Part shown: in pieces, positions 1 to 64,000 of the stretch
How the letters are laid out: the number at the start of each line of letters is the position of its first letter
Numbering within the stretch: the stretch's first letter is position 1
Source of the DNA: Acidobacteriota bacterium
GTDB taxonomy: Bacteria > Acidobacteriota > Holophagae > Acanthopleuribacterales > Acanthopleuribacteraceae
DNA: 64,000 nt
NCBI GenBank assembly: GCA_020637335.1
Contig: JACJWC010000005.1
Span: forward strand, 109,513 to 173,512
Direction of reading: 5' to 3'
Notes under the pieces: model-generated
Databases searched by the model: none
The model's input: the letters and a program-made list of their open reading frames with translations, nothing else
What the model was told of the DNA's origin: nothing
Made by a program: the position numbers and the translations under genes

Positions 1-86
1 GAACAAGCTTTACGATCTCCGGTGGTTTGAGGGAACAAGGCAAAACATTGTAGCATGGGCCCTACAGGTCGTGAAAAGAGCGATTT

Positions 87-818
87 TTAGTCGTTTTTTG
101 GCCAAGCCCAATTGCGTTCGGTCTGGCATAGGTCCAATGAATGGAAGAGGTCACGCCATTCGCTCGGCGGTGGACTGCTTGCAGTTGGCGCTTCATCGGT
201 TTCTGTCCCCACAAAACAAATGAAACGTGCGTGTAACCATAACCGGTTTCTACCAAAATGCTGGGCGAAGAAGCGGTTTTGGTTCAAATCCCCGTAGCGC
301 GAATCGCCGATGACGGGATGGCGCAGATGGGCCGCATGTTTTCGTATCTGGTGCATGCGGCCCGTTTCCAACTGCACTTCACAAAGGGTGAAACGCGCGG
401 AAGGAAAGCGCCAGCCTTGAACCGGAATTTTGAAGAGATGGACCGGCGTGAAAATCGTGACAGCCTCCACCTTTTCCGTTTTGCCATCCTCGAGGAGCGG
501 GTAATCCACCCGTTGAGATTGGTCAATCCACCCGCGTAGAATCGCCACATAAACCTTCTTAAACAATCCCTGTTGCATGGCCTGGCCCCAGCGCGAAGCG
601 GCCTTTGCATTTTTGGCAAACAGCACCAAGCCGGAAGTAGGTCGGTCCAAACGATGGATCGGGTAGACCGGATATCCTAACTGGTCCCGCAGTACCTGAA
701 GAAGGAAAGGACCCTCGCGGTTCAAACCGGAGCGGTGAACCATCCAACCAGCCGGCTTTTCCACTGCAATCCAATCTCGGCCTTCTGCACAAACCGGCAA
801 CAGGTATGACGAATCCAC
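87..818 (-). CDS. RluA-family pseudouridine synthase (TruC/RluA-like)
   Basis: The 243-aa ORF carries the HRLDRPTSGLVLFAK motif, i.e. the catalytic HRLD box of RluA/TruC pseudouridine synthases. Its N-terminus (WIAVEKPAGWMVHRSG) matches the RluA-type start. Confidence 0.8.
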   Translation of the reverse strand: MDSSYLLPVCAEGRDWIAVEKPAGWMVHRSGLNREGPFLLQVLRDQLGYPVYPIHRLDRPTSGLVLFAKNAKAASRWGQAMQQGLFKKVYVAILRGWIDQSQRVDYPLLEDGKTEKVEAVTIFTPVHLFKIPVQGWRFPSARFTLCEVQLETGRMHQIRKHAAHLRHPVIGDSRYGDLNQNRFFAQHFGRNRLWLHARFICFVGTETDEAPTASSPPPSEWRDLFHSLDLCQTERNWAWPKND

Positions 819-879
819 CGTTTTCCAATCTCCTCAGACATGTTTAGAATAAAAACTTTGTCGCATAAAGGAGACTAAC

Positions 880-3003
880 ATGAATCTGTTTTTGATTTTT
901 TTTGGCGTAATTGCCGTGTCCGGTGGCCAAGGACCGGATGGTGATCCCAAACATCCGCAGACCGAAAAAGTGCCGCTGGAGGAAACCTTGCACGGTGTAA
1001 AGGTAAGTGATCCCTATCGCTGGCTGGAAGATTTGGACAGTGAAAATACCCATCAATGGGTTACGATGCAAAACAAACATACCTTTGCTTATCTGGAAAC
1101 CCTGGCCGAGCGAAAACCGATCCGAGAACGCTTGGAAAAGCTGTGGAATTATGAAAAATACGGCCTGCCCCAAGCGCATGGTTCACGTTTTTTCTTTTAC
1201 AAAAACGATGGTCTGCAGAACCAGTATGTTTTGTATTGGCAAACCGACTTAAATGCAGAACCAAAGGTTTTGTTGGATCCCAACAACCTTTCGAGCGATG
1301 GAACGGTTGCCCTCAATGGAACCGCAATTAGCCCAGACGGAAAATATCTGGCGTACGGTTTGTCGCAATCAGGCAGCGATTGGGTGGAATGGCATGTTCG
1401 CGACGTTGAAACCGGAAAAGATCTCAGTGATCACATCAAGTGGGTCAAATTTTCAGATGCTTCCTGGCTGCGAGACAATTCTGGATTCTTCTACAGCCGT
1501 TACGACGAGCCCAAAGCCGGACAGGAAATGGAAGATGCCAACTACTTCCAAAAAGTCTTTTTCCATAAACTCGGAACGGAACAGGCGCAGGATGTGCTGG
1601 TCTATGAACGACCGGACCAGAAAGAATGGGGTTTTGGTGCTCAAGTCACCGAGGACGGTAACTACCTCATTCTTGGCGTTTGGCAAGGCACCGATAACCG
1701 CAACCGGGTCTTTTATAAAGATTTAAAAGCTGACAATGCCAAGGTAGTCGAGTTCCTCAAGGATTTCGATGCCGAATACACCTTCATCGCCAATCAAGGC
1801 ACGGTCTTTTATTTCCAAACCAACCTAGATGCGCCTCGACGCAAAGTAATTGCCATCGACATCAACAAACCGGACCGCGCCAATTGGAAAACCATTGTGG
1901 CCGAAAAAAAAGATACCCTTTCGGGCGTTTCCGTTTGTAAGGACCGTTTGGTTTTGCATTACATGGCCGACGCCAAGTCGGTGGTGCACTTGGTGGATTT
2001 TGAGGGTAACAGCAAAGGTGAATTGCCCTTGCCTGGCCTGGGTACCGTAGGTCTCTCGACCAACCCCGAATCCAGCACGATCTATTTTTCCTTCTCGAGT
2101 TTTAATACTCCGGGCAGCCAATACAGCTATGACGTAACCAACGGGAAGAGCGCCTTGATCCGCCAACCCAAATTGGCCTTTAACCCAGATGATTTTGAAA
2201 CCAAACAGGTCTTTTACACGAGTAAAGATGGGACAAAAGTGCCCATGTTCATTTGCTACAAAAAAGACCTATTCACCGGAAAACCCCAACCCACCTATCT
2301 TTACGGTTACGGTGGTTTTGATATTTCCCTCACCCCCAGTTTCTCGGTCAGCAAACTGGTCTGGATGGAAATGGGTGGCATTTACGCCATGCCCAATTTA
2401 AGAGGCGGCGGCGAATACGGCCAGGAATGGCATTTGGCTGGGACCAAGGAGAAGAAACAAAACGTTTTTGATGACTTTATTGCGGCGGGCGAGTACCTGA
2501 TTGCCCAGGGTTACACAACCCCGCAGCAATTGGCCATTGGCGGTGGAAGCAATGGTGGCCTTTTGGTCGGTGCAACCTTAAATCAACGACCGGACTTGTT
2601 TGCGGCTGCCTTGCCTGCTGTTGGCGTTATGGATATGTTGCGCTTTCACAAATTTACAATTGGCTGGGCTTGGGTGAGCGACTATGGTTCGCCCGATGAT
2701 CCGGAAATGTTTCAGGTTTTACGCGCTTATTCGCCTTACCACAACGTTAAACCGGGAACCCACTACCCTGCTGTCATGGTCTTGACCTCCGATCACGATG
2801 ATCGGGTCGTGCCCAGCCACAGCTTTAAGTACGCAGCAGCCTTACAAGAAGCCCAAGCAGGTGATGCGCCCATTCTGATCCGGATCGAAACCAAAGCCGG
2901 CCATGGTGCGGGGAAACCCACCAGCAAAGTCATTGAAGAGGAAGCGGACCGTTGGGCCTTCCTGTTCAAAAACCTGGGCATGCAGAAACTGCCCTTTTCC
3001 TAA
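880..3003 (+). CDS. Prolyl oligopeptidase (S9A family prolyl endopeptidase), secreted
   Basis: The 707-aa ORF has an N-terminal signal peptide and the GGSNGGLLVGA catalytic-serine motif of S9A peptidases. C-terminal HD/H residues fit the triad. An RBS AAGGAGA lies at 869-875. Confidence 0.9.
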   Translation: MNLFLIFFGVIAVSGGQGPDGDPKHPQTEKVPLEETLHGVKVSDPYRWLEDLDSENTHQWVTMQNKHTFAYLETLAERKPIRERLEKLWNYEKYGLPQAHGSRFFFYKNDGLQNQYVLYWQTDLNAEPKVLLDPNNLSSDGTVALNGTAISPDGKYLAYGLSQSGSDWVEWHVRDVETGKDLSDHIKWVKFSDASWLRDNSGFFYSRYDEPKAGQEMEDANYFQKVFFHKLGTEQAQDVLVYERPDQKEWGFGAQVTEDGNYLILGVWQGTDNRNRVFYKDLKADNAKVVEFLKDFDAEYTFIANQGTVFYFQTNLDAPRRKVIAIDINKPDRANWKTIVAEKKDTLSGVSVCKDRLVLHYMADAKSVVHLVDFEGNSKGELPLPGLGTVGLSTNPESSTIYFSFSSFNTPGSQYSYDVTNGKSALIRQPKLAFNPDDFETKQVFYTSKDGTKVPMFICYKKDLFTGKPQPTYLYGYGGFDISLTPSFSVSKLVWMEMGGIYAMPNLRGGGEYGQEWHLAGTKEKKQNVFDDFIAAGEYLIAQGYTTPQQLAIGGGSNGGLLVGATLNQRPDLFAAALPAVGVMDMLRFHKFTIGWAWVSDYGSPDDPEMFQVLRAYSPYHNVKPGTHYPAVMVLTSDHDDRVVPSHSFKYAAALQEAQAGDAPILIRIETKAGHGAGKPTSKVIEEEADRWAFLFKNLGMQKLPFS

Positions 3004-3010
3004 ACAGATA

Positions 3011-3038
3011 TGGGCCCCGAACTTGGGGCCCATTTTTT
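3011..3038. terminator. Bidirectional rho-independent terminator between convergent genes
   Basis: Perfect inverted repeat TGGGCCCC(gaactt)GGGGCCCA at 3011-3032 is followed by TTTTTT at 3033-3038. It sits between the stop codons of the + strand peptidase and the - strand OMP. Confidence 0.75.
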
Positions 3039-3870
3039 AGAAATTGAGAACGATTGAAGTTGTGAAAACGTAATCCAATTCGTCCAGTTCATAGAGGACC
3101 GTGCCATTGGGGCTGCCATCGGTCAGCAATGGGATTTTTTTGAAGGCCGGCTGATTGTCGTAGATTAAATTGAGACCGATCTTAAGCGCCATCTTATCGG
3201 ATAGGTTGGAAATAACGGCCAGTTTCATGTCCGACCGCCAGTCCTCGCCTTCTTCCAAGTTAAAAACACTTACCCAATCATTGGCGAACTTGGTGCGTTC
3301 GGTAAAGCCGTGGAAGTGGTTGAGTTCAAAACGTAAGCCCGCATAAGCCCCATCAAAATTGGGCGGTTCATCAACGGGTGTTTCGTCGGTGTACTGCAGG
3401 CCATAACTGGTGCGGAACTTACGCGTATCCGTGTCGCGCCATTGATTGGTGATACCAACCGAAGCGGCATAGCGGTTTTTGATGCCAGCCGGTTCATTGC
3501 GGTCCCAATCGATACCGACAAAACCGTGCAAGCGCTCGCTATACTTCTTCTGGGCCGCTGCACTGAAATAATATTTGTCCTGAGTGGTTTCGGTGACCGA
3601 ATCCTCATTAATTTCATAATCCTCCAAGCTACCAACAGCGGTGCGTGTGGTTTTGGTGGATTCCACTTTATTGGCGCCAAATTTAAGCGAAAACTCATAA
3701 CCATCCCATTTGTAGGCGAAGTTATTGGCCAAACCAAAGGTAAAGGCTTCCGAATTTCCACCGGAGTTAATAATCGAGAGTTCGGCCTGATCAGACCAAT
3801 TGGAGTTGGCTGATTCCTGAGCCAACAGCATGGCTGAAGCGCATGCTAAAACCAAAAAGAAACGAGACAT
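3037..3870 (-). CDS. Outer-membrane beta-barrel protein (DUF481/YdiY-like)
   Basis: Signal peptide MSRFFLVLACASAMLLAQE is present. Alternating amphipathic strands end in a C-terminal ...IVLNF, the terminal Phe typical of OM beta-barrels. Start is moved to the internal Met at 3870, where the signal peptide begins. Confidence 0.55.
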   Translation of the reverse strand: MSRFFLVLACASAMLLAQESANSNWSDQAELSIINSGGNSEAFTFGLANNFAYKWDGYEFSLKFGANKVESTKTTRTAVGSLEDYEINEDSVTETTQDKYYFSAAAQKKYSERLHGFVGIDWDRNEPAGIKNRYAASVGITNQWRDTDTRKFRTSYGLQYTDETPVDEPPNFDGAYAGLRFELNHFHGFTERTKFANDWVSVFNLEEGEDWRSDMKLAVISNLSDKMALKIGLNLIYDNQPAFKKIPLLTDGSPNGTVLYELDELDYVFTTSIVLNF

Positions 3871-4010
3871 AGATGAATTCTCCCACGTGTTTTTATCGTC
3901 CCGGTCGCGACTCCCCATTATAAAAAGGAATTGGGTGTGACCATGAGAATAAAGCGCAAGGAAGTTGCCTTGAACGATTTGATTGAATAGACTGTCGGCC
4001 GGAGGTTTTC

Positions 4011-4685
4011 ATGAAAATCGTGCATCTTTCAACCCAGGAAGGTTATAACCGTTGGGCCGAAGCCTATGACGCCTTTGAAAACCCTCTAGTCGCCTTGGAC
4101 CAATACCTCCTACCTCAATCTATGCCTGAATTTAGCGGGAAACGCGTTTTGGACTTGGGTTGTGGAACCGGACGTTATTTGAGCCACTTTCAAAAGGCCG
4201 ATTCGGTTTTGGCCTGCGATTTTTCCAGTGGCATGTTGGAAAAAGCGCGCATCAAGGCAAGCTCTTTGGCCCAAGTTGAATTTGCTGAGGTTGATGTGAA
4301 TCGACCCTTTCCCTTTCAGGATCAGACCTTTGACTTTTTGTTCAGTTCGCTCGTCTTGGAACATGTGGTGGATATAAATCACTTTTTTCGTTCGTGTTTT
4401 CGTTTTGCGGCGCCGGGTGCGTCTTTGCTGATGAGCACCATGCATCCGGCCATGTTCCTGCGTCAGACCCAAGCCCATTTCCAGGATGGCGATACCGAAT
4501 TCCGATTTGAATCCTTCCCGCATCAAGTTTCTGAATTTGTCATGGCGCTTATAACGACCGGCTGGCAGGTGAAAAACGTCTCTGAAACCGTTATCAATTC
4601 GGAATGGGTAGACAGCATTCCCAAATGGTCAAAGTGGATGGATTGGCCAGTCCACCTGACCTTACAGGCCCAAAAATCGACCTAA
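4011..4685 (+). CDS. Class I SAM-dependent methyltransferase
   Basis: VLDLGCGTGRY glycine-rich SAM-binding motif I; 224 aa. Confidence 0.75.
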   Translation: MKIVHLSTQEGYNRWAEAYDAFENPLVALDQYLLPQSMPEFSGKRVLDLGCGTGRYLSHFQKADSVLACDFSSGMLEKARIKASSLAQVEFAEVDVNRPFPFQDQTFDFLFSSLVLEHVVDINHFFRSCFRFAAPGASLLMSTMHPAMFLRQTQAHFQDGDTEFRFESFPHQVSEFVMALITTGWQVKNVSETVINSEWVDSIPKWSKWMDWPVHLTLQAQKST

Positions 4686-5134
4686 CTTTTGAGGCTGGTT
4701 GCCAGTTCTTCGAAACCTTCGGTTCGCGCCATTTCGCGCAACAGGTTGGCTAATGGTTCTGGCGGCGCAATTAAGCTTCGCGCCTTTAGGTCCATCCATC
4801 CACCCGTTGTCATGACCTCGGCCGCGAGCCGACCATCGCTTTTATAAAATCGATTGCACAATTTCATGCGCGAAGCATCTGAACTCAGACCGCCCAGTTC
4901 AAAACTGACTTTGATGCCTTCCAAAAGTTTAAATTCTTTGAAATACGTCACTTCATCCTTGCGCACCACGGGACCAATGCGCAGTTGAGCAAAGGACTCT
5001 ATCGGGAAACCATGTTCGGCAAAAAAACGCATGCGTGTAGTTGCGGCCATATCTAAAAAGGCAGTATTGCGCATATGGCCATTGGCATCCAAATCGCCCC
5101 AGCCTACCTGAAATTCTGCGTGATAGGCGATCAT
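4682..5134 (-). CDS. Hotdog-fold acyl-CoA thioesterase (4HBT/YbgC-like)
   Basis: The 150-aa ORF has a hotdog-like sequence (GHMRNTAFLDMAATTRMRFF; the motif with conserved D/N plus H resembles the YbgC family). It overlaps the upstream patatin gene by 4 nt, consistent with operonic coupling. Confidence 0.65.
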   Translation of the reverse strand: MIAYHAEFQVGWGDLDANGHMRNTAFLDMAATTRMRFFAEHGFPIESFAQLRIGPVVRKDEVTYFKEFKLLEGIKVSFELGGLSSDASRMKLCNRFYKSDGRLAAEVMTTGGWMDLKARSLIAPPEPLANLLREMARTEGFEELATSLKS

Positions 5135-6333
5135 GGTTGGCTCAACATATTTTCCAGTTGGTGTAGCGCATCTTGAAGTTGGCGTGTGACGGGGGCGGAT
5201 TCGGCCTTGGTCATTCCGACCGACTCGTAAATGCTGCGGTTTTCGGACCCAAACACTTCTTCGCGCGCGATAATGTTAAACGGGCTGAGAACTTCCAAAA
5301 TCTCGGCTTTGCGTTCGCGCAGTTGCTCAAGCGTTTTCCGGTAAGCGTGGTCCAGTAGGGTGTGGCGTACACTGAAACTGAGAATATTGGTGAAGTACAT
5401 GGTGTAATCATCGCGCTTGGGTTCAAACAACAGGATCTTTGCATCTTTGAATCGGTTGCGGTAAGCGTTATGTCCCACTTTCATTCGGGAATAAATCAGG
5501 GTTCGAACCGATTGGTGCATAACACCCAACAACCCGCGGTCGATCAGGCGACCACGGCGCATAAATCCCGTTTCAACCGTTTTGTGGGTATCCACCGGAA
5601 CAATGGGGTTTAGGGCAATTAAAACTTCGATTCCGCGATCCAGCAAAACCGAGGCGTTCATGGTGCGCAGGAGCACACCATCCACATAACTGCGGCCATT
5701 AATTTCAACCGGAGGATAGACGCCTGGCAGCGCAGTTGAGGCCTGAACCGCTTTTGAAACGGGAACATCCTTCCACTTATCGGATCCAAAAACGACGGCC
5801 TGGGCAGAATCTAAATCGGAGGCCACCACAAACAAGCGATCGTTCATGTCATGAAACGAATTACTGCAACCTTCCTGTTCAAACAATTGCGAGAGAAAGG
5901 TTTCTAGCGGTTGATTTTCAAAAATCCCCTCTGGTAAGGCACGCAACAAAACGCCCAGGCTGCGCAGCCACTTGTTGCCTGCAGTTCCGCGCATGGTTGC
6001 GACGTCCCATAAACGTTTGGGGATCTGTTTGGACCTTTCCAACATGCGGCCCATTGCCGGTTTAAAAAACAGATCGCTGGACAAATGTAGCGATTCGGCC
6101 TTGGCATCAATTAAGGCCCGGCACAAGCGTTTGCTGCTAATGCCATTGACCAGGCAGGCTGAAACCAAGCTGCCAGCGCTGATGCCAACATATCCGCCCA
6201 GCCGGCAGAAATCGATACCTAAAAAGGCATCATCAATGGCACGTAATGCGCCAGCTTCATAAATTGCCCCACCGATTCCACCACCCGCCAAAGCGAGTCC
6301 GATCTTGGGGTGTTGAACTGTTTGAATTGCCAT
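5131..6333 (-). CDS. Patatin-like phospholipase
   Basis: N-terminal oxyanion box GLALAGGGIGGAIY and GXSXG nucleophile motif GISAGS are present. The ORF is 400 aa. Confidence 0.8.
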   Translation of the reverse strand: MAIQTVQHPKIGLALAGGGIGGAIYEAGALRAIDDAFLGIDFCRLGGYVGISAGSLVSACLVNGISSKRLCRALIDAKAESLHLSSDLFFKPAMGRMLERSKQIPKRLWDVATMRGTAGNKWLRSLGVLLRALPEGIFENQPLETFLSQLFEQEGCSNSFHDMNDRLFVVASDLDSAQAVVFGSDKWKDVPVSKAVQASTALPGVYPPVEINGRSYVDGVLLRTMNASVLLDRGIEVLIALNPIVPVDTHKTVETGFMRRGRLIDRGLLGVMHQSVRTLIYSRMKVGHNAYRNRFKDAKILLFEPKRDDYTMYFTNILSFSVRHTLLDHAYRKTLEQLRERKAEILEVLSPFNIIAREEVFGSENRSIYESVGMTKAESAPVTRQLQDALHQLENMLSQP

Positions 6334-6416
6334 TCAGAATTTCCTCGTGCCCATTCTTCCACAGGTCACGAAAGAGTCAAGTCCCGACCCGACCGGTCGG
6401 GACCCAACCTAAACCG

Positions 6417-6842
6417 TTACTGCGGCGTTTCGGCCTTTTTTGATTTGGACTTGCTGGTCGTGGATTCTTTGCTGGATCCAGCTTCGTCTTTCTTCATATC
6501 GGCAATCAGGCCCATTAACTCTTCAACTTTTTTGGTCAGTTGGTTAATTTCATCACGGGTGGGCACACCCATTTTGCCCAAAACCGAGCTGACGTTTTTG
6601 TTGACCATTTCTTCGATCTTATCGACTTTTTCTTCAACTTTGGCCTTGGATTCATTGACCTTAGACTTGACGTTGGTCATCTTTTCACGGGCCGTGGATT
6701 CAAAGGTTTCACCTTTTTCGACCAGGGTTTTGAAGATTTTGGATCCTTCTTCCTCGGCAATGGCCAAGGCACCCAGACCGGCTAACCAAATTTTTTGCGC
6801 GGATTCTTTAATCTCGCTTTGGATCTTTTCTTTTTTGGACAT
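6417..6842 (-). CDS. Phasin (PHA granule-associated protein, PhaF/PhaI N-domain type)
   Basis: KIWLAGLGALAIAEEEGSKIFKTLVEKGE and GVPTRDEINQLTKKVEEL match the TIGR01837-type phasin signature (compare Pseudomonas PhaI KIWLAGLGAY...LFETLVKDGE, IPSRNEVKALHAKVDAL). Confidence 0.75.
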   Translation of the reverse strand: MSKKEKIQSEIKESAQKIWLAGLGALAIAEEEGSKIFKTLVEKGETFESTAREKMTNVKSKVNESKAKVEEKVDKIEEMVNKNVSSVLGKMGVPTRDEINQLTKKVEELMGLIADMKKDEAGSSKESTTSKSKSKKAETPQ

Positions 6843-6852
6843 GCGTTCCTCC

Positions 6853-7212
6853 TTAGGCTTGTTGTTCTCTTAACTTGGCTGTCAGGTTTTCGACCTGAGT
6901 CGTCAAATTCTGAATTTCTTCCCGGGTCGGAATGCCCAATTTGGCCAAGCCTTTTTCCAGATTTTTGCGCGTAAAATCTTCTACCCGATCGGTTACTTTT
7001 TTGGCTTTGGCCTTGGTTTCCTGGCCAAATTTTTCAATTTTGGGTTTCTTTTCCGATTCAAATGTCTTGCCGCGTTCAACCAGCAGGTTAAACGATTTGT
7101 TGGCGAAATCGAATCCGGTTGCCGCGACACCCAATCCGGCCAACCAGGCAAAACGCCCTGTTTCGCGAAGAGGCTTCGCAATCCGTTCTACATTTTCTTT
7201 TAATACCGTCAT
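6853..7212 (-). CDS. Phasin (PHA granule-associated protein), tandem paralog
   Basis: Same signature (AWLAGLGVAATGFD...LLVERGKTFE...GIPTREEIQNLTTQVENL). It is a tandem paralog of 6417..6842 with a 10-nt spacer. Confidence 0.75.
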   Translation of the reverse strand: MTVLKENVERIAKPLRETGRFAWLAGLGVAATGFDFANKSFNLLVERGKTFESEKKPKIEKFGQETKAKAKKVTDRVEDFTRKNLEKGLAKLGIPTREEIQNLTTQVENLTAKLREQQA

Positions 7213-7223
7213 GGTGATTCTCC

Positions 7224-7652
7224 TTATTTTGGGCTCTGACGCGGCGACTCTTGTTGTTCCAGCTCCTCGATTGAAGCTTCTAACTGTTCGAGTCTTTCTT
7301 TGAGGTGGGCCATTTCGCGTTTGGCTTCGCGGACCGGGTTGATGCGCTCAAGAGACTTGTTGATCCAATGCTCTACTCCAGCTTGCACATGACGCACTTT
7401 TTGGGTCACAGCCTCTCCACCTGCTCGCACCAGATCGTGTAACAAATCAACGCTGAGCCCGCGGCCCTCGCCTTTTTGTTCTTCAACGATAATTTGCGCC
7501 AGAATTTGGGCGGTGATATCGACATTCTGTGCGTCAAGCACCTGAACCTGATGGCCTTCGCGAACCAGCGCAGCCACATCCGCCAGGGCAACATAGCGGC
7601 TCTTTTCGGTGTCATAGAGCTTGCGATTGCCGTAACGTTTAATGATGTGCAT
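7224..7652 (-). CDS. phaR: PHA synthesis repressor PhaR
   Basis: MHIIKRYGNRKLYDTEKSRYVALADV matches the PhaR N-terminal DNA-binding signature (IKKYPNRRLYDT). Start is set at the internal Met because the listed ORF has a 9-aa upstream extension. Confidence 0.8.
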   Translation of the reverse strand: MHIIKRYGNRKLYDTEKSRYVALADVAALVREGHQVQVLDAQNVDITAQILAQIIVEEQKGEGRGLSVDLLHDLVRAGGEAVTQKVRHVQAGVEHWINKSLERINPVREAKREMAHLKERLEQLEASIEELEQQESPRQSPK

Positions 7653-7758
7653 GGTCCCTCCGATAACGCATCGCGTCATCTGTTATTAAACTTAATGCGC
7701 TGCGTCATGAAGGTCAAGTTTTTTTGACACACTGCGTAAAAAAACCAAAAATTCCCGG

Positions 7759-9258
7759 TTAACCAATCGTTTGAAGGGTCGATAAGACCGTTTCCAGAAC
7801 CTGGAGGCGCGCCCACTTTTTATCGTTTCCGGCAATTAAGGTCCACGGTGCCTGAACGGTACTGGTTTGTTCAACCATATCATCTACCGCCTGTGCATAG
7901 GCCGACCACTTTTCACGGTTGCGCCAGTCTTCTTCGGTAATTTTATGGTTTTTGTAGGCAATGGATTTTCGTTCCTCAAATCGCCGTAATTGTTCTTCTG
8001 GACTGATATGCAGCCAGAATTTATTAATTAAGATACCGCGTTCGAGCAATTGGTCCTCGAATTCATTGATTTCAGAATAGGCGCGTTTCCATTCGCCCGG
8101 TTTGGCAAATTTTTCAATCCGTTCGACCAAAACGCGACCATACCAGGATCGATCATAAATGGTTACTTTACCGGCTCGGGGAATGTGACGCCAAAAACGC
8201 CACAGGTAATGGTGAGCCTTTTCTTCATCGGTTGGTGCCGCAATCGAGATTATTTGAAAAAGCCGGGCATCAATGGCAGCAGTTAAGCGCCGAATCGCGC
8301 CCCCTTTTCCGGCTGCATCCCACCCTTCAAAAACGACAATCAAGGAACGTTTCTTGGTTTTGGCTCGCCAACTCCATTCGGTAATTTCGTTTTGCAAGTC
8401 GGCCAAACGGGTTTCATAGAGTTCGGGTGAAACCTCAAGCCCCAAATCGACAGAATCAAAAACAGAGGATTTTGAAACTGCTTGAGACCGTGTCTGGCGA
8501 ATCGCAGGCCATTTCTTATGCTTGTTGTCGAGCCGTGATTCCAATGCTTCGGCAAGTGCTTCGCCAACAGCAAGATCGCGAAAGCGGTTATTGGCCGAAG
8601 GGATGACCCGCCAGGGCACTTGGGGGCAATTCGTGCGTTCCAGCGCCTCGCGCGAAACGCGGCTAAATGCACGATATCTTTTGCTGAATTTTTCGAGAAT
8701 TGGCGAAACGCGGTGCGCTTTTTCATCCTTTTTCAGACGTTTGCGTTGATCGGTTTGTGAGAGGTGGAACCAGAATTTGAGGATTAAGGCACCATCGCGA
8801 CTGAGCATTTCTTCAAAACGATTGATGCGATCCAGAGCTGATTCAAAACGAGCCCGGTCAATCCGTTGATACACCCGTTCAATGATCGGTTGGGTGTACC
8901 AGGAGCCAAACAAAATGCCGATTTTCCCCTTAGGTGCCAGCCTACGCCAAAAACGCCAAAAGGCGGGGCGTTCATTTTCCTCATCACTGGTATCCCAAAA
9001 CGCGTGGGTTTCCAAACCTCTTGCATCAAGCCATTAGTTCAGGCGATTCACCACAGAGCCCTTACCAGCGCCTTCGACCCCTGAAATGAGGATGAGTACC
9101 GGAAAATTGGTCTCACGCAAACGTCGCTGCACCTTTAAAAGGCGGTTGCGCAATTCGGATTCACGAGTTGCAAATTCTTGCTTAGAAACCTTTGGACTTG
9201 TAGCTGAATCTTCAAACATGCTGCCCCCAGTGAACGGATAGTGGGAAACGGATTGCAT
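7759..9258 (-). pseudogene. Two-domain polyphosphate kinase 2 (PPK2; polyphosphate:AMP/ADP phosphotransferase) interrupted by an in-frame TAA
   Basis: The N-terminal fragment (9034..9258) ends ...GVEGAGKGSVVNRLN followed by TAA. The very next in-frame codons read WLDARGLETHAF..., continuing into the 418-aa ORF that carries a second full PPK2 domain (FEGWDAAGKGGAIRRLT). The stop replaces the conserved Glu of the ...RL(T/N)E(W/Y)L(D/N)PRG... motif, so GAA became TAA. Confidence 0.8.
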
Positions 9259-9423
9259 TTATTCCATTTTCCACCCTAGGCCCGAGCTTGAAAAGCAATA
9301 CTCCTGTATAAAAACTCATTTTTTAATAAAATATGGCCAACCATTTAGGAAGAAATTAATAATCCCTGATCGCGGAATCCCCGTAGTGTAAAGGCGGACA
9401 GAGTGTCCAAGTAAGGAGCATAT

Positions 9424-9915
9424 ATGAAAAGAAGTTTTTTGTTAGCCATTCTCATGAGCGCTGCATGCATTTGGGCTGGTGAGCCCGATTCAAATCAGCG
9501 CGGACGCTATTTAATTGTAATTGGTGGATGCAATGATTGTCATACACCGGGATATCCGGAGAGTGGCGGAAAAACACCCGAGTCCGATTGGTTGGTTGGC
9601 AGCCCAGTGGGCTTTCAAGGTCCATGGGGAACGACGTATCCGACCAATCTCCGCAATTCGGTCGCTCACCAAACCGAAGCTGAATTTTTGGCCAAAGCGC
9701 ACACCGCCATGCGGCCCCCTATGCCCTGGATTTCACTGGCAAACATGACGGACAGCGACTTAAAGGCCGTTTATCACTATATAAAATCGCTAGGTCCGAA
9801 GGGCCCTGACGCACCGGCATACAAAGCGCCGGGCGAAAACGTGGAAACGCCTTATTTTGAATTTGTACCCAAAAACCTGCCCCCAAGCGATGACCAGACA
9901 GGTGGTCAGCAATAA
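9424..9915 (+). CDS. Cytochrome c family protein (periplasmic)
   Basis: Signal peptide and a single CNDCH (CxxCH) haem-binding motif; 163 aa. Confidence 0.75.
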   Translation: MKRSFLLAILMSAACIWAGEPDSNQRGRYLIVIGGCNDCHTPGYPESGGKTPESDWLVGSPVGFQGPWGTTYPTNLRNSVAHQTEAEFLAKAHTAMRPPMPWISLANMTDSDLKAVYHYIKSLGPKGPDAPAYKAPGENVETPYFEFVPKNLPPSDDQTGGQQ

Positions 9916-9918
9916 ACA

Positions 9919-9947
9919 AGGGGAGTCAAGCGACTCCCCTTTCTATT
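9919..9947. terminator. Bidirectional terminator hairpin between convergent genes
   Basis: AGGGGAGTC(aagc)GACTCCCCT hairpin at 9919-9940 is followed by a T-rich tract. It sits between the cytochrome c stop (9915) and the methyltransferase stop (9951). Confidence 0.6.
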
Positions 9948-9950
9948 CCA

Positions 9951-10745
9951 TTAAGGTTTAACAAATTTGAGGGTCATGCGATCGCTTTCACCGATGGCTT
10001 TAAGCGCCTCAGCATCCAGTTCGCGTTCGTTATCGCCTTCTTTGACTTTGGTCGCCAAGCGCGGCGGCAGGGTCCAGACACCATTAGGGTGTTCGGTTGT
10101 ATCCTTAGGATTAGCATTAATTTCGGATTGGTCAACCAACTTAAAACCCGCCTTGGTGGCCAGGTCAATAACGGTTTGAACATGCACGTATCCCGAATCG
10201 GGGTCCGCAGCTTTATCGGCAGGACGGCGGTGTTCAACCACGCCCAAGATTCCACCCGACTTCAACGTTTTAAAAAACGCGTCAAAAGCCGGTTGGGCAT
10301 TGTCAGGCATCCAGTTGTGCACATTGCGGAAGGTTAGAACCATGTCCGCTTGACCCTCTGGCATTTCAATTTTTGTACCCGGTTGGAAAATGCACATTTT
10401 GACCTTGTCATACGCCTCGGGATGTGTGGCCAAAAGTGCCTGATATCCATCGTAGGAGCGTTTGTAGTAGCCGGTGGCGTCAGGCGCGGCATGTGCGGCA
10501 TAAAAGGTCCCCTTCTCGCGCAGGTAAGGTGCAAGAATTTCGGTGTACCAGCCACCGCCCGGTGAAATTTCCACCACAGTCATATCGGGCTTGATGCCAA
10601 AAAAAGCTAAGGTTTCAGCAGGATGACGATAGACATCACGGGCTTTGTTCTCGGGGCTGCGATGATCGCCATCAACAACCTTTTGAAGCATGGGATCCCC
10701 AGCCAACAGGCAGGTGGAAAGGAGCATCGGAAGCACAAAACGCAT
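9951..10745 (-). CDS. Secreted class I SAM-dependent methyltransferase
   Basis: Methyltransferase-fold motifs (VVEISPGGGWYTEILAP; GGILGVVEHR) are present. Start is chosen at the internal Met (MRFVLPMLLSTCLLAG, a signal peptide), which is preceded by the strong RBS AAAGAGGA. The listed 331-aa ORF has an implausible 67-aa N-terminal extension. Confidence 0.7.
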   Translation of the reverse strand: MRFVLPMLLSTCLLAGDPMLQKVVDGDHRSPENKARDVYRHPAETLAFFGIKPDMTVVEISPGGGWYTEILAPYLREKGTFYAAHAAPDATGYYKRSYDGYQALLATHPEAYDKVKMCIFQPGTKIEMPEGQADMVLTFRNVHNWMPDNAQPAFDAFFKTLKSGGILGVVEHRRPADKAADPDSGYVHVQTVIDLATKAGFKLVDQSEINANPKDTTEHPNGVWTLPPRLATKVKEGDNERELDAEALKAIGESDRMTLKFVKP

Positions 10746-10989
10746 AAAAATATCCTCTTTTATTGGGAATGGCGTTCTTTCCAACGGAACCCGTTCCCTT
10801 GGCAAAAGGCCAAATAAAGGGTGTTCGATCCGTTTGAAAGAGCAAATGACACCCGATCTTAACGTTTTTAAGGGCAAAAAGATTCCCTGTTTGTGGGTAA
10901 ACAGCAAAAAACAGCCTATTTCATGCAGCAAAAAGAAAAAAGCCACCCGTTGAAGGTGGCTAAAAGGTTAACCCTGAGGATTGGGTTGT

Positions 10990-11066
<77 letters not shown>

Positions 11067-11237
11067 ACAATTCGCAAAGGATACTTTTTTCGCGGCCAAC
11101 TGTCAAACTGAAAATGATCGGAGACGTGCAGAAACAAGCTTGCCTTCAAGCAAGTCCCGACAGGCAACGAATTCGCCCGGCCCTATGCGTTTAAGGGTAT
11201 GATGAATGGCACAAAAGCCGACTGAAGGTGGAGATGC

Positions 11238-12278
11238 GTGAACTCGTTCAGAAAGAGCCTGATCCAGCGTTTAGGGGTTGTAGCCCTGCTATTTATTGGC
11301 TTGAATATTTACGGCACCCTGGGCTTTTACTTCATCGAAAAGGTCAACTTATTTGAAGCGTTTTATATGTCGGCTATCACGTTTACAACCGTCGGCTATG
11401 GCGAGGTCTTTCCGCTTTCGACCGCTGGCAGGGTATTCACGGTTTCGACCATTTATATTGGCTTGCTGGTTTCAGGCCTTTCGATTGGCTATTTAAGCCA
11501 ACTCATCCTGCGTTCAACGTTTCAGGATATCTTAAAGGGGAAAAGGGTGGAAAAAGCGGCGAAAAAACTTCAGGATCATTTCATCGTTTGCGGCTACGGC
11601 ATTACGGGTCAGCAACTGGTTGAGGAAATGCGTCAGATGGGCGAAACCATCGTAGTGATCGATCTGGCAGCCCGAGCCGAAGAATCGGAGGAGGACCTGC
11701 TCTTCATCCAGGGCGATGCGCGCCAGGATGCTGTTTTGGAAAAAGCGGCACTCCATCGGGCACGTGGACTGGCTTCGGTATTGACGGAGGATGCGGACAA
11801 CGTTTTTGTCGTCTTAACTGCCCGCTCGCTCCACCCCAAAATTAAAATTGTCAGCCGCTACAAAAACGATGACAGCTTAAAAAAACTCAAAGCAGCCGGT
11901 GCGGATGAAGCGATTAGCCCCTACCGAATGGGGGGTCAACGCCTGGCCCATGCCCTGACCCAGCCCATCCCCAACCACCTGTTGGCGACCTTAACCAAAG
12001 TTGCGGGCAGCGGCGTGCGCTTTGCCTATCTTCAGGTCGGCGACCAGAACCGGCTTCGCACCCAAACGGTGCGCACTTCGGAAATTCGCGATCGCTCAAT
12101 GGGCGCTTTGATTCTGGCCTTGGAAGACCGGCTCGGCAATACCAGTTTTAATCCGGCACCCGATCAAAGCCTCAAAGAAATTCACAAAATATTAGCGCTG
12201 GGCGACGAAACCCAGATTGAAGCCCTGCAACACTACATCTCGGAAATGGAGCTCAGCCATGAAAATGGAAGCGCATGA
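11238..12278 (+). CDS. 2-TM potassium channel with C-terminal RCK/TrkA-N domain (MthK/Kch-like)
   Basis: Two TM helices flank a pore helix with the canonical K+ selectivity filter TVGYGE. An RCK Rossmann motif (FIVCGYGITGQQL) and a TrkA-C-like tail follow. The start is GTG at 11238, preceded by RBS AAGGTGGAG. Confidence 0.85.
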   Translation: MNSFRKSLIQRLGVVALLFIGLNIYGTLGFYFIEKVNLFEAFYMSAITFTTVGYGEVFPLSTAGRVFTVSTIYIGLLVSGLSIGYLSQLILRSTFQDILKGKRVEKAAKKLQDHFIVCGYGITGQQLVEEMRQMGETIVVIDLAARAEESEEDLLFIQGDARQDAVLEKAALHRARGLASVLTEDADNVFVVLTARSLHPKIKIVSRYKNDDSLKKLKAAGADEAISPYRMGGQRLAHALTQPIPNHLLATLTKVAGSGVRFAYLQVGDQNRLRTQTVRTSEIRDRSMGALILALEDRLGNTSFNPAPDQSLKEIHKILALGDETQIEALQHYISEMELSHENGSA

Positions 12279-14736
12279 TTTCCTGGCCTTTGCTGAGCAG
12301 GAAGCGCGTCGCTACGGCAATGACCCTTTTGTTTTTGTTCGGGAGTTAGTGCAAAACAGCCGGGATGCGGGCGCTTCCCAGATCAATTTTCAGTCTGAAA
12401 TGATTGGCCAAACCTATGTTTTGCGCTGCGCTGATGACGGTTGCGGGATGAATGCCGAACAATTACAGGGTTTCTTGCTCAAACTTTTCGCCAGCAACAA
12501 ACAAGACAATCAATTGGGCATGTTTGGGGTTGGATTTTGGTCCGTCCTGCTTTTTGAACCCGAAGCCATCTACATCGACACATGTACCGGGTCCGAGCGC
12601 CATGTGCTCAGCTATCAAAAAGGGTGGAGCCAGGCAAAATGTAAACCCATGGAACCGGGCCCGGCTGGGACTCAGATTATCCTGCACAAACAGGCGCCCA
12701 ACGGCGACCAATGGAGCCCTGACCTTTTTAAACGCCTGGTGTATTACTGTGGTTATGTGGTTCGGCTGGGTGGTGAGAACCCTAAAAACCCTATGCCCCT
12801 GCCCATTCGCTTCAATGGCCAGGCCATCAATCAATCCATGCAACTGAATGGCTTGACCTGGCAAGCCTGGCGCGGCAAACGGGCCTGGGGAGTGATTGGC
12901 TTGGGCGCAAACCCGCTTGTACGACTCTATAAAGCGGGCATTTTGATCAAAGAATGCACGAGCTTAAATGAGCTTTGGCCGTCTCGACCCGCCATCCTGC
13001 CTAAAGTGGAGGGATTTTATCCCCAAGTCTTGATCAATTGCGCGGATTTTAATTTATTGTTGGATAGGCACACCATTGCCGAAGATCATGCGCTTGCCCA
13101 GGTTTTGGATGCCTGTTCTCATCTCCTCAAAAAACAGGCAAAAAATCTACTCAATCAAATGGCGCCAATGGACCTGGTCAATGGGACGCGTTACCTGCTC
13201 ATGCGACAAGGTAAAAAGCTTTTATTCGCTCTTGTGGCCCTTTTAGTGGTGGGCTGGAGCGGATGGTTTTTGACCCAGCAAAAAGGACCTGTGCCAATTT
13301 CGAATCGTGGGGCCGAACCCCAAGCGACGCAGGACATTTCCGCTGTTTTGGACCGCTATCGGGGACCGATCGTCGATAACCCCAACAGCCACCCGCCGCG
13401 TTGGCAAGTCAGTTTGGAAGGACCGCGGAAGGTGGATCTGATTTTAGGCTTGGTCGATCAGTTTGACCGAGATCGCGGTTGGTTGCCACGACGGCCGGAA
13501 TCGGTCGGGCCGTACCCACCCATCGCAAATCCGGCTGATGGCATTTTGCGCATACGCTTACAAGACACCCGCTTGCCCATGATCCTGCCCTATCCGCTTT
13601 TGGGGGCCATTAAAGCCAATACGGTTCAACTCGATGGAAAACCGTTTGGTCAAGTCGGTCAGACGCGTGCGGGTGAACCGATGCTGTTAGGTTCTGGTGT
13701 AATTCAGGGTGAATTGAGTTATGCCTTCGTTCTCGATTATCCCAATTTGCAAATGCAACCGCCCCTGAGCCCACCTCGCTTAGCTTGGGACGCTGAATTT
13801 AAGGCCTGGTTAGATCAGGCGCCCCTTAGCAGTTCGGAGGCCAATGCTTATTGGGTTCCGCTCTTACAAAAACGATTTGGCCCACCTCAAGAAGTACAGC
13901 CGCGCGGGACCACGTGGTTGGAGCGAGCCCTATCCGTTCAAAATTCAGATTGCGATATGGTTAATGGGCTGCTCACACTGCTTTTCCTCGAACAAGGTTT
14001 CCAAGCCCGACTCGCATTGGGGTTGGTCATTTCGCAAGGTCCACAAACCAACCATTTACATGCCTGGACCCTGATCCAAACCGAACAAGGCTTTGTGGCA
14101 ACAGATGCTTCACATCCCAATTTCTCACCACTCGTTCCACCAGATCCAGCAGATTCCCTGGCGGCGCCAGCCGCAGGCGGAAATATGGAACGCCAATTGG
14201 CACCCAGCCAAGCCAGTCCCATCGTCGCGACACAAGCACAAACGCCCTTTCCCTGGCGTTGGATATGGCTAGGTCTTATCGCCCTGTTGATCCTGCTCTT
14301 ATTGCGATATGCCTGGAAAGTTAAACGGGCACAAAATTCCGTTCGGACCGAACAACTCGCTTTTGCCGGTCGCTGGTTAGCCATGGTGGTCCGCTCCGGT
14401 GATATGCACCACGATCTTTTTTACAGGCCTCTGTTTAGCCGAGCCGATGGGAAGCGCGTCAGCTTCTATACCGTACTGAAATGGGCAGAAAATGCACCTC
14501 TTCTAATGGGCACCCAAGTCGACCACGGGTCCATCCTGGATAAGAATTGTCCTATTTTGCGGCAACTCCTGCCTTATTTACCGGAGGTGCTCGATCGCAG
14601 CATGGGGTTTTCTACACCAGGCCCGGCAGAAACGGTTGAAGTTCGCCCAGGCACCGCCTTGTTATGGGGACCCACTTCAGATGGTTGGTTGCTTATTGCT
14701 GACGACGATCCAAAAAATCCGCAAACGCCTGTTTAA
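12259..14736 (+). CDS. Membrane protein with N-terminal HSP90-like GHKL ATPase domain and a transglutaminase-like domain between two TM helices
   Basis: Bergerat-fold motifs are present: ELVQNSRDAGAS (N-box ExxxNxxDA), DDGCGM (G1) and GMFGVGFWSV (G2, HSP90/MORC type GxFGVGFYS). Predicted TM1 is ~LLFALVALLVVGWSGWFL. The transglutaminase core reads C-x15-GFQARLALG ... HAWTLIQTEQGFVATDAS (Cys/His/Asp triad). Predicted TM2 is WRWIWLGLIALLILLLL, followed by a C-terminal tail of ~130 aa. Start is taken at ATG 12259 (MKMEAHD) rather than 12217; this overlaps the end of the channel gene by 20 nt. Confidence 0.6.
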   Translation: MKMEAHDFLAFAEQEARRYGNDPFVFVRELVQNSRDAGASQINFQSEMIGQTYVLRCADDGCGMNAEQLQGFLLKLFASNKQDNQLGMFGVGFWSVLLFEPEAIYIDTCTGSERHVLSYQKGWSQAKCKPMEPGPAGTQIILHKQAPNGDQWSPDLFKRLVYYCGYVVRLGGENPKNPMPLPIRFNGQAINQSMQLNGLTWQAWRGKRAWGVIGLGANPLVRLYKAGILIKECTSLNELWPSRPAILPKVEGFYPQVLINCADFNLLLDRHTIAEDHALAQVLDACSHLLKKQAKNLLNQMAPMDLVNGTRYLLMRQGKKLLFALVALLVVGWSGWFLTQQKGPVPISNRGAEPQATQDISAVLDRYRGPIVDNPNSHPPRWQVSLEGPRKVDLILGLVDQFDRDRGWLPRRPESVGPYPPIANPADGILRIRLQDTRLPMILPYPLLGAIKANTVQLDGKPFGQVGQTRAGEPMLLGSGVIQGELSYAFVLDYPNLQMQPPLSPPRLAWDAEFKAWLDQAPLSSSEANAYWVPLLQKRFGPPQEVQPRGTTWLERALSVQNSDCDMVNGLLTLLFLEQGFQARLALGLVISQGPQTNHLHAWTLIQTEQGFVATDASHPNFSPLVPPDPADSLAAPAAGGNMERQLAPSQASPIVATQAQTPFPWRWIWLGLIALLILLLLRYAWKVKRAQNSVRTEQLAFAGRWLAMVVRSGDMHHDLFYRPLFSRADGKRVSFYTVLKWAENAPLLMGTQVDHGSILDKNCPILRQLLPYLPEVLDRSMGFSTPGPAETVEVRPGTALLWGPTSDGWLLIADDDPKNPQTPV

Positions 14737-14935
14737 CCTCATCGCGGATTTGGCGACTGCCTTTTTCATATTGCGGTTCATATGGGCAATGCGCGCATTC
14801 ACAACCGCAACAATAGCCGCGCATTAAGTGATAGGGCTCTAACATCACCATGTAGCCCTGTTCGTTGAAACGGTAATATGTCCCCTCAGCCTCTTGACCG
14901 CTCACCCTCGCGCTTCCCTTCTGTTTCCATTCCAA
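14693..14935 (-). CDS. Small Cys-rich protein (CCGCECAHC motif; possibly Oxidored-like/zinc-ribbon)
   Basis: The 80-aa ORF has the cluster YCCGCECAHCPYEP. Its 3' end overlaps the 3' end of the GHKL-TGase gene by 44 nt on the opposite strand. Coding status is uncertain. Confidence 0.35.
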   Translation of the reverse strand: MEWKQKGSARVSGQEAEGTYYRFNEQGYMVMLEPYHLMRGYCCGCECAHCPYEPQYEKGSRQIRDEVKQAFADFLDRRQQ

Positions 14936-14987
14936 TTCCTTAATGCTAGTCTACTGAAAACAGGCTTTTAAAGAAAGGTTTGCCACT

Positions 14988-16127
14988 ATGGATTTCACCA
15001 TTGACATTGCCGGAGCCGTGCAGAAATTGGTGGAAAAACAACAGCTAAATCACGTCCACTACGCGGTTCAGCTCATTCGCGCATGCTTGGATTTTGAGCC
15101 CTCAAATATTCAAATTCAGACGGATCAGGGTTCTTTTTCGATTCAACACGATGGTGCTAACCTCGATCCAGATTTTTGGCAGGCATTGGTAGAGGTTTTG
15201 ACTCTGGGAAATGAACCACCTGCATTTTTGGCCTTGAAGCGAATCGAACACAATTACGGCCTGACCTTACTGTTTCCCTTTCGCCATTCAGACCAGGTCC
15301 TCCTGCACTCCGGTACGCGGACCATTGAACGGTCAGGCACCCAGACCCGAACGGGAAGTGCAAGCCATCTTGCGGGCTTCCGGTTGCAAATGGCCCGTCC
15401 AAAAGCGCAAGAGGGCGACGAACGGGCTGAGATCTCATTTTTTTGTCGGCGCCCACCCTGTAACCTGCATTTAAACGGGCGCCCGCTTACACCCAAAGAG
15501 GCTTTGAGCCAAGTTCCCGCATTGTTGCGCGGCCACATTCAAAATGAGCACGGCGAAGCCTTTTTCGGATTAGACGTGCAGGCCAGTCTGAGTGAAATCC
15601 ACTACCTCAAACACGGAATCTTATTTGGAACCCGGACTTTTTTGAATAGCCACAGTCTGCCGCTTATTTTGGAATGGGATAGCAAACTCCAAGACAAAGG
15701 AACTCAGTTTGAAAAAAGCATTGCGGCAGGCGACGAGGCCTGCATGCAAGCCCAATTGGCCATTCAAGAAGCTTTGGTTTCCCATTTCCTCGAATTGGAT
15801 CCAGCGCTTCAAGATCAGCTACGGCGCAAAATCCTGGCGTTACAGACCCAACCCTTTCCGCAACCGCTTGCCGCCATTCGGCTTTTCCGCACTAATATTT
15901 CTTCGATCCACAAGTCGCTGGCCGATTTGCGCAAGGACCAAAAGCGTTTTGGTGGGTGGCTGCCCTTCCACTTTATGAAACCTAAACCCAGTCGCGAAGC
16001 ACTGGCTATTCTCGGGCCTCAAGAATTGGCCTTTTTACGGGCCCAGGACCTCAAGCCGGTACGCTGGCAACCCGTTATGGACAAAAAGGGCATGGACATG
16101 ACAAATTGGCTGACAGATTCTCGTTGA
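14988..16127 (+). CDS. Hypothetical protein with degenerate (inactive) GHKL-like N-terminal domain, paralog of 12259..14736
   Basis: HYAVQLIRACLDFEPSNIQIQTDQGSFSIQHDGANLDPDFWQAL aligns collinearly with VFVRELVQNSRDAGASQINFQSEMIGQTYVLRCADDGCGMNAEQLQGFL of the upstream protein. The catalytic N, the D of the N-box, the GM of G1 and the glycines of G2 are all replaced. Confidence 0.5.
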   Translation: MDFTIDIAGAVQKLVEKQQLNHVHYAVQLIRACLDFEPSNIQIQTDQGSFSIQHDGANLDPDFWQALVEVLTLGNEPPAFLALKRIEHNYGLTLLFPFRHSDQVLLHSGTRTIERSGTQTRTGSASHLAGFRLQMARPKAQEGDERAEISFFCRRPPCNLHLNGRPLTPKEALSQVPALLRGHIQNEHGEAFFGLDVQASLSEIHYLKHGILFGTRTFLNSHSLPLILEWDSKLQDKGTQFEKSIAAGDEACMQAQLAIQEALVSHFLELDPALQDQLRRKILALQTQPFPQPLAAIRLFRTNISSIHKSLADLRKDQKRFGGWLPFHFMKPKPSREALAILGPQELAFLRAQDLKPVRWQPVMDKKGMDMTNWLTDSR

Positions 16128-16186
16128 CCCACTCGCAAAGGTTTGCTAACATCTCCGCTTTGTGCGCGAAGGAAAGTGAGGACGCC

Positions 16187-16630
16187 ATGGAAGTTTTATT
16201 ACGCGAAAGCGTACTGCATTTAGGCAAACGCGGCCAAGTTGTCAAAGTAAAGCCGGGTTATGCTCGTAACTATCTTCTGCCTAAAGGTCTGGCTGTAAAT
16301 GTGACCGAAGGCAACAAGCGGCAGATCGAACTGGAACGCCGTAATTATGAACGCAAGATTCTGGCTGAGAAACAGACGGCCGAAGAAGCAAAAGCGCAAC
16401 TGGAAGCCCTGAACCTGACCTTGAAGAAACGGGCTGGCGATACCAACCACCTTTTCGGTTCGGTAACCCATCAAGATATTGCTACCCTGCTCAAAGAAAA
16501 AGGGTTTGATATCGACCGTCGCAAAATTGAAACACCGACCATCCGCGAATTGGGCGAATTCAAAATCAGTGTCCGCCTGCATCCGGAAGTTGTTGGCGAA
16601 TTTACGCTCAACGTCTTACGTCGCGAATAG
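16187..16630 (+). CDS. rplI: 50S ribosomal protein L9
   Basis: MEVLLRESVLHLGKRGQVVKVKPGYARNYLLPKGLAV is the canonical L9 N-domain. Start is set at the internal Met with RBS AAGGAAAGTGAGGA. The ORF is 148 aa. Confidence 0.9.
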   Translation: MEVLLRESVLHLGKRGQVVKVKPGYARNYLLPKGLAVNVTEGNKRQIELERRNYERKILAEKQTAEEAKAQLEALNLTLKKRAGDTNHLFGSVTHQDIATLLKEKGFDIDRRKIETPTIRELGEFKISVRLHPEVVGEFTLNVLRRE

Positions 16631-16651
16631 GGATTCTTTCATCGATTTTTT

Positions 16652-16682
16652 AGGCTCGCCGATTGGCGAGCCTTTTTTTTTG
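16652..16682 (+). terminator. Rho-independent terminator downstream of rplI
   Basis: AGGCTCGCC(gatt)GGCGAGCCT hairpin followed by T9. Confidence 0.8.
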
Positions 16683-16821
16683 AGCCCATGAGCGAATTTG
16701 GAATATAGTTCATAAACACAGCCCTTTAGCGCATTTTTCTATCCGCCTGTTAAGCACCTATCCGCCTGGATCCGATATAGCCAGTATGCAACGGAGTGCA
16801 AATTCCATCAGGGAGGATGGC

Positions 16822-17826
16822 ATGCGAATCCAGGAGAGTCAGGTTCAGCTCGCGTCTCAGTATCAGCGCACAACGACAACGGAACACCGCGAAAGTCTAG
16901 AAATTTCCTTTAATCCTGCGGCGCCAAGCACGCAAAGAGCGCGAGCAGGATCGCCAATCGCGTCAAAACCAACCGTCGAAAAGGACAAAGATCCAGAAGA
17001 AAAACTCTCCGAGGACAGTAAGATCCTCATTGTCAAACGACTTTTGGAAAGCCTGCTCGGCAAAGAATTTAAGTGGGCAGACCCCGAAGATTTCCAAAAC
17101 GAAGCGCCTAGCGCAGGTCAGGCCACTACCCCATCGCCTGATCGTTCAAACGCAGGCGATGCCTTTTATTTGCGTTATGAAAAAGTGGATCGCTATGAAG
17201 ACCATGAACAAAGTGCATTTCAAGCTCAGGGTACCTTGACCACCGAAGATGGGCGCCAATTGGCTTTTAATTTTTCTATGACCATGGAACGCCATGTGGT
17301 TCAGGAATCAAGCATCCTGATTACCGCCGGCAAAAAACCGGTTGATCCCCTCGCCCTCAATTTGGACGGCGGACCGGCAGCACTCCAAAATGAAACCTTT
17401 GAATTTGACCTCAATCTTGACGGTCAGAATGAACAGTTCCGCCTGCTTGAACCGGGCAGTTATTATTTGGTTTTGGACAAAAACGCCGATGGCAAGGTTA
17501 ATGATGGCGGCGAGTTGTTTGGCCCTGCTTCGGGTAACGGCTTTGCCGATTTGGCCCGTTACGACGAGGATGGCAACCAGTGGATTGATGAAGGCGATCG
17601 AGTGTTTCATCAACTCACCCTTTGGATGGGTCGCAACGAAGGCAATGACCAACTACTCGGTCTCAAACAAGCTGGCGTTGGTGCACTCTACTTGGGTTCA
17701 GTCCAAACACCTTTCCACCTGACAGATTCTCAGGGCTCTGAACTCGGACAGATCCAGCAAAGTGGCGTGTTTTTGCACGAGGATGGACGGGTTGGAAGTT
17801 TGCAACAGATCGATGTTGCCGTTTAA
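16822..17826 (+). CDS. Hypothetical protein with EF-hand-like Ca2+-binding loops
   Basis: Start is at ATG 16822, preceded by RBS GGGAGGA. Two D-x-[DN]-x-D-G-like loops are present (DKNADGKVNDGGE and DEDGNQWIDEGD). No recognisable catalytic motifs were found. Confidence 0.45.
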   Translation: MRIQESQVQLASQYQRTTTTEHRESLEISFNPAAPSTQRARAGSPIASKPTVEKDKDPEEKLSEDSKILIVKRLLESLLGKEFKWADPEDFQNEAPSAGQATTPSPDRSNAGDAFYLRYEKVDRYEDHEQSAFQAQGTLTTEDGRQLAFNFSMTMERHVVQESSILITAGKKPVDPLALNLDGGPAALQNETFEFDLNLDGQNEQFRLLEPGSYYLVLDKNADGKVNDGGELFGPASGNGFADLARYDEDGNQWIDEGDRVFHQLTLWMGRNEGNDQLLGLKQAGVGALYLGSVQTPFHLTDSQGSELGQIQQSGVFLHEDGRVGSLQQIDVAV

Positions 17827-17835
17827 CCTTTTTAT

Positions 17836-18165
17836 CTAACGCATCAGGATTTGCAGTCCGTGCAAGGCATACAGGGAAACCATACCCACCACAATGGTTG
17901 CCAGCAAATTACGGTAGCGATACGCCACCCAGGCAGCCAAAATCGCTGCGCCAAGGCGCGGATCCCAACTGGTAGACACATGTCCGTGTTTGACAAACAA
18001 ACCTGAACAGGCCAGGGCCGCCATGACGGATGCGGGAATGAGTCGCAACAATTTTTGAATTTTTTGCGGATCTGGCATCCGCTCACCCAGAGCGATAAAC
18101 ACATAGCGGAACAAAAACGTGCCCAAACCACCCAAAATTAAAACCATCCAGATACGCATATTCAT
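17836..18165 (-). CDS. azlD: Branched-chain amino acid transport protein AzlD
   Basis: A 109-aa hydrophobic protein (MVLILGGLGTFLFRYVFIAL...) lies immediately downstream of azlC. Its start overlaps the azlC stop by 4 nt (ATGA). Confidence 0.75.
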   Translation of the reverse strand: MNMRIWMVLILGGLGTFLFRYVFIALGERMPDPQKIQKLLRLIPASVMAALACSGLFVKHGHVSTSWDPRLGAAILAAWVAYRYRNLLATIVVGMVSLYALHGLQILMR

Positions 18166-18884
18166 GTTTGGGTCCTTTCAACGATCCAGCCCACCAGTAA
18201 ACCGCCAAAAATGGCCACTAATAGCCCCAAATTCATGGGTAGCCAAGCAAAAAGCAAGAGCAAAATGGCCGAACTGAACGCCGCAGCAAAGCTGGCCTTA
18301 TCGCGGATGGAAGGCACCAATAAGGCAATAAATGACAGCGGAATAGCGAAATCCAAAGACCATTCTGGCGGAACCTTTGCCCCAACTAAAATACCGACCA
18401 GACTCCCGACCTGAAACGTGAACCACAGCGCAAATCCGGTCCCGAGGTAGAAACTCCGTTTATGCGAGAGAAACTTGCCATTTTCCCATTGCGAAATGGA
18501 AATGGCAAAGGCCTGGTCAGTTAACAAATAGGCAAGCAAGGCCTTGCCTTTTTCCTGCCGGAAGTGGCCACTCATGACCGCTGAATAAATCAGCATGCGC
18601 AAATTGACAACCCACACGGTAATCAAAATCAAAAGGACCGGGGTGCCTTGGTGCAATAACTCGCATGCCGCGAGTTGCGATGCCCCGGCAAAAATCAGGA
18701 CCGAAAATGCCATGCCTTCGACCGCATTGCTGCTGACCGAAGCCGCACTTGACCCGGCAATCAAGGCAAACGGTAAAACGCCCATTAACAAGGGCGAAAC
18801 AGCGCGGATCCCGGCCCAAAAAGCGCTTATTCCAGAGTGAGTGGGTGACGGCAAGGAATGGGTTTCAACAATGGAGTCTTGCAT
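18162..18884 (-). CDS. azlC: AzlC family branched-chain amino acid permease component
   Basis: Polytopic membrane protein with AzlC-type sequence (LMGVLPFALIAGSSA..., GTGFALWFTFQVGSLVGILVG). Start is taken at the internal Met at 18884. Confidence 0.8.
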   Translation of the reverse strand: MQDSIVETHSLPSPTHSGISAFWAGIRAVSPLLMGVLPFALIAGSSAASVSSNAVEGMAFSVLIFAGASQLAACELLHQGTPVLLILITVWVVNLRMLIYSAVMSGHFRQEKGKALLAYLLTDQAFAISISQWENGKFLSHKRSFYLGTGFALWFTFQVGSLVGILVGAKVPPEWSLDFAIPLSFIALLVPSIRDKASFAAAFSSAILLLLFAWLPMNLGLLVAIFGGLLVGWIVERTQT

Positions 18885-18976
18885 CTCGGCGCCTCCTGAT
18901 TCTGCATCATAGTGGGCGCCAAAAAATAAATACAGATACAAATCTAAAATTTCTATAGAATACAGATGGAGGGGTT

Positions 18977-20398
18977 ATGGCTTTTGTGTATGAACGGGTT
19001 GTGGACCGCATTGAGGAGTTGGTTGGATCAGGAGGCTTGAAGGTCGGCGACCGGATCCCATCCTTGCGCAGAATGGCCCGCGATACGGGCGCTTCTTTAA
19101 CAACCGTTATTCATGCCTACCATTTATTGGAGGACCGTGGGGTCATTGCAGCCCACCCTAAATCTGGTTTTGTGGTCCAACCAGCGGTCGATGTGGCCAA
19201 AGACGACCTGGATTACGACAATCGGGCCGCCCAGAGTTGCTTGGTGACCAAAGCACAGGTCATCAAGAGCTTTTCAAAATCCCTTTCAGAACCGCGTCTG
19301 CAGTATTTTGGCTGTGCGGGGCCCCATTCCGATTTTCTGCCATTGCCGCAATTGGGAAAAATTTTGGCACGTCAAGCCCGCCAACAGCCGGACGTAGCTT
19401 TAAATTATGCGTTTCCACCGGGCTTAGAAGAGTTAAGGCGCAGTTTGGCCTTGCAGTACTTCCGGCTTTCCTGCCCGATCCAAGCCAAGGACATTCTGAT
19501 TACCAATGGCTGCATGGAAGCCCTAAATCTCAGTTTACGCGCGGTGACCCAACCGGGCGATCGCGTTTTGATTGAATCGCCCACCTATTTCAATGTGCTG
19601 CAAACCTTGGAGAATTTGGGTTTAGAAGCCTTGTGCCTGCCCGCGCATCCAGAAAAAGGAATTTGCCCCGAAGAAGCAGAAAGTTTGATGCGATCGGGCA
19701 AGATCAAAGCCTGCTTGCTGGTACCCAGCTTTAATAATCCGATCGGTTGTAATATGCCGCCCGAGGCGCGTCGTGCCCTGGTGGATGCGGCCAAGCGCTT
19801 CGCCATCCCCATCATCGAAGACGATATTTATGGCGACGTTTTCCTGGAAGGGGAACGTCCATTACCACTTAAGCATTACGATAGTGATGGATGGGTTATC
19901 ACCTGCGGCAGTTTTTCAAAGACCCTGGCGCCCGGCCTGCGCACGGGCTGGGCCATTTCTGAACGATGGGGCACGCGCATGCAGGAGATCCAATTCATGT
20001 CGACGTTAGCCGTCTCAACATTGGGCCAATGGGGTTTAGCCGAAATGTTGAGATCGGGCCATTATGCCCGCCACATGAGCCAGTTCCGCAAAAAGTTGTC
20101 ATATTCGCTGACTAAATTTTTGTGCGCTATTGAACAAATGTTCCCAAAAGGGACGCGCTGCAATCGTCCGGCCGGCGGCTTGGTGCTGTGGATTCGGCTG
20201 CCCGAAGGTACGGACACTTTCAAACTGTACCGTGAAGCGTTAGCAAATCACATCAGCTTCCTGCCGGGCCCCATTTTTTCGCCACTGGACGAGTTTCACT
20301 CTTATATTCGCATCACGTTTGCCCATCCGTGGACTGCAGAAGTAGAAACAAAACTGGCCAGACTGGGAGAATTGGCTTCACAGGCGGTAAGCACTTAA
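18977..20398 (+). CDS. MocR/PdxR-family transcriptional regulator (GntR HTH fused to a PLP-dependent aminotransferase-like domain)
   Basis: The N-terminal GntR HTH (IPSLRRMARDTGASLTTVIHAYHLLEDRGVI) is fused to a fold-type I aminotransferase domain (~400 aa, including the PLP-lysine region SFSKTLAPGLRTGW). The gene is divergent from azlCD, 92 bp away. Confidence 0.85.
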   Translation: MAFVYERVVDRIEELVGSGGLKVGDRIPSLRRMARDTGASLTTVIHAYHLLEDRGVIAAHPKSGFVVQPAVDVAKDDLDYDNRAAQSCLVTKAQVIKSFSKSLSEPRLQYFGCAGPHSDFLPLPQLGKILARQARQQPDVALNYAFPPGLEELRRSLALQYFRLSCPIQAKDILITNGCMEALNLSLRAVTQPGDRVLIESPTYFNVLQTLENLGLEALCLPAHPEKGICPEEAESLMRSGKIKACLLVPSFNNPIGCNMPPEARRALVDAAKRFAIPIIEDDIYGDVFLEGERPLPLKHYDSDGWVITCGSFSKTLAPGLRTGWAISERWGTRMQEIQFMSTLAVSTLGQWGLAEMLRSGHYARHMSQFRKKLSYSLTKFLCAIEQMFPKGTRCNRPAGGLVLWIRLPEGTDTFKLYREALANHISFLPGPIFSPLDEFHSYIRITFAHPWTAEVETKLARLGELASQAVST

Positions 20399-20563
20399 TG
20401 CCCATATGGCTGTGAATCCGATTTAATTTTGGACGCTCTTGCCCATCCGCGTTTTTAGGCTCAAATACCGTTCCCGGGCTTCGCGTCTGCGCGTGTGCTT
20501 TTTTCTCAGGCTAAGCGCTAAGCCCTCTCGTGGACCTTGTTCCAGCCTTGCGGCCTTAACGTA

Positions 20564-21715
20564 TCAGGGCCCGCGCCAAATTTCGATGCGGTTTTTACCT
20601 TTGGCCTTGGCTCGGTACATGGCCATATCGGCATGATGCAGCAATTCTTCAATACTCAGCGCCTGAGTTGGAAAAAGCGAAACACCGACACTGATGGTCA
20701 CATTGATGCGGAAATCATCGCCCAATAGCTCAGTCACTTCCAGCTTGAAGCGCAAATCCTCAGCCAATTCCTCTGCCCGGTCCATGCTGGTATTGGGCAG
20801 CGCAATAACAAATTCATCTCCGCCATAGCGGCACGCACATCCTGGACCTTCAAAATCGCGCAGTATGCCAGCGACCTCGGTTAAAACGCGGCTACCTACC
20901 AAATGGCCGTGTGAATCGTTGATCTTTTTAAAGAAATCAACGTCGAGGAAAAACAGGGCGAGCGGATTGTCCGAATCGGCTTCCTTGGCTTTGGCATCCA
21001 AATATTGGCGCAAGTAGCGCGAGTTATGCAGTTGTGTCAGGTCATCACGGCTGGAAAGATCCTGGATTCGTTCAAATAAAATAGCGTTTTCGATGGCGGT
21101 GGTGGCGTTGTGGCCAAACAAACCAAACAAGTTGAAGTGGTACTGGAAAAAATTGAGATGGGAAGTGGCCACGTAACTAAATAGCATTCCGAGCGGTTGT
21201 TTCCCGGAGTGGAGCGGGATCATGACCAAACTGCCCTCCTCCTGGGAATTGGGCGCAAAGAATGGAATCACAAAGGGTTCCAATTCAGTGCCTTCCACCA
21301 CTTTCTTGCCCAGGATGTGCTGCTCGATCTCCTGACAAAGCCACGTATCCTGAGAGGCTTGGCGACGCACCCAACTGGGTGGGTCAGACCATAGGTAAAT
21401 GGCGACATAATCGCTTTTCATGATTTCCGAAGCCACCCCAACAATGACCATCAGGACATTATCGATATCGCGAACCGGTCCGACTTGGCGCACCAGTTCC
21501 TGAAAGGTGATTAATTCCCGCAAATATTCCTGGAGTTGTTCCTCGGTGCTGAGCGAGCGGTTCAGATCGCGCACAAGGCTCTTGATCCGCTTGCGCAAAC
21601 GATAAATGTTTTTGCTCAGAAGATCGGCTTGTGGGTCTTGAAAGCGTATTCGATGCTCAAAACCTCCTTTTTCCAAGTCTTTGAGCAATGCCTGATAATA
21701 AGGCGGTTTTTCCAC
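20564..21715 (-). CDS. GAF-GGDEF diguanylate cyclase
   Basis: C-terminal RYGGDEFVIAL GGDEF active site with RxxD-type I-site context; N-terminal GAF-like region. Confidence 0.85.
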   Translation of the reverse strand: MEKPPYYQALLKDLEKGGFEHRIRFQDPQADLLSKNIYRLRKRIKSLVRDLNRSLSTEEQLQEYLRELITFQELVRQVGPVRDIDNVLMVIVGVASEIMKSDYVAIYLWSDPPSWVRRQASQDTWLCQEIEQHILGKKVVEGTELEPFVIPFFAPNSQEEGSLVMIPLHSGKQPLGMLFSYVATSHLNFFQYHFNLFGLFGHNATTAIENAILFERIQDLSSRDDLTQLHNSRYLRQYLDAKAKEADSDNPLALFFLDVDFFKKINDSHGHLVGSRVLTEVAGILRDFEGPGCACRYGGDEFVIALPNTSMDRAEELAEDLRFKLEVTELLGDDFRINVTISVGVSLFPTQALSIEELLHHADMAMYRAKAKGKNRIEIWRGP

Positions 21716-21724
21716 GCCAGCTCC

Positions 21725-24700
21725 TCAATATCGCAACAGGGTCTTAAAGGCCGGATAGTCCTTTGTAAAGGTAATCAGCGCACGACCTGGATCAATCATC
21801 AATTCGGGTCTAATGACGGTTTGGAACTGATTTTGGACGTTGATTTCCAAGAAAACCTGGCAATCGCCGCGATTGATCAGGAAATGCTGATACAACAAGT
21901 TTAACTGGTTTTCCGTCACCTCATGCGAATTAAATTGAATGACGCAGCTGCGGATGCGGGGAATTTCAAAATCGGTCAGCGGCCAGATTTCCTGAACGAT
22001 GATGTTGGGTTTATCGTTGCGACTCTCGACCTTGCCCTTGACCACAATCGCGGCTTCATCCTGAATCAATGGCCGAACTTTTTGGTAGGTGCGTGGGAAT
22101 AGGACCAAATCGGTTAACCCTTGTAGATCCTCCAAGGTGACAAAAGCCATCGTATCGCCCTTGGTGGTCTGGATCTGGCGCATCGATTGGACCTGGCCCC
22201 CCATAATGACTTCAGAACCCACTGAAATATCCGGCAATCCTGCACTGTCACAGGTCGTGTGGCGCCGGAAAAGCTCTTTGTATTGGTCCAAGGGATGGCC
22301 CGAAAGGTAAAAACCGACCGCTTCTTTTTCAAAGGCCAGTAGTTCCTTGCGGTCCCACTCCTCCGAGCGGAATTGAATATAAAGGGCTTCTTCTGTATCG
22401 CCGAACAGGGATCCTTGACCCCCAGCCTGTTCTTTTTGACGTTGGTTACCCCAACCAATCAGATCTTCAATGGCATCAAAAAGGGCTTTTCGCGGGCGAT
22501 TACAGAAATCAAAACAGCCTGCCTTGACCAATTGTTCGACCACCTTCTTATTGACCCTTTTGAGGTCGACCGACTTAAAAAAGCATTCAAAAGAGATGAT
22601 GTCTTGTTCGCCTTTGGTTTCCATGATGGCTTCGATGGCGGCATCGCCCACCCCTTTAACAGCGCCCAAAGCAAAACGGATACTATCGCCGTCTTCCACC
22701 CCAAACCGCTCTTTACTCCAGCGGATATCAGGCGGTAACACTTTGATGCCCATCTGTTTACATTTGTCGATGTAATGGACCACTTTGTCAGTATTGTCCT
22801 TATCCAACGTCAACAAAGCGGCCATAAATTCGACAGGATAATTGGCTTTCAGGTAAGCGGTTTGGTAGGCAACCAGGGCATACGCTGCAGAATGGGATTT
22901 GTTAAACCCGTATTTCGCGAATTCGGCCATTTTGTCAAACAGGTCGGAGCAGGGTCCTTCGGGAAAACCGCGTTCCAGAGCCCCGGCCAGGAATTGGGCC
23001 TTTTTCTGGATCATGACCTCTTCTTTTTTCTTACCCATGGCACGACGAAGGTTGTCCGCTTCGCCCAGTGAAAATCCGCCCACGACCTGGGCGATCTTCA
23101 TGACCTGCTCCTGGTAGAGCACAACGCCGTAAGTTTCTGAAAGAATCTCCTCTAAAACCGGCAGTTCGTATTCAATTTCCTTCCCGTGTGCACCCTCGAT
23201 AAAGTGGTCGACCATACCCGATCCAAGGGGTCCAGGTCGGTACAAAGCATTGAGTGCGATGAAGTCTTCAAACCGTTTGGGACCCAAACGGATAAGCAGG
23301 TTTTTCATGCCCTCAGATTCAAACTGGAAGACGCCATCCGTCTCGCCTTTGCAAAACAGTTCATAGGTTTTGGGGTCGTTAAAATCGGTGATGCTGTCCA
23401 AATCGACCTTGATGCCTTTGGTCTCCTCGATGAGCGCCAATGTCGTGGAAATAACGGTTAAAGTTTTGAGGCCGAGAAAGTCCATTTTGAGCAGACCGAC
23501 CTGCTCGGCTTCGTCCTTGGCATACTGAACACAGATGGTGCCCTTGCGACTGTCCTTGTAGACCGGAGCAAAATCAGTGACCGGCCCAGGTGCAATGATG
23601 ACACCTGCAGCGTGAACGCCGGCGTTGCGGCTCAAGCCTTCCAATTGGACCGAGAGGTCAATCAGTTCTCGCGCCCGTTTGTCCGCATTGTAGAGCCCAC
23701 GAAAGTCATCGGATGTTTCCAGTGCCAAAGGCAAGGTCATCTTTAAGTCTTCTGGCACCAATTGGGCAATTTTATTGGTTTCGGTCGGCGTGAAATTGAG
23801 CGTTCTGCCTACATCTTTTATGGCCATTCGCGACTTCATGGAGCCGTAGGTAATGATCTGACAGACGTTTTCGCGACCGTATTTTTGGGTTACATAATCG
23901 ATTACTTCGCCGCGGCGGTCCTGACAGAAGTCGATATCCACGTCGGGCATGGTGACCCGTTCTTTGTTGAGGAAACGTTCAAACAGCAAATCGTATTGAA
24001 GCGGATCGATATCGGTAATATTGAGAGAATAGGCGACGAGGGAACCGGCAGCAGACCCGCGGCCCGGACCCACTGGAATTCCGTTTTCGAGCCCGTAGCG
24101 AATAAAGTCCCAAACTACCAGGAAGTAGCCGGCAAATCCCATTTCGCGAATGACGGAAATTTCTTCATCCAGACGGTTGTAATACTCGCTGTAGTCCTTG
24201 CGCAATTGACCGCGATCACGCAGTTTATTCAGTTGGATTTTGCGTTTTTCGAAGCCTTCGCGAGTGACTTGTTCAAAATAACTATCCAGACTATGGCCAT
24301 GTGGAACATCGAAAATGGGGAGCTTGTATTCCTGAGTCAGCTCTAGATTGACCATATCAGCGATTTTGAGCGTGTTTTCCAATGCTTCTTCGTAACCGCG
24401 AAACATTTCAAACATTTCATCGCCGGTCTTGAAATAGAACTGACCCCCGGGCGGAAAGCGCCAACGCATGGGATCATCGCGCTGAGCATTGGATTGGATG
24501 CACAACAACACATCGTGAGCCACCCAATCTTCGTAGTTGGTGTAGTGTGAATCGTTGGTGGCAATCACACCGACTTGGAGTCTCTTGGCGATATCCATGA
24601 TTGGCGGAATCACATCCAATTCCAATTTCTGGTTGTGATTCTGAATTTCTAGAAAAAAGTTCTCTGGCCCAAAGGTGTCGCGTAAAAAGCGAGCGGATTC

Positions 24701-25207
24701 CAAGGCCTCTTCCAAATCGGAAGCCATAATGTTTTGAGCCACTTCCCCGCCCAAACAGGCCGTTGAGCAGACCAAGCCTTCACTGTACTTCATGAGCAGT
24801 TCGCGATCGACGCGGGGTTTGTAATAAAACCCCTCGGTGAACCCCGCCGAAACCATTTTGATCAGGTTGCGGTAGCCGGTCTCGTTTTTACATAGCAGAA
24901 CCAAATGGAAACTGGATTTTTTGGTCGCTTTCTGACTGGCGTGGGTTTTGGATTTTTCATGGCGTGACCCGTTTGCGACATAAACCTCGCAGCCCAGAAT
25001 GGGCTTGACGCCGATCTTTTTGCAACTGTTGTACTGGCGAACCGCACCGAACATGTTGCCATGATCGGTAATCGCAATGGCCGGCATATTGTTGTCTTTG
25101 GCCTTTTGGACCAAATCGGGAATGCGGCTGAAGCCATCCAGAAGCGAATATTCGGAGTGGGTATGCAGGTGGACAAAGGGACGCAAAGCAACCTCCAATT
25201 CAAACAA
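21725..25207 (-). CDS. dnaE: DNA polymerase III alpha subunit
   Basis: The 1160-aa ORF has an N-terminal PHP domain (HLHTHSEYSLLDG), a polymerase core (palm/fingers motifs) and a C-terminal OB fold. The similarity to DnaE is unmistakable. Confidence 0.95.
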   Translation of the reverse strand: MFELEVALRPFVHLHTHSEYSLLDGFSRIPDLVQKAKDNNMPAIAITDHGNMFGAVRQYNSCKKIGVKPILGCEVYVANGSRHEKSKTHASQKATKKSSFHLVLLCKNETGYRNLIKMVSAGFTEGFYYKPRVDRELLMKYSEGLVCSTACLGGEVAQNIMASDLEEALESARFLRDTFGPENFFLEIQNHNQKLELDVIPPIMDIAKRLQVGVIATNDSHYTNYEDWVAHDVLLCIQSNAQRDDPMRWRFPPGGQFYFKTGDEMFEMFRGYEEALENTLKIADMVNLELTQEYKLPIFDVPHGHSLDSYFEQVTREGFEKRKIQLNKLRDRGQLRKDYSEYYNRLDEEISVIREMGFAGYFLVVWDFIRYGLENGIPVGPGRGSAAGSLVAYSLNITDIDPLQYDLLFERFLNKERVTMPDVDIDFCQDRRGEVIDYVTQKYGRENVCQIITYGSMKSRMAIKDVGRTLNFTPTETNKIAQLVPEDLKMTLPLALETSDDFRGLYNADKRARELIDLSVQLEGLSRNAGVHAAGVIIAPGPVTDFAPVYKDSRKGTICVQYAKDEAEQVGLLKMDFLGLKTLTVISTTLALIEETKGIKVDLDSITDFNDPKTYELFCKGETDGVFQFESEGMKNLLIRLGPKRFEDFIALNALYRPGPLGSGMVDHFIEGAHGKEIEYELPVLEEILSETYGVVLYQEQVMKIAQVVGGFSLGEADNLRRAMGKKKEEVMIQKKAQFLAGALERGFPEGPCSDLFDKMAEFAKYGFNKSHSAAYALVAYQTAYLKANYPVEFMAALLTLDKDNTDKVVHYIDKCKQMGIKVLPPDIRWSKERFGVEDGDSIRFALGAVKGVGDAAIEAIMETKGEQDIISFECFFKSVDLKRVNKKVVEQLVKAGCFDFCNRPRKALFDAIEDLIGWGNQRQKEQAGGQGSLFGDTEEALYIQFRSEEWDRKELLAFEKEAVGFYLSGHPLDQYKELFRRHTTCDSAGLPDISVGSEVIMGGQVQSMRQIQTTKGDTMAFVTLEDLQGLTDLVLFPRTYQKVRPLIQDEAAIVVKGKVESRNDKPNIIVQEIWPLTDFEIPRIRSCVIQFNSHEVTENQLNLLYQHFLINRGDCQVFLEINVQNQFQTVIRPELMIDPGRALITFTKDYPAFKTLLRY

Positions 25208-25294
25208 ACCACAGAGGTTGGAATTAAAGAATAATTTGCATTCTAATACAAGATATGGAGCGTATCAATCGCCTTGCGTCTACATCTTGTTTTT

Positions 25295-26083
25295 TTATGG
25301 GGAACGAAAGGCAACTTCAAAATCGGCAAAGGGGTCTTCACCTTGGGTCAATTCCGCCAAATCCGAGGCCGCTTTAATCTCTAAAGGCAAGGATAATGGA
25401 CCCAATTGATGTTGGGTTGAAAACCAGACCCCCTGTTGTTGTTGCCAGCCAGACCAGGTGGTCGGCACCCCGCCCAATGGGATGATTTGTACCCACATGC
25501 GCCAAAAAACAGGCAATCCGTCTGGCCCTAATGAAATGAGATAGGAGTCCCCAGGCGTAACTCCACCCGATTCAAAAGTAACTAAAATCGCAGGTCTGCC
25601 CTGCTCGTCCGTCGTCAGGCCATGAACCACTTCCGGCCCACTTAATGAACAAAAGGGATTTAACCAAAAGGAATCATTGATGAACCAGGCCCAGGCGTTT
25701 TTCAGGTCGACCTGGGCATCCAGTTCATCGACTTGACGCGAGCCTTCAAATACCCAGCCCTTGCGACTATCCAAATCCAAAAACACAGTTTTCTTCTCAA
25801 TGTAAGTGCGCAAGAAATGGCGTTTACGGTCCCAAAGATGCTGGCGTTGGCCTTTAAAAAGCCATGCAACTGCACCGACTTGTTGCCAGGCCTGACAGCC
25901 AATAACGTCTTCCAATTCCTGGATGGCTTGCCTAGCGGCGGGTCCGTGATTGGCCTGGGGCATTGGCCGGTCCAACATGCGGTAAAGCAGGGGGGCAATG
26001 ACGGCGATGCCCAATAGCATTGCTAAGAGGATCTTGTGCCAGCGTTTCAATTGCGCATCTCCAAATATTTTCAGGCGGTTCAA
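25295..26083 (-). CDS. Hypothetical membrane-anchored protein
   Basis: Single N-terminal TM (ILLAMLLGIAVIAPLL) followed by a Trp-rich soluble domain; no recognisable motifs. Confidence 0.4.
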   Translation of the reverse strand: MNRLKIFGDAQLKRWHKILLAMLLGIAVIAPLLYRMLDRPMPQANHGPAARQAIQELEDVIGCQAWQQVGAVAWLFKGQRQHLWDRKRHFLRTYIEKKTVFLDLDSRKGWVFEGSRQVDELDAQVDLKNAWAWFINDSFWLNPFCSLSGPEVVHGLTTDEQGRPAILVTFESGGVTPGDSYLISLGPDGLPVFWRMWVQIIPLGGVPTTWSGWQQQQGVWFSTQHQLGPLSLPLEIKAASDLAELTQGEDPFADFEVAFRSP

Positions 26084-26146
26084 ATTAAGTCAACGGTGCA
26101 ATTAACCGATATAGACAATCAGAATGCTACCTTATTGAGGCCAACG

Positions 26147-27298
26147 ATGCGTGCAAAATCCGCACATACGCTCGAAACCGATCCCTATCGCGCGGGCTTG
26201 GCGCTTGCAGACCAACTCAAACCGCTTGAGCCAGATGTTGTGATCCTATTTTCTTCAATCGATTACGGCGGTAGTGAGGAACTGCTTCAGGCCTTTTACG
26301 ATGTATTGGATGCTCCGGAACTGACCTTAATTGGATCTACAGGTGAAGGCTTTTTGGAGACAGGAAAAACAGCAGATATGGGGGCCTGCGCTTTAGGCTT
26401 GCATTTCGATCAAGAGATCCGTCATGCCATGGCTTGGCGCAGTGGTGTGTCCCAACACTCCTTTTCGGCCACTCAAGAAATGCTCGACGATTTAACCACG
26501 CAACTGGGTGAAAAGCCGGATTTGGCGATTTTATTAAGCGATTTCCATGCAGATGGTACCGAAATCGAACGAGCGATCCGCCAGTACGGCGTCCCCATCG
26601 TCGGGGGTTTTGCGGCTGACGACAACTTTGATATGAATACCTGTTACATTTACGCCAACCAAAAAGCCCAATCCGACGCAATAGTTGTCCTCGGACTCAA
26701 AGGTCCGCTCCAATTTGACATTCACCTCGCCCACAATCTGGAGCCTGTTGGCAAACCGGGTGAAGTCACCCAGGCCGACAAAACTTGGCTTGGCCAAGTG
26801 GATGGACAAGACGCCATGACGTTTGTCGAAACAGCGCTTGGACGACCGGTCAGTAAAGTGGATCAAGGCATCCTCACGCTTAATGTGCTTTCTGCAGATA
26901 ATCCAGAGAAAAAATATTTGAGATCAATTGTTCCTGATTTGCCAAGTGATTTAGAAGGATTTCACCTTTTTGGCGGCGTTCAGAAGGGCAGCCAAATCCA
27001 AGTTTGCATGGCCCATCCAGAGGAAGTTATTTCTGAGGTGTATCGCGTAGCAGAGACCTTGGAGCGTGGCAAATTTAAGCCCAAAGCGGGACTTATCTTT
27101 AGTTGTGCGGGCCGAAAACATTTACTGGGCAACGAAATCGAACACGAGGTTCGGGCAGTGCGCGATCGCCTCGGCCAGGATTTCTCGGTGGTCGGGTTTC
27201 CAACGTTTGGCGAAATCGGTCCCATTCGCACTCAAATGGGCTGGACTGAGTCATTCTTTCACAATATGACCTACGTTTTATTGCTGCTAGGTAATTAG
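26147..27298 (+). CDS. FIST-domain signalling protein
   Basis: FIST N/C domain-like sequence, immediately upstream of and 5 nt from a hybrid histidine kinase. Start is set at the internal Met (MRAKSAHTLE). Confidence 0.65.
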   Translation: MRAKSAHTLETDPYRAGLALADQLKPLEPDVVILFSSIDYGGSEELLQAFYDVLDAPELTLIGSTGEGFLETGKTADMGACALGLHFDQEIRHAMAWRSGVSQHSFSATQEMLDDLTTQLGEKPDLAILLSDFHADGTEIERAIRQYGVPIVGGFAADDNFDMNTCYIYANQKAQSDAIVVLGLKGPLQFDIHLAHNLEPVGKPGEVTQADKTWLGQVDGQDAMTFVETALGRPVSKVDQGILTLNVLSADNPEKKYLRSIVPDLPSDLEGFHLFGGVQKGSQIQVCMAHPEEVISEVYRVAETLERGKFKPKAGLIFSCAGRKHLLGNEIEHEVRAVRDRLGQDFSVVGFPTFGEIGPIRTQMGWTESFFHNMTYVLLLLGN

Positions 27299-27302
27299 AT
27301 CC

Positions 27303-29264
27303 ATGGTCGTTCGATTTATCAGCTCCTATACGAATCCACCGCCCGGTTTCTCCTTTTGCCAGCCGAAAAAACAGGATTTATTGCGCGGAACAGTCGTCCT
27401 GTTGACAACCGATGACATAAAAAATAGTGGGTTAATTGAATCGCTAAAACAGCGGATGATCGGAATCATCATCAGCCTGGGCAATACCCCTGATTCTGTA
27501 CAATGGGGTCCCAACCTCTGGTCCCTGACGGTCGAACCACATATGGTCGATCACCTTCACAAAGTGCTTCAAGGCTTTGCCGAGTCGCTTGAAAGCGCGG
27601 CCATTCAGCACAGTGACCGATATGGTCTGGAAAAAGAGGTAACCCGCCTCAAGGTGTTACTGGCCACCACCCGAAAACACTACAACAAAGTGACAGAAAA
27701 TCTGTCCAATCACGTTTCCCAAATTTCGGAACTCAACAGCAGCCTACAAGACCAATTGGCCCGGGTTCAGGCGGCAGAAAAAGCGCTAGCACGAAGCGAA
27801 GAAAATTTGTCCATCACCTTAAATTCCATTGGAGACGGTTTGATTACGGTGGATCATGATGGGCGCATCCAATTGATGAACCCCGTAGCCGCTCAGTGGA
27901 GTGGGGCGCCAGCAAAAGAGGCGATCGGCAAAAAGTTGTCTGAGGTATTCCAATTTTTTGATGGAAAAACATGGACTAATGATAGAAATACAGAGTCCTT
28001 GCCCAAATCATTTTTATTGGCCGGAAAGGATGGAAAAACGCGGAAAGTTGCCGTGACCGCGTCACCGCTTTCCCACCAATCGGCCAATCCGGATGGCCAA
28101 GTCTTAATCTTGCGCGATATGACCGAGCTTTTAGCCCTTGAAGAGCAATTACGTCAAAAGCAGCGCATGGATGCTATCGGCCAATTGGCAGGTGGGGTCG
28201 CCCACGACTTCAACAATATTCTAAATGGGATTTTGGGGTTCGCCGAACTGCTTCAAATCCAATTGCACGGCCGAGACCCCGAAAGCCATTATGTTCAGTC
28301 GATCCTCACTGCAGTAGAGCGCGCGGCTGGGTTGACCCATCAGCTACTTGCCTTTGCGCGCAAGAAAGTAAGTGAGAAAGTATCGATCAATTTACACACG
28401 CTGATTCAGGATACGGTCGAACTCGCAGTCCACACATTTGATCGACGGATTCACTTGCATTCCCACCTGGATGCCCAATTTGCCAATACGCGGGCTGAAC
28501 CCAGTCTGATCCACACCGTCTTTTTAAACCTCCTCATCAACGCGCGAGATGCCATGCCCGAAGGAGGTCACATTCGGGTCCGCACCCAAAATGTGCATTT
28601 TGATTCAACGACTTTTCAAAACTTGCAGGCCGGACAGTATATTCACGTGCAAATTGAAGATACGGGCCAGGGTATTGAACCCGAGCATATCGATAAAATC
28701 TTTGAACCGTTTTTTACCACCAAACCGCCGGATAAAGGCACGGGCTTGGGTCTTTCAGCCGTTTACGGCATCATGCACGATCACCAAGGCCTAATTCGGG
28801 TGGAAAGCATGTTGGGTACGGGCACCGTCTTCCACTTGTATTTCCCCATGAGTTTGGACGAGGAACCTATGGATGCCAAATCCAAACGCAGCAATATCGC
28901 CCAACATAGGATTCTTGTCGTGGATGATGAGGCCCCAATCCGCGAGTATCTGCGCATTGGTTTAGGTCGTTTTGGCTACCAAGTCATTCTGGCCCACAAT
29001 GGCCTACACGCCCTGGAACAGCTGGAACAGGATGCGCATTTCGATTGGGTCGTCATGGATTTGAATATGCCTGAAATGAGCGGGCATGAAACCATTCGCG
29101 TAATCAAACAGCGCTACCCACAATTGCGGGTCATCATCGCTTCCGGCTACCTGCAAGATTGGGAGTTGCGGGAACTCCAGCATCTCGGCGCCAATTCCGT
29201 TCTGCAAAAGCCGTTTCGCATCGAAACTTTGATGCAACACTTCCAACACCACGCCAATGACTAG
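27303..29264 (+). CDS. Hybrid sensor histidine kinase/response regulator (PAS-HisKA-HATPase-REC)
   Basis: A coiled coil is followed by a PAS domain ([24 protein letters not shown]), the HisKA H-box ([12 protein letters not shown]), N/G boxes ([10 protein letters not shown]; DTGQGI; GTGLGLS) and a C-terminal REC domain ([11 protein letters not shown]...DLNMPEMSG). Confidence 0.85.
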
Positions 29265-30865
29265 ACCCCTGGATCCGGTGCCTGAGCAAGGACTGCTTGT
29301 GGATCCAACCCAAATTTAGTCAGGTATTTGCGCAGGCGATCCGAATCGTTTTTGGATGCGCGACGCTGAATAGAGGAAGCAAACAAAATCCTGCCCGCCT
29401 CGGATAAGGTGCGACAACGGCTACACACTTCTAAAACCGTACGCAATTGGACCTGATCAAACAAATCCAAATCCTCGCGTTCTTGCTCAGAAAGAAACCG
29501 ACTCAGAATCGAATCCTCAACCGGGCTACCCTGCCAGTGTCGGTTCAAACGCTGGATCTCTTTTTGGACAACTGCCTCATTGATTCGCCCACTTGGTGCC
29601 AAGGTCGCCATCCGCTGAACTGCTGCATTCAGATCGCGGAAATTTCCCTTCCAACTGGCCTGCGGGTCCAAGGCGAATCTGAGAAATTGCTGATAGGCCT
29701 CTTTGTTGAAACGCACGTAACTTCCGTGCTTTTGCGCGTATTGTTCCAATTCGTACTGAAGATTGGGCTCAATATCTTCACGTCTATCGCGCAAGGGCGG
29801 TAAATCGAAACTCCAGGTATTGATACGCGCCAATAAATCGTCGCGGAAACGACCCTCGGCAACCTGGTGCCATAAATCGCGGTTCGTGCCCGCCAATAAC
29901 TGAAAATCGCTTTCAACCTCGCGGTCTCCGCCCAAAGGTAGGAAGCGGCCATCCTCCAATGCGCGCAATAACATGGCTTGTTCATCCAGACCTAACTCGC
30001 CAATCTCATCCAAAAACAAAACCCCGCGGTCCGCTTTGCGCAGCAAACCCGGCCGATCACTTAACGCGCCGGTAAATGCACCTCGCACATGGCCAAACAA
30101 AGTGGACATTGCGCCTTCACCCCGTATCGTTGAACAGTTGATCTCAACAAAATCGCCCGATACCATGCGCTTGGCTTTTTTGAGTTGAAATAGCCGTTTG
30201 GCCAATTTGCTTTTGCCGGCGCCTGTCGGCCCCATTAACAGGATCGGCAAACGCGACCGCATGGCCACTAATTCAATTTCCTCAATCATGTGGTTAAAAG
30301 CTTGGTTCCGAGTAGCAATGCCCGATTTTAAAAACTCCTGGCGATCCTCAAGTTCCTTCTGGAAACGCGAAGCAATTAGGTCATAGCGGCCCAAGTCCAA
30401 ATCGATCATGTGGGTCAAACCTGTCATTTGGCCTTTTTTCTTGCTCGGCGGCGAGGTTTGCACCAATTGACCTGGGAAATACCGCGCTTCAGTTAAAAGA
30501 AATAAGCAAATTTGAGCCACGTGGGTACCGGTAGTGATATGGATGTAGTAGGACTCGTTCTCCTCGTCGTAGTTCAAGCTTTTGGCAAATTGATAAAGCC
30601 CATTAAACACTTCTTCAAAATCCCAGGCATCTTGAAAGGTTAATTCCTCAAGGACCAGTTCAGTCTCTGGGGCACAGCTCTGAATATCTTGAATCAAGTG
30701 GCGCATATCGGCCTGATGCCGGCGGTCGTGTAACAAAATTAACCGATCAACCCGCCAATCCTCCTGCTGCACCAAGGTCAGGGTTGGCCGCCACTTCTCC
30801 CAACGTTTCCCCCCTCTTCCCGCATCGAGTACCGACCCATAAAACCCAATCACCACCGTTTTCAC
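29261..30865 (-). CDS. rtcR: Sigma-54-dependent transcriptional activator RtcR (CARF-AAA+-HTH)
   Basis: Near full-length collinear similarity to E. coli RtcR. The N-terminal CARF region matches (MKTVVIGFYGSVLD...RWEKWRPTL...DRLILLHD...YIHITTGTHVAQICLFLL). The AAA+ core has GPTGAGKS, GAFTGA and the ESELFGH equivalent (MSTLFGH). The C-terminal tail ends ...DRLRKYLTKFGL. Confidence 0.9.
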   Translation of the reverse strand: MKTVVIGFYGSVLDAGRGGKRWEKWRPTLTLVQQEDWRVDRLILLHDRRHQADMRHLIQDIQSCAPETELVLEELTFQDAWDFEEVFNGLYQFAKSLNYDEENESYYIHITTGTHVAQICLFLLTEARYFPGQLVQTSPPSKKKGQMTGLTHMIDLDLGRYDLIASRFQKELEDRQEFLKSGIATRNQAFNHMIEEIELVAMRSRLPILLMGPTGAGKSKLAKRLFQLKKAKRMVSGDFVEINCSTIRGEGAMSTLFGHVRGAFTGALSDRPGLLRKADRGVLFLDEIGELGLDEQAMLLRALEDGRFLPLGGDREVESDFQLLAGTNRDLWHQVAEGRFRDDLLARINTWSFDLPPLRDRREDIEPNLQYELEQYAQKHGSYVRFNKEAYQQFLRFALDPQASWKGNFRDLNAAVQRMATLAPSGRINEAVVQKEIQRLNRHWQGSPVEDSILSRFLSEQEREDLDLFDQVQLRTVLEVCSRCRTLSEAGRILFASSIQRRASKNDSDRLRKYLTKFGLDPQAVLAQAPDPGV

Positions 30866-31110
30866 ATGCGCCTACCTGGATAAATTCCGATAAATTAGGA
30901 TAGCATTTCTTAACTGTTTGGCTCCAGGAATATGGAAGCAACCTCGGGACGATTAGATCTAATCATATTATTTACAGTAGGTTAGATTAATTCGAAAACG
31001 GATTGGCATCGAGATTGCCCTATTAGTGGCGACAAACATGCTGGGGCCCGCTGGCGCAGCCGCATACGGTACTGCGTGCCGGGCATGGGTTCTGCCCCCA
31101 CTGTTTGACA

Positions 31111-31183
31111 CCAAAGATAGCTCAATTGGTAGAGCATTGAATTTGACATTCAAGTGTTGGGGGTTCGAGTCCCTCTCTGCACA
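31111..31183 (+). pseudogene. tRNA-like remnant (D-, anticodon- and T-arms intact, acceptor stem not complementary)
   Basis: D-arm GCTC-AATTGGTA-GAGC, anticodon arm TTGAA-TTTGACA-TTCAA (anticodon would be UGA with an unusual C37), and T-arm GGGGG-TTCGAGT-CCCTC are all present. The 3' acceptor strand TCTGCAC has no complement in the 5' strand CCAAAGA, where only the last 3 nt fit. The scaffold resembles tRNA-Trp/Thr. Confidence 0.35.
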
Positions 31184-31277
31184 CACAGGAAATTGGACAG
31201 ATAGGAGGAAGACGGAAGCAGACATCAACAGCTGGAGCAAACCCACTCAAAGAGCGGAGGCGTTTCAGGTCTGAAAC

Positions 31278-31293
31278 TGGCAAGTTGCCTGCG
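31278..31293 (+). promoter_or_regulatory. Candidate sigma-54 (-24/-12) promoter upstream of the SPFH gene
   Basis: TGGCAAGTTGCCTGCG compared with the consensus TGGCACG-N4-TTGCW. The GG and GC dinucleotides are at the correct 10-nt spacing. It lies ~150 nt upstream of the 31445 start and is divergent from rtcR. Confidence 0.35.
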
Positions 31294-31444
31294 GCAACTG
31301 GATACCGCCCATCAATAAAAAACGAATACTTGAGCTCGCACACGATCTCAACAAACGTTTTGGCTGAGGGCTTAAGGTTCGCCCCGCAATGAAACAGGAA
31401 GTTCAATCCGTCCGACTCTTATCTGTTCAGCAAAAGGAGTACAC

Positions 31445-32557
31445 ATGTTAAAGAGAATTCACATTGGCAAGTACGAACTGGGCCTGGTCTTCAAGAATCG
31501 AGATTTTCGCCAGCTGCTGAAGCCGGGAAACCACTGGCTGGGCATAAACCAGTCGGTGGATCGCGCTAACTTGATGGAAAGCCAGTTCAAGCATCGCGAT
31601 TTGGAAGTATTGGTTCGCGAACCTGAGCTGCAAAACCACCTGAAGGTTTTTCGCTTAACCGAGTCAGAACGTGCCTTGATTTGGGTTGAAAACCAGCTAC
31701 AGGACGTGGTTGGACCGGGTCTACACGCTTACTGGAAAGGACCAAAAACGGTTCACGTCGAGGTCTTTGATGCGGACAGTTACCAGTTCGAACATCCCAA
31801 AATTAACGCAATTCTTGCCTTTCCGGGCATTCACACCCATCTGATCTGGGACACGGTTCAAGCGCACGAACGCCGATTACTGTTTGTAAACGGGTCGTTA
31901 GAAAAGGTGCTTGATCCGGGCCGGCATGTATTTTGGCGCACAACCAAACAGCTGGACTGGACAACTTTGGACCTTCGGGATCAGATAGTCGATGTGGCCG
32001 GCCAGGAAATCATGACTGCGGATAAGGTTACATTGCGCATAAACCTGATGGTGGTGTACCGGATTGTGGATGTCCTCAAAGCGGGGACAAGCGTAGCGGA
32101 CCTGGGACAGGCGCTTTACCGAGAAGCTCAAATGGCGTTGAGAGCCGCTGTAGGAACACGAACATTAGATGCGCTTCTGGCCAACAAAGACGCGGTTGGG
32201 CCTGAAGTGGCAAAGGCATTAAGCGTTCGGGTTCTCGATTACGGCGTTAACGTTTTGAGTGTCGGCGTGCGGGACTTAATCCTGCCTGGCGATATGAAGA
32301 GCTTATTTAATCAGGTAACCGAAGCACAAAAAGCGGCCGAGGCCAACTTGATCAAACGTCGGGAAGAAACGGCAGCAGCCCGGTCTCAGGCCAATACCGC
32401 TCGACTCATGGCTGAGAACCCACATTTGATTCGTATGCGTGAATTGGAGGCGATTCAGGAAATTTTGAAGGGCAGCAAATCCACCTTCATATTTTCAGGG
32501 ACCACAATCGGCAACCAATTGCGCGACCTGATCCAACTCAACGAGTCCGAAAGCTAA
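31445..32557 (+). CDS. SPFH/Band-7 (stomatin/HflKC-like) domain protein with ~170-aa N-terminal domain and no TM segment
   Basis: The SPFH core (KVTLRINLMVVYRIVDVLKA...) is followed by a coiled coil (QVTEAQKAAEANLIKRREETAAARSQA). The N-terminal 170 aa contains no hydrophobic helix. Confidence 0.75.
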   Translation: MLKRIHIGKYELGLVFKNRDFRQLLKPGNHWLGINQSVDRANLMESQFKHRDLEVLVREPELQNHLKVFRLTESERALIWVENQLQDVVGPGLHAYWKGPKTVHVEVFDADSYQFEHPKINAILAFPGIHTHLIWDTVQAHERRLLFVNGSLEKVLDPGRHVFWRTTKQLDWTTLDLRDQIVDVAGQEIMTADKVTLRINLMVVYRIVDVLKAGTSVADLGQALYREAQMALRAAVGTRTLDALLANKDAVGPEVAKALSVRVLDYGVNVLSVGVRDLILPGDMKSLFNQVTEAQKAAEANLIKRREETAAARSQANTARLMAENPHLIRMRELEAIQEILKGSKSTFIFSGTTIGNQLRDLIQLNESES

Positions 32558-32561
32558 AAGA

Positions 32562-32596
32562 AGGGCCTTCCCTAGCGGGAAAGGTCCTTTTTTTTG
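32562..32596 (+). terminator. Rho-independent terminator after SPFH gene
   Basis: Imperfect hairpin AGGGCCTTCCC(tagc)GGGAAAGGTCCT followed by T8. Confidence 0.55.
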
Positions 32597-32698
32597 GTTG
32601 ATCCGATTGGAGCCCAATAGCACCAACCAAAAAATCTGAGCCCGGAGTCCTTCACTAATTTGACCTGCGGTACGATGAGGATCGAATAAGGGGGATAC

Positions 32699-34714
32699 GT
32701 GCACCAAATTGTATTGATCGACGATGATCCGATGGCGACCAAACCCTTGGCGAAAGCACTTTTAGGCCGAGGTTACCATGTCACGCTGTTTGACAACGGA
32801 AAAACAGCTTTGGAATATATCAAACACGAAAAACCCGCATTGGTTGTTTGTGACATGCTTCTGCCCGGTTTACATGGTCTGGATTTATTGCGTCAAATCA
32901 AAACCGCCCCGACCATGAAAGAAACCAAGGTCATCATGATCACCGCGGTCTATAAATCTCACCGCTACCGCAGTGAGGCCCAAGAGATGGGTGCGGATGC
33001 TTTTTTTCTGAAACCGATTGGGCTGGAGAATTTTGTCCAAACTGTTGTGGAAATGATTGGTGAAGTCGACACAGAAAAAATTTCCAGCGACAGCATCATC
33101 AGTGAATTACAGGAAGAATTTGAGGCTTATTTGCAAAATGCATTAGCCGAATTGCAAGAGTCACTGCGCCAAGTTGGCAAGCCAGTAAAGAAAAAATTGG
33201 CCTTGGAAAACTTGTGTTATTACGCCCATTCCCTGGCCGGTTCCGCCGGGAATTTTCACTACAATGCCGTCACCCAGCACGCCCGAATCCTGGACCACTA
33301 TGTTCAGGAACTCCAGGAAGGCGGGCGTGAATTGGAGGTAGATCACCTCACGGCTTTGGTTAAAAAAGTGGTCGAGGTAGCCGCTGAACGAGATCCCATT
33401 TCGGATCCCGAAACGGAGGCTGGTGAACCAGATGTCGAACCCGTGCGGTCATCCAACCGAGTAATTTTTTGGAGTACCAACCGCAATCTGGGCGAGCGGT
33501 TCGCAGAGATTGTTGCCCCTTTCCACTGGGTCTTTGTCCCGTGTTTTGATCACCAGGAATTGCAGGACGCCTTGGACCAAGGCGCCGAATATTGGGTGAT
33601 TGATTTGCCAGACAACCCCATTGAATGCAAAAAAATCTTTGCCCACATCCGCAAATTAGACCATTACACTGTACCGCGTTTGTTTCTGGCCCGGGACCCC
33701 TCCTTTGATACCGCATTGGAGTCGATCCGGCACAAATCGATCGCCATGTTGGCCAAACCGCTTTCCGCTCAGGCAATTACCGATTTTTTTGACCGTGAAG
33801 CGGCTTGGCATCGCGAACCCGGCAAGGTTTTGATCATTGATGACGACCCGCGATTGGCCAGCCATTACAGCCGAGTCCTGGCCGAAGCGGGCCTGTTCCC
33901 CAGCTATCTGACCCAGCCAGAACAGGCCATGGATTTTTTGGCCGATTTTCAACCGGATCTCATTTTAATTGACTGGTACATGCCCGAAATCTCGGGTTTG
34001 GAGTTGGCTCGAATCCTGCGCCAATCCAAGAGTTATCTGGGAATACCCATTGTATTCCTGACCGTCGAACAGAATCCCGAGCAACAGCTGCATGCACTTG
34101 ACGAGGGGGTCGATGCCTTTCTCAACAAACCAATCACAGATGCGGCACTGGTTCGCCATGTCAAGGGTCGGATTCGGCGCTTTCGTGAAATTCGCTCGGG
34201 CATTGTCAATGATGGCCTGACCGGCATTCTGAACCATGCGGCTGGCTTGGACCGCGTTCGATCCGAAATTAGCCGCGCGCAGCGCAACAAAAGCGCGTTC
34301 AGCCTCGCTTTAATAGACCTTGACCATTTCAAACAGGTCAACGACACGCATGGCCACCTGATTGGCGACAAAGTCATCAAAAGTCTATGCCACAGTTTGC
34401 GCAACCGACTGCGGCGTTCGGATATTTTGGCGCGCTATGGCGGTGAAGAGTTTTTGATCGGCTTACCCGAAACAGATGGCGAAACCGCGTTGCATGTTCT
34501 GGACCGCATCCGTGAGGAGTTCAGCCAGATAATGCAATTTAGCGAAGATCAAATTTTCCAGGCCAGCTTTTCTGGTGGTATTGCCAGTTGGCATGCCGAT
34601 CTGGACGACGCCCAACTCATCAACCAAGCCGACCGGGCGCTTTACCAAGCCAAACAAGCGGGTCGCAATTGTTTTCGCAACTTTGCACCCTCGGAGGGCG
34701 GCGCCTCCGATTGA
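32699..34714 (+). CDS. Multi-domain response regulator/diguanylate cyclase (REC-HPt-REC-GGDEF)
   Basis: GTG start with RBS AAGGGGGAT. REC1 has IVLIDDD...VVCDMLLPG. An HPt-like region carries YYAHSLAGSAGNF. REC2 has VLIIDDD...LILIDWYMP. The C-terminal GGDEF reads RYGGEEFLIGL. Confidence 0.85.
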   Translation: MHQIVLIDDDPMATKPLAKALLGRGYHVTLFDNGKTALEYIKHEKPALVVCDMLLPGLHGLDLLRQIKTAPTMKETKVIMITAVYKSHRYRSEAQEMGADAFFLKPIGLENFVQTVVEMIGEVDTEKISSDSIISELQEEFEAYLQNALAELQESLRQVGKPVKKKLALENLCYYAHSLAGSAGNFHYNAVTQHARILDHYVQELQEGGRELEVDHLTALVKKVVEVAAERDPISDPETEAGEPDVEPVRSSNRVIFWSTNRNLGERFAEIVAPFHWVFVPCFDHQELQDALDQGAEYWVIDLPDNPIECKKIFAHIRKLDHYTVPRLFLARDPSFDTALESIRHKSIAMLAKPLSAQAITDFFDREAAWHREPGKVLIIDDDPRLASHYSRVLAEAGLFPSYLTQPEQAMDFLADFQPDLILIDWYMPEISGLELARILRQSKSYLGIPIVFLTVEQNPEQQLHALDEGVDAFLNKPITDAALVRHVKGRIRRFREIRSGIVNDGLTGILNHAAGLDRVRSEISRAQRNKSAFSLALIDLDHFKQVNDTHGHLIGDKVIKSLCHSLRNRLRRSDILARYGGEEFLIGLPETDGETALHVLDRIREEFSQIMQFSEDQIFQASFSGGIASWHADLDDAQLINQADRALYQAKQAGRNCFRNFAPSEGGASD

Positions 34715-34715
34715 G

Positions 34716-35348
34716 TTAGACTTCGTATTTGTAAATCAGGTCCACACCCGCCAATTGGTTACAGCTGGCACCCAAATCCGTCAGCAAGCCATTTTTCAGG
34801 TTGTACATCCAACCGTGCAGAGCCAAGTTCTGCCCGCGGCTCCAGGCCTTTTGCACGATAGCACTGTGGGCCAAATTGCGAATTTGCGTCTTCACGTTGA
34901 GTTCGCACAAACGATCGATACGGTCTCTGCGGTTCATGATGGACTCAAGTTCATCGCGATTCTGCGCATAGATTTCGCGAATATTCATTAACCAATGATC
35001 AATTAAACCGAAGCTGCTATTGCCCATGGCGGAGATGATCCCGCCGCATTGGTAGTGGCCACACACGATGATATGTTCGATGTGCAGCGCCTCAACAGCG
35101 TATTGAATGACTGACCAACAGTTGGTATCGGTGTGTTGAACCATGTTGGACACATTGCGATGCACGAAGAGTTCACCGGCATCCAGTCCGACAATTTCAT
35201 TTGCAGGAACGCGGCTGTCAGCACACCCAATCCACAGATAATTGGGTCGTTGCGTCTCGGACAGGGTCTCAAAAAAGGAGGGATTATGCTCTGATTTGGA
35301 ATCTGCCCAGGCCCGGTTATTGTGAAAAAGAGTTTCAAGCCATTTCAC
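34716..35348 (-). CDS. Beta-class carbonic anhydrase
   Basis: CADSRVP zinc-ligand motif plus HYQCGGI (HxxCGG), 210 aa. Confidence 0.85.
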   Translation of the reverse strand: MKWLETLFHNNRAWADSKSEHNPSFFETLSETQRPNYLWIGCADSRVPANEIVGLDAGELFVHRNVSNMVQHTDTNCWSVIQYAVEALHIEHIIVCGHYQCGGIISAMGNSSFGLIDHWLMNIREIYAQNRDELESIMNRRDRIDRLCELNVKTQIRNLAHSAIVQKAWSRGQNLALHGWMYNLKNGLLTDLGASCNQLAGVDLIYKYEV

Positions 35349-35402
35349 GAAGTGCTCCTAATACCTGAAAGTTCCCTCCGGCACGAACCGGAGGGTAGGG
35401 TT

Positions 35403-36887
35403 TTAGCGCTTGGTACTGATAAACAGTTCATTGACCGGAATGATGTGCACATCTTCGGCCTTAACAGGAATGGGATAGACTTCGATTTGTTTGTCCTCAT
35501 CCAGAATCTCCTGCGGTTTAGGCGTTGGATAAGTGATCGGACTCGGTGTGTTTTCGACCAGGGCCTGCTTAAAAGACGCTGCATCTTTGGTGATTACCGC
35601 AATGCGGAAATTGCCTTTGTGCCAGTGCTTCTTAATGGCGGCATTGACATCCGCTAAGGTCAGCGAATCCATCATTTTGCGGAAAGTTTCCAAATGGGCA
35701 TGATCCAATCCGTAAAAACGGTCATCCAATTGATAAGCCAACCGTTCATCGGACGTGGGCGCATAGTGAAGCACGTATTTTTTGAGGAAGGAGCGGGTCA
35801 GGTCAAAGTCCTCTTGGGTCATCCCGTGATCCACCAAATGATCAAATTCGCGCAAGGCTGCACGCAGTGCAAAATGGCGCGCTTCGTTGGGGACCGGACG
35901 AATCCAAATTTCAAACAGTTGGTTATGGCGACCGACGTTTTGTGGCGGTTTGGTCCGCCGTCCACCGTTGGGATAGTACTCGATATAGCTGTAATCGCCG
36001 TAGTTAAGACCGCGTTTCTCACGGATCACGTTGTAAAGGTGACTGGAGGAATTACGATGTTCGCCCAACCAGGAATTGGCGATGGCCAGGGCATACCAAT
36101 CCTTTTCACCCCGCAAAACATCCAAGGGAAAACCCATGCTGATGGCGGTAGAGGCGGTGTCTTTTTCAATTAAGGTGACCGGAAAACCCTGATAGGCTGC
36201 CGGAACAGGTGCTTTGGCCTGGGCAGGTTTCCCACTGGGCATAGCTTTCAGATCTTTCTTTAAAACGTCGACCCATTCGGGTTTGTAGCCGCCGGCCATG
36301 CCAATGACCATGTTCTCTTGAGTAAACCAGGTCTGATAAAAGGTTTTGATATCTATCAAATTGATCGATTTCAGCGATTCAATCGTTCCGGCAATAGGGT
36401 GCGCATAACCGGTACCTTTGTACATTTCCTGAAGCAGCACGGCCTTGCCCAATTCCTCGTCGCTGGAGTAGCGCAGGGAATTTTCGAGGTAGTTGAGCGC
36501 TTCTGATTTAAGCCGATCCAGGTCGTCTTGTTTAAAGGCCGGAAACAAAAGCGCTTCCTTAAACAAGGGGTAATACTCCTCAAAGGCATCGACATGGGCC
36601 TGGCCCTTAAAAACCGTCATTTCCATGGAGGCATCACAGGAATAACCTGCGGCCAATGGGTACAGTTTTTCCAGAATTTGGGCATAACCATTTTTCTGGG
36701 TTGAACCTTCTGAAAGCAAAGCTGCCGTCAGATTGGCGAGACCTTCCTTACCGGCCGGATCGTTCATGGAGCCTACTTTGAACCAGATCCGGATCGAAAC
36801 GACCGGATCGTTTGCAACGGGCAGCAGTTGAGTTTGCATGTCACCTTCCGCAGTCAAAGTCATTAAGGACATCATCAGTATCAGCAT
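35403..36887 (-). CDS. M16-family peptidase, non-catalytic (inactive) subunit, secreted
   Basis: The 494-aa ORF has a signal peptide and the M16 fold but lacks the HxxEH motif. Its start ATG overlaps the stop of the upstream M16 gene (TAATG). Confidence 0.7.
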   Translation of the reverse strand: MLILMMSLMTLTAEGDMQTQLLPVANDPVVSIRIWFKVGSMNDPAGKEGLANLTAALLSEGSTQKNGYAQILEKLYPLAAGYSCDASMEMTVFKGQAHVDAFEEYYPLFKEALLFPAFKQDDLDRLKSEALNYLENSLRYSSDEELGKAVLLQEMYKGTGYAHPIAGTIESLKSINLIDIKTFYQTWFTQENMVIGMAGGYKPEWVDVLKKDLKAMPSGKPAQAKAPVPAAYQGFPVTLIEKDTASTAISMGFPLDVLRGEKDWYALAIANSWLGEHRNSSSHLYNVIREKRGLNYGDYSYIEYYPNGGRRTKPPQNVGRHNQLFEIWIRPVPNEARHFALRAALREFDHLVDHGMTQEDFDLTRSFLKKYVLHYAPTSDERLAYQLDDRFYGLDHAHLETFRKMMDSLTLADVNAAIKKHWHKGNFRIAVITKDAASFKQALVENTPSPITYPTPKPQEILDEDKQIEVYPIPVKAEDVHIIPVNELFISTKR

Positions 36888-38194
36888 TATTGAGCTCCTT
36901 TAAGCACGACTACGGTTCGCCGTTGCGTTTGGAAAAAGGCCTTGGCTGCTGCCTGTAAATCGGCGGGTTCAAGCTGTTGCAAGGTGGAAAAGAAGGCTTC
37001 AAAACCCTTAATCGAGGGTTCAACCGCTAAAGGCGTGTCTAAACTTTCGGCCACTTCGCCCGGCGTATTCATATCCATGAGCAAGCCGTACTTAATCCGT
37101 TTTTTGACACCATCCAATTTAACGCTGGTGACGGGTTGGTCCTGGGCACTTTTAACCGCTGCATCAATGGCTGCTTGGACTTTTTCAATATTGGCAGGGT
37201 CTTTGACCATGGAGTAAATGCTAAACAGGCCGGGATCGCGATTTTGGCTCGCGTCGTAACTGACAAAGTTAACCCACTGTTTTTCCAGGTAGATATCCTT
37301 ATACAGGTCTGAATTACTGCCAAAAAACAATTCACCCAGCGCAAAAGTCGCCACAGAAGCTTTATCGCGCGGGTTAAAAGCCGGTGTTTTGTAACCCATG
37401 TAGAGGATGGGCAAGGTTTTGCCATTAAATTGAACTTCACCGCGCCGTTCTGCGGTCTGTTCCGGTTCGGGGACAACCTGGGGCGCCTGATAACCCTTTT
37501 GCCAGCCACCGTAATATTGTTTGATCCAGCTTAAGGTTTGTTCGGGTTTAAAGTCACCTGTCACCACAATGACGCAATTGTCAGGCCGATAAAACCGTTT
37601 AAAAAAGCCTTTGCTGTACTCGAATTGCTGTGGCATGGCTTTGATATCTTCTTCAAAACCGATAGTTGTGTGCTTGTAGGTATGTTTGTCATAGGCCAAG
37701 TTAGAAACCGATTCAAACAGCACAGAAAACGGGCTGGTAATCGATTTGCGGTACTCGCCGTAGACAGCGCCCGCCTCAGTTTGGAAATCGGCTTCCTTGT
37801 AGGAAAGATTCTGGAAGCGGTCTGATTCTAGTTCGATAACTTTTTCCAGGTCCTCAGCGGTGAAATCGAGGTGGTAGACGGTTCGATCGTCCGTGGTATA
37901 GGCATTGGCATCAATGCCCATTTGGGTCATCAAGCCATCATAAACCGGACCGGGATATTTCTCGGTCCCGCGGAACATCATATGTTCGAAAAAGTGGGCG
38001 AATCCGGTTTTGCCCGGTTCGACTTCGTCCCTACTGCCCGTTCGCACCACCGTATGGTACGAAACGAGACCAGGGCTTTCCATTGGGATTAAAATGACAC
38101 GTAATCCGTTGTCCAGGGTATGTTCCTGGTAAGCGTAAGGGAAAATGGGCATAGGTTTATCCGATAAAAGTAGCAACGCAAGTGTTAGTAACAA
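36887..38194 (-). CDS. M16-family zinc peptidase (insulinase/pitrilysin-like), catalytic subunit, secreted
   Basis: Signal peptide and the inverted zinc motif HFFEHMMF (HxxEH) with a downstream E; 435 aa. Confidence 0.8.
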   Translation of the reverse strand: MLLTLALLLLSDKPMPIFPYAYQEHTLDNGLRVILIPMESPGLVSYHTVVRTGSRDEVEPGKTGFAHFFEHMMFRGTEKYPGPVYDGLMTQMGIDANAYTTDDRTVYHLDFTAEDLEKVIELESDRFQNLSYKEADFQTEAGAVYGEYRKSITSPFSVLFESVSNLAYDKHTYKHTTIGFEEDIKAMPQQFEYSKGFFKRFYRPDNCVIVVTGDFKPEQTLSWIKQYYGGWQKGYQAPQVVPEPEQTAERRGEVQFNGKTLPILYMGYKTPAFNPRDKASVATFALGELFFGSNSDLYKDIYLEKQWVNFVSYDASQNRDPGLFSIYSMVKDPANIEKVQAAIDAAVKSAQDQPVTSVKLDGVKKRIKYGLLMDMNTPGEVAESLDTPLAVEPSIKGFEAFFSTLQQLEPADLQAAAKAFFQTQRRTVVVLKGAQ

Positions 38195-38296
38195 CGCACA
38201 GCCTCCGCGAAGGGTCCCAAAAGATCCAAGCGGATTGGAATCGATTTTGGGCCAAACTGATCTTAGTGGGCCAAATTGGGGATGTCAAAGAATGTT

Positions 38297-41200
38297 TTAG
38301 GGATGTTTTAAGGGTATTTTCAAGTTGAAACTACAGCCCTTCCCTGTGCCTTCGCTGGAAACGGAAATATTGCCACCCATCTCGTTCATGGCGTTGGCGC
38401 AAAAGTGCAAACCAAAACCATGGCCCTCCTTTTTGGTGGTAAACCCATAGGTAAAAATGTTTTTTAGGTGTTCGGGTTGGATTCCATGACCATTGTCGAT
38501 GATTTCAATTTGAATCCACTCCCCCTCCAATCGGCTGCGTACGCGTAAAGTGGGGTGATCCGGCTGGGTTGCAAGTGCCTCAATTGCGTTTTTGATCAAG
38601 TTGATGAAGATTTGAAACAGTTTGGACTTTTGACCCGCGACCAGGGGCAAGTCACCAAGATCGTTGACCACCGCCACTTTGGGTTGATTAAACGCATCGG
38701 TTAACACCCGTTCAGCATCCAGCAAGAGCTGGTTAATATCCAGATCCTCCTCAATGCCCATACTGGCATACTGTTGCTGGGAAGCGACAATTTCTCGAAT
38801 ATTTTCGATTTTGTTGCGCAGAAGTTTGGATTCTTCCTGGAGGTGGATCTTGCGTTCACGCAAGGTTTTTGAGAAGGCCAACAAAAAGTCCGGAATCAAT
38901 TTGCCTTGTTTGCCTTCAAAGAAATGGGCCAGATTCGTTTGGGACTGAATGAGCTCCGCCGTGTGGATGAGCAGGTCAGGCCGGATCTCATCGGCATATT
39001 GATCAATCATGGCTGACGACACATTGACTGAATTTAAGGTATTGCCGACGTTGTGCAAGACATCGGTGGCAATTTCGGCCATGCCGGCCATGTGGGCTGC
39101 ATCGACCAATTGGCGTTGTGTCGATCGCAAGGTATTAGCGGTCTGCTCCAGATTGTTATTGGCCATCTCCAAGGCCCGCGTGCGCTCCGTAACGGTAGCC
39201 TCAAGCCACTGACTGCGGCGGCGCAAATAACGCTCGCGGGACAGGCCAAAAAGCACTGGCCCCAGCACGACCAAAAGCAACAACCCGAAGAAGAACCATT
39301 TGGTCTGAAAAAATTTGGGTTGAATTCGAAAAGACAGATCGGTCAACTCTGAAACGAGGGTACCATCATCGGATTGAGCGCGTACCAGGAATCGATAGTC
39401 GCCCGGTCCCAAGTTGTTGTAAAAACCGATTCGGCGCGTACCCGCCATGACCCATTCCTGGTCGTAACCTTCAAGTTTGTGAGCATATTGGATTTTGCCT
39501 GGTGCGCGAAAGGTCAGGGATGCGTAATGGAACTCCAAACGATCGGTTCCGGGCGAGAGTTCTGGTGTTGGCTGATCAATTCGCTCAGCACCATCGACCC
39601 GAAAACTAAAAATAATGGGTTTTGGTGGCGCAGTCGTTTTTGGCACAATGGTCGGATTAAACACCACGGCACCGCGGTAGGTCGGGAACCAGATTTGTCC
39701 GCTGGAATCTCGCGTCGCCAAAGGCCAAACACCGCCCGTCACGTCCAGGCGGATTGGGTTGCGCGGTTCACCGAATACTTCGGATGAGAATTGATCCCGC
39801 TCGCCGCGGACAACGGCCAACATATCAGTCTCTTTGGCGCGGAATATGCCCTTGGATGTTCCGCCCCATAACCAGCCCTCTTCATCGCGCACAATATCAA
39901 AAACAATGTCGTAATACAGACCTTGTTGGCGGGTGAGCTGGGCAATCCGCAAGTCGCGTCCAAAATAGTGCAGGCCTCCGCCGTAAGTGCCCACCCAGAC
40001 GCCGCCGTCGACAGCCGGAACGAGGCATCTGACAAATGAACTCAACAGACCATTTTGGGTGCTGAAGTTCTGGATGTAACCGTCCTGAAAAACGCGGGAA
40101 ATGCCCCCGTCCGTACCAATCCAGATGGTGTTCCGATCGTCCTCAAAAAAACACCTAACCGTATTGTGGATGAGCCCGGTACTGGTGCTCAAAATTGAGA
40201 AGTGATTGCCATCCCAGATGAAACAGCCCGCCACAGTGCCAATCCAAATGCGGCCAGAATGATCTTCATGCAAGGCGCGCACATAATCCGAGGTCAGGCC
40301 CTGCTCCGGTCCGAAGACGCGGATTTCATTTTTATCAACCCGATTGAGCCCTTTGCGGGTTCCCACCCAAATGGCTCCATCGCGGGCCGTTAAAACGGAG
40401 ATGGTATCTGAACTGGAGAGACCATCATCTTTCCCAATGGTGTGGATTAAGCCAGCTTGATAAATCTTAAGCCCACCACCTTCGCTTGCAAACAGCATGG
40501 AACCGGAAGGACCTTGCTGAATTGACCAGATGGCGTCTTCTTCAATGCCTTCTTGCTTGCCAATTAACTTAAAGGCGGCATCTTGGATTTGGACCAGGCC
40601 GAAATGGGTGCCGACCCAAAGGCTTCCCTCTCGATCTTCAATAATGGAGAAGATGCGGCTTTCGGTGAAGCGATTGTGAAAATCTACTCGGCTCAGCTGG
40701 CCCCCATATTGGCGAAACATGCCTTGATGGTGGGTACCAATCCATAAAATCCCATCCGAATCCTGACAGAATGCCGTAATGAACTGGGGGTTTGCATTGT
40801 CCTTTCGCTCGAAAGCAACAGGACTGTCGCCTGGTGCCCAACACAGCAGCCCAACGGCTTCCGTGCCGATCCATAAGTGGTCATCGCGATCCACATACAA
40901 GGCCGTGACGGATGTATAATCCAGAACCGTTCGTTGGGGGCGACCATCCGGCGCGAGCCGCCAAAGTCCGGTATCCGTTCCAATCATCAGTTGGCCCTGC
41001 CACAAAACCATGCATTGGACCACTTGACGATTCTCTTGCCAGAATTGAAGATCGGTTACCTGGGTCAATAAAGGGTCAACCAGGAAAATACCACTGGGCG
41101 TTCCAACATACATACCCCCAGCCTGGCTCGGTGAAAAACACAGGACCTGGGGATCACTTAAACCGGTTCCTGAGCCAAGCACCACCCGATGCGCTTTGCT

Positions 41201-41563
41201 CCAAACCAGAATCCCACCACTGCGTGTACCCGCCCAGATTCGCCCCTGCGGATCTTTAGTGAGTACATTAAAAAACGGACTGGAGTGTTGTCCCGATTGG
41301 GAAAAATCTTCCTCCAAAAACTGAATGCCATCGAACCGCGCCAAGCCATCTTGGGTCCCTACCCACAAATAACCATTTTGGCTTTGCAACACGCTGCAAA
41401 CTGCCGAATGGGGCAGGCCTTTTTCCACGCTGTATTCAGTAAGGACAAATTGATGCGGAGCGCGTTGCGGATCGAGCAGGAAAAAACCCAGGAGAATTAA
41501 TAGCATGGGGAATTGTCCGCTCGACCAGAATCGCGGCACCGAGTTACCTGCCAGAACCGCCAC
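38297..41563 (-). CDS. Sensor histidine kinase with large periplasmic beta-propeller (two-component regulator propeller / Y_Y_Y) sensor domain
   Basis: Numerous LW(I/V)GTxxG(L/I) propeller repeats are followed by a Y_Y_Y-like region and one TM (WFFFGLLLLVVLGPVLFGL). The HisKA region has AHMAGMAEIATDVLHNVGN, and the HATPase region has NLIKNAIEA and GHGFGL. Confidence 0.8.
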   Translation of the reverse strand: MAVLAGNSVPRFWSSGQFPMLLILLGFFLLDPQRAPHQFVLTEYSVEKGLPHSAVCSVLQSQNGYLWVGTQDGLARFDGIQFLEEDFSQSGQHSSPFFNVLTKDPQGRIWAGTRSGGILVWSKAHRVVLGSGTGLSDPQVLCFSPSQAGGMYVGTPSGIFLVDPLLTQVTDLQFWQENRQVVQCMVLWQGQLMIGTDTGLWRLAPDGRPQRTVLDYTSVTALYVDRDDHLWIGTEAVGLLCWAPGDSPVAFERKDNANPQFITAFCQDSDGILWIGTHHQGMFRQYGGQLSRVDFHNRFTESRIFSIIEDREGSLWVGTHFGLVQIQDAAFKLIGKQEGIEEDAIWSIQQGPSGSMLFASEGGGLKIYQAGLIHTIGKDDGLSSSDTISVLTARDGAIWVGTRKGLNRVDKNEIRVFGPEQGLTSDYVRALHEDHSGRIWIGTVAGCFIWDGNHFSILSTSTGLIHNTVRCFFEDDRNTIWIGTDGGISRVFQDGYIQNFSTQNGLLSSFVRCLVPAVDGGVWVGTYGGGLHYFGRDLRIAQLTRQQGLYYDIVFDIVRDEEGWLWGGTSKGIFRAKETDMLAVVRGERDQFSSEVFGEPRNPIRLDVTGGVWPLATRDSSGQIWFPTYRGAVVFNPTIVPKTTAPPKPIIFSFRVDGAERIDQPTPELSPGTDRLEFHYASLTFRAPGKIQYAHKLEGYDQEWVMAGTRRIGFYNNLGPGDYRFLVRAQSDDGTLVSELTDLSFRIQPKFFQTKWFFFGLLLLVVLGPVLFGLSRERYLRRRSQWLEATVTERTRALEMANNNLEQTANTLRSTQRQLVDAAHMAGMAEIATDVLHNVGNTLNSVNVSSAMIDQYADEIRPDLLIHTAELIQSQTNLAHFFEGKQGKLIPDFLLAFSKTLRERKIHLQEESKLLRNKIENIREIVASQQQYASMGIEEDLDINQLLLDAERVLTDAFNQPKVAVVNDLGDLPLVAGQKSKLFQIFINLIKNAIEALATQPDHPTLRVRSRLEGEWIQIEIIDNGHGIQPEHLKNIFTYGFTTKKEGHGFGLHFCANAMNEMGGNISVSSEGTGKGCSFNLKIPLKHP

Positions 41564-41660
41564 AATGGAAGGGCTTCAACCGATATCAGCACTGTTTTTC
41601 ACCTTTTAGAGCTGGGTTCTTGGCCATAGCCTACTCAAAAAGGGTCATGAACAAAAGAGA

Positions 41661-42563
41661 CTATCCGAAAAAAATCGCCTTAAACATCGTGCCAGCCAAC
41701 GCGGGATTTTCTTTTAGACGTCGGACGGAATATTCATACCAACGCTGACCGTAAGGCACATATATTCGCAACTTATGGCCACGCGAGAGGATTTGATCGC
41801 GCAATGCCTCGCGAACACCCAATAACATTTGGAATTCGTATTGATCTTTTTTTAAGCCTTTTTGAGCGATCAGCTTTTCTGCTTGGTCGACCAAATAATC
41901 GTCATGGGTCGCAATGCCGACGTAGGATCCACTGGCAAACATGGCATCCAAAACGGATACAAACTGGTCGCGAATGCCCTGAAACGATTTAATCGCAATG
42001 GCTTCGGGCTCCACATAGATACCTTTACACAAGCGGAAATGGCCCGGCTGATCAGCCGTGATCTCTTTAACGTCCTGGGGTGTGCGTTTCAGGTAGGCCT
42101 GCAATACAACCCCTACATGATGGCCAAAACGTTTGCGAAAACGCTCGTACATGCGAATTGTTGGAGTCGTGCATTCGCTGTCCTCCATGTCGATGCGCAT
42201 AAAATTGCCCATTTTGGCAGCTTCTTCGAGTAGGGACTCCAAAATTCGGCAGCATTGATCTTCATCCAGGAGCAGGCCGAAGGATGTGGGTTTTATGCTG
42301 ATGTTAGCGTCCAATTGGTGCTCTTGAATCACCTTCAAAATGTTGCGATAGCCCTGTTCGTTTTCGGCAACCTGATCAAAGTTTTCGACAAATTCGCCCA
42401 ACAGGTCGATGGTCGTGCAAAACCCTTTTTGATTGAGGTCCTTCACGGTGGAAACGGCTTGATCCAATTCGGCGCCTGCAATGTAGGCTTTAGAAAGACG
42501 CTTAACGATTGGTTTTGGCACCAACGGCAAAGTTTTTACAATGAATTGGTCGAGCACGCCCAT
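41661..42563 (-). CDS. Proline dehydrogenase (monofunctional PRODH)
   Basis: A 300-aa TIM-barrel PRODH signature including FRLCKGIYVEP (compare the conserved RLVKGAY motif). Confidence 0.7.
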   Translation of the reverse strand: MGVLDQFIVKTLPLVPKPIVKRLSKAYIAGAELDQAVSTVKDLNQKGFCTTIDLLGEFVENFDQVAENEQGYRNILKVIQEHQLDANISIKPTSFGLLLDEDQCCRILESLLEEAAKMGNFMRIDMEDSECTTPTIRMYERFRKRFGHHVGVVLQAYLKRTPQDVKEITADQPGHFRLCKGIYVEPEAIAIKSFQGIRDQFVSVLDAMFASGSYVGIATHDDYLVDQAEKLIAQKGLKKDQYEFQMLLGVREALRDQILSRGHKLRIYVPYGQRWYEYSVRRLKENPALAGTMFKAIFFG

Positions 42564-42650
42564 TTTCCCTCCTGCCCTGTCGCGCGCATTCTCACACAGG
42601 GCAAAACGGAGTACAAGTACAACCTGTCCGCTGCCCGCTTAGCCGTAACC

Positions 42651-43919
42651 TTAGCCCTCTTCTCTAGGTCCAAGCACCGATTGAAAATAGCGGCGTAGCT
42701 CAGGTCCCAAGACCCGTTTTCGGGCCGCCAAGCGCTGGCGTTCCTTGTAGGCTTTGTGGCTTGCAGGCCCAATGATGGTCGACTTGTAACTCTCCTTGTC
42801 CTGCAATTGGATTTCATAGTCGAAATAAAACGGGATTTCAGGTGTACCAATCTCGCTGACCAACCGCGAACGCAGATGCTCGGCCTCTTTGCCAGGAATG
42901 TGGTTGAGTTCGTGAATCAATCGGGTCCAATCCTGGAGGTAGGGGTTATTGACATGAATCATTTTGCGCACGGTTACTTGGATGGCCTGGTATTCGGTCG
43001 CTGTAAACGGGTTGTCCCATTGTTCACTAGAGCGGCTGGTATGTGCCAATTCGCGATCCATTTTTTGCAACAACTGGGTTGGGTAGCGCCTGCTAATCTC
43101 CAATTGGTCGCGATAGCGTTTGTAAACCTCATGCGCCGCCCGCAAATCAATTAAGGTATTGCGCGAACGGAAAGGTTTTAGATTGGTGTAACTGATTAGA
43201 TGATTGCGGTGCAGTAGACGAAGTGCCAACAGGCACTCAAACTTGGTATTAAAAACCAAACGCATGCCCAAATGGTCATAGATATCGGCCGCTACGGTCT
43301 GACTTTTGTGCAACAGCTTAAGCACCATACTCGGCCGGTCCTTGTTGCGTTTGCGCGAATAACGCACGAGCGGAATGGATTGCACATCATCTTGCAAATA
43401 TTTGCGTTGGCCTTTATCGATCATGACCCGCTCAAAGCCCGTGAAAACCTGTGAGCGAATTTGGTCAAAAAAGCGCAATTTCAGGTCGAAATCGATATGG
43501 AAGAGGATGTGCATGACCTTGAGGACCGAACAGGCAAACATTTGATGCACTTTACTGGTATTGAGATAGTTAGAAGCCATTACGACCAAATCCAAGATAT
43601 GGCGTGGTGCCTTCACCTCTGGAGGACACAGCGCATATTCTTCAGCGCTAAGAATATATTCCTGCAGAAAGTTCAAGGCTTCAGCATGCGCCTGCCAGGC
43701 TCTTTTCTGGTGGTCGGGGACCATCGGATTGATGCCGTATTCAATCGCAAACTGCAACGCCTGGTCACGGGTCCGAATCTGCAAGCGCGTCAAATCAACC
43801 GCAGACTTGCCGGTCAAAATTCCATCCATCTGGGACCAATTGAGGAAAAAGGGTTCCTGACGCGATTCAGATCGTTCTGCGTACGGGCTCAACGTGAAAT
43901 CTTCGGTTTCAAAAAACAA
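42651..43919 (-). CDS. Hypothetical protein with RelA/SpoT-like nucleotidyltransferase motifs
   Basis: Four collinear motifs are present. RYSRKRNKDRPSMVLK matches RxKxxxS..K. DHLGMRLVF matches DxxGxRxv. EYQAIQVTV matches GYxSxHxxv with H replaced by Q. YEIQLQD matches EIQIRT. The spacing is longer than in canonical small alarmone synthetases. Confidence 0.45.
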   Translation of the reverse strand: MFFETEDFTLSPYAERSESRQEPFFLNWSQMDGILTGKSAVDLTRLQIRTRDQALQFAIEYGINPMVPDHQKRAWQAHAEALNFLQEYILSAEEYALCPPEVKAPRHILDLVVMASNYLNTSKVHQMFACSVLKVMHILFHIDFDLKLRFFDQIRSQVFTGFERVMIDKGQRKYLQDDVQSIPLVRYSRKRNKDRPSMVLKLLHKSQTVAADIYDHLGMRLVFNTKFECLLALRLLHRNHLISYTNLKPFRSRNTLIDLRAAHEVYKRYRDQLEISRRYPTQLLQKMDRELAHTSRSSEQWDNPFTATEYQAIQVTVRKMIHVNNPYLQDWTRLIHELNHIPGKEAEHLRSRLVSEIGTPEIPFYFDYEIQLQDKESYKSTIIGPASHKAYKERQRLAARKRVLGPELRRYFQSVLGPREEG

Positions 43920-43990
43920 GGACTAACCACCTATAACCGTTTTGAAGTGAATTCCTGTAGCCTTCTTGTCGGCGCAAACGTAAAAATCGA

Positions 43991-44500
43991 TCAGATGTTG
44001 CGCGAAAGAATTTCATCAAGCAATCCCTGAATGGATTGGTAGAGCTGAGCTACATAATATGCTATCAGACTGATGCCCAGAGCCCAGAACAGACAGGCCA
44101 AAGCATTGAGCCGCAGAAATTGGGGCCGCGCGAAACCGGTTCGACCCAAATAACTGCACCCCCACGCCCGCAAATACATTTGATAGCGCAGAAACGTTAA
44201 GCTGAACAAAGGGAAGCGATTGACCAACGGACGAAACTCTTCCATTTTGTGCAACCACCGTTTTAACCAACGTTTCCAAAACGGATTTGACGCCGGTTGG
44301 TCCTGTTGATTTTGGCCGCGCACAAACCAGAACCAATCGCCCAAATACGCGCCGAGCCACGCCGCGCACACAAACAGAACAAAGGATCCGCCGCGAGAAA
44401 AGTGAACACTACCCAGGATGAGCATGGACAACTCCCCTTCCAGTAAGGTCCCCAAAAAAACAAGCAGAATCAGCATAAGCAAACTCGGAATAGGCGGCAA
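43991..44500 (-). CDS. YqaA/DedA-like small membrane protein
   Basis: The 169-aa ORF has 4 TM helices and the DedA/YqaA-type GxxLxG...W motif region. Confidence 0.55.
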   Translation of the reverse strand: MPPIPSLLMLILLVFLGTLLEGELSMLILGSVHFSRGGSFVLFVCAAWLGAYLGDWFWFVRGQNQQDQPASNPFWKRWLKRWLHKMEEFRPLVNRFPLFSLTFLRYQMYLRAWGCSYLGRTGFARPQFLRLNALACLFWALGISLIAYYVAQLYQSIQGLLDEILSRNI

Positions 44501-44572
44501 AAACAGTATTTGTACCTGCTATTGGGCACAGCAAAGCCGGCAGCTTTTGTGCGAAACATCGTCTCCCCTTTA

Positions 44573-45385
44573 TCAGGAGTGTATGAAGCGTTGACGATGG
44601 GTGTAAACGTTCAGCCGATTATCTTTGACAAAGCTGATCAAAGTCAAACCGGCCTCACGCGCCAACTCAATGGCCGAAGAGCTGGGCGCACCCAGCGATG
44701 CCACGAGGGGGATACCGACCATAGCCGCTTTGTAGACCAACTCAAAACCGGCCCGGCCCGACAATAAAAGGGCTCGCGCCCCAAAAGGTCCCTTGGTCCC
44801 CAAAATATGCAAACCGATTACTTTGTCGACAGCATTGTGTCGACCCACATCCTCGGCCAAAAGTAGCAGCTCACCTTGTGCATTGAGCAGACCAGCCGCA
44901 TGGGAGCCACCGGATTGGCTAAAGCACTTTTGACCCAGCGAGAAGGCGCCGAACCCGTGACGCAGGGCAATTAGGGAGATTTGGAATGAATCGTTTGGCC
45001 GCACAAATTGGTCACAGGCCCATTCCGTTAAATCGGACCCGCACCAGCCACAACCGGCATGAACCAAACTCAAGCGATCCGCCCGATCGGCCAATCCTGA
45101 TGGGTCCGAGAGGGTTACGGTTGCCTGTCCGCACTCGCCATGGCTGGATGACAATTCAACATTAATTTCCGCATGCCCATCCCAAATGCCCGATGTGCGC
45201 AACAGCCCGCAGACGAGGGCTCGATCTTCACCAGGCGTGCGTAAAAACACGCCCAGCTCAAGCCGCTTCTGGCCGCTAACTACTGAAATTTGGAGCGGTT
45301 CCTCGACCAGCACCCAATCCATGATTTCGCTTTGCATTTGGCCATCTTGTTTATAGGTGACAAAGGGTTTTAACGGTTGGTTCAC
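44573..45385 (-). CDS. fdhD: Formate dehydrogenase accessory sulfurtransferase FdhD
   Basis: HAGCGWCGS catalytic Cys loop and C-terminal ...ASLGAPSSSAIELAREAGLTLISF, typical FdhD. Start overlaps the upstream oxidoreductase stop (ATGA). Confidence 0.85.
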   Translation of the reverse strand: MNQPLKPFVTYKQDGQMQSEIMDWVLVEEPLQISVVSGQKRLELGVFLRTPGEDRALVCGLLRTSGIWDGHAEINVELSSSHGECGQATVTLSDPSGLADRADRLSLVHAGCGWCGSDLTEWACDQFVRPNDSFQISLIALRHGFGAFSLGQKCFSQSGGSHAAGLLNAQGELLLLAEDVGRHNAVDKVIGLHILGTKGPFGARALLLSGRAGFELVYKAAMVGIPLVASLGAPSSSAIELAREAGLTLISFVKDNRLNVYTHRQRFIHS

Positions 45386-47568
45386 GGATCGACTTTCTCA
45401 GCGCGCACCTTGGTCTCGCGAAAAGCAGGCATGCCACAGGCAATATCATGTACATCGGAAGGAATCAGCGGGTTGATTTCGGGCCAATAAGCCATTATGG
45501 TGCCGGGATATAAGTCCGCTTCAAGGGCTTCGGCTTCAAAAACCCCGCGTTCATTAGAAAGCCGAACGCGTTGGCCGGGCCGCAATCCCAGCCGTTTCAT
45601 ATCAGCACCACTCATCAGAACCTGGTGGCGGTCTGCGCCAGCTAAGTTGTCGCGAACAACAAAGGCCATGCTGTTGAATTGTTTGCCTCGGCGGGAGGTT
45701 AAGCGGAATAAATCCGCGTCGTCCTTACTGGGTTCCAGTCGAATGGCCACAAAATGAGCCTTGCCGTCTGGAGTCCCAAAATGTCGATTTTCACCCAATC
45801 GCGCTCCGCCATATTGAACCCAATCGCCCTGTTTCTCAAGCGTTTCGATGCCCTGATAAAACGGAACACACTGCGCAATTTCGCGGCGAATGGCCGCGGT
45901 GCTGGAAAATTCCAAATTGGCCTTGCGATCCGGCCGGGCCAACCCAACCAAATCGCAAATCACGCGCCACTCATCGCGGGCTTCTTCGATGCGACGGCCT
46001 GCAACTTCCGGATTAAAAATAATTCGCCGTTCGGTTGAAGTCTCCGTATTGCCGCCGACCATCTCGTAACGGGTGGTTGCGGGCAGAATCCAAATGTCTC
46101 CAGCGGCAGGCACAAACATTTGCGGGTTGAGGACAATGTCGTGGTGGACCCGCATCGGTAATTTCTCCAATGCCGATTGCACCCTTTTACTATCGGGCAA
46201 AACCCCCATCAGGTTACTGCCAACACAATAAAGCAGGTCCAACTTGCCGTCTAAGGCAGCCTCCATCATCTCGGTCACGAAATAGCCCTTCTCAACTGGC
46301 GGCTGAAACCCCCACAGATCAGCCATTTGCGTTTGGCCTTCTTCATTAAGTCCAACCCCACCGGGGTAATGGTTGGGAACAGCCCCCATCTCGGCGCCAC
46401 CTTGCACCCCGGAATGACCGCGAATCGGCATTAAACCGCAATGGGGCCGACCGATAAACCCACGCGCTAAGGCCAAATTGGCAATCGCCGAAACGTTTTC
46501 AACCCCAAATGGATGCATGGTAATGCCCATGGACCAAATAAAAATGGCGCTTTTGGCCTTGGCGTAGGTCTCTGTGAAATGAGTGATTTGAGCCAAATCC
46601 AGGCCAGATTCTGCAACTAATTCCGCCAGGCTGAAGCGATCGAGTTCGTGCTGAAGTTCTGGCCAGCCACTGGTGGCGTTTTGGATGAATTCCAAGTCCA
46701 AATAACCCTTTTCGCTGGCCAATTTGAGCACAGCCAAAATCATGGCCCGATCGCCACCCGGTTTGACTTGGTAAAAATCATCCGCAATCTTGGTCCCAAA
46801 CAGAACCGATTCAGGGGTGGAGGGTACCCAATAGCGTTCCATACCCGGTTCGCGGAAGGGATTAACCACGGCTATTTTGGTCCCTTTTTTGCGCGCCTCG
46901 TGCAGATATTTCATCAAAACAGGTTGGTTATTGGCCGCATTGGAGCCAAAAAAGACCAACCATTCGCTGCCGATCAAATCGCTGTAGGAGCAGGTTGTGG
47001 CGGCAAATCCAACGGTTTGTTTCAGACCCGTCGTGCTGGGCGCGTGGCAAATACGGGCCGAATTGTCGACATGAGGACAATCCAAAGCCCGCACGGCCTT
47101 CTGAAATGCGTAATAGGTTTCATTGACCGTACCGCGCGAAACCAAATAAAAGGCCATACGCTGAGGATCGGTTTGCGCTAACTTTTGCCCTAAGGCGGCA
47201 TATACATCCGTCCAGGATTTGCGTTCTAATACCGACGAACCCGCTCGTTTCAATAAAGGATACGGGATCCGACCCAGTTCACGCAGGGCTTGTTCGTTCA
47301 TCGACGCCAAACGACCGACGTCGGTTAATTCAGTATCCTTGATGGCCGGCATGGTATTTAAACGCAGCAGGTTCAAACGGATCCAACACAAATGAACACC
47401 GTCAATGGTCCAATCCTTTAAGCCAGTGGTCCCCAAGGCACAACCATCGCACACACCTTGGTTGAGGATCCGCCAGGCATGGCCAAGTGAATCGCGGTTT
47501 TTCCACAAGGTACGGCCGATTTCCTGAAACGGGCTGAACCGCCGTTCAAACGCGCGTTTCAAGGACAT
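45382..47568 (-). CDS. FdhF/YdeP-family molybdopterin (bis-MGD) oxidoreductase
   Basis: The 728-aa ORF has an N-terminal Cys cluster (GVCDGCALG), a molybdopterin oxidoreductase domain and a C-terminal MopB dinucleotide-binding domain. It is adjacent to fdhD, as is usual for this family. Confidence 0.8.
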   Translation of the reverse strand: MSLKRAFERRFSPFQEIGRTLWKNRDSLGHAWRILNQGVCDGCALGTTGLKDWTIDGVHLCWIRLNLLRLNTMPAIKDTELTDVGRLASMNEQALRELGRIPYPLLKRAGSSVLERKSWTDVYAALGQKLAQTDPQRMAFYLVSRGTVNETYYAFQKAVRALDCPHVDNSARICHAPSTTGLKQTVGFAATTCSYSDLIGSEWLVFFGSNAANNQPVLMKYLHEARKKGTKIAVVNPFREPGMERYWVPSTPESVLFGTKIADDFYQVKPGGDRAMILAVLKLASEKGYLDLEFIQNATSGWPELQHELDRFSLAELVAESGLDLAQITHFTETYAKAKSAIFIWSMGITMHPFGVENVSAIANLALARGFIGRPHCGLMPIRGHSGVQGGAEMGAVPNHYPGGVGLNEEGQTQMADLWGFQPPVEKGYFVTEMMEAALDGKLDLLYCVGSNLMGVLPDSKRVQSALEKLPMRVHHDIVLNPQMFVPAAGDIWILPATTRYEMVGGNTETSTERRIIFNPEVAGRRIEEARDEWRVICDLVGLARPDRKANLEFSSTAAIRREIAQCVPFYQGIETLEKQGDWVQYGGARLGENRHFGTPDGKAHFVAIRLEPSKDDADLFRLTSRRGKQFNSMAFVVRDNLAGADRHQVLMSGADMKRLGLRPGQRVRLSNERGVFEAEALEADLYPGTIMAYWPEINPLIPSDVHDIACGMPAFRETKVRAEKVDP

Positions 47569-47570
47569 AC

Positions 47571-48542
47571 CTAAACCTCCAGCGTTTCGAAAAATGCGGG
47601 CAAGGCCTCGGGTTTGAGGTTTTTGAAATCAAATAAGTCGGGGTCGGCCAACTGGCTGGGTACCACCTTTTGCAAGGCGCTGAAAATGACATCCAATCGA
47701 CCGGGTTCTTCCAGTTCCCAGCCCTGTAACATGGCCTTGACCTTCTTGCGTTTTAGGTGTTCCTGCGAACCGCACAAATCGCATGGAATGATGGGGTACT
47801 GCATTTCGACCGCGAACCGCTCGATTTCAGCTTCACGAACAAAAGCAAGCGGGCGAATAACCACATGTTTGCCGGAATCAGAAAGGAGTTTGGGCGGCAT
47901 GGCCTTTAAGTTCCCGTTGTAGAACATATTGAGGAATAAGGTTTCCATGATGTCATCGCGATGATGTCCCAGCGCGATTTTGGTGATCTGATTCTCTTCC
48001 GCACATCGGTACAGGATGCCACGCCGCAGACGCGAACACAGCGAACAGGTGGTTTGTCCTTCCGGAATAACCCGCTTAACGATGGAATATGTGTCTTCCT
48101 GAAGAATTAAATACGGAATTCCGCGGCTGGATAAATAATTTGGCAACACATGTTCGGGGAAGCCCGGTTGCTTTTGGTCCAGGTTCACGGCCAGCAATTC
48201 AAAGCGAATGGGCGCTCGTTTTTGAAGTTCCAGCAACAGTTCCAGCAAGGTGTAGGAATCCTTGCCACCGGAGAGGCAGACCATAATTTTGTCGCCGTCT
48301 TCGATCATATTGTAGGTCTCGATTGCACGACCCACCTGGCGCAACAATTTTTTGAGCAGAACTTTATCGGGAACCGGTACTTCGATCAAACGCCACCTCG
48401 AACTCCCAGTTTTACCTAATTTCGCCTGACCTGTAAATCGGCCGGCCAGTGAACCATCCAGATTCAGGGCGTATTCTCTCCATCCCAAAGAACAAGGTTT
48501 TCGCCGAGAGGAATAGCTGATCAGGTTAAAAAAACATGACAA
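47571..48542 (-). CDS. ttcA: tRNA 2-thiocytidine(32) synthetase TtcA
   Basis: Near-collinear similarity to E. coli TtcA. Shared features include the PP-loop [10 protein letters not shown], the [10 protein letters not shown] and CDLCGSQ cysteine motifs, and [18 protein letters not shown]. The exact start is uncertain because the listed start is a TTG. Confidence 0.85.
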
Positions 48543-48584
48543 ACAACTAGAGGAAAAGTAATTTTTTTGCCTTAAAATTATAGG

Positions 48585-51500
48585 TTAAAACAACCAACAC
48601 TCCGCGGCGAATTGAGGTTCGGATGTTGGTCCGGACACGTGGTGCAGAATCCAGACACGCAAGTCAGCGCGCTGGTCTTTTTTGGCTAAACGCAAGGCTT
48701 GGCTAGCCCAGCTCCGGCGCTGTGATTTTGGGATTTGAGAGGCCTTGGCTTTGCCAATCAGGTTGAGCAAGGGATAGAGCTGTTCGCGCGACCCCAATTG
48801 ATTGAGCATTTCCAACGCTTTTTCCCAGCGCGAAAAGGCCAATTCACGTCGATTATGGGCAAAATCCAGGCAGGCTAACCCGTTCATACTGCGCGCCACT
48901 CCATAACGATTACCCAACTCTTCAAACAATTGCATCGCCTGCTGATAGCCAAGCTCAGCCGCCTGATTTTCACCCTGACACAGGCAAAGATCTGCTTTAC
49001 CGATCCAGTAGTCGGCAATACCGTGTGCATCGGCGATGCGTTCATAAGCTGCGCGGGCGCATTCCAGGCTTTGGGTGACCTCATTTAATAAGCCGCAGCG
49101 GCGCTGACAATCAGCTAAACCCCAAGCCGAGGCGGCAAGAGCATGGTCCTGGCCAATATTTTCGCTGCGTTTGATACAGGCCCGATAGGTGTCAAGTGCT
49201 TCGTTGAGTTGGTTCATTTTGCGCTGAACATCGCCCACCAAGCGCATTGCTTCGCAGATCAGGTCCTCAGCCACCGGTGGGTCAAAGGGGATCAATGCGC
49301 TTTGGGCTAAGGTCATGGTTCGGTTCAGTCGGCCTTGGTGCAAATGCACCCGGGCCATGAGGATGCGTCCTTCAACCCAGGCATTGCGCATTGGGTCGCG
49401 CCCCAGAGTGTCAATCAGAGATTCGCGCCTTTCCAAAAGGTACAGTGCGGAAGCATAGCCACTGGTTTCGCGCTGTTCTCGAGCTGCGACCAAAAAAAAT
49501 TCGATCGCCTGATGGGGTTGATCCGCGCCTTGAAAATGATAGGCCAGCTTTTCGGCTATGCCGCGTTTATCGCGCTGCTTGAGCAGGACCTGAGCACAGA
49601 AACCATGCCATCGTTGATGGCGGCCAGCGGCAATGGCTTGGCGTTCAACGCTTTCGCGCAACATATCATGGGCAAATCGAAATCCGCTCGGTTCCGATAT
49701 CCATAAATCGCATTCTTGAAGGCGTTCCACTAATGAAGGTGGATTTGGAATATTGGCCACCTGACATACTTCATCCCATGTACCCACATTGAATTGGCTG
49801 CCTAAAAATGCTGCCAACTCCACGGCAAACCAGGACGACTCTGGCTGGCCTTTCAAAGCGCGGGCCAGATAATCGCGCCAAATTTGGTGCAAGTTATCGG
49901 GTAATTCGGGCATTTGCAAACCGCTCAAAGCGAAGCCGGTCTCCGATGGCACCAATAGACCGCGTTGAATCCAATCGCCGATTAGGCGCAAGGTGAACAG
50001 CGGGTTTCCCGAGGTTCGGGCCAAGAGTCGACTATGCAATTCCGGATTTAGCGGGATTAATTGGTGGAGCAGATTTTGATGTTCTTTTTCGGTCAGTGGT
50101 CCGAGGTGTAATACGGTAGGCGCTATTTCGGCCTGCACTTGTTCTAAAAGAAAACGTTCCTGCGGACGGTTGATTAAGCCTTCACTGCGAACCGTACCCA
50201 CAAAAAGGACGGGTAATTGCCGAAATTCAGAAAAGAACTCGCGCAAAAACAATAAGCCATCGGCGCCCCAATGCAAATTGTCGAGCAACACGACGACCGG
50301 TTTGGATTGGCAGAAGTGAGCGATACATTGAATCATAAAGGCATATCGTTCATGCGGTTGAAGCGGTCGCCATAACGGGTTGGCGCCGGCCATACTGCCA
50401 GGCGCCAGCCACTCCACCCAAGACAACCAGGCATTCTCGTTTTCAAGCAAACCTGCCAAGCGGAACTTCCCGTGGTTGAGCAGGGCAAGCCCCTCAAGCC
50501 CTGAGCTGTTGATTTTTTTGTGGATGGCCTGAGCCAGCCCTTCCATTGGCGCAGGGTTCTCATTGAACTGAACGCGCAATGCTTGGCCATGGCCCAGCTC
50601 TTCCAGATCCTCACCCAACCATTCCGCCAATTTAGTTTTACCCACGCCGGCCGGGCCATCCAACAATACTAAATGCGGTTTTTGGTTTTGGGCGACCGTG
50701 GCAAATAGATCTCGCAGTACTTCGCGCTCCTGAGCCCGTCCGACAAGCGGGATATGGCGCAGACCGACCAGGTTCAGACCCGATTCAGACAGTGGCGCTT
50801 TCGGCAAAGAGCGGGACCGCCCGCGCCTATCCGTGCCAAACAAATGCAATAAGTCATTTAAGGCATCCGAAGCGGCAGGGAATCGGGTGCGAAAGTCCTT
50901 AGCCAAATTTTTACGCAACCAGGCTTCAAAGTCTTTTGGGACGGGAAATTGAGGGTTTAAGGGCGGTGGGGGTTCATGCAGGTGCGCGTGAATCAGTTGG
51001 AACAGGGAGCGGTTGCTAAATACAGGTTGGCCTGACACCCATTCCCAAACAAAACACGCCAGACTGTAAAGATCCGTCCACGGCCCGCAATCGCGGTTAC
51101 GCGACTCAAATTGTTCTGGCGCCATGTATCGGGGGGTGCCGCCAGAACTGCTGTGCTGATCAAGTCCCTCAGGTGCAGAAAAGATCTGAGCCAACCCAAA
51201 ATCAACTAATTTTAAGGTTTTTTCACGACCAAATTGTAGGATGTTGGAGGGTTTCAGGTCGCGATGGGTAATGCCGCGCGCATGGGCATGGCTCAACCCT
51301 TCCAAAATCGGCACCAAATAGTTCAGCAATGTTTCGGCGTTTTGAGGGGGATGGGTTAATAATGGTGAATCGGGATTGGCCAGTTCCATGACCATATACG
51401 GGGTATCTGCGACCAGATGACCGCCACTCGCCAATTCATGCGATTTGTTTAAATGGCCATAATCGTATACATGCACCACGTGGCGGTGGTTCAGTGCCGA

Positions 51501-51686
51501 AACAGCCTGAATTTCGCGAAAAAACGCCGCCCGTTTCTCCGGATCAATCGAGCCATGAAATGGCAACAGTTTAATCGCAACCGCTTCCCTTTGTTTGATG
51601 TGTTCGCCCAGCCAAACCACGCCCATCCCGCCGCTGGCCAAAGGTTTTTTTAATGTATAGGCACCGACGATGGGATAGCTGGACAT
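48585..51686 (-). CDS. Serine/threonine protein kinase fused to AAA/STAND-type NTPase and TPR repeats
   Basis: The Hanks kinase has a Gly-rich loop (GGMGVVW), VAIK, HRDLKPSNIL, DFGLA and APE. A Walker A (GPAGVGKTKLAEW) and C-terminal TPR-like repeats follow. Start is taken at ATG 51686 (MSSYPIV), 5 nt after the upstream stop. Confidence 0.8.
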   Translation of the reverse strand: MSSYPIVGAYTLKKPLASGGMGVVWLGEHIKQREAVAIKLLPFHGSIDPEKRAAFFREIQAVSALNHRHVVHVYDYGHLNKSHELASGGHLVADTPYMVMELANPDSPLLTHPPQNAETLLNYLVPILEGLSHAHARGITHRDLKPSNILQFGREKTLKLVDFGLAQIFSAPEGLDQHSSSGGTPRYMAPEQFESRNRDCGPWTDLYSLACFVWEWVSGQPVFSNRSLFQLIHAHLHEPPPPLNPQFPVPKDFEAWLRKNLAKDFRTRFPAASDALNDLLHLFGTDRRGRSRSLPKAPLSESGLNLVGLRHIPLVGRAQEREVLRDLFATVAQNQKPHLVLLDGPAGVGKTKLAEWLGEDLEELGHGQALRVQFNENPAPMEGLAQAIHKKINSSGLEGLALLNHGKFRLAGLLENENAWLSWVEWLAPGSMAGANPLWRPLQPHERYAFMIQCIAHFCQSKPVVVLLDNLHWGADGLLFLREFFSEFRQLPVLFVGTVRSEGLINRPQERFLLEQVQAEIAPTVLHLGPLTEKEHQNLLHQLIPLNPELHSRLLARTSGNPLFTLRLIGDWIQRGLLVPSETGFALSGLQMPELPDNLHQIWRDYLARALKGQPESSWFAVELAAFLGSQFNVGTWDEVCQVANIPNPPSLVERLQECDLWISEPSGFRFAHDMLRESVERQAIAAGRHQRWHGFCAQVLLKQRDKRGIAEKLAYHFQGADQPHQAIEFFLVAAREQRETSGYASALYLLERRESLIDTLGRDPMRNAWVEGRILMARVHLHQGRLNRTMTLAQSALIPFDPPVAEDLICEAMRLVGDVQRKMNQLNEALDTYRACIKRSENIGQDHALAASAWGLADCQRRCGLLNEVTQSLECARAAYERIADAHGIADYWIGKADLCLCQGENQAAELGYQQAMQLFEELGNRYGVARSMNGLACLDFAHNRRELAFSRWEKALEMLNQLGSREQLYPLLNLIGKAKASQIPKSQRRSWASQALRLAKKDQRADLRVWILHHVSGPTSEPQFAAECWLF

Positions 51687-51691
51687 GCTGG

Positions 51692-53287
51692 TTAATCCGA
51701 ATAACGCCAGGGCCAACGGCTGAGTTGGTCGCGGATCAGGTCCAGGTTTGGAACCACACCGCCTTCAGCAACAAATTGTTCCATAAGCATGGTTCCCGCC
51801 CACTGGCCCAATAAAAGGGCGAAATGACGGGCCTCCGCTTCCAGTTCGGGCTGCTGTCCAACCTGGTTCACCCACGATTCCATTTGGTCAAGCAAGCGCT
51901 CGCCATAAGGATAGCGGGTCTTCAGGGCCGGGTCGCTCAGAAATTCGCGAAGATCCGGCCATGCTTGGTCCTTGATTAGCGCCCGCACCATATCCAAACT
52001 CAAGATGTTGGTGGTCCCTTCCCAAATGGGCAGCACTTGAGCATTTCGCAACAACCGCGGCAACCCCGAATCCTCAATGTAGCCCGTTCCTCCGAGGCAT
52101 TCCAATCCTTCTGAAACGACCTGCACACATTGTTTGGCCGTAAATAGTTTGGCTACCGGGGTCAAAACACGTAGAAGTTTTTGTTGAGATTCTGATGCCA
52201 AACCACACGCCTCCCGGCCCTGCCAAATGGCCAATTCCATGCTGAGAAAAAAGCAAAGCGTGGTCGCCGCTTCCATATTCACCAAGGTACGTTGATGCAA
52301 GGGATGCTCTGAAATAGGTTTCCCAAACGCAAATCGCACCCGTGAATAGGCCTGCGAAACAGCCAATGCCTCTCTCATATAACCTACGGCACAAATCGCG
52401 TTATAGATCCGCGTAATGTTAAATAGGGTGGCAATTCGGGCGACGCCCTTGCCTTCCCCACCCACCAACTTAGCCGGGACTCCGTTTAACTTCAATTCCG
52501 CCGTAGGCAACGCTCGGGTGCCCAGTTTATCCTTGAGCCGCAGGACTTCGATTCCGTCTAATTGGCCCTCGCCATTGCGCAATTGGACAAAAAACAAACT
52601 TAATCCTTTGCTCCCTTCAGCCGCCCCTTCTGGACGGGCCAAGGTAAAGGCAATTTCGCTGGTAGTCGCCGAAGAAAACCATTTTGTGCCATACAGGCGC
52701 CAGGTGGAACCATCCCATACAGCTCGCGTTTCAGATTGTCCTACATCTGACCCGCCAATGCGTTCAGTCATCCATTGGCCCGAAGTCCAAAATTGATCGG
52801 CATGACGGGTAACCAGGTGGGGAAAAACGCGTTCGCGCAACGTGTCGTCACCGTGAACTTCAATCAAGCGGGCAGCGCCATCGGTCATGGCCAATGGGCA
52901 CGAAAAAATGGCCGAATAGGGGTGGTAAATCAAAAGTTTGGCCATTTGCACAAGCCGGCTCCACTCGCCAAAACGCCGTTCGTAGGCTTCCGCAACAACG
53001 CCCTCTTCAGCCGCGATTGCGCCCAACCGGTTCCAGGCGGGAGAAACACGAATTTCATCCACACGGCGACCCCAAGGATCAAAGGGGATGTGGCGCGGCA
53101 CGTCCCGCTCGGCTTCCAATGCCAATGCGGCCATCTCTCCAACCGCGCGATCGCTGAGATGGACCAGTTCGCGATGAACCCAGTCAAAATAGGCCTGTGG
53201 TAACCGTTGTTTTAAATAAAAAAACAGCAGATCGGTATCTTGATAAGGGGAATGTTGCAGCGGTTCGGTTTGAAAAAATTCGGCCAT
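51692..53287 (-). CDS. AidB-like acyl-CoA dehydrogenase family protein
   Basis: A ~530-aa acyl-CoA dehydrogenase fold with the AidB-type N-terminal extension. Start is at the internal Met (MAEFFQTEP), preceded by RBS GGAGGTGG. Confidence 0.75.
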   Translation of the reverse strand: MAEFFQTEPLQHSPYQDTDLLFFYLKQRLPQAYFDWVHRELVHLSDRAVGEMAALALEAERDVPRHIPFDPWGRRVDEIRVSPAWNRLGAIAAEEGVVAEAYERRFGEWSRLVQMAKLLIYHPYSAIFSCPLAMTDGAARLIEVHGDDTLRERVFPHLVTRHADQFWTSGQWMTERIGGSDVGQSETRAVWDGSTWRLYGTKWFSSATTSEIAFTLARPEGAAEGSKGLSLFFVQLRNGEGQLDGIEVLRLKDKLGTRALPTAELKLNGVPAKLVGGEGKGVARIATLFNITRIYNAICAVGYMREALAVSQAYSRVRFAFGKPISEHPLHQRTLVNMEAATTLCFFLSMELAIWQGREACGLASESQQKLLRVLTPVAKLFTAKQCVQVVSEGLECLGGTGYIEDSGLPRLLRNAQVLPIWEGTTNILSLDMVRALIKDQAWPDLREFLSDPALKTRYPYGERLLDQMESWVNQVGQQPELEAEARHFALLLGQWAGTMLMEQFVAEGGVVPNLDLIRDQLSRWPWRYSD

Positions 53288-53363
53288 AATCCACCTCCAG
53301 CCCCATTGTATGATGCATAAGTTGTTCATTCCAGGACAGAACCGCCGGGAGGCTTGGCTTCAA

Positions 53364-54677
53364 ATGAATTCCCCTTCATTTTCTCAAAAACGGTTTTGGG
53401 CGCTCGCTGTTCCCAATATCCTGGCCAACCTGTCCGTTCCGTTTGCCGGACTCATCGATATCGGGTTTCTGGGCCATTTACCTGAGGTGACTGCGCTCTC
53501 AGGTATCGCATTGGGAACCGTTTTTTTTGACTATTGTTACTGGACATTCGGTTTTTTGCGAATGGGTACAACCGGATTGGCGGCCCAAGCCTTTGGCCGT
53601 GATCAGTCTGATGAATTGCGCTGGATCTGGCAAAGAGGCTTACTCCTGGCTTTTGCCATTGGAGGATTACTCCTCCTTTTCAGACAACCCATTATTCAGG
53701 CAGCCCTCTTCTTATTGCAGGGCGATCCAGAGACAGAATCGCAGGCCTTTGCCTATATTTCAGCTCGAATTTGGGGTGCTCCGTGCGCCCTGACCGGCTA
53801 TGTCTGCATGGGCTGGTTAATGGCCACCCAAAGGGCGCGGTCCACCTTGGTTCTTGCCTTGGTGTTAAACGGAGGCAATGCGGTATTAGATTATTGGTTT
53901 ATCGTCCATTTGGGCTGGGGCATTCGGGGCGCGGGTTGGGCCACGGCTCTTTCTGAAGCGGCTGCCAGCATTATGGGATTGGTTTGGGTAGGGCGCGCTG
54001 TGGCCCAACTGGATCGCACTCAGCATGCCGGCTTTTGGAATCCGCACAAGTGGTGGGAAACGTTGAGTTTGAATCGCGACATTACCATCCGAACCTTTTG
54101 CCTGATCAGTGCCTTTGCGGTCTTCAATAACCTATCTGCGCTGCTGGGCCATCTGATATTGGCCGCCAATGCACTAATCCTGAAGCTGCTTTCCACTGTG
54201 GCCTTTTTTATTGATGGTTTGGCCTTTGCGGTTGAAGCTCTGGCAGGTTCAGCATTTGGGAAAAAGGACACCAAACAGGTCAAAACAATCCTCATGTATG
54301 CCTTTCGCAGCAATGCCATTCTGGTGTTGGTTTCCATCATCGGACTGGCCCTATTTGCCAATTCCGTCCTTTGGATCCTGACAGACCATCAGGCCGTTGT
54401 AGAACAGGCCATGCGCTTCATTCCTTGGCTGTTGGCTTTGATCGTTTTTTCGAGCTTTGCTTACATTTTAGATGGTTACTTTATCGGCATATCAGCCGGA
54501 AAGGTCTTGCGGACCAGCATGCTTTGGTCATTAATCGCAGGCTTTTTGCCCCTAGCTGGATTGGGCATTTTCCTGGAGTCCAACCACCTTTTATGGGCGG
54601 CTTTTTTCAGTTTTATGGTCTGGCGCGCCTTATCCTTGTGGCGCAAGGTGAGCCCGTCCCTGATGCCACCCGAATAA
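53364..54677 (+). CDS. MATE family efflux transporter (NorM/DinF-like)
   Basis: A 12-TM protein with MATE signatures (ALAVPNILANLSVPFAGLIDIGFLG; LRTSM...). Start is set at the internal Met. Confidence 0.8.
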   Translation: MNSPSFSQKRFWALAVPNILANLSVPFAGLIDIGFLGHLPEVTALSGIALGTVFFDYCYWTFGFLRMGTTGLAAQAFGRDQSDELRWIWQRGLLLAFAIGGLLLLFRQPIIQAALFLLQGDPETESQAFAYISARIWGAPCALTGYVCMGWLMATQRARSTLVLALVLNGGNAVLDYWFIVHLGWGIRGAGWATALSEAAASIMGLVWVGRAVAQLDRTQHAGFWNPHKWWETLSLNRDITIRTFCLISAFAVFNNLSALLGHLILAANALILKLLSTVAFFIDGLAFAVEALAGSAFGKKDTKQVKTILMYAFRSNAILVLVSIIGLALFANSVLWILTDHQAVVEQAMRFIPWLLALIVFSSFAYILDGYFIGISAGKVLRTSMLWSLIAGFLPLAGLGIFLESNHLLWAAFFSFMVWRALSLWRKVSPSLMPPE

Positions 54678-54708
54678 CACCATTTAATTTATTGGGTTCC
54701 ATTCTTGG

Positions 54709-55167
54709 TCAACGCTTTTGCAAGTGCTCCAAAAAGGCATCAACGCCCTGCTCGACCAGTTGGAAAACATGGATAAAGGCATTCAAGTCATCATAGTAGG
54801 GATCTGGCACATCCTGGTCGGGATGGTCTGGGTGCCATTTGAGGAAAAGTGCGGTTTGCGCGCGAGCGTCGCGAGGTTTCATCCGCTCAATGCGCTGTAA
54901 ATGACCGCGATCCATGGCCAGAATCCAATCAAAGGTTTGAAAATCCTCGTGCTGAATCTGACGCGCACGCAGGTTTCTTAAATCAATCCCGAATCGGTTC
55001 GCCACGTGGATGGTACGCGAATCTGGCGGTTCACCAATATGGTAGGCGTGGGTGCCCGCCGAATCGATTTGCCAATCCAACTGCTGGGCTGCTACCCGAG
55101 CCCGCGCAATACCATCCGCCGTGGGTGAACGACAAATGTTTCCGGTACACACAAATAAAATTTTCAC
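54709..55167 (-). CDS. Low-molecular-weight protein-tyrosine phosphatase
   Basis: KILFVCTGNICRSP (CX5R P-loop) and a DP motif near the C-terminus; 152 aa. Confidence 0.8.
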   Translation of the reverse strand: MKILFVCTGNICRSPTADGIARARVAAQQLDWQIDSAGTHAYHIGEPPDSRTIHVANRFGIDLRNLRARQIQHEDFQTFDWILAMDRGHLQRIERMKPRDARAQTALFLKWHPDHPDQDVPDPYYDDLNAFIHVFQLVEQGVDAFLEHLQKR

Positions 55168-55853
55168 GGACCGGCCTCGCCGGCCTCGATCCTGCGCTCG
55201 GTTTCGGCCGAAATGTCTTTAAATAGGTGCGCACCCAGATAGAAAAACGGGGTGTCGACCAATGCGATGATCATCTTGAAGACGTAACTGCTGACCATCA
55301 ACTTGACCAAATTGTTAAAGGGCAAGGTTCCGCCAAAAAGAATAGCGACCACCAAAACTGTGTCCACTATTTGGCTCACCAAGGTGGAAGCGTTATTGCG
55401 CAACCATAAATGTTTGCCTTTGGTCAGATCTTTCCAGAAATGAAAGAGCCGAACATCGCAGAGTTGGGCAACCAGATAAGCCACCATGCTGGCCAGGATT
55501 GCTCGGGCACTTTGGCCAAAAACGGCCAGAAGGTGGGCCTGTACAAGCTCGGGATCCGCCTGAACGTGGGAAACCGGCAGAGCTTTGGCCACCTGAATCA
55601 TGATCAGCATAAATACACTCACCATGAACCCGGCATAAACAACATGATCCGCCCGTTTCTTACCGTAGAGCTCGCTGATCAGATCAGTGCACAAAAAGGT
55701 GATGGGATAGGGAATGATCCCGGCAATCAGCGGGGTGAGCCCCACAAAAGGCAGGGGGATATCAAACAGTTTAAAGACAAACATGTTGCAAACCAACAGG
55801 CTGGCTAAAAACAGGGCACACAGGTAGAGATAGACACGTTCGTAGCGACTCAT
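55164..55853 (-). CDS. Queuosine-precursor transporter YhhQ/VUT family (DUF165)
   Basis: A 229-aa polytopic membrane protein with a YhhQ-type sequence (IPYPITFLCTDLISELYG). It overlaps the downstream LMW-PTP gene by 4 nt. Confidence 0.7.
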   Translation of the reverse strand: MSRYERVYLYLCALFLASLLVCNMFVFKLFDIPLPFVGLTPLIAGIIPYPITFLCTDLISELYGKKRADHVVYAGFMVSVFMLIMIQVAKALPVSHVQADPELVQAHLLAVFGQSARAILASMVAYLVAQLCDVRLFHFWKDLTKGKHLWLRNNASTLVSQIVDTVLVVAILFGGTLPFNNLVKLMVSSYVFKMIIALVDTPFFYLGAHLFKDISAETERRIEAGEAGP

Positions 55854-55990
55854 AGGGCCCCATTCTCCGCACAGACAGCATTTACATCAAGAGAATTTTG
55901 ACAAAAAGTAAACATCGATCGAGTTGGTACGTATCGTGCTATCATCGTGCGTTTGACTGGAAAACACCCGAATTTCACCAGGGAGTGAAC

Positions 55991-57250
55991 ATGTTTCTTT
56001 TGCTTTTTATGCTTCTCAGTCCTCACCGGGACTCTGAAAATGTCAACTTGGCATCCTTTGAGCGCGTCTGGCAAATTATTCAGGAAAAACACTGGGATCT
56101 GGCCGCGACCGGCGTGGATTGGAATCAGATCCATACGGAGTATTTGCCCCGTGCGCAAAAAGCAAAATCTCACGGCGAAATGCGGGAGATAATTGAAGAA
56201 ATGATCGGTCGACTCGGTCAAACCCATTTTGGCCTGTTGGGCGGCCAATCCTTCTCCTCCATCGACAACCTCAAATATGAAGCCAAAGCTGGCGCTTCTG
56301 AGTTGGGTTGGGAAGTGCGCCGGGTTGGGGATGGCATCTTTGTGACCCGCATCGACCCTCAAGGTGAAGCCTATGAAAAAGGCGTGCGTTTGGGTAGCCA
56401 AATCCTGCAAATTGGTCCGGTCAAGGCCGAGCAGATCCTGACCGCAGTCGATGCCGCCTATGCCAATTCCCATCAACGCGGGCTTTACACCGTGCGAACC
56501 TTAAACGAATTTGTCCACCACAGCGTGGGAAGCTCAATTACTTACCAAATCCTGTTGCCTGGGCAAGATCAGCCTTCTTCCATTGCATTTGACAATGCAA
56601 AAAGCATCCAACTCACTTCATATTTCCCCAACATGCCGCCCATGCATTACCAATTTGAGAAAAAGCTGATTGAGGACAAGTGGGCCTACGTCACTTTTAA
56701 TTTGTTCCTTCAGCCGCTTATTCAGGATTTTCCCAATGCCTTGAGTAGCATGCCTGAAAATCAAGGGTTAATCATCGATTTGCGCGGCAATCCAGGTGGA
56801 TTGGGTTGGTTAGCCAATGGTATTGCCGGTTATTTGATCGCCGAGCGCGGTCAGAAATTAGGCACCATGCAAGCCAAAGAAGGCACTCTGAACTTCTTCA
56901 TCGCGCCGCGCCCCAATCGCTATGAAAAACCAGTAGCCATTCTGATTGATGAGGCTTCGGCTTCAACCTCGGAAATTTTGGCGCAAGGTCTAAAGGACTT
57001 AAAAAGAGCCAGGATTTTTGGCACCAACAGTGCCGGTGCGGCCCTGCCCAGCTTTATCGAAACGCTTCCCAACGGCGACCGTTTCCAGTACGCCTTTGGC
57101 AACTACACCAGCATTGGTGGCGTTGAAATTGAAGGCAAAGGCGTAGCCCCTGATGAAACAACACCGCATACCCTGACCAGTATGTCTCATAGCCATGACG
57201 CCACTTTGGACGCGGCAGTGACCTGGTTAAAAACCCAAACCATACGTTAA
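55991..57250 (+). CDS. S41-family peptidase (C-terminal processing peptidase-like), secreted
   Basis: A signal peptide is followed by a PDZ-like region. S41 catalytic motifs are present (IDLRGNPGG; ILIDEASASTSEILAQ with the Ser nucleophile; ...K downstream). Start is at ATG 55991, preceded by RBS GGGAG. Confidence 0.75.
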   Translation: MFLLLFMLLSPHRDSENVNLASFERVWQIIQEKHWDLAATGVDWNQIHTEYLPRAQKAKSHGEMREIIEEMIGRLGQTHFGLLGGQSFSSIDNLKYEAKAGASELGWEVRRVGDGIFVTRIDPQGEAYEKGVRLGSQILQIGPVKAEQILTAVDAAYANSHQRGLYTVRTLNEFVHHSVGSSITYQILLPGQDQPSSIAFDNAKSIQLTSYFPNMPPMHYQFEKKLIEDKWAYVTFNLFLQPLIQDFPNALSSMPENQGLIIDLRGNPGGLGWLANGIAGYLIAERGQKLGTMQAKEGTLNFFIAPRPNRYEKPVAILIDEASASTSEILAQGLKDLKRARIFGTNSAGAALPSFIETLPNGDRFQYAFGNYTSIGGVEIEGKGVAPDETTPHTLTSMSHSHDATLDAAVTWLKTQTIR

Positions 57251-57265
57251 ACGCGAGGAGAGAAA

Positions 57266-58018
57266 ATGCAGTATTTATTTCCCATTTTGGTGGGATTCCT
57301 TTTTAATTGTTCAGCCACCCAAACCCCCAAACCTGTTGCACCCAGCGCCCAAAAATCCGGTCCCAATGTCGAAGACATTCTCGATCGGGCCGCTGCTGCT
57401 CGCCTGGAAGGCATCAATCAGGAAGATTTAAAAACCGTTGCCATGAAAGGCGTGATTCAAATGCCCCAAGGCATGACGGCCCAATTCCAAGCCCTGGCCA
57501 AAGATGGCAGTAAATACAACCTCTCGACCGAAGTGGCTGGCATGAAAGTCGAATTGATTTCGGATGGCAAAGATGTCTATGAAAATAACCCCATGATCGG
57601 TCCGCGTTTATTGCAAGGCGAGGAATTGGCCTACAACCTGAACGAGGCCAACTTCAAACGCGATATTAACTGGCGCCAAAACTACACCAGCTATCAACTC
57701 CTCGGCGAAGAAAGCATTAATGGCCGGTCCGCCTACAAAATTCTGCTCACGACCAAAGAAGGTTTTGAAGTTACCAACTTTTACGATAAAGAGAATTATC
57801 AGGTCCTGCGTGCCGATATGGTCGTCAAGGGAGAAATGGGCACCATCCCGACCATTATGTACTTTTCCAATTACGAAAATGTGAATGGATTGGTCATGCC
57901 CAAAACCACAACGACGGAAGTCATGAGCCACAAAATGGTCATGCAAGTCCAAGAAGTAACTGTGAATGGCGAGATTCCCGATGAATCCTTTAGCATCCCT
58001 GCGGAGATGAAACAGTAA
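57266..58018 (+). CDS. Hypothetical secreted/lipoprotein (LolA-like fold possible)
   Basis: A signal peptide ends in the ...FLFNCS lipobox-like Cys. The gene lies 16 nt downstream of the S41 peptidase gene. No catalytic motifs were found. Confidence 0.45.
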   Translation: MQYLFPILVGFLFNCSATQTPKPVAPSAQKSGPNVEDILDRAAAARLEGINQEDLKTVAMKGVIQMPQGMTAQFQALAKDGSKYNLSTEVAGMKVELISDGKDVYENNPMIGPRLLQGEELAYNLNEANFKRDINWRQNYTSYQLLGEESINGRSAYKILLTTKEGFEVTNFYDKENYQVLRADMVVKGEMGTIPTIMYFSNYENVNGLVMPKTTTTEVMSHKMVMQVQEVTVNGEIPDESFSIPAEMKQ

Positions 58019-58020
58019 CC

Positions 58021-59034
58021 ATGCAACCCGTTCCCGCCCATCGGCTCAGTATTGCCCCCATGATGGCTTACACGGACCGGCACTTTCGCTGGTTAATGCG
58101 GCTGTTCACCCAAAAGTCGCTGTTGTACACCGAAATGGTTGTGGCCAATACCTTGCACTATCGTCCAGAGCCGGATCACCACGAACTGCTTTTGGGCTTT
58201 GATCCCATCGAACATCCCCTGGCAGTTCAATTGGGCGGGGACGCCCCCGAAAGCTTGGTTCCGGCAGCCATCCAATGCCAGCAACGCGGCTATGATGAGA
58301 TCAACCTGAATGTGGGCTGTCCTTCGGACCGGGTCCAAAAAGGCCGGTTTGGCGCCTGCCTCATGCTGGAACCCGAGCATGTTGGCGACCTTTTAGCCCA
58401 AATGCGCGGAGCAGTTGATATTCCAGTGACGGTCAAACACCGGCTGGGTGTTGATGAACAGGACGACCTGGATTTTTTGATGCGGTTCGTTGAAGTGGTC
58501 GCACGAAAAGGGACCCAGGTATTTATTGTTCATGCCCGAAAAGCCTGGCTTTCCGGGTTGAGTCCGGCGCAAAACCGCTCGATTCCACCACTACTCTATG
58601 AACGGGTTTATGAATTAAAACGTCATTTTCCAGAACTGACCATCGTTATCAACGGCGGTATTACGACGTTGCAGGAAGTAAAACAACACTTACAACATGT
58701 AGACGGTGTCATGATTGGCCGGGCTGCCTATCAGAATCCTGAACTGTTTTGGCAGGCCGACCATGTTGTTTATGGTGCTCCGCTCAAACCGCAGCTGGAT
58801 TGGCTGCCCATTTTGGCCTCCGCTCAAACCTATTTTCGCGAACAAGTCGCACAAGGCACCAAAGCCAGCCACTTCTTAAAACATCTGCTCGGATTCTTTA
58901 AAGGCCGACCGGGCAGTCGCCATTGGCGACACGCGCTGACGATCGCCATTCAACAGGGCCAGCAGGATGTCAACTTAGCCGAGTTGTTCGGGTCAACCAT
59001 TGGCCAGGCTGAAAACCTTGCCATTACCGGTTAG
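58021..59034 (+). CDS. dusA: tRNA-dihydrouridine(20/20a) synthase DusA
   Basis: RLSIAPMMAYTDRHFRWLMRL N-terminal DusA signature, a TIM-barrel FMN-binding motif and the catalytic Cys (LNVGCPS). Confidence 0.85.
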   Translation: MQPVPAHRLSIAPMMAYTDRHFRWLMRLFTQKSLLYTEMVVANTLHYRPEPDHHELLLGFDPIEHPLAVQLGGDAPESLVPAAIQCQQRGYDEINLNVGCPSDRVQKGRFGACLMLEPEHVGDLLAQMRGAVDIPVTVKHRLGVDEQDDLDFLMRFVEVVARKGTQVFIVHARKAWLSGLSPAQNRSIPPLLYERVYELKRHFPELTIVINGGITTLQEVKQHLQHVDGVMIGRAAYQNPELFWQADHVVYGAPLKPQLDWLPILASAQTYFREQVAQGTKASHFLKHLLGFFKGRPGSRHWRHALTIAIQQGQQDVNLAELFGSTIGQAENLAITG

Positions 59035-60010
59035 GCCATCGCTTGGATGCTTCAAGACTGCTGCTGAGAATGGTCTCCAAATCGGAGTAACGCGGTGACC
59101 AATTGATAAGAGACTCTGCATAGCCGCAAGCAGCGTAAAGTGCAGGCGGATCCCCCTCTCGGCGCCCCACGATACGAACAGGCAACACTTGCCCCGTCAG
59201 CTTTTCAAGCGCCTCTACGACTTGTAGAACCGAGTAGGCATTTTCTGTTCCAAGGTTAGCGATCAGCGGGGTGCCCTTCGCCATTAAGTATTCCATGGCA
59301 GCAAGGTGGGCCTCACTTAGGTCAGTGACATGGACGTAATCACGCAAACAACTGCCATCCGGCGTGTCGTAATCATTGCCATACACTTCCAAAAATGGCC
59401 GTTGCCCGCGGTAAACCTGCATGATCAGAGGTACTAAATTGGCGGGGTTCGATTCAAATCCCAAAAGTTTACCCGCCACGTCTACACCGGCAGCATTAAA
59501 GTAACGAAGAGCCGCATAGCGAATGCCGTGCAATCGGAAATACCAGTCCAGCAAATCCTCGATGGCCTTTTTTGTAAAGCCATAGAAGTTAACCGGTTGA
59601 AGTGGATGGCTCTCGTCCATGGGCAAATATTGCGGATTTCCATATACCGCAGCACTGGAACTGAAAATAATTGTCTTTACACCAAATTGGACCATGGCAT
59701 TTAACAGGTAAATACTGCCAATGATATTGTGGTCGGCATACAGTTCAGGCCGAATCATGGATTCACCCGCCGCCTTTTTCGCTGCGAAGTGCATGACTAC
59801 GGTTGGCCGGAACCCCTCAAAAACCTGCTGAACCCGCGCTTCATCGCGCAGATCACCCCAGAAAAACTCTGCATCGGAACACAGATTCTGAATACTGCCA
59901 CTGCTCAAGTTATCGAAAACAGCTACCTTAAAACCGCGCCTTAATAGGGCGTCAGTCACGTGGCTGCCAATGTAGCCCGCCCCACCAACGACCAGGACTT
60001 TTTCGCGCAA
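59024..60010 (-). CDS. galE: UDP-glucose 4-epimerase
   Basis: VLVVGGAGYIGSH NAD-binding motif, catalytic S...YxxxK (YGFTKKAIE), 328 aa, collinear with GalE. Confidence 0.85.
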   Translation of the reverse strand: MREKVLVVGGAGYIGSHVTDALLRRGFKVAVFDNLSSGSIQNLCSDAEFFWGDLRDEARVQQVFEGFRPTVVMHFAAKKAAGESMIRPELYADHNIIGSIYLLNAMVQFGVKTIIFSSSAAVYGNPQYLPMDESHPLQPVNFYGFTKKAIEDLLDWYFRLHGIRYAALRYFNAAGVDVAGKLLGFESNPANLVPLIMQVYRGQRPFLEVYGNDYDTPDGSCLRDYVHVTDLSEAHLAAMEYLMAKGTPLIANLGTENAYSVLQVVEALEKLTGQVLPVRIVGRREGDPPALYAACGYAESLINWSPRYSDLETILSSSLEASKRWPNR

Positions 60011-60013
60011 GGT

Positions 60014-60730
60014 CTATTTCCGAATTGCCTGATAGGCAGCAAGAATGGTTTTCACCATTTGATCTGTATCCATCAGCGCATTGTTGAGAATGAGGTGGTA
60101 AAGACTTGGGTCCTCGATTGAAACACCCAAATACTGCTTAACAAAGGCTTCGCGCTTTTCCTGATTACTCAAGACCCGTTCCCGCGCATCATGGCCTGAC
60201 AATTTCCACCGACGCGCGTGGTTTTCGATGCGCCAATCCAAATCGGCAACAAGGCGCACGTGTAAGCCCGTCTTAAAGTCCCGCGTAAATACCGGTGAAC
60301 CTTTGCCTAATAAAATTACGTGTCCGCGCCGGGCCAGCATGCGAATCAACTTGCCCAAATTAGCGACCGCCATATGCTGGTTCTTTTTGCCAAACATGGC
60401 CTCTTGCAAGTAGCCTTGGATATCCGAATGGCCATACTCCTCAAGGATATATAGCATTTCTTCGGAAACCAAATCCGGGTCGGCGAACTTCAACAGCGTT
60501 TCGCGATCGAATTGAACCCATTCCAGATCACCGGGCTTTTGGTTCAGTGCATTACACAAGGCTTGAGATAATTCGCGGCCATCACAGCCGTACTCGCGGG
60601 AAAGGGTTATAAAACCCGGTTGGGTGCTGTCTTTGTGACGCATGGACAATTGGAGTTGTGCAGCGACTTTTAGATCGGTTTCACGCGTTGGCCAACTGGA
60701 CATGAGGACCTCCCCTTCTGGCGGTATCAC
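60014..60730 (-). CDS. Cytidylate kinase-like family protein
   Basis: A 238-aa ORF with an AAA_33/cytidylate kinase-2-like sequence. It has a degenerate P-loop (ITLSREYGCDGRE) rather than the canonical GxxGSGKS. Confidence 0.55.
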   Translation of the reverse strand: MIPPEGEVLMSSWPTRETDLKVAAQLQLSMRHKDSTQPGFITLSREYGCDGRELSQALCNALNQKPGDLEWVQFDRETLLKFADPDLVSEEMLYILEEYGHSDIQGYLQEAMFGKKNQHMAVANLGKLIRMLARRGHVILLGKGSPVFTRDFKTGLHVRLVADLDWRIENHARRWKLSGHDARERVLSNQEKREAFVKQYLGVSIEDPSLYHLILNNALMDTDQMVKTILAAYQAIRK

Positions 60731-60854
60731 CTTCCCAATTTACCATAATCAAGCATCAATCCCAATCCCATCGCGCCGGCTTCCAATACTTTCAAAATAT
60801 TTAAATTCAATCTTTTATGAATCCATTAGCGCGCATTCGTTTTGGCGAGAATCC

Positions 60855-62936
60855 ATGAATTTGAACCCCAATATTGCCTTTGGTTTTCTAGATCCGAAAC
60901 GTTTATACCTCTATAATGCAGCCTATTTGGAGGCGCAAATGGATGCAGGACTGTTGGAATCTTTAGGAATCGGTCACGCGGATGCCCAACGGATCGCCAG
61001 CCAGCTTGATGCCCTTAAAAAAGAAGGACTTGCGGGCTGGCGCAAATGGTGCGACCAGGCTAACCCCCATTGGCCGATCGCTGTGCACCGCAGCGTCCAT
61101 CGCTATTTTTTTGAGGCGTGGCCCTCAAACCAGGGGCCGACACCCGTTTGGCTTGCTCCAGAGGCAGGATCGTCTCGCTTAGACCAATTCATGCAATCCG
61201 CTGGTTTTGAGGACTATGCCGAATTTCATCGTTGGTCTGTGTCTCAACCTCTGGCGTTTTGGCACCAGGCGATAGAACGGGTCGGCATCCGATTCCAACG
61301 CCCGGCGCAGGCGGTTTGTCAACAGCCGCTCGATGTGACCCGTCCAAATTGGCTGCCCGGCGCTTTACTCAATATCGCCGAAAGCTGTTTCACCGCAGAA
61401 CCCAATGCCATTGCCATTCGAACTGCAAGCGAACATAACCCGACTATCAGCGAAATCACCTATGCAGAACTGTTTGAACAGACCCAACAAGTCGCCGCAG
61501 GACTGCGCCGCCTCGGTTTTGGACCCGGTGACCGCATCGCCATTGATATGCCCATGCATGCCTGGTCGGTGCCGATTTACTTGGGCATCGTTTGGGTTGG
61601 GGCCGTTGTGGTTTCAATTGCAGATTCATTTTCGCCAGATGAAATTGCCGTTCGCTTGCGCATTTCCGAGGCCAAGGCCATCTTTACCCAAGGCTCCATT
61701 TTGCGCGGCGATAAACAATTGCCCTTGTACGAAAAGGTGGTGGCCGCAAATGCGCCGCTCGCCATTGTCATGGATCCGCCTCAAACCCTGCGCGCCAGCG
61801 ACACCGCCTGGTCCAATTTTTTGGCAAAAGGCGAAGCGGAAAGCGCAGTGGCACGCGGACCAGAAGATCTGGTCAACATTCTTTTTTCTTCCGGCACGAC
61901 GGGTGACCCCAAAGCCATCCCTTGGACCCACACCACGCCGATTAAATGTGCGGTGGACGGTGCCTTTCATCAAGATATTGGGCCAAATGACATTGTCGCC
62001 TGGCCGACCAACCTCGGATGGATGATGGGGCCCTGGTTGCTTTTTGCCACCCTGATCAATCGCGGCACCTTGGCGCTTTTCGACGGTGCACCCCATGGCG
62101 TTGGCTTTCTGGATTTTGTGGAACGGGCCAAAGTTACCGTTTTAGGTTTAGTACCCAGCCTTTTACGCGCCTGGCTCAACCAAACGCATTGGTCCGAAGT
62201 GAATTGGACTTCGATCAAGTGTTTTTCCTCCACAGGCGAATGTTCCAATGCTGAAGATATGTTCGCTTTAATGGTCAAAGGCGGCTACAAACCCGTGATT
62301 GAATACTGTGGCGGCACCGAAATTGGCGGCGCTTACATCACCGGAACCCGGGTCCAAAATGCAGCGCCAAGCACCTTTTCAACCCCAGCATTAGGCCTGA
62401 ACTTTTTCTTGCTGGACGAACAGCACCAGCCGTCCTCAAGCGGGGAAGTATTTCTGGTTCCGCCCTCGATCGGTTTGAGCAATTCCCTGCTCAACCGGGA
62501 CCATTTCGAAACTTATTTTCAGGATGTCCCGCACGGCCCAAATGGTGAGATTTTGCGCCGGCACGGCGATGAGTTGGCGGGGTTAGGTGGCGGCTATTTT
62601 CGAGCCTTGGGTCGGGCTGATGACACCATGAACCTCGGCGGCATCAAGGTTTCCAGCGCAGAACTGGAACGCGCCATGAGCAGTGTACCCGGCATTCTCG
62701 AAGTCGTTGCGGTCGCCGAAAATCCGCCCGGCGGCGGGCCTAGCCTGTTGGTTGTCTTTGTCCGACCGGACCAAACCCGCAATCCGAACCTCAAGGCGGA
62801 TTGTCAAAAGGCTATTCGCGACAAATTGAATCCGCTTTTCCGCATTCACCGCCTGATTGAGGTGGAAAGCATTCCGCGCACGGCCTCCGGCAAAATCATG
62901 CGTCGAATCCTACGCGACCACATCAAAACCAGTTAA
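60855..62936 (+). CDS. AMP-dependent synthetase/ligase (acyl-/acetoacetyl-CoA synthetase-like) with extended N-terminal region
   Basis: The AMP-binding motif I SSGTTGDPKAI is present, along with an ACS-N-like region (AFWHQAIERV...WLPGALLNIAESC) and the C-terminal catalytic Lys region (RTASGKIMRR). Start is set at the internal Met 60855 to avoid overlap with the divergent gene. Confidence 0.75.
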   Translation: MNLNPNIAFGFLDPKRLYLYNAAYLEAQMDAGLLESLGIGHADAQRIASQLDALKKEGLAGWRKWCDQANPHWPIAVHRSVHRYFFEAWPSNQGPTPVWLAPEAGSSRLDQFMQSAGFEDYAEFHRWSVSQPLAFWHQAIERVGIRFQRPAQAVCQQPLDVTRPNWLPGALLNIAESCFTAEPNAIAIRTASEHNPTISEITYAELFEQTQQVAAGLRRLGFGPGDRIAIDMPMHAWSVPIYLGIVWVGAVVVSIADSFSPDEIAVRLRISEAKAIFTQGSILRGDKQLPLYEKVVAANAPLAIVMDPPQTLRASDTAWSNFLAKGEAESAVARGPEDLVNILFSSGTTGDPKAIPWTHTTPIKCAVDGAFHQDIGPNDIVAWPTNLGWMMGPWLLFATLINRGTLALFDGAPHGVGFLDFVERAKVTVLGLVPSLLRAWLNQTHWSEVNWTSIKCFSSTGECSNAEDMFALMVKGGYKPVIEYCGGTEIGGAYITGTRVQNAAPSTFSTPALGLNFFLLDEQHQPSSSGEVFLVPPSIGLSNSLLNRDHFETYFQDVPHGPNGEILRRHGDELAGLGGGYFRALGRADDTMNLGGIKVSSAELERAMSSVPGILEVVAVAENPPGGGPSLLVVFVRPDQTRNPNLKADCQKAIRDKLNPLFRIHRLIEVESIPRTASGKIMRRILRDHIKTS

Positions 62937-63200
62937 AGGCTGCAGATACCCGATGGATTGAGACGACCTATTCCCTGCTCAACAGCCAGCTGATATTGCG
63001 GGTTCATGAGACGGTGAAGGGGTACATCAACGTGATTCTCGGGCAGGGCTTCGAGCCGATAACTAAAGCCTTTGATTGCCAATTCAACCGGTAATGTGGG
63101 CTCAATATTGCCCTGCAGCGGATTGGATTCTGACCTCGGATTCAGGCCAGGTCTCAGCAGGAGCAAACACATGGAACCGTTTTTTTAACCCATAAAAGAT

Positions 63201-64000
63201 TCACGTTGCGTCGCGAACCACCGAGGTGGCCAATAACAAGCTGTAACCCAAATAGCAGGCCAATAAAATGGCACCATCGGTACGAGAGAGCCGACCTTGT
63301 TTTTTCTTCCAGCCATAACCAAAAAGGAACAGGGAAAGGGTGAGGGCCCCCATGACGACGCCGTCCCGGCTGATCACTTCCGCATCCAAGGTAAAAGGGG
63401 CGATCACACCTGCAATCCCGATAACCGTCAACGTATTAAATAAGTTACTGCCAATCACGTTCCCGATCGCCAGTTCGTGCTCCCCTTTTCGGGTCGCCAT
63501 AATGGAACTGGCCAGTTCGGGTAAGGAGGTGCCAATAGCCACAATGGTCAAGCCGATGATCAAATCGCTAACCCCAAATGAAACCGCAATGGATACCGCA
63601 CCCCAAACCAGGATTCGGGAACTGATAATCAAAACAACCAAGCCCAAAAACAACCAAAAAAGGGCCATTTTCAGGCTCATTTTGTGGCTGATCAATTCCC
63701 GATCAATTTCCTGACTCAAATTGTCCTCGCGTTGCTGTAAGCCTTGGCGGATGCTCCAGGCCATGAGAAACGCAAACACCACTAATAAAATCACGCCATC
63801 CATTCGGCTGAGTTCACAGTCGTAGATGAGAAACAAGCAGATGGCGGTAACCAGCGCCAATACAGGCAACTCTTTGCGCAGAATTTGCGAATGCATGGCA
63901 ATTGGCGCGATGACAGCTGTAGTGCCCAAGATCAGACCGATATTGGTGATGTTGCTGCCAAAAGCGTTGCCAATCGCCAGGCCGGGATTGCCTTGCAGGG
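63201..64000 (-). CDS. Ca2+:cation antiporter (CaCA/YrbG family), 5' end runs off the window
   Basis: The alpha-2 repeat GNVIGSNLFN lies inside the ORF. Reading upstream of the listed TTG, the same frame gives ...GNAFGSNITNIGLILG (alpha-1 repeat) up to position 64000 with no stop, so the gene is truncated by the window edge. Confidence 0.75.
   Translation of the reverse strand, partial: LQGNPGLAIGNAFGSNITNIGLILGTTAVIAPIAMHSQILRKELPVLALVTAICLFLIYDCELSRMDGVILLVVFAFLMAWSIRQGLQQREDNLSQEIDRELISHKMSLKMALFWLFLGLVVLIISSRILVWGAVSIAVSFGVSDLIIGLTIVAIGTSLPELASSIMATRKGEHELAIGNVIGSNLFNTLTVIGIAGVIAPFTLDAEVISRDGVVMGALTLSLFLFGYGWKKKQGRLSRTDGAILLACYLGYSLLLATSVVRDAT

Follow-up and report, generated by a model that had tools for sequence, protein, structure and literature searches.

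The locus described here lies in a 64-kb stretch of DNA, the whole of which was analysed and which we call the window. It comprises an rtcR gene (29261..30865, minus strand) and, divergent from it on the plus strand, a predicted sigma-54 promoter, a structured leader RNA with a tRNA-like domain, a gene encoding a soluble, 370-aa slipin/SPFH (Band-7) protein (31445..32557) and a gene for a REC-HPt-REC-GGDEF response regulator (32699..34714). RtcR normally switches on RNA-repair enzymes, and few other regulators of bacteria are known to respond to tRNA damage. Its ligands are tRNA 5′ halves with a cyclic phosphate, and its CARF domain is activated by tRNA fragments that end in a 2′,3′-cyclic phosphate (Hughes et al. 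2020, PMC7790460).

The rtcR gene and a predicted divergent promoter

The rtcR product carries a CARF-type RtcR domain (Pfam RtcR, PF06956, 251 bits, residues 2-182), a sigma-54 AAA+ activator domain (Sigma54_activat, PF00158, 158.6 bits) in whose translation the GAFTGA motif can be read, and a C-terminal DNA-binding region. It scored 767 bits against the NCBIfam equivalog RNA_repair_RtcR (NF038308; cutoff 650, residues 1-524) and is 59% identical to E. coli RtcR; an alignment of seven RtcR sequences, including that of E. coli, retained 52 invariant columns. The equivalog score, the Pfam domains and the identity to the E. coli protein agree with the original prediction that the gene encodes a true RtcR orthologue. 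That prediction also held that rtcB and rtcA are missing from the 64 kb, which was borne out by tblastn and Pfam scans. Neither gene was found with E. coli RtcB and RtcA as queries (best ≤25 bits), ten diverse RtcB/RtcA sequences from related loci likewise reached at best ≤25 bits, and among the ~36 window ORFs Pfam recognized no RtcB, RTC, TROVE or other RNA-repair domain, nor an rpoN gene. The usual RtcR-regulated genes, rtcB and/or rtcA, are thus not adjacent to this rtcR, and the 64 kb holds no RtcA or RtcB remnant that would mark a recent rearrangement.

On the divergent side, the -24/-12 element TGGCATCGAGATTGC (31004..31018, plus strand) is the sole match to TGGCAY-N5-TTGC in the whole window on both strands, with a position and orientation that fit a sigma-54 promoter and a predicted transcription start at ~31030. 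This element, noticed earlier as sigma-54-like, is a predicted promoter that is kept in RtcR-linked relatives. Of 15 RtcR-linked loci, 10 had a sigma-54 site 107-256 nt ahead of the tRNA-like element, as compared to 0 of 56 slipin loci lacking RtcR; a strong match was missing, under a strict filter, from the remaining 5 of the 15. Because of this distribution, RtcR very probably drives the RNA-slipin unit. Between rtcR and the promoter, a repeat search returned an imperfect inverted repeat (CGATTAGATCTAA / TTAGATTAATTCG, 30950..30994) with 13-nt arms of 77% complementarity, which might tentatively be taken as a candidate RtcR upstream activator site.

The slipin and its downstream neighbour

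The slipin gene follows a Shine-Dalgarno sequence (AAGGAG, ~31433-31438) and encodes a protein with a Pfam Band_7 match of 102.8 bits and 50-55% identity to a large family. An AF2 model (pLDDT 88.3) places three N-terminal beta repeats, which make the N terminus all beta, before the SPFH domain and a long C-terminal helix. Structural matches of the model were stomatin, HflK and MVP; among solved structures the nearest are MVP and SPFH proteins that form cages or rings. The domain order appears vault-like. No transmembrane (TM) segment was predicted in the protein, whose top 19-residue Kyte-Doolittle (KD) window is 1.22, and only 6 of 121 homologues contain such a window at or above 1.6, the usual TM threshold; the earlier description of a TM-less SPFH/Band-7 protein therefore stands. 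The lack of a predicted TM segment or hydrophobic hairpin and the all-beta N terminus speak against a membrane-anchored scaffold of the stomatin/HflKC type. The gene has no NfeD partner and is flanked by those for RtcR and the GGDEF regulator. A phage origin was rejected, since none of 50,697 phage records contained a homologue, and matches in a plasmid collection were distant (~35% identity) and situated on chromosome-sized replicons.

The downstream gene, on the same strand and 141 nt beyond the slipin, was correctly recognized at the outset as a multi-domain GGDEF response regulator, with a REC-HPt-REC-GGDEF order according to Pfam. None of the other slipin loci fetched had a GGDEF homologue beside the slipin and, judged by synteny, the regulator is an unrelated neighbour of the RNA-slipin unit. 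The terminator that had been placed between the two genes is not established. A consensus scan gave a weak terminator-like hairpin after the slipin stop codon (TTCCCTAGCGGGAA, then AGGTCCTTTT; 32568..32591, plus strand, the hairpin proper at 32568-32581), and such hairpins are as common in shuffled sequence, with nine found in 6 kb versus 8.9 expected and hence no enrichment.

A structured leader RNA upstream of slipin genes

The tRNA-like sequence ahead of the slipin had been regarded as a remnant, a reading that fails because it belongs to a conserved, covarying RNA module. A tRNA-like element lies on the same strand, at most 700 nt upstream (median 441 nt), in 62 of the 74 slipin loci with enough upstream sequence. 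On comparative evidence, the tRNA-like piece is the centre of a leader of ~400-415 nt that includes a 5′ hairpin, the tRNA-like domain and a 3′ multi-helix domain, and 62-65 loci, spread over at least five phyla, have this leader ahead of a slipin gene of the same family. MFE folding of the single sequence 31020-31300 showed nothing (z = 0.35), the structure was revealed by comparative analysis only, and an Rfam search of 30700-31600 with E up to 10 returned no family besides tRNA.

The 5′ hairpin domain (31042..31096, plus strand), defined from 23 loci by RNAalifold and by counting pairs, is composed of P1 (31048-31050 with 31086-31088), P2 (31052-31054 with 31079-31081) and P3 (31055-31060 with 31071-31076), followed by a conserved GTTCTG tail. 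The corresponding covariance model, R2, scored 40.5 bits in the window. In 65 of 84 sources it matched each locus once and once only, in every case immediately before the slipin-proximal tRNA-like element, and it hit nothing else in 1.27 Mb. The tRNA-like domain itself (the 'b7a-tRNA'; 31109..31182, plus strand) was detected by the Rfam tRNA model (47.2 bits at 31115-31178, plus strand, model positions 5-66 of 71) and by covariance model R1 (76.9 bits). Its D, anticodon and T arms and its variable loop are all intact, its acceptor stem is 3 bp in the window and 4 bp in the family, and its anticodon loop reads UUUGACA with a C at position 37. A canonical tRNA gene was ruled out by the lack of a 7-bp acceptor stem, of a purine at position 37 and of any ARAGORN call at the element. 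Across loci all variable stems of the domain covary, U33 and the elbow nucleotides are conserved and the anticodon loop is hypervariable. For the 5′ hairpin and tRNA-like domain together, 96.8% of cells pair, as compared to 28-46% in slid controls, and 18 of 30 pairs show a compensatory change. An integration-site scar or tRNA remnant was rejected on the grounds of this conservation and covariation across phyla.

For the 3′ multi-helix domain (31204..31419, plus strand), RNAalifold on 19 loci gave a predicted fold of 34 pairs, 27 of them with compensatory changes; 84% of cells pair versus 37-49% with partners slid. The domain is closed by a helix of 31204-31212 with 31411-31419, and its conserved motifs include GCCTGCGGCAACTGGATACCGCC at ~31288-31310. 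Several of its pairs are mismatched in the window itself, where the fold is less certain than the family consensus. The closing helix ends ~25 nt before the Shine-Dalgarno sequence in the window, and up to ~150 nt before it elsewhere, and does not sequester it; in several loci a U-rich tract follows. A small ORF between the tRNA-like element and the slipin was rejected: the peptides CSAWIP, VVRGYRF and DRSNSTP correspond to the same nucleotide motifs in different frames. Because conserved stretches sit in different reading frames in different loci, conservation of the spacer is at the level of RNA. When a slipin island of E. coli was scanned with R1 and R2, a T-arm-like hairpin alone was recovered, and this distant slipin branch therefore seems to use a different RNA. 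Many slipin loci stand at the end of long tRNA arrays.

Synteny, known systems and possible function

Elsewhere the same genes keep company with RNA repair. Seven relatives have the order RtcR / sigma-54 / RNA-slipin-RtcA/RtcB or slipin-RtcB-RtcA, and Phycisphaerae loci read RtcB...RtcA-RNA-slipin. RtcB and/or RtcA were present in all 32 informative RtcR loci, these being the loci with at least 6 kb of divergent-side sequence, and RtcB is likewise encoded in those RtcR operons that contain a slipin and offer enough sequence. Approached from the slipin side, none of RtcR, RtcB and RtcA lies within 10 kb at ~65 of 80 loci, and the tie of the slipin to RNA ligation is therefore not obligatory. 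As far as synteny can tell, what is unusual in the window is the form of the cassette, lacking both ligase and cyclase; such an RtcR-RNA-slipin arrangement was seen at one other locus only, in Limisphaerales, amid housekeeping genes.

Several known systems resemble this arrangement. A module of a Band-7 protein and a 'b7a-tRNA' was predicted beside RtcB (Burroughs & Aravind 2016, known to us from a second-hand description, in which it stands as a prediction without validation). As there described, it likewise sets an SPFH protein beside a tRNA-like ncRNA in RtcB neighbourhoods, and the relatives of the present locus match it exactly. The present locus shares the soluble slipin and the upstream, same-strand tRNA-like ncRNA, but RtcB linkage is lacking: no RtcB or RtcA occurs for ~30 kb on either side. 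In addition, with its 5′ hairpin and 3′ domain the window RNA is far larger than a tRNA, a comparison in which the b7a-tRNA is taken from that same account. In Salmonella (rtcR / rsr-yrlBA-rtcBA), RtcR is likewise divergent from a sigma-54 operon for an RNA-binding scaffold and a tRNA-mimicking ncRNA, and Rsr is co-encoded with the Y RNAs that it binds. There, however, the protein is a TROVE/Ro60 orthologue rather than an SPFH protein and the operon includes rtcBA, whereas the window has neither ligase nor cyclase. Identity with YrlA or another bacterial Y RNA was rejected, as YrlA has a circularly permuted T-acceptor-D order whereas the window element keeps the normal D-anticodon-T order and no TROVE protein is encoded in the window. 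The E. coli rtcR-rtcBA locus has an orthologous RtcR and a divergent sigma-54 promoter, but its output is RtcB and RtcA, as opposed to an RNA and a slipin. We also count the eukaryotic vault particle, with its major vault protein, vault RNA and TROVE-domain protein TEP1, among the closest known systems.

Two further systems include a slipin or SPFH gene. In Anabaena, the TrcR translational-stress regulon co-derepresses rtcB, the slipin gene alr0740 and the tRNA operon (PMC10272220, PMC8421152): under stress, rtcB and a gene of the slipin family are induced along with additional tRNAs by a single regulator. TrcR is a repressor, in contrast to RtcR with sigma-54, and neither a tRNA-like leader nor a linkage of slipin to tRNA arrays is reported for Anabaena in those papers. 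The SPFH gene PaFlo8 of P. aeruginosa (PA14_60630), likened to the present slipin gene by gene context, lies inside an rtcR-rtcB-rtcA locus and is thus accompanied by both enzymes, whereas the window slipin is accompanied by neither; its deletion gave no phenotype under standard conditions.

Sequence and comparison strongly support an arrangement of an intact rtcR gene and, divergent from it, a sigma-54 promoter from which the ~415-nt leader and then the soluble slipin would be transcribed. We consider it probable that the locus belongs to the Band-7/b7a-tRNA type of RNA-damage response, as a minimal cassette under RtcR control, for which we infer the promoter, the co-transcription and the RNA-protein binding. 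Going by RtcR biology, tRNA damage would yield cyclic-phosphate tRNA fragments that activate the CARF domain, and RtcR would oligomerise and open the sigma-54 promoter, so that leader RNA and slipin are made together. The slipin, as its SPFH fold suggests, could form a soluble ring or cage, held together by the long C-terminal helix, and bind the cognate tRNA-like RNA. The resulting RNP would have its role in the metabolism of damaged tRNA. [quoted passage not shown] The module would work without co-encoded RtcB or RtcA, which most slipin/b7a-RNA units of other genomes likewise do not have nearby. In a bolder and more doubtful version, the unit would be a self-sufficient, ligase-independent RNP, in which a soluble vault-like SPFH cage is loaded with a ~400-nt RNA, the tRNA-like domain of which has an anticodon loop that is hypervariable and specific to the lineage. 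Such a particle would not repair RNA; it would protect translation, either because it decoys or sequesters anticodon nucleases or because it encloses damaged tRNAs. The RNA would then represent an undescribed class, present in Planctomycetota, Acidobacteriota, Desulfobacterota, Verrucomicrobiota and Omnitrophota and often capping long, stress-induced tRNA arrays.

A cassette in which RtcR controls just a tRNA-like RNA and a soluble SPFH protein separates the accessory module from ligase and cyclase. It thereby supports the module as very probably a direct output of RtcR, and one that is probably useful alone, and it makes the function of Band-7/b7a-RNA accessible to clean genetic study. The 'b7a-tRNA' as core of a larger covarying RNA, the apparently vault-like domain order and the position at the ends of tRNA arrays turn the 2016 prediction into a testable RNP hypothesis, for which cultured carriers of the RNA-slipin module exist.

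It is quite conceivable, though we lean the other way, that rtcBA has been relocated, as the original prediction also allowed, with RtcB and RtcA at another locus under their own RtcR-dependent sigma-54 promoter, so that the cassette is the rtcR-side part of a split regulon and the slipin/b7a-RNA only a cofactor of a distant ligase. Such a split is compatible with the ligase-presenting option and rivals only a stand-alone action of the module. The company of rtc genes at all 32 informative RtcR loci, and of RtcB in the slipin-containing operons, speaks for it, as do the rtcB and slipin genes of Anabaena, unlinked yet co-regulated. The missing remnant in the 64 kb, the independent Limisphaerales locus with the same two-gene-plus-RNA cassette and the many slipin/RNA units without a nearby rtc gene speak against it, the last of these suggesting that the module can act alone.

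Rather unlikely, in our estimate, is a role of the RNA as a cis-regulatory sensor in the slipin 5′ UTR instead of a trans-acting RNP partner, for example as bait that tRNA-directed nucleases cut or tRNA-binding factors bind, thereby regulating translation of the slipin or supplying RtcR with more cyclic-phosphate ligand. The RNA is always directly upstream of the slipin on the same strand, its anticodon loop is hypervariable while U33 and the elbow nucleotides are conserved, and tRNA 5′ halves with a cyclic phosphate are RtcR ligands. However, the closing helix leaves the Shine-Dalgarno sequence free, the U-rich tract behind it in several loci suggests a separable RNA, and Rsr is co-encoded with Y RNAs to which it binds; we prefer the RNP reading.

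The original prediction suggested instead that RtcR output has shifted to a scaffold of membrane microdomains and/or, through the GGDEF gene, to c-di-GMP synthesis, which we now regard as very improbable and as largely refuted by synteny. The strand and proximity of that gene, and a hairpin weak enough to leave read-through possible, fit the second-messenger part, which nevertheless finds no support, for want of a GGDEF neighbour at other slipin loci; nor is the scaffold part supported, as the slipin has no predicted anchor and, in other genomes, the SPFH/tRNA-like pair is embedded in RtcR-slipin-RtcB/RtcA operons. Our verdict from these comparisons is that RtcR output has not been redirected to membranes or c-di-GMP. 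Equally far-fetched is a decaying rtcR-slipin-rtcBA operon with a functionless pseudo-tRNA or integration scar, to which the absence of rtcBA, the 3-bp acceptor stem and the mismatched 3′-domain pairs might point, but RtcR and slipin are both full-length with scores on a par with their orthologues, neither the sigma-54 site nor any of the family-specific RNA motifs has been lost, a shortened acceptor stem is typical of the family, and near-identical copies recur in independent samples.

RtcR and its divergent partners

The window encodes a full-length RtcR on the minus strand (29261-30865), with Pfam RtcR (CARF-type) and sigma-54 interaction domains and a GAFTGA motif visible in its translation. 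The protein is 59% identical to E. coli RtcR and scores 767 bits against a cutoff of 650 for the NCBIfam RtcR equivalog, over residues 1-524. On the divergent side, Pfam identifies a 370-aa Band_7/SPFH protein, here called slipin (31445-32557, plus strand), and a REC-HPt-REC-GGDEF regulator (32699-34714, plus strand). Neither RtcB nor RtcA was detected in the 64 kb using the E. coli proteins and ten diverse queries drawn from related loci (best score about 25 bits). Likewise, Pfam scans of approximately 36 window ORFs, which are ordinary metabolic and signalling genes, returned no RtcB, RTC, TROVE, Hen1/Pnkp or RpoN domain. The RtcR-slipin arrangement was found again on three independent contigs. 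Given the intact RtcR, the divergent genes, the lack of RtcB and RtcA and this recurrence, the observation at the heart of the original prediction, an RtcR without rtcB or rtcA that is divergent from a TM-less SPFH gene and a GGDEF regulator, is confirmed.

A sigma-54-like -24/-12 element had also been proposed for the divergent side. Indeed, the predicted site TGGCATCGAGATTGC (31004-31018, plus strand) is the sole match to TGGCAY-N5-TTGC when both strands of the 64 kb are scanned. The start codon of rtcR is 139 nt away, and about 105 nt downstream of the site lies a tRNA-like element. This element is part of a structured leader RNA of about 400 nt that precedes slipin. In RtcR-carrying slipin loci from other sources (L-numbers denote such fetched loci: L014, L019, L057, L064 and L085 from a genome scan; L104, L127, L133, L141, L155, L167 and L168 from an RtcR-centred metagenome scan) the order is divergent RtcR, sigma-54 site, leader RNA and slipin, with RtcB and RtcA usually before or after that slipin unit. 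Of 15 RtcR-linked loci, 10 had a strong -24/-12 match, defined as at least 9 of the 11 specified bases, at a distance of 107-256 nt before the tRNA-like element, as compared to none of 56 slipin loci without RtcR. Mainly on the basis of this correlation and the unique consensus match in the window, we infer that transcription of the RNA-slipin unit is RtcR/sigma-54-dependent. In one locus, from Desulfogranum japonicum DSM 18378 (L072), the leader and slipin (9271-11095, plus strand) are tail-to-tail with rtcR (12752-14332, minus strand), and the sigma-54 site at 14500 precedes rtcB-rtcA instead; slipin therefore adjoins, but lies outside, the RtcR-divergent operon.

How unusual is an RtcR cassette without its repair enzymes? 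RtcB and/or RtcA accompanied RtcR in all 32 loci with at least 6 kb of divergent-side sequence, taken from the 80 RtcR loci closest to the CARF domain of the window, a set with an enterobacterial bias. Only one further locus showed the minimal form of RtcR, leader RNA and slipin: L071, on a Limisphaerales chromosome (OZ245740.1), where the surrounding genes, for transporters and sugar metabolism, are unrelated. A scan of species-representative genomes yielded 80 slipin loci, and because about 65 of these have no rtc gene within 10 kb, the RNA-slipin unit is, judged by gene context, a self-standing module that is coupled only sometimes to RtcR, RtcB or RtcA. As annotated, the window pairs the sensor with the module alone, with no ligase or cyclase gene within 64 kb. 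What is new here is such an RtcR cassette, without ligase and cyclase, and, incidentally, an RNA that extends well beyond its tRNA-like part, a protein with a vault-like layout and an association of the unit with long tRNA arrays.

A structured leader RNA upstream of slipin

The tRNA-like domain (31109-31182, plus strand) matches the Rfam tRNA model with 47.2 bits at 31115-31178, covering model positions 5-66 only. It retains an intact D arm, anticodon arm, variable loop and T arm, with conserved elbow nucleotides. Only three acceptor pairs are possible in the window element, the family acceptor stem being 4 bp, and ARAGORN did not call it as a tRNA. No Rfam 15 family except tRNA matched the window intergenic region. 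The original prediction regarded this element as a tRNA-like remnant. In fact, a sequence-only profile located a same-strand tRNA-like element upstream of slipin in 62 of the 74 loci for which 750 nt or more of upstream sequence was available; the distance from its end to the slipin start is 295-689 nt, with a median of 441. A covariance model added further cases. Thus the element is a conserved partner of slipin rather than a remnant. Among the slipin-proximal elements (L002-L086), no variation is seen at U33, in the D/T-loop elbow nucleotides or in the D stem. The same elements have hypervariable anticodon loops, many of them non-canonical, including His-AUG, Phe-AAA, Asn-AUU, Val-AAC, 'stop' UUA and 2- or 4-nt anticodons (example elements: L083 9540-9604, L084 9522-9590 and L068 158-223). 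ARAGORN left 18 of the 62 elements uncalled, assigned to 6 an 'anticodon' that was a stop or had 2 or 4 nt, and gave 9 an A34 anticodon; the 38 calls included 22 different anticodons. This variability would fit the role of a target mimic better than a role in decoding.

Two further domains flank the tRNA-like domain. The 5′ hairpin domain (31042-31096, plus strand) was defined from an alignment of 23 loci from five phyla and by a covariance model, and is located 19-48 nt upstream of the tRNA-like domain. It consists of P1, CCR paired with YGG (13 A-U, 9 G-C), P2, CGG paired with CCG, and P3, a covarying helix, followed by a GTTCTGA tail. Across the 5′ hairpin and tRNA-like domains, 96.8% of cells pair, as compared to 28-46% in slid controls, with compensatory changes at 18 of 30 pairs. 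In 65 of 84 sources the 5′-hairpin covariance model matched each locus once and only once. Every match was on the strand of slipin, directly before the slipin-proximal tRNA-like element, and there were zero off-target matches in 1.27 Mb. The 260-590 nt that separate the tRNA-like element from slipin adopt a predicted long-range multi-helix fold, the 3′ domain, which maps onto the window at 31204-31419 (plus strand). Of its 34 predicted pairs, 27 show compensatory changes, and 84% of cells pair versus 37-49% when slid; several of these pairs are mismatched in the window sequence itself. A small ORF in this spacer was considered and rejected, as an identical nucleotide motif falls in different frames across loci.

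In several loci (among them L035, L040, L043 and L053; columns about 500-520 of alignment A6) the helix that closes the 3′ domain is immediately followed by a U-rich tract, for example GGCCTTTTTTTT in L035. This placement suggests a leaky intrinsic terminator that could free the leader from the slipin mRNA, as an RNA of about 400-550 nt. The corresponding window tract, CUCUUAUCUGUU at about 31415-31426, is weaker.

Slipin and the predicted function of the unit

Protein searches returned thousands of slipin relatives at approximately 50-55% identity, mostly from Planctomycetota/Phycisphaerae and Acidobacteriota. The first three contexts inspected each had an uncalled gap of about 900 nt to 1.7 kb upstream, containing tRNA-like matches, and one had RtcB and RtcA just upstream. 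An AlphaFold2 model (pLDDT 88.3) places three beta-rich repeats in tandem, each of about 65 residues, before the SPFH core and a helix of about 60 residues; the third repeat corresponds to the N-terminal portion usually seen in SPFH domains. A hydrophobic segment is absent from slipin (maximum KD window 1.22), and among 121 homologues only 6 rise above the customary TM threshold. The top structural matches are SPFH proteins that form rings or cages (stomatin, HflK/C, prohibitin and QmcA), and the match with the greatest alignment length is major vault protein. Because of these matches and the lack of a hydrophobic segment, a soluble oligomeric shell or ring that would bind the co-encoded RNA is a reasonable model.

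The 2016 abstract of Burroughs and Aravind reportedly describes SPFH/Band-7 modules with 'a novel tRNA-like molecule' as scaffolding cofactors. Wang et al. (bioRxiv 10.1101/312249) summarise Burroughs and Aravind (2016) on this Band-7/b7a-tRNA pair, a predicted module for which a role as RNA-ligation cofactor, similar to that of Rsr/Y RNA, is proposed. In P. aeruginosa, the SPFH gene PaFlo8 lies within the rtcR-rtcB-rtcA locus, and its deletion gave no phenotype under standard conditions. The tRNA-like element and SPFH protein are an already predicted RNA-repair accessory module and not a sign of rewiring. This, together with the missing hydrophobic segment, argues against the proposal that the RtcR output was redirected to a membrane function. 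The companion proposal of a c-di-GMP output lacks comparative support, since no GGDEF homologue was found near slipin in any other fetched locus. A terminator-like hairpin does separate the slipin and GGDEF genes, as originally described, but it is weak and not statistically distinctive, and read-through into the GGDEF gene is possible. The regulator may belong with the signalling genes on the other side of rtcR rather than with RtcR.

In Salmonella, the CARF domain of RtcR is activated by tRNA halves or nicked tRNAs with a 2′,3′-cyclic phosphate (PMC7790460, PMC10159003). In the window, activated RtcR would open the promoter at 31004-31018, and a transcript of about 1.5 kb would yield both the structured RNA and slipin. 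More speculatively, slipin oligomers could bind the leader RNA to form an RNP, which might present or hold damaged tRNAs for a ligase encoded elsewhere, or mimic tRNA to decoy anticodon nucleases. Vaults (MVP, vault RNA and the TROVE-domain protein TEP1) and Rsr with Y RNA parallel slipin and its leader by analogy only.

Neighbouring genes, tRNA arrays and variant loci

The neighbourhood of rtcR is signalling-rich. A FIST-domain protein and a PAS-HisKA-HATPase-REC hybrid kinase are encoded nearby (26036-29264); the kinase gene is convergent with rtcR, the two stops overlapping by 4 nt. A second GGDEF protein is encoded at 20564-21715. The window additionally encodes a dihydrouridine synthase (Dus, 58021-59034) and an RluA-type pseudouridine synthase (87-818), both probably housekeeping. 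[quoted passage not shown]

In 15 of 74 slipin loci, mostly from Planctomycetota, the 10 kb upstream of slipin contain a series of 9-36 tRNA genes, called by ARAGORN and on the same strand as slipin, that ends at the leader RNA (L008, L009, L010, L032, L039, L051, L053, L055, L056, L059, L061, L066, L067, L073 and L086). Only the last, slipin-proximal array element carries the 5′ hairpin domain. In Adhaeretor mobilis HG15A2 (L073), for example, the order is RtcB, RtcA, 30 tRNAs, leader and slipin. Besides this species and D. japonicum DSM 18378, Lacipirellula limnantheis I41 (L051) and Sulfidibacter corallicola M133 (L022) are carriers of the unit that are in culture. In Anabaena, the repressor TrcR co-controls rtcB, the slipin gene alr0740 and a long tRNA operon; an article about long tRNA arrays (PMC8421152) makes no reference to SPFH or slipin.

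Distant slipins (about 35% identity) are present on some E. coli, Citrobacter and Burkholderia replicons. In E. coli STEC639 (L170, CP061233.1 611814-613738), the one such locus examined, the insertion lies between a DUF3811 gene and lysC, and a nucleotidyltransferase-domain gene follows slipin. Upstream of this slipin, a leader RNA of the window type was not found, only a T-arm-like hairpin, UGGGUUCGAUUCCCA (L170 6813-6827).

Two RtcR loci were odd in other ways. L154 has three tandem tRNA-like matches (1894-2274, minus strand), and its 4.4 kb of divergent-side sequence contain neither RtcB, RtcA nor slipin; L090 has RtcA and no RtcB within 10 kb. In L109, with all features on the minus strand, there are RtcR at 1963, a 5′ hairpin (1632-1724), a tRNA-like element (1550-1614) and, within about 950 nt after the leader RNA, RtcA (9-602), with no slipin match; this locus may represent a variant whose RNA lies ahead of another, or highly diverged, protein.
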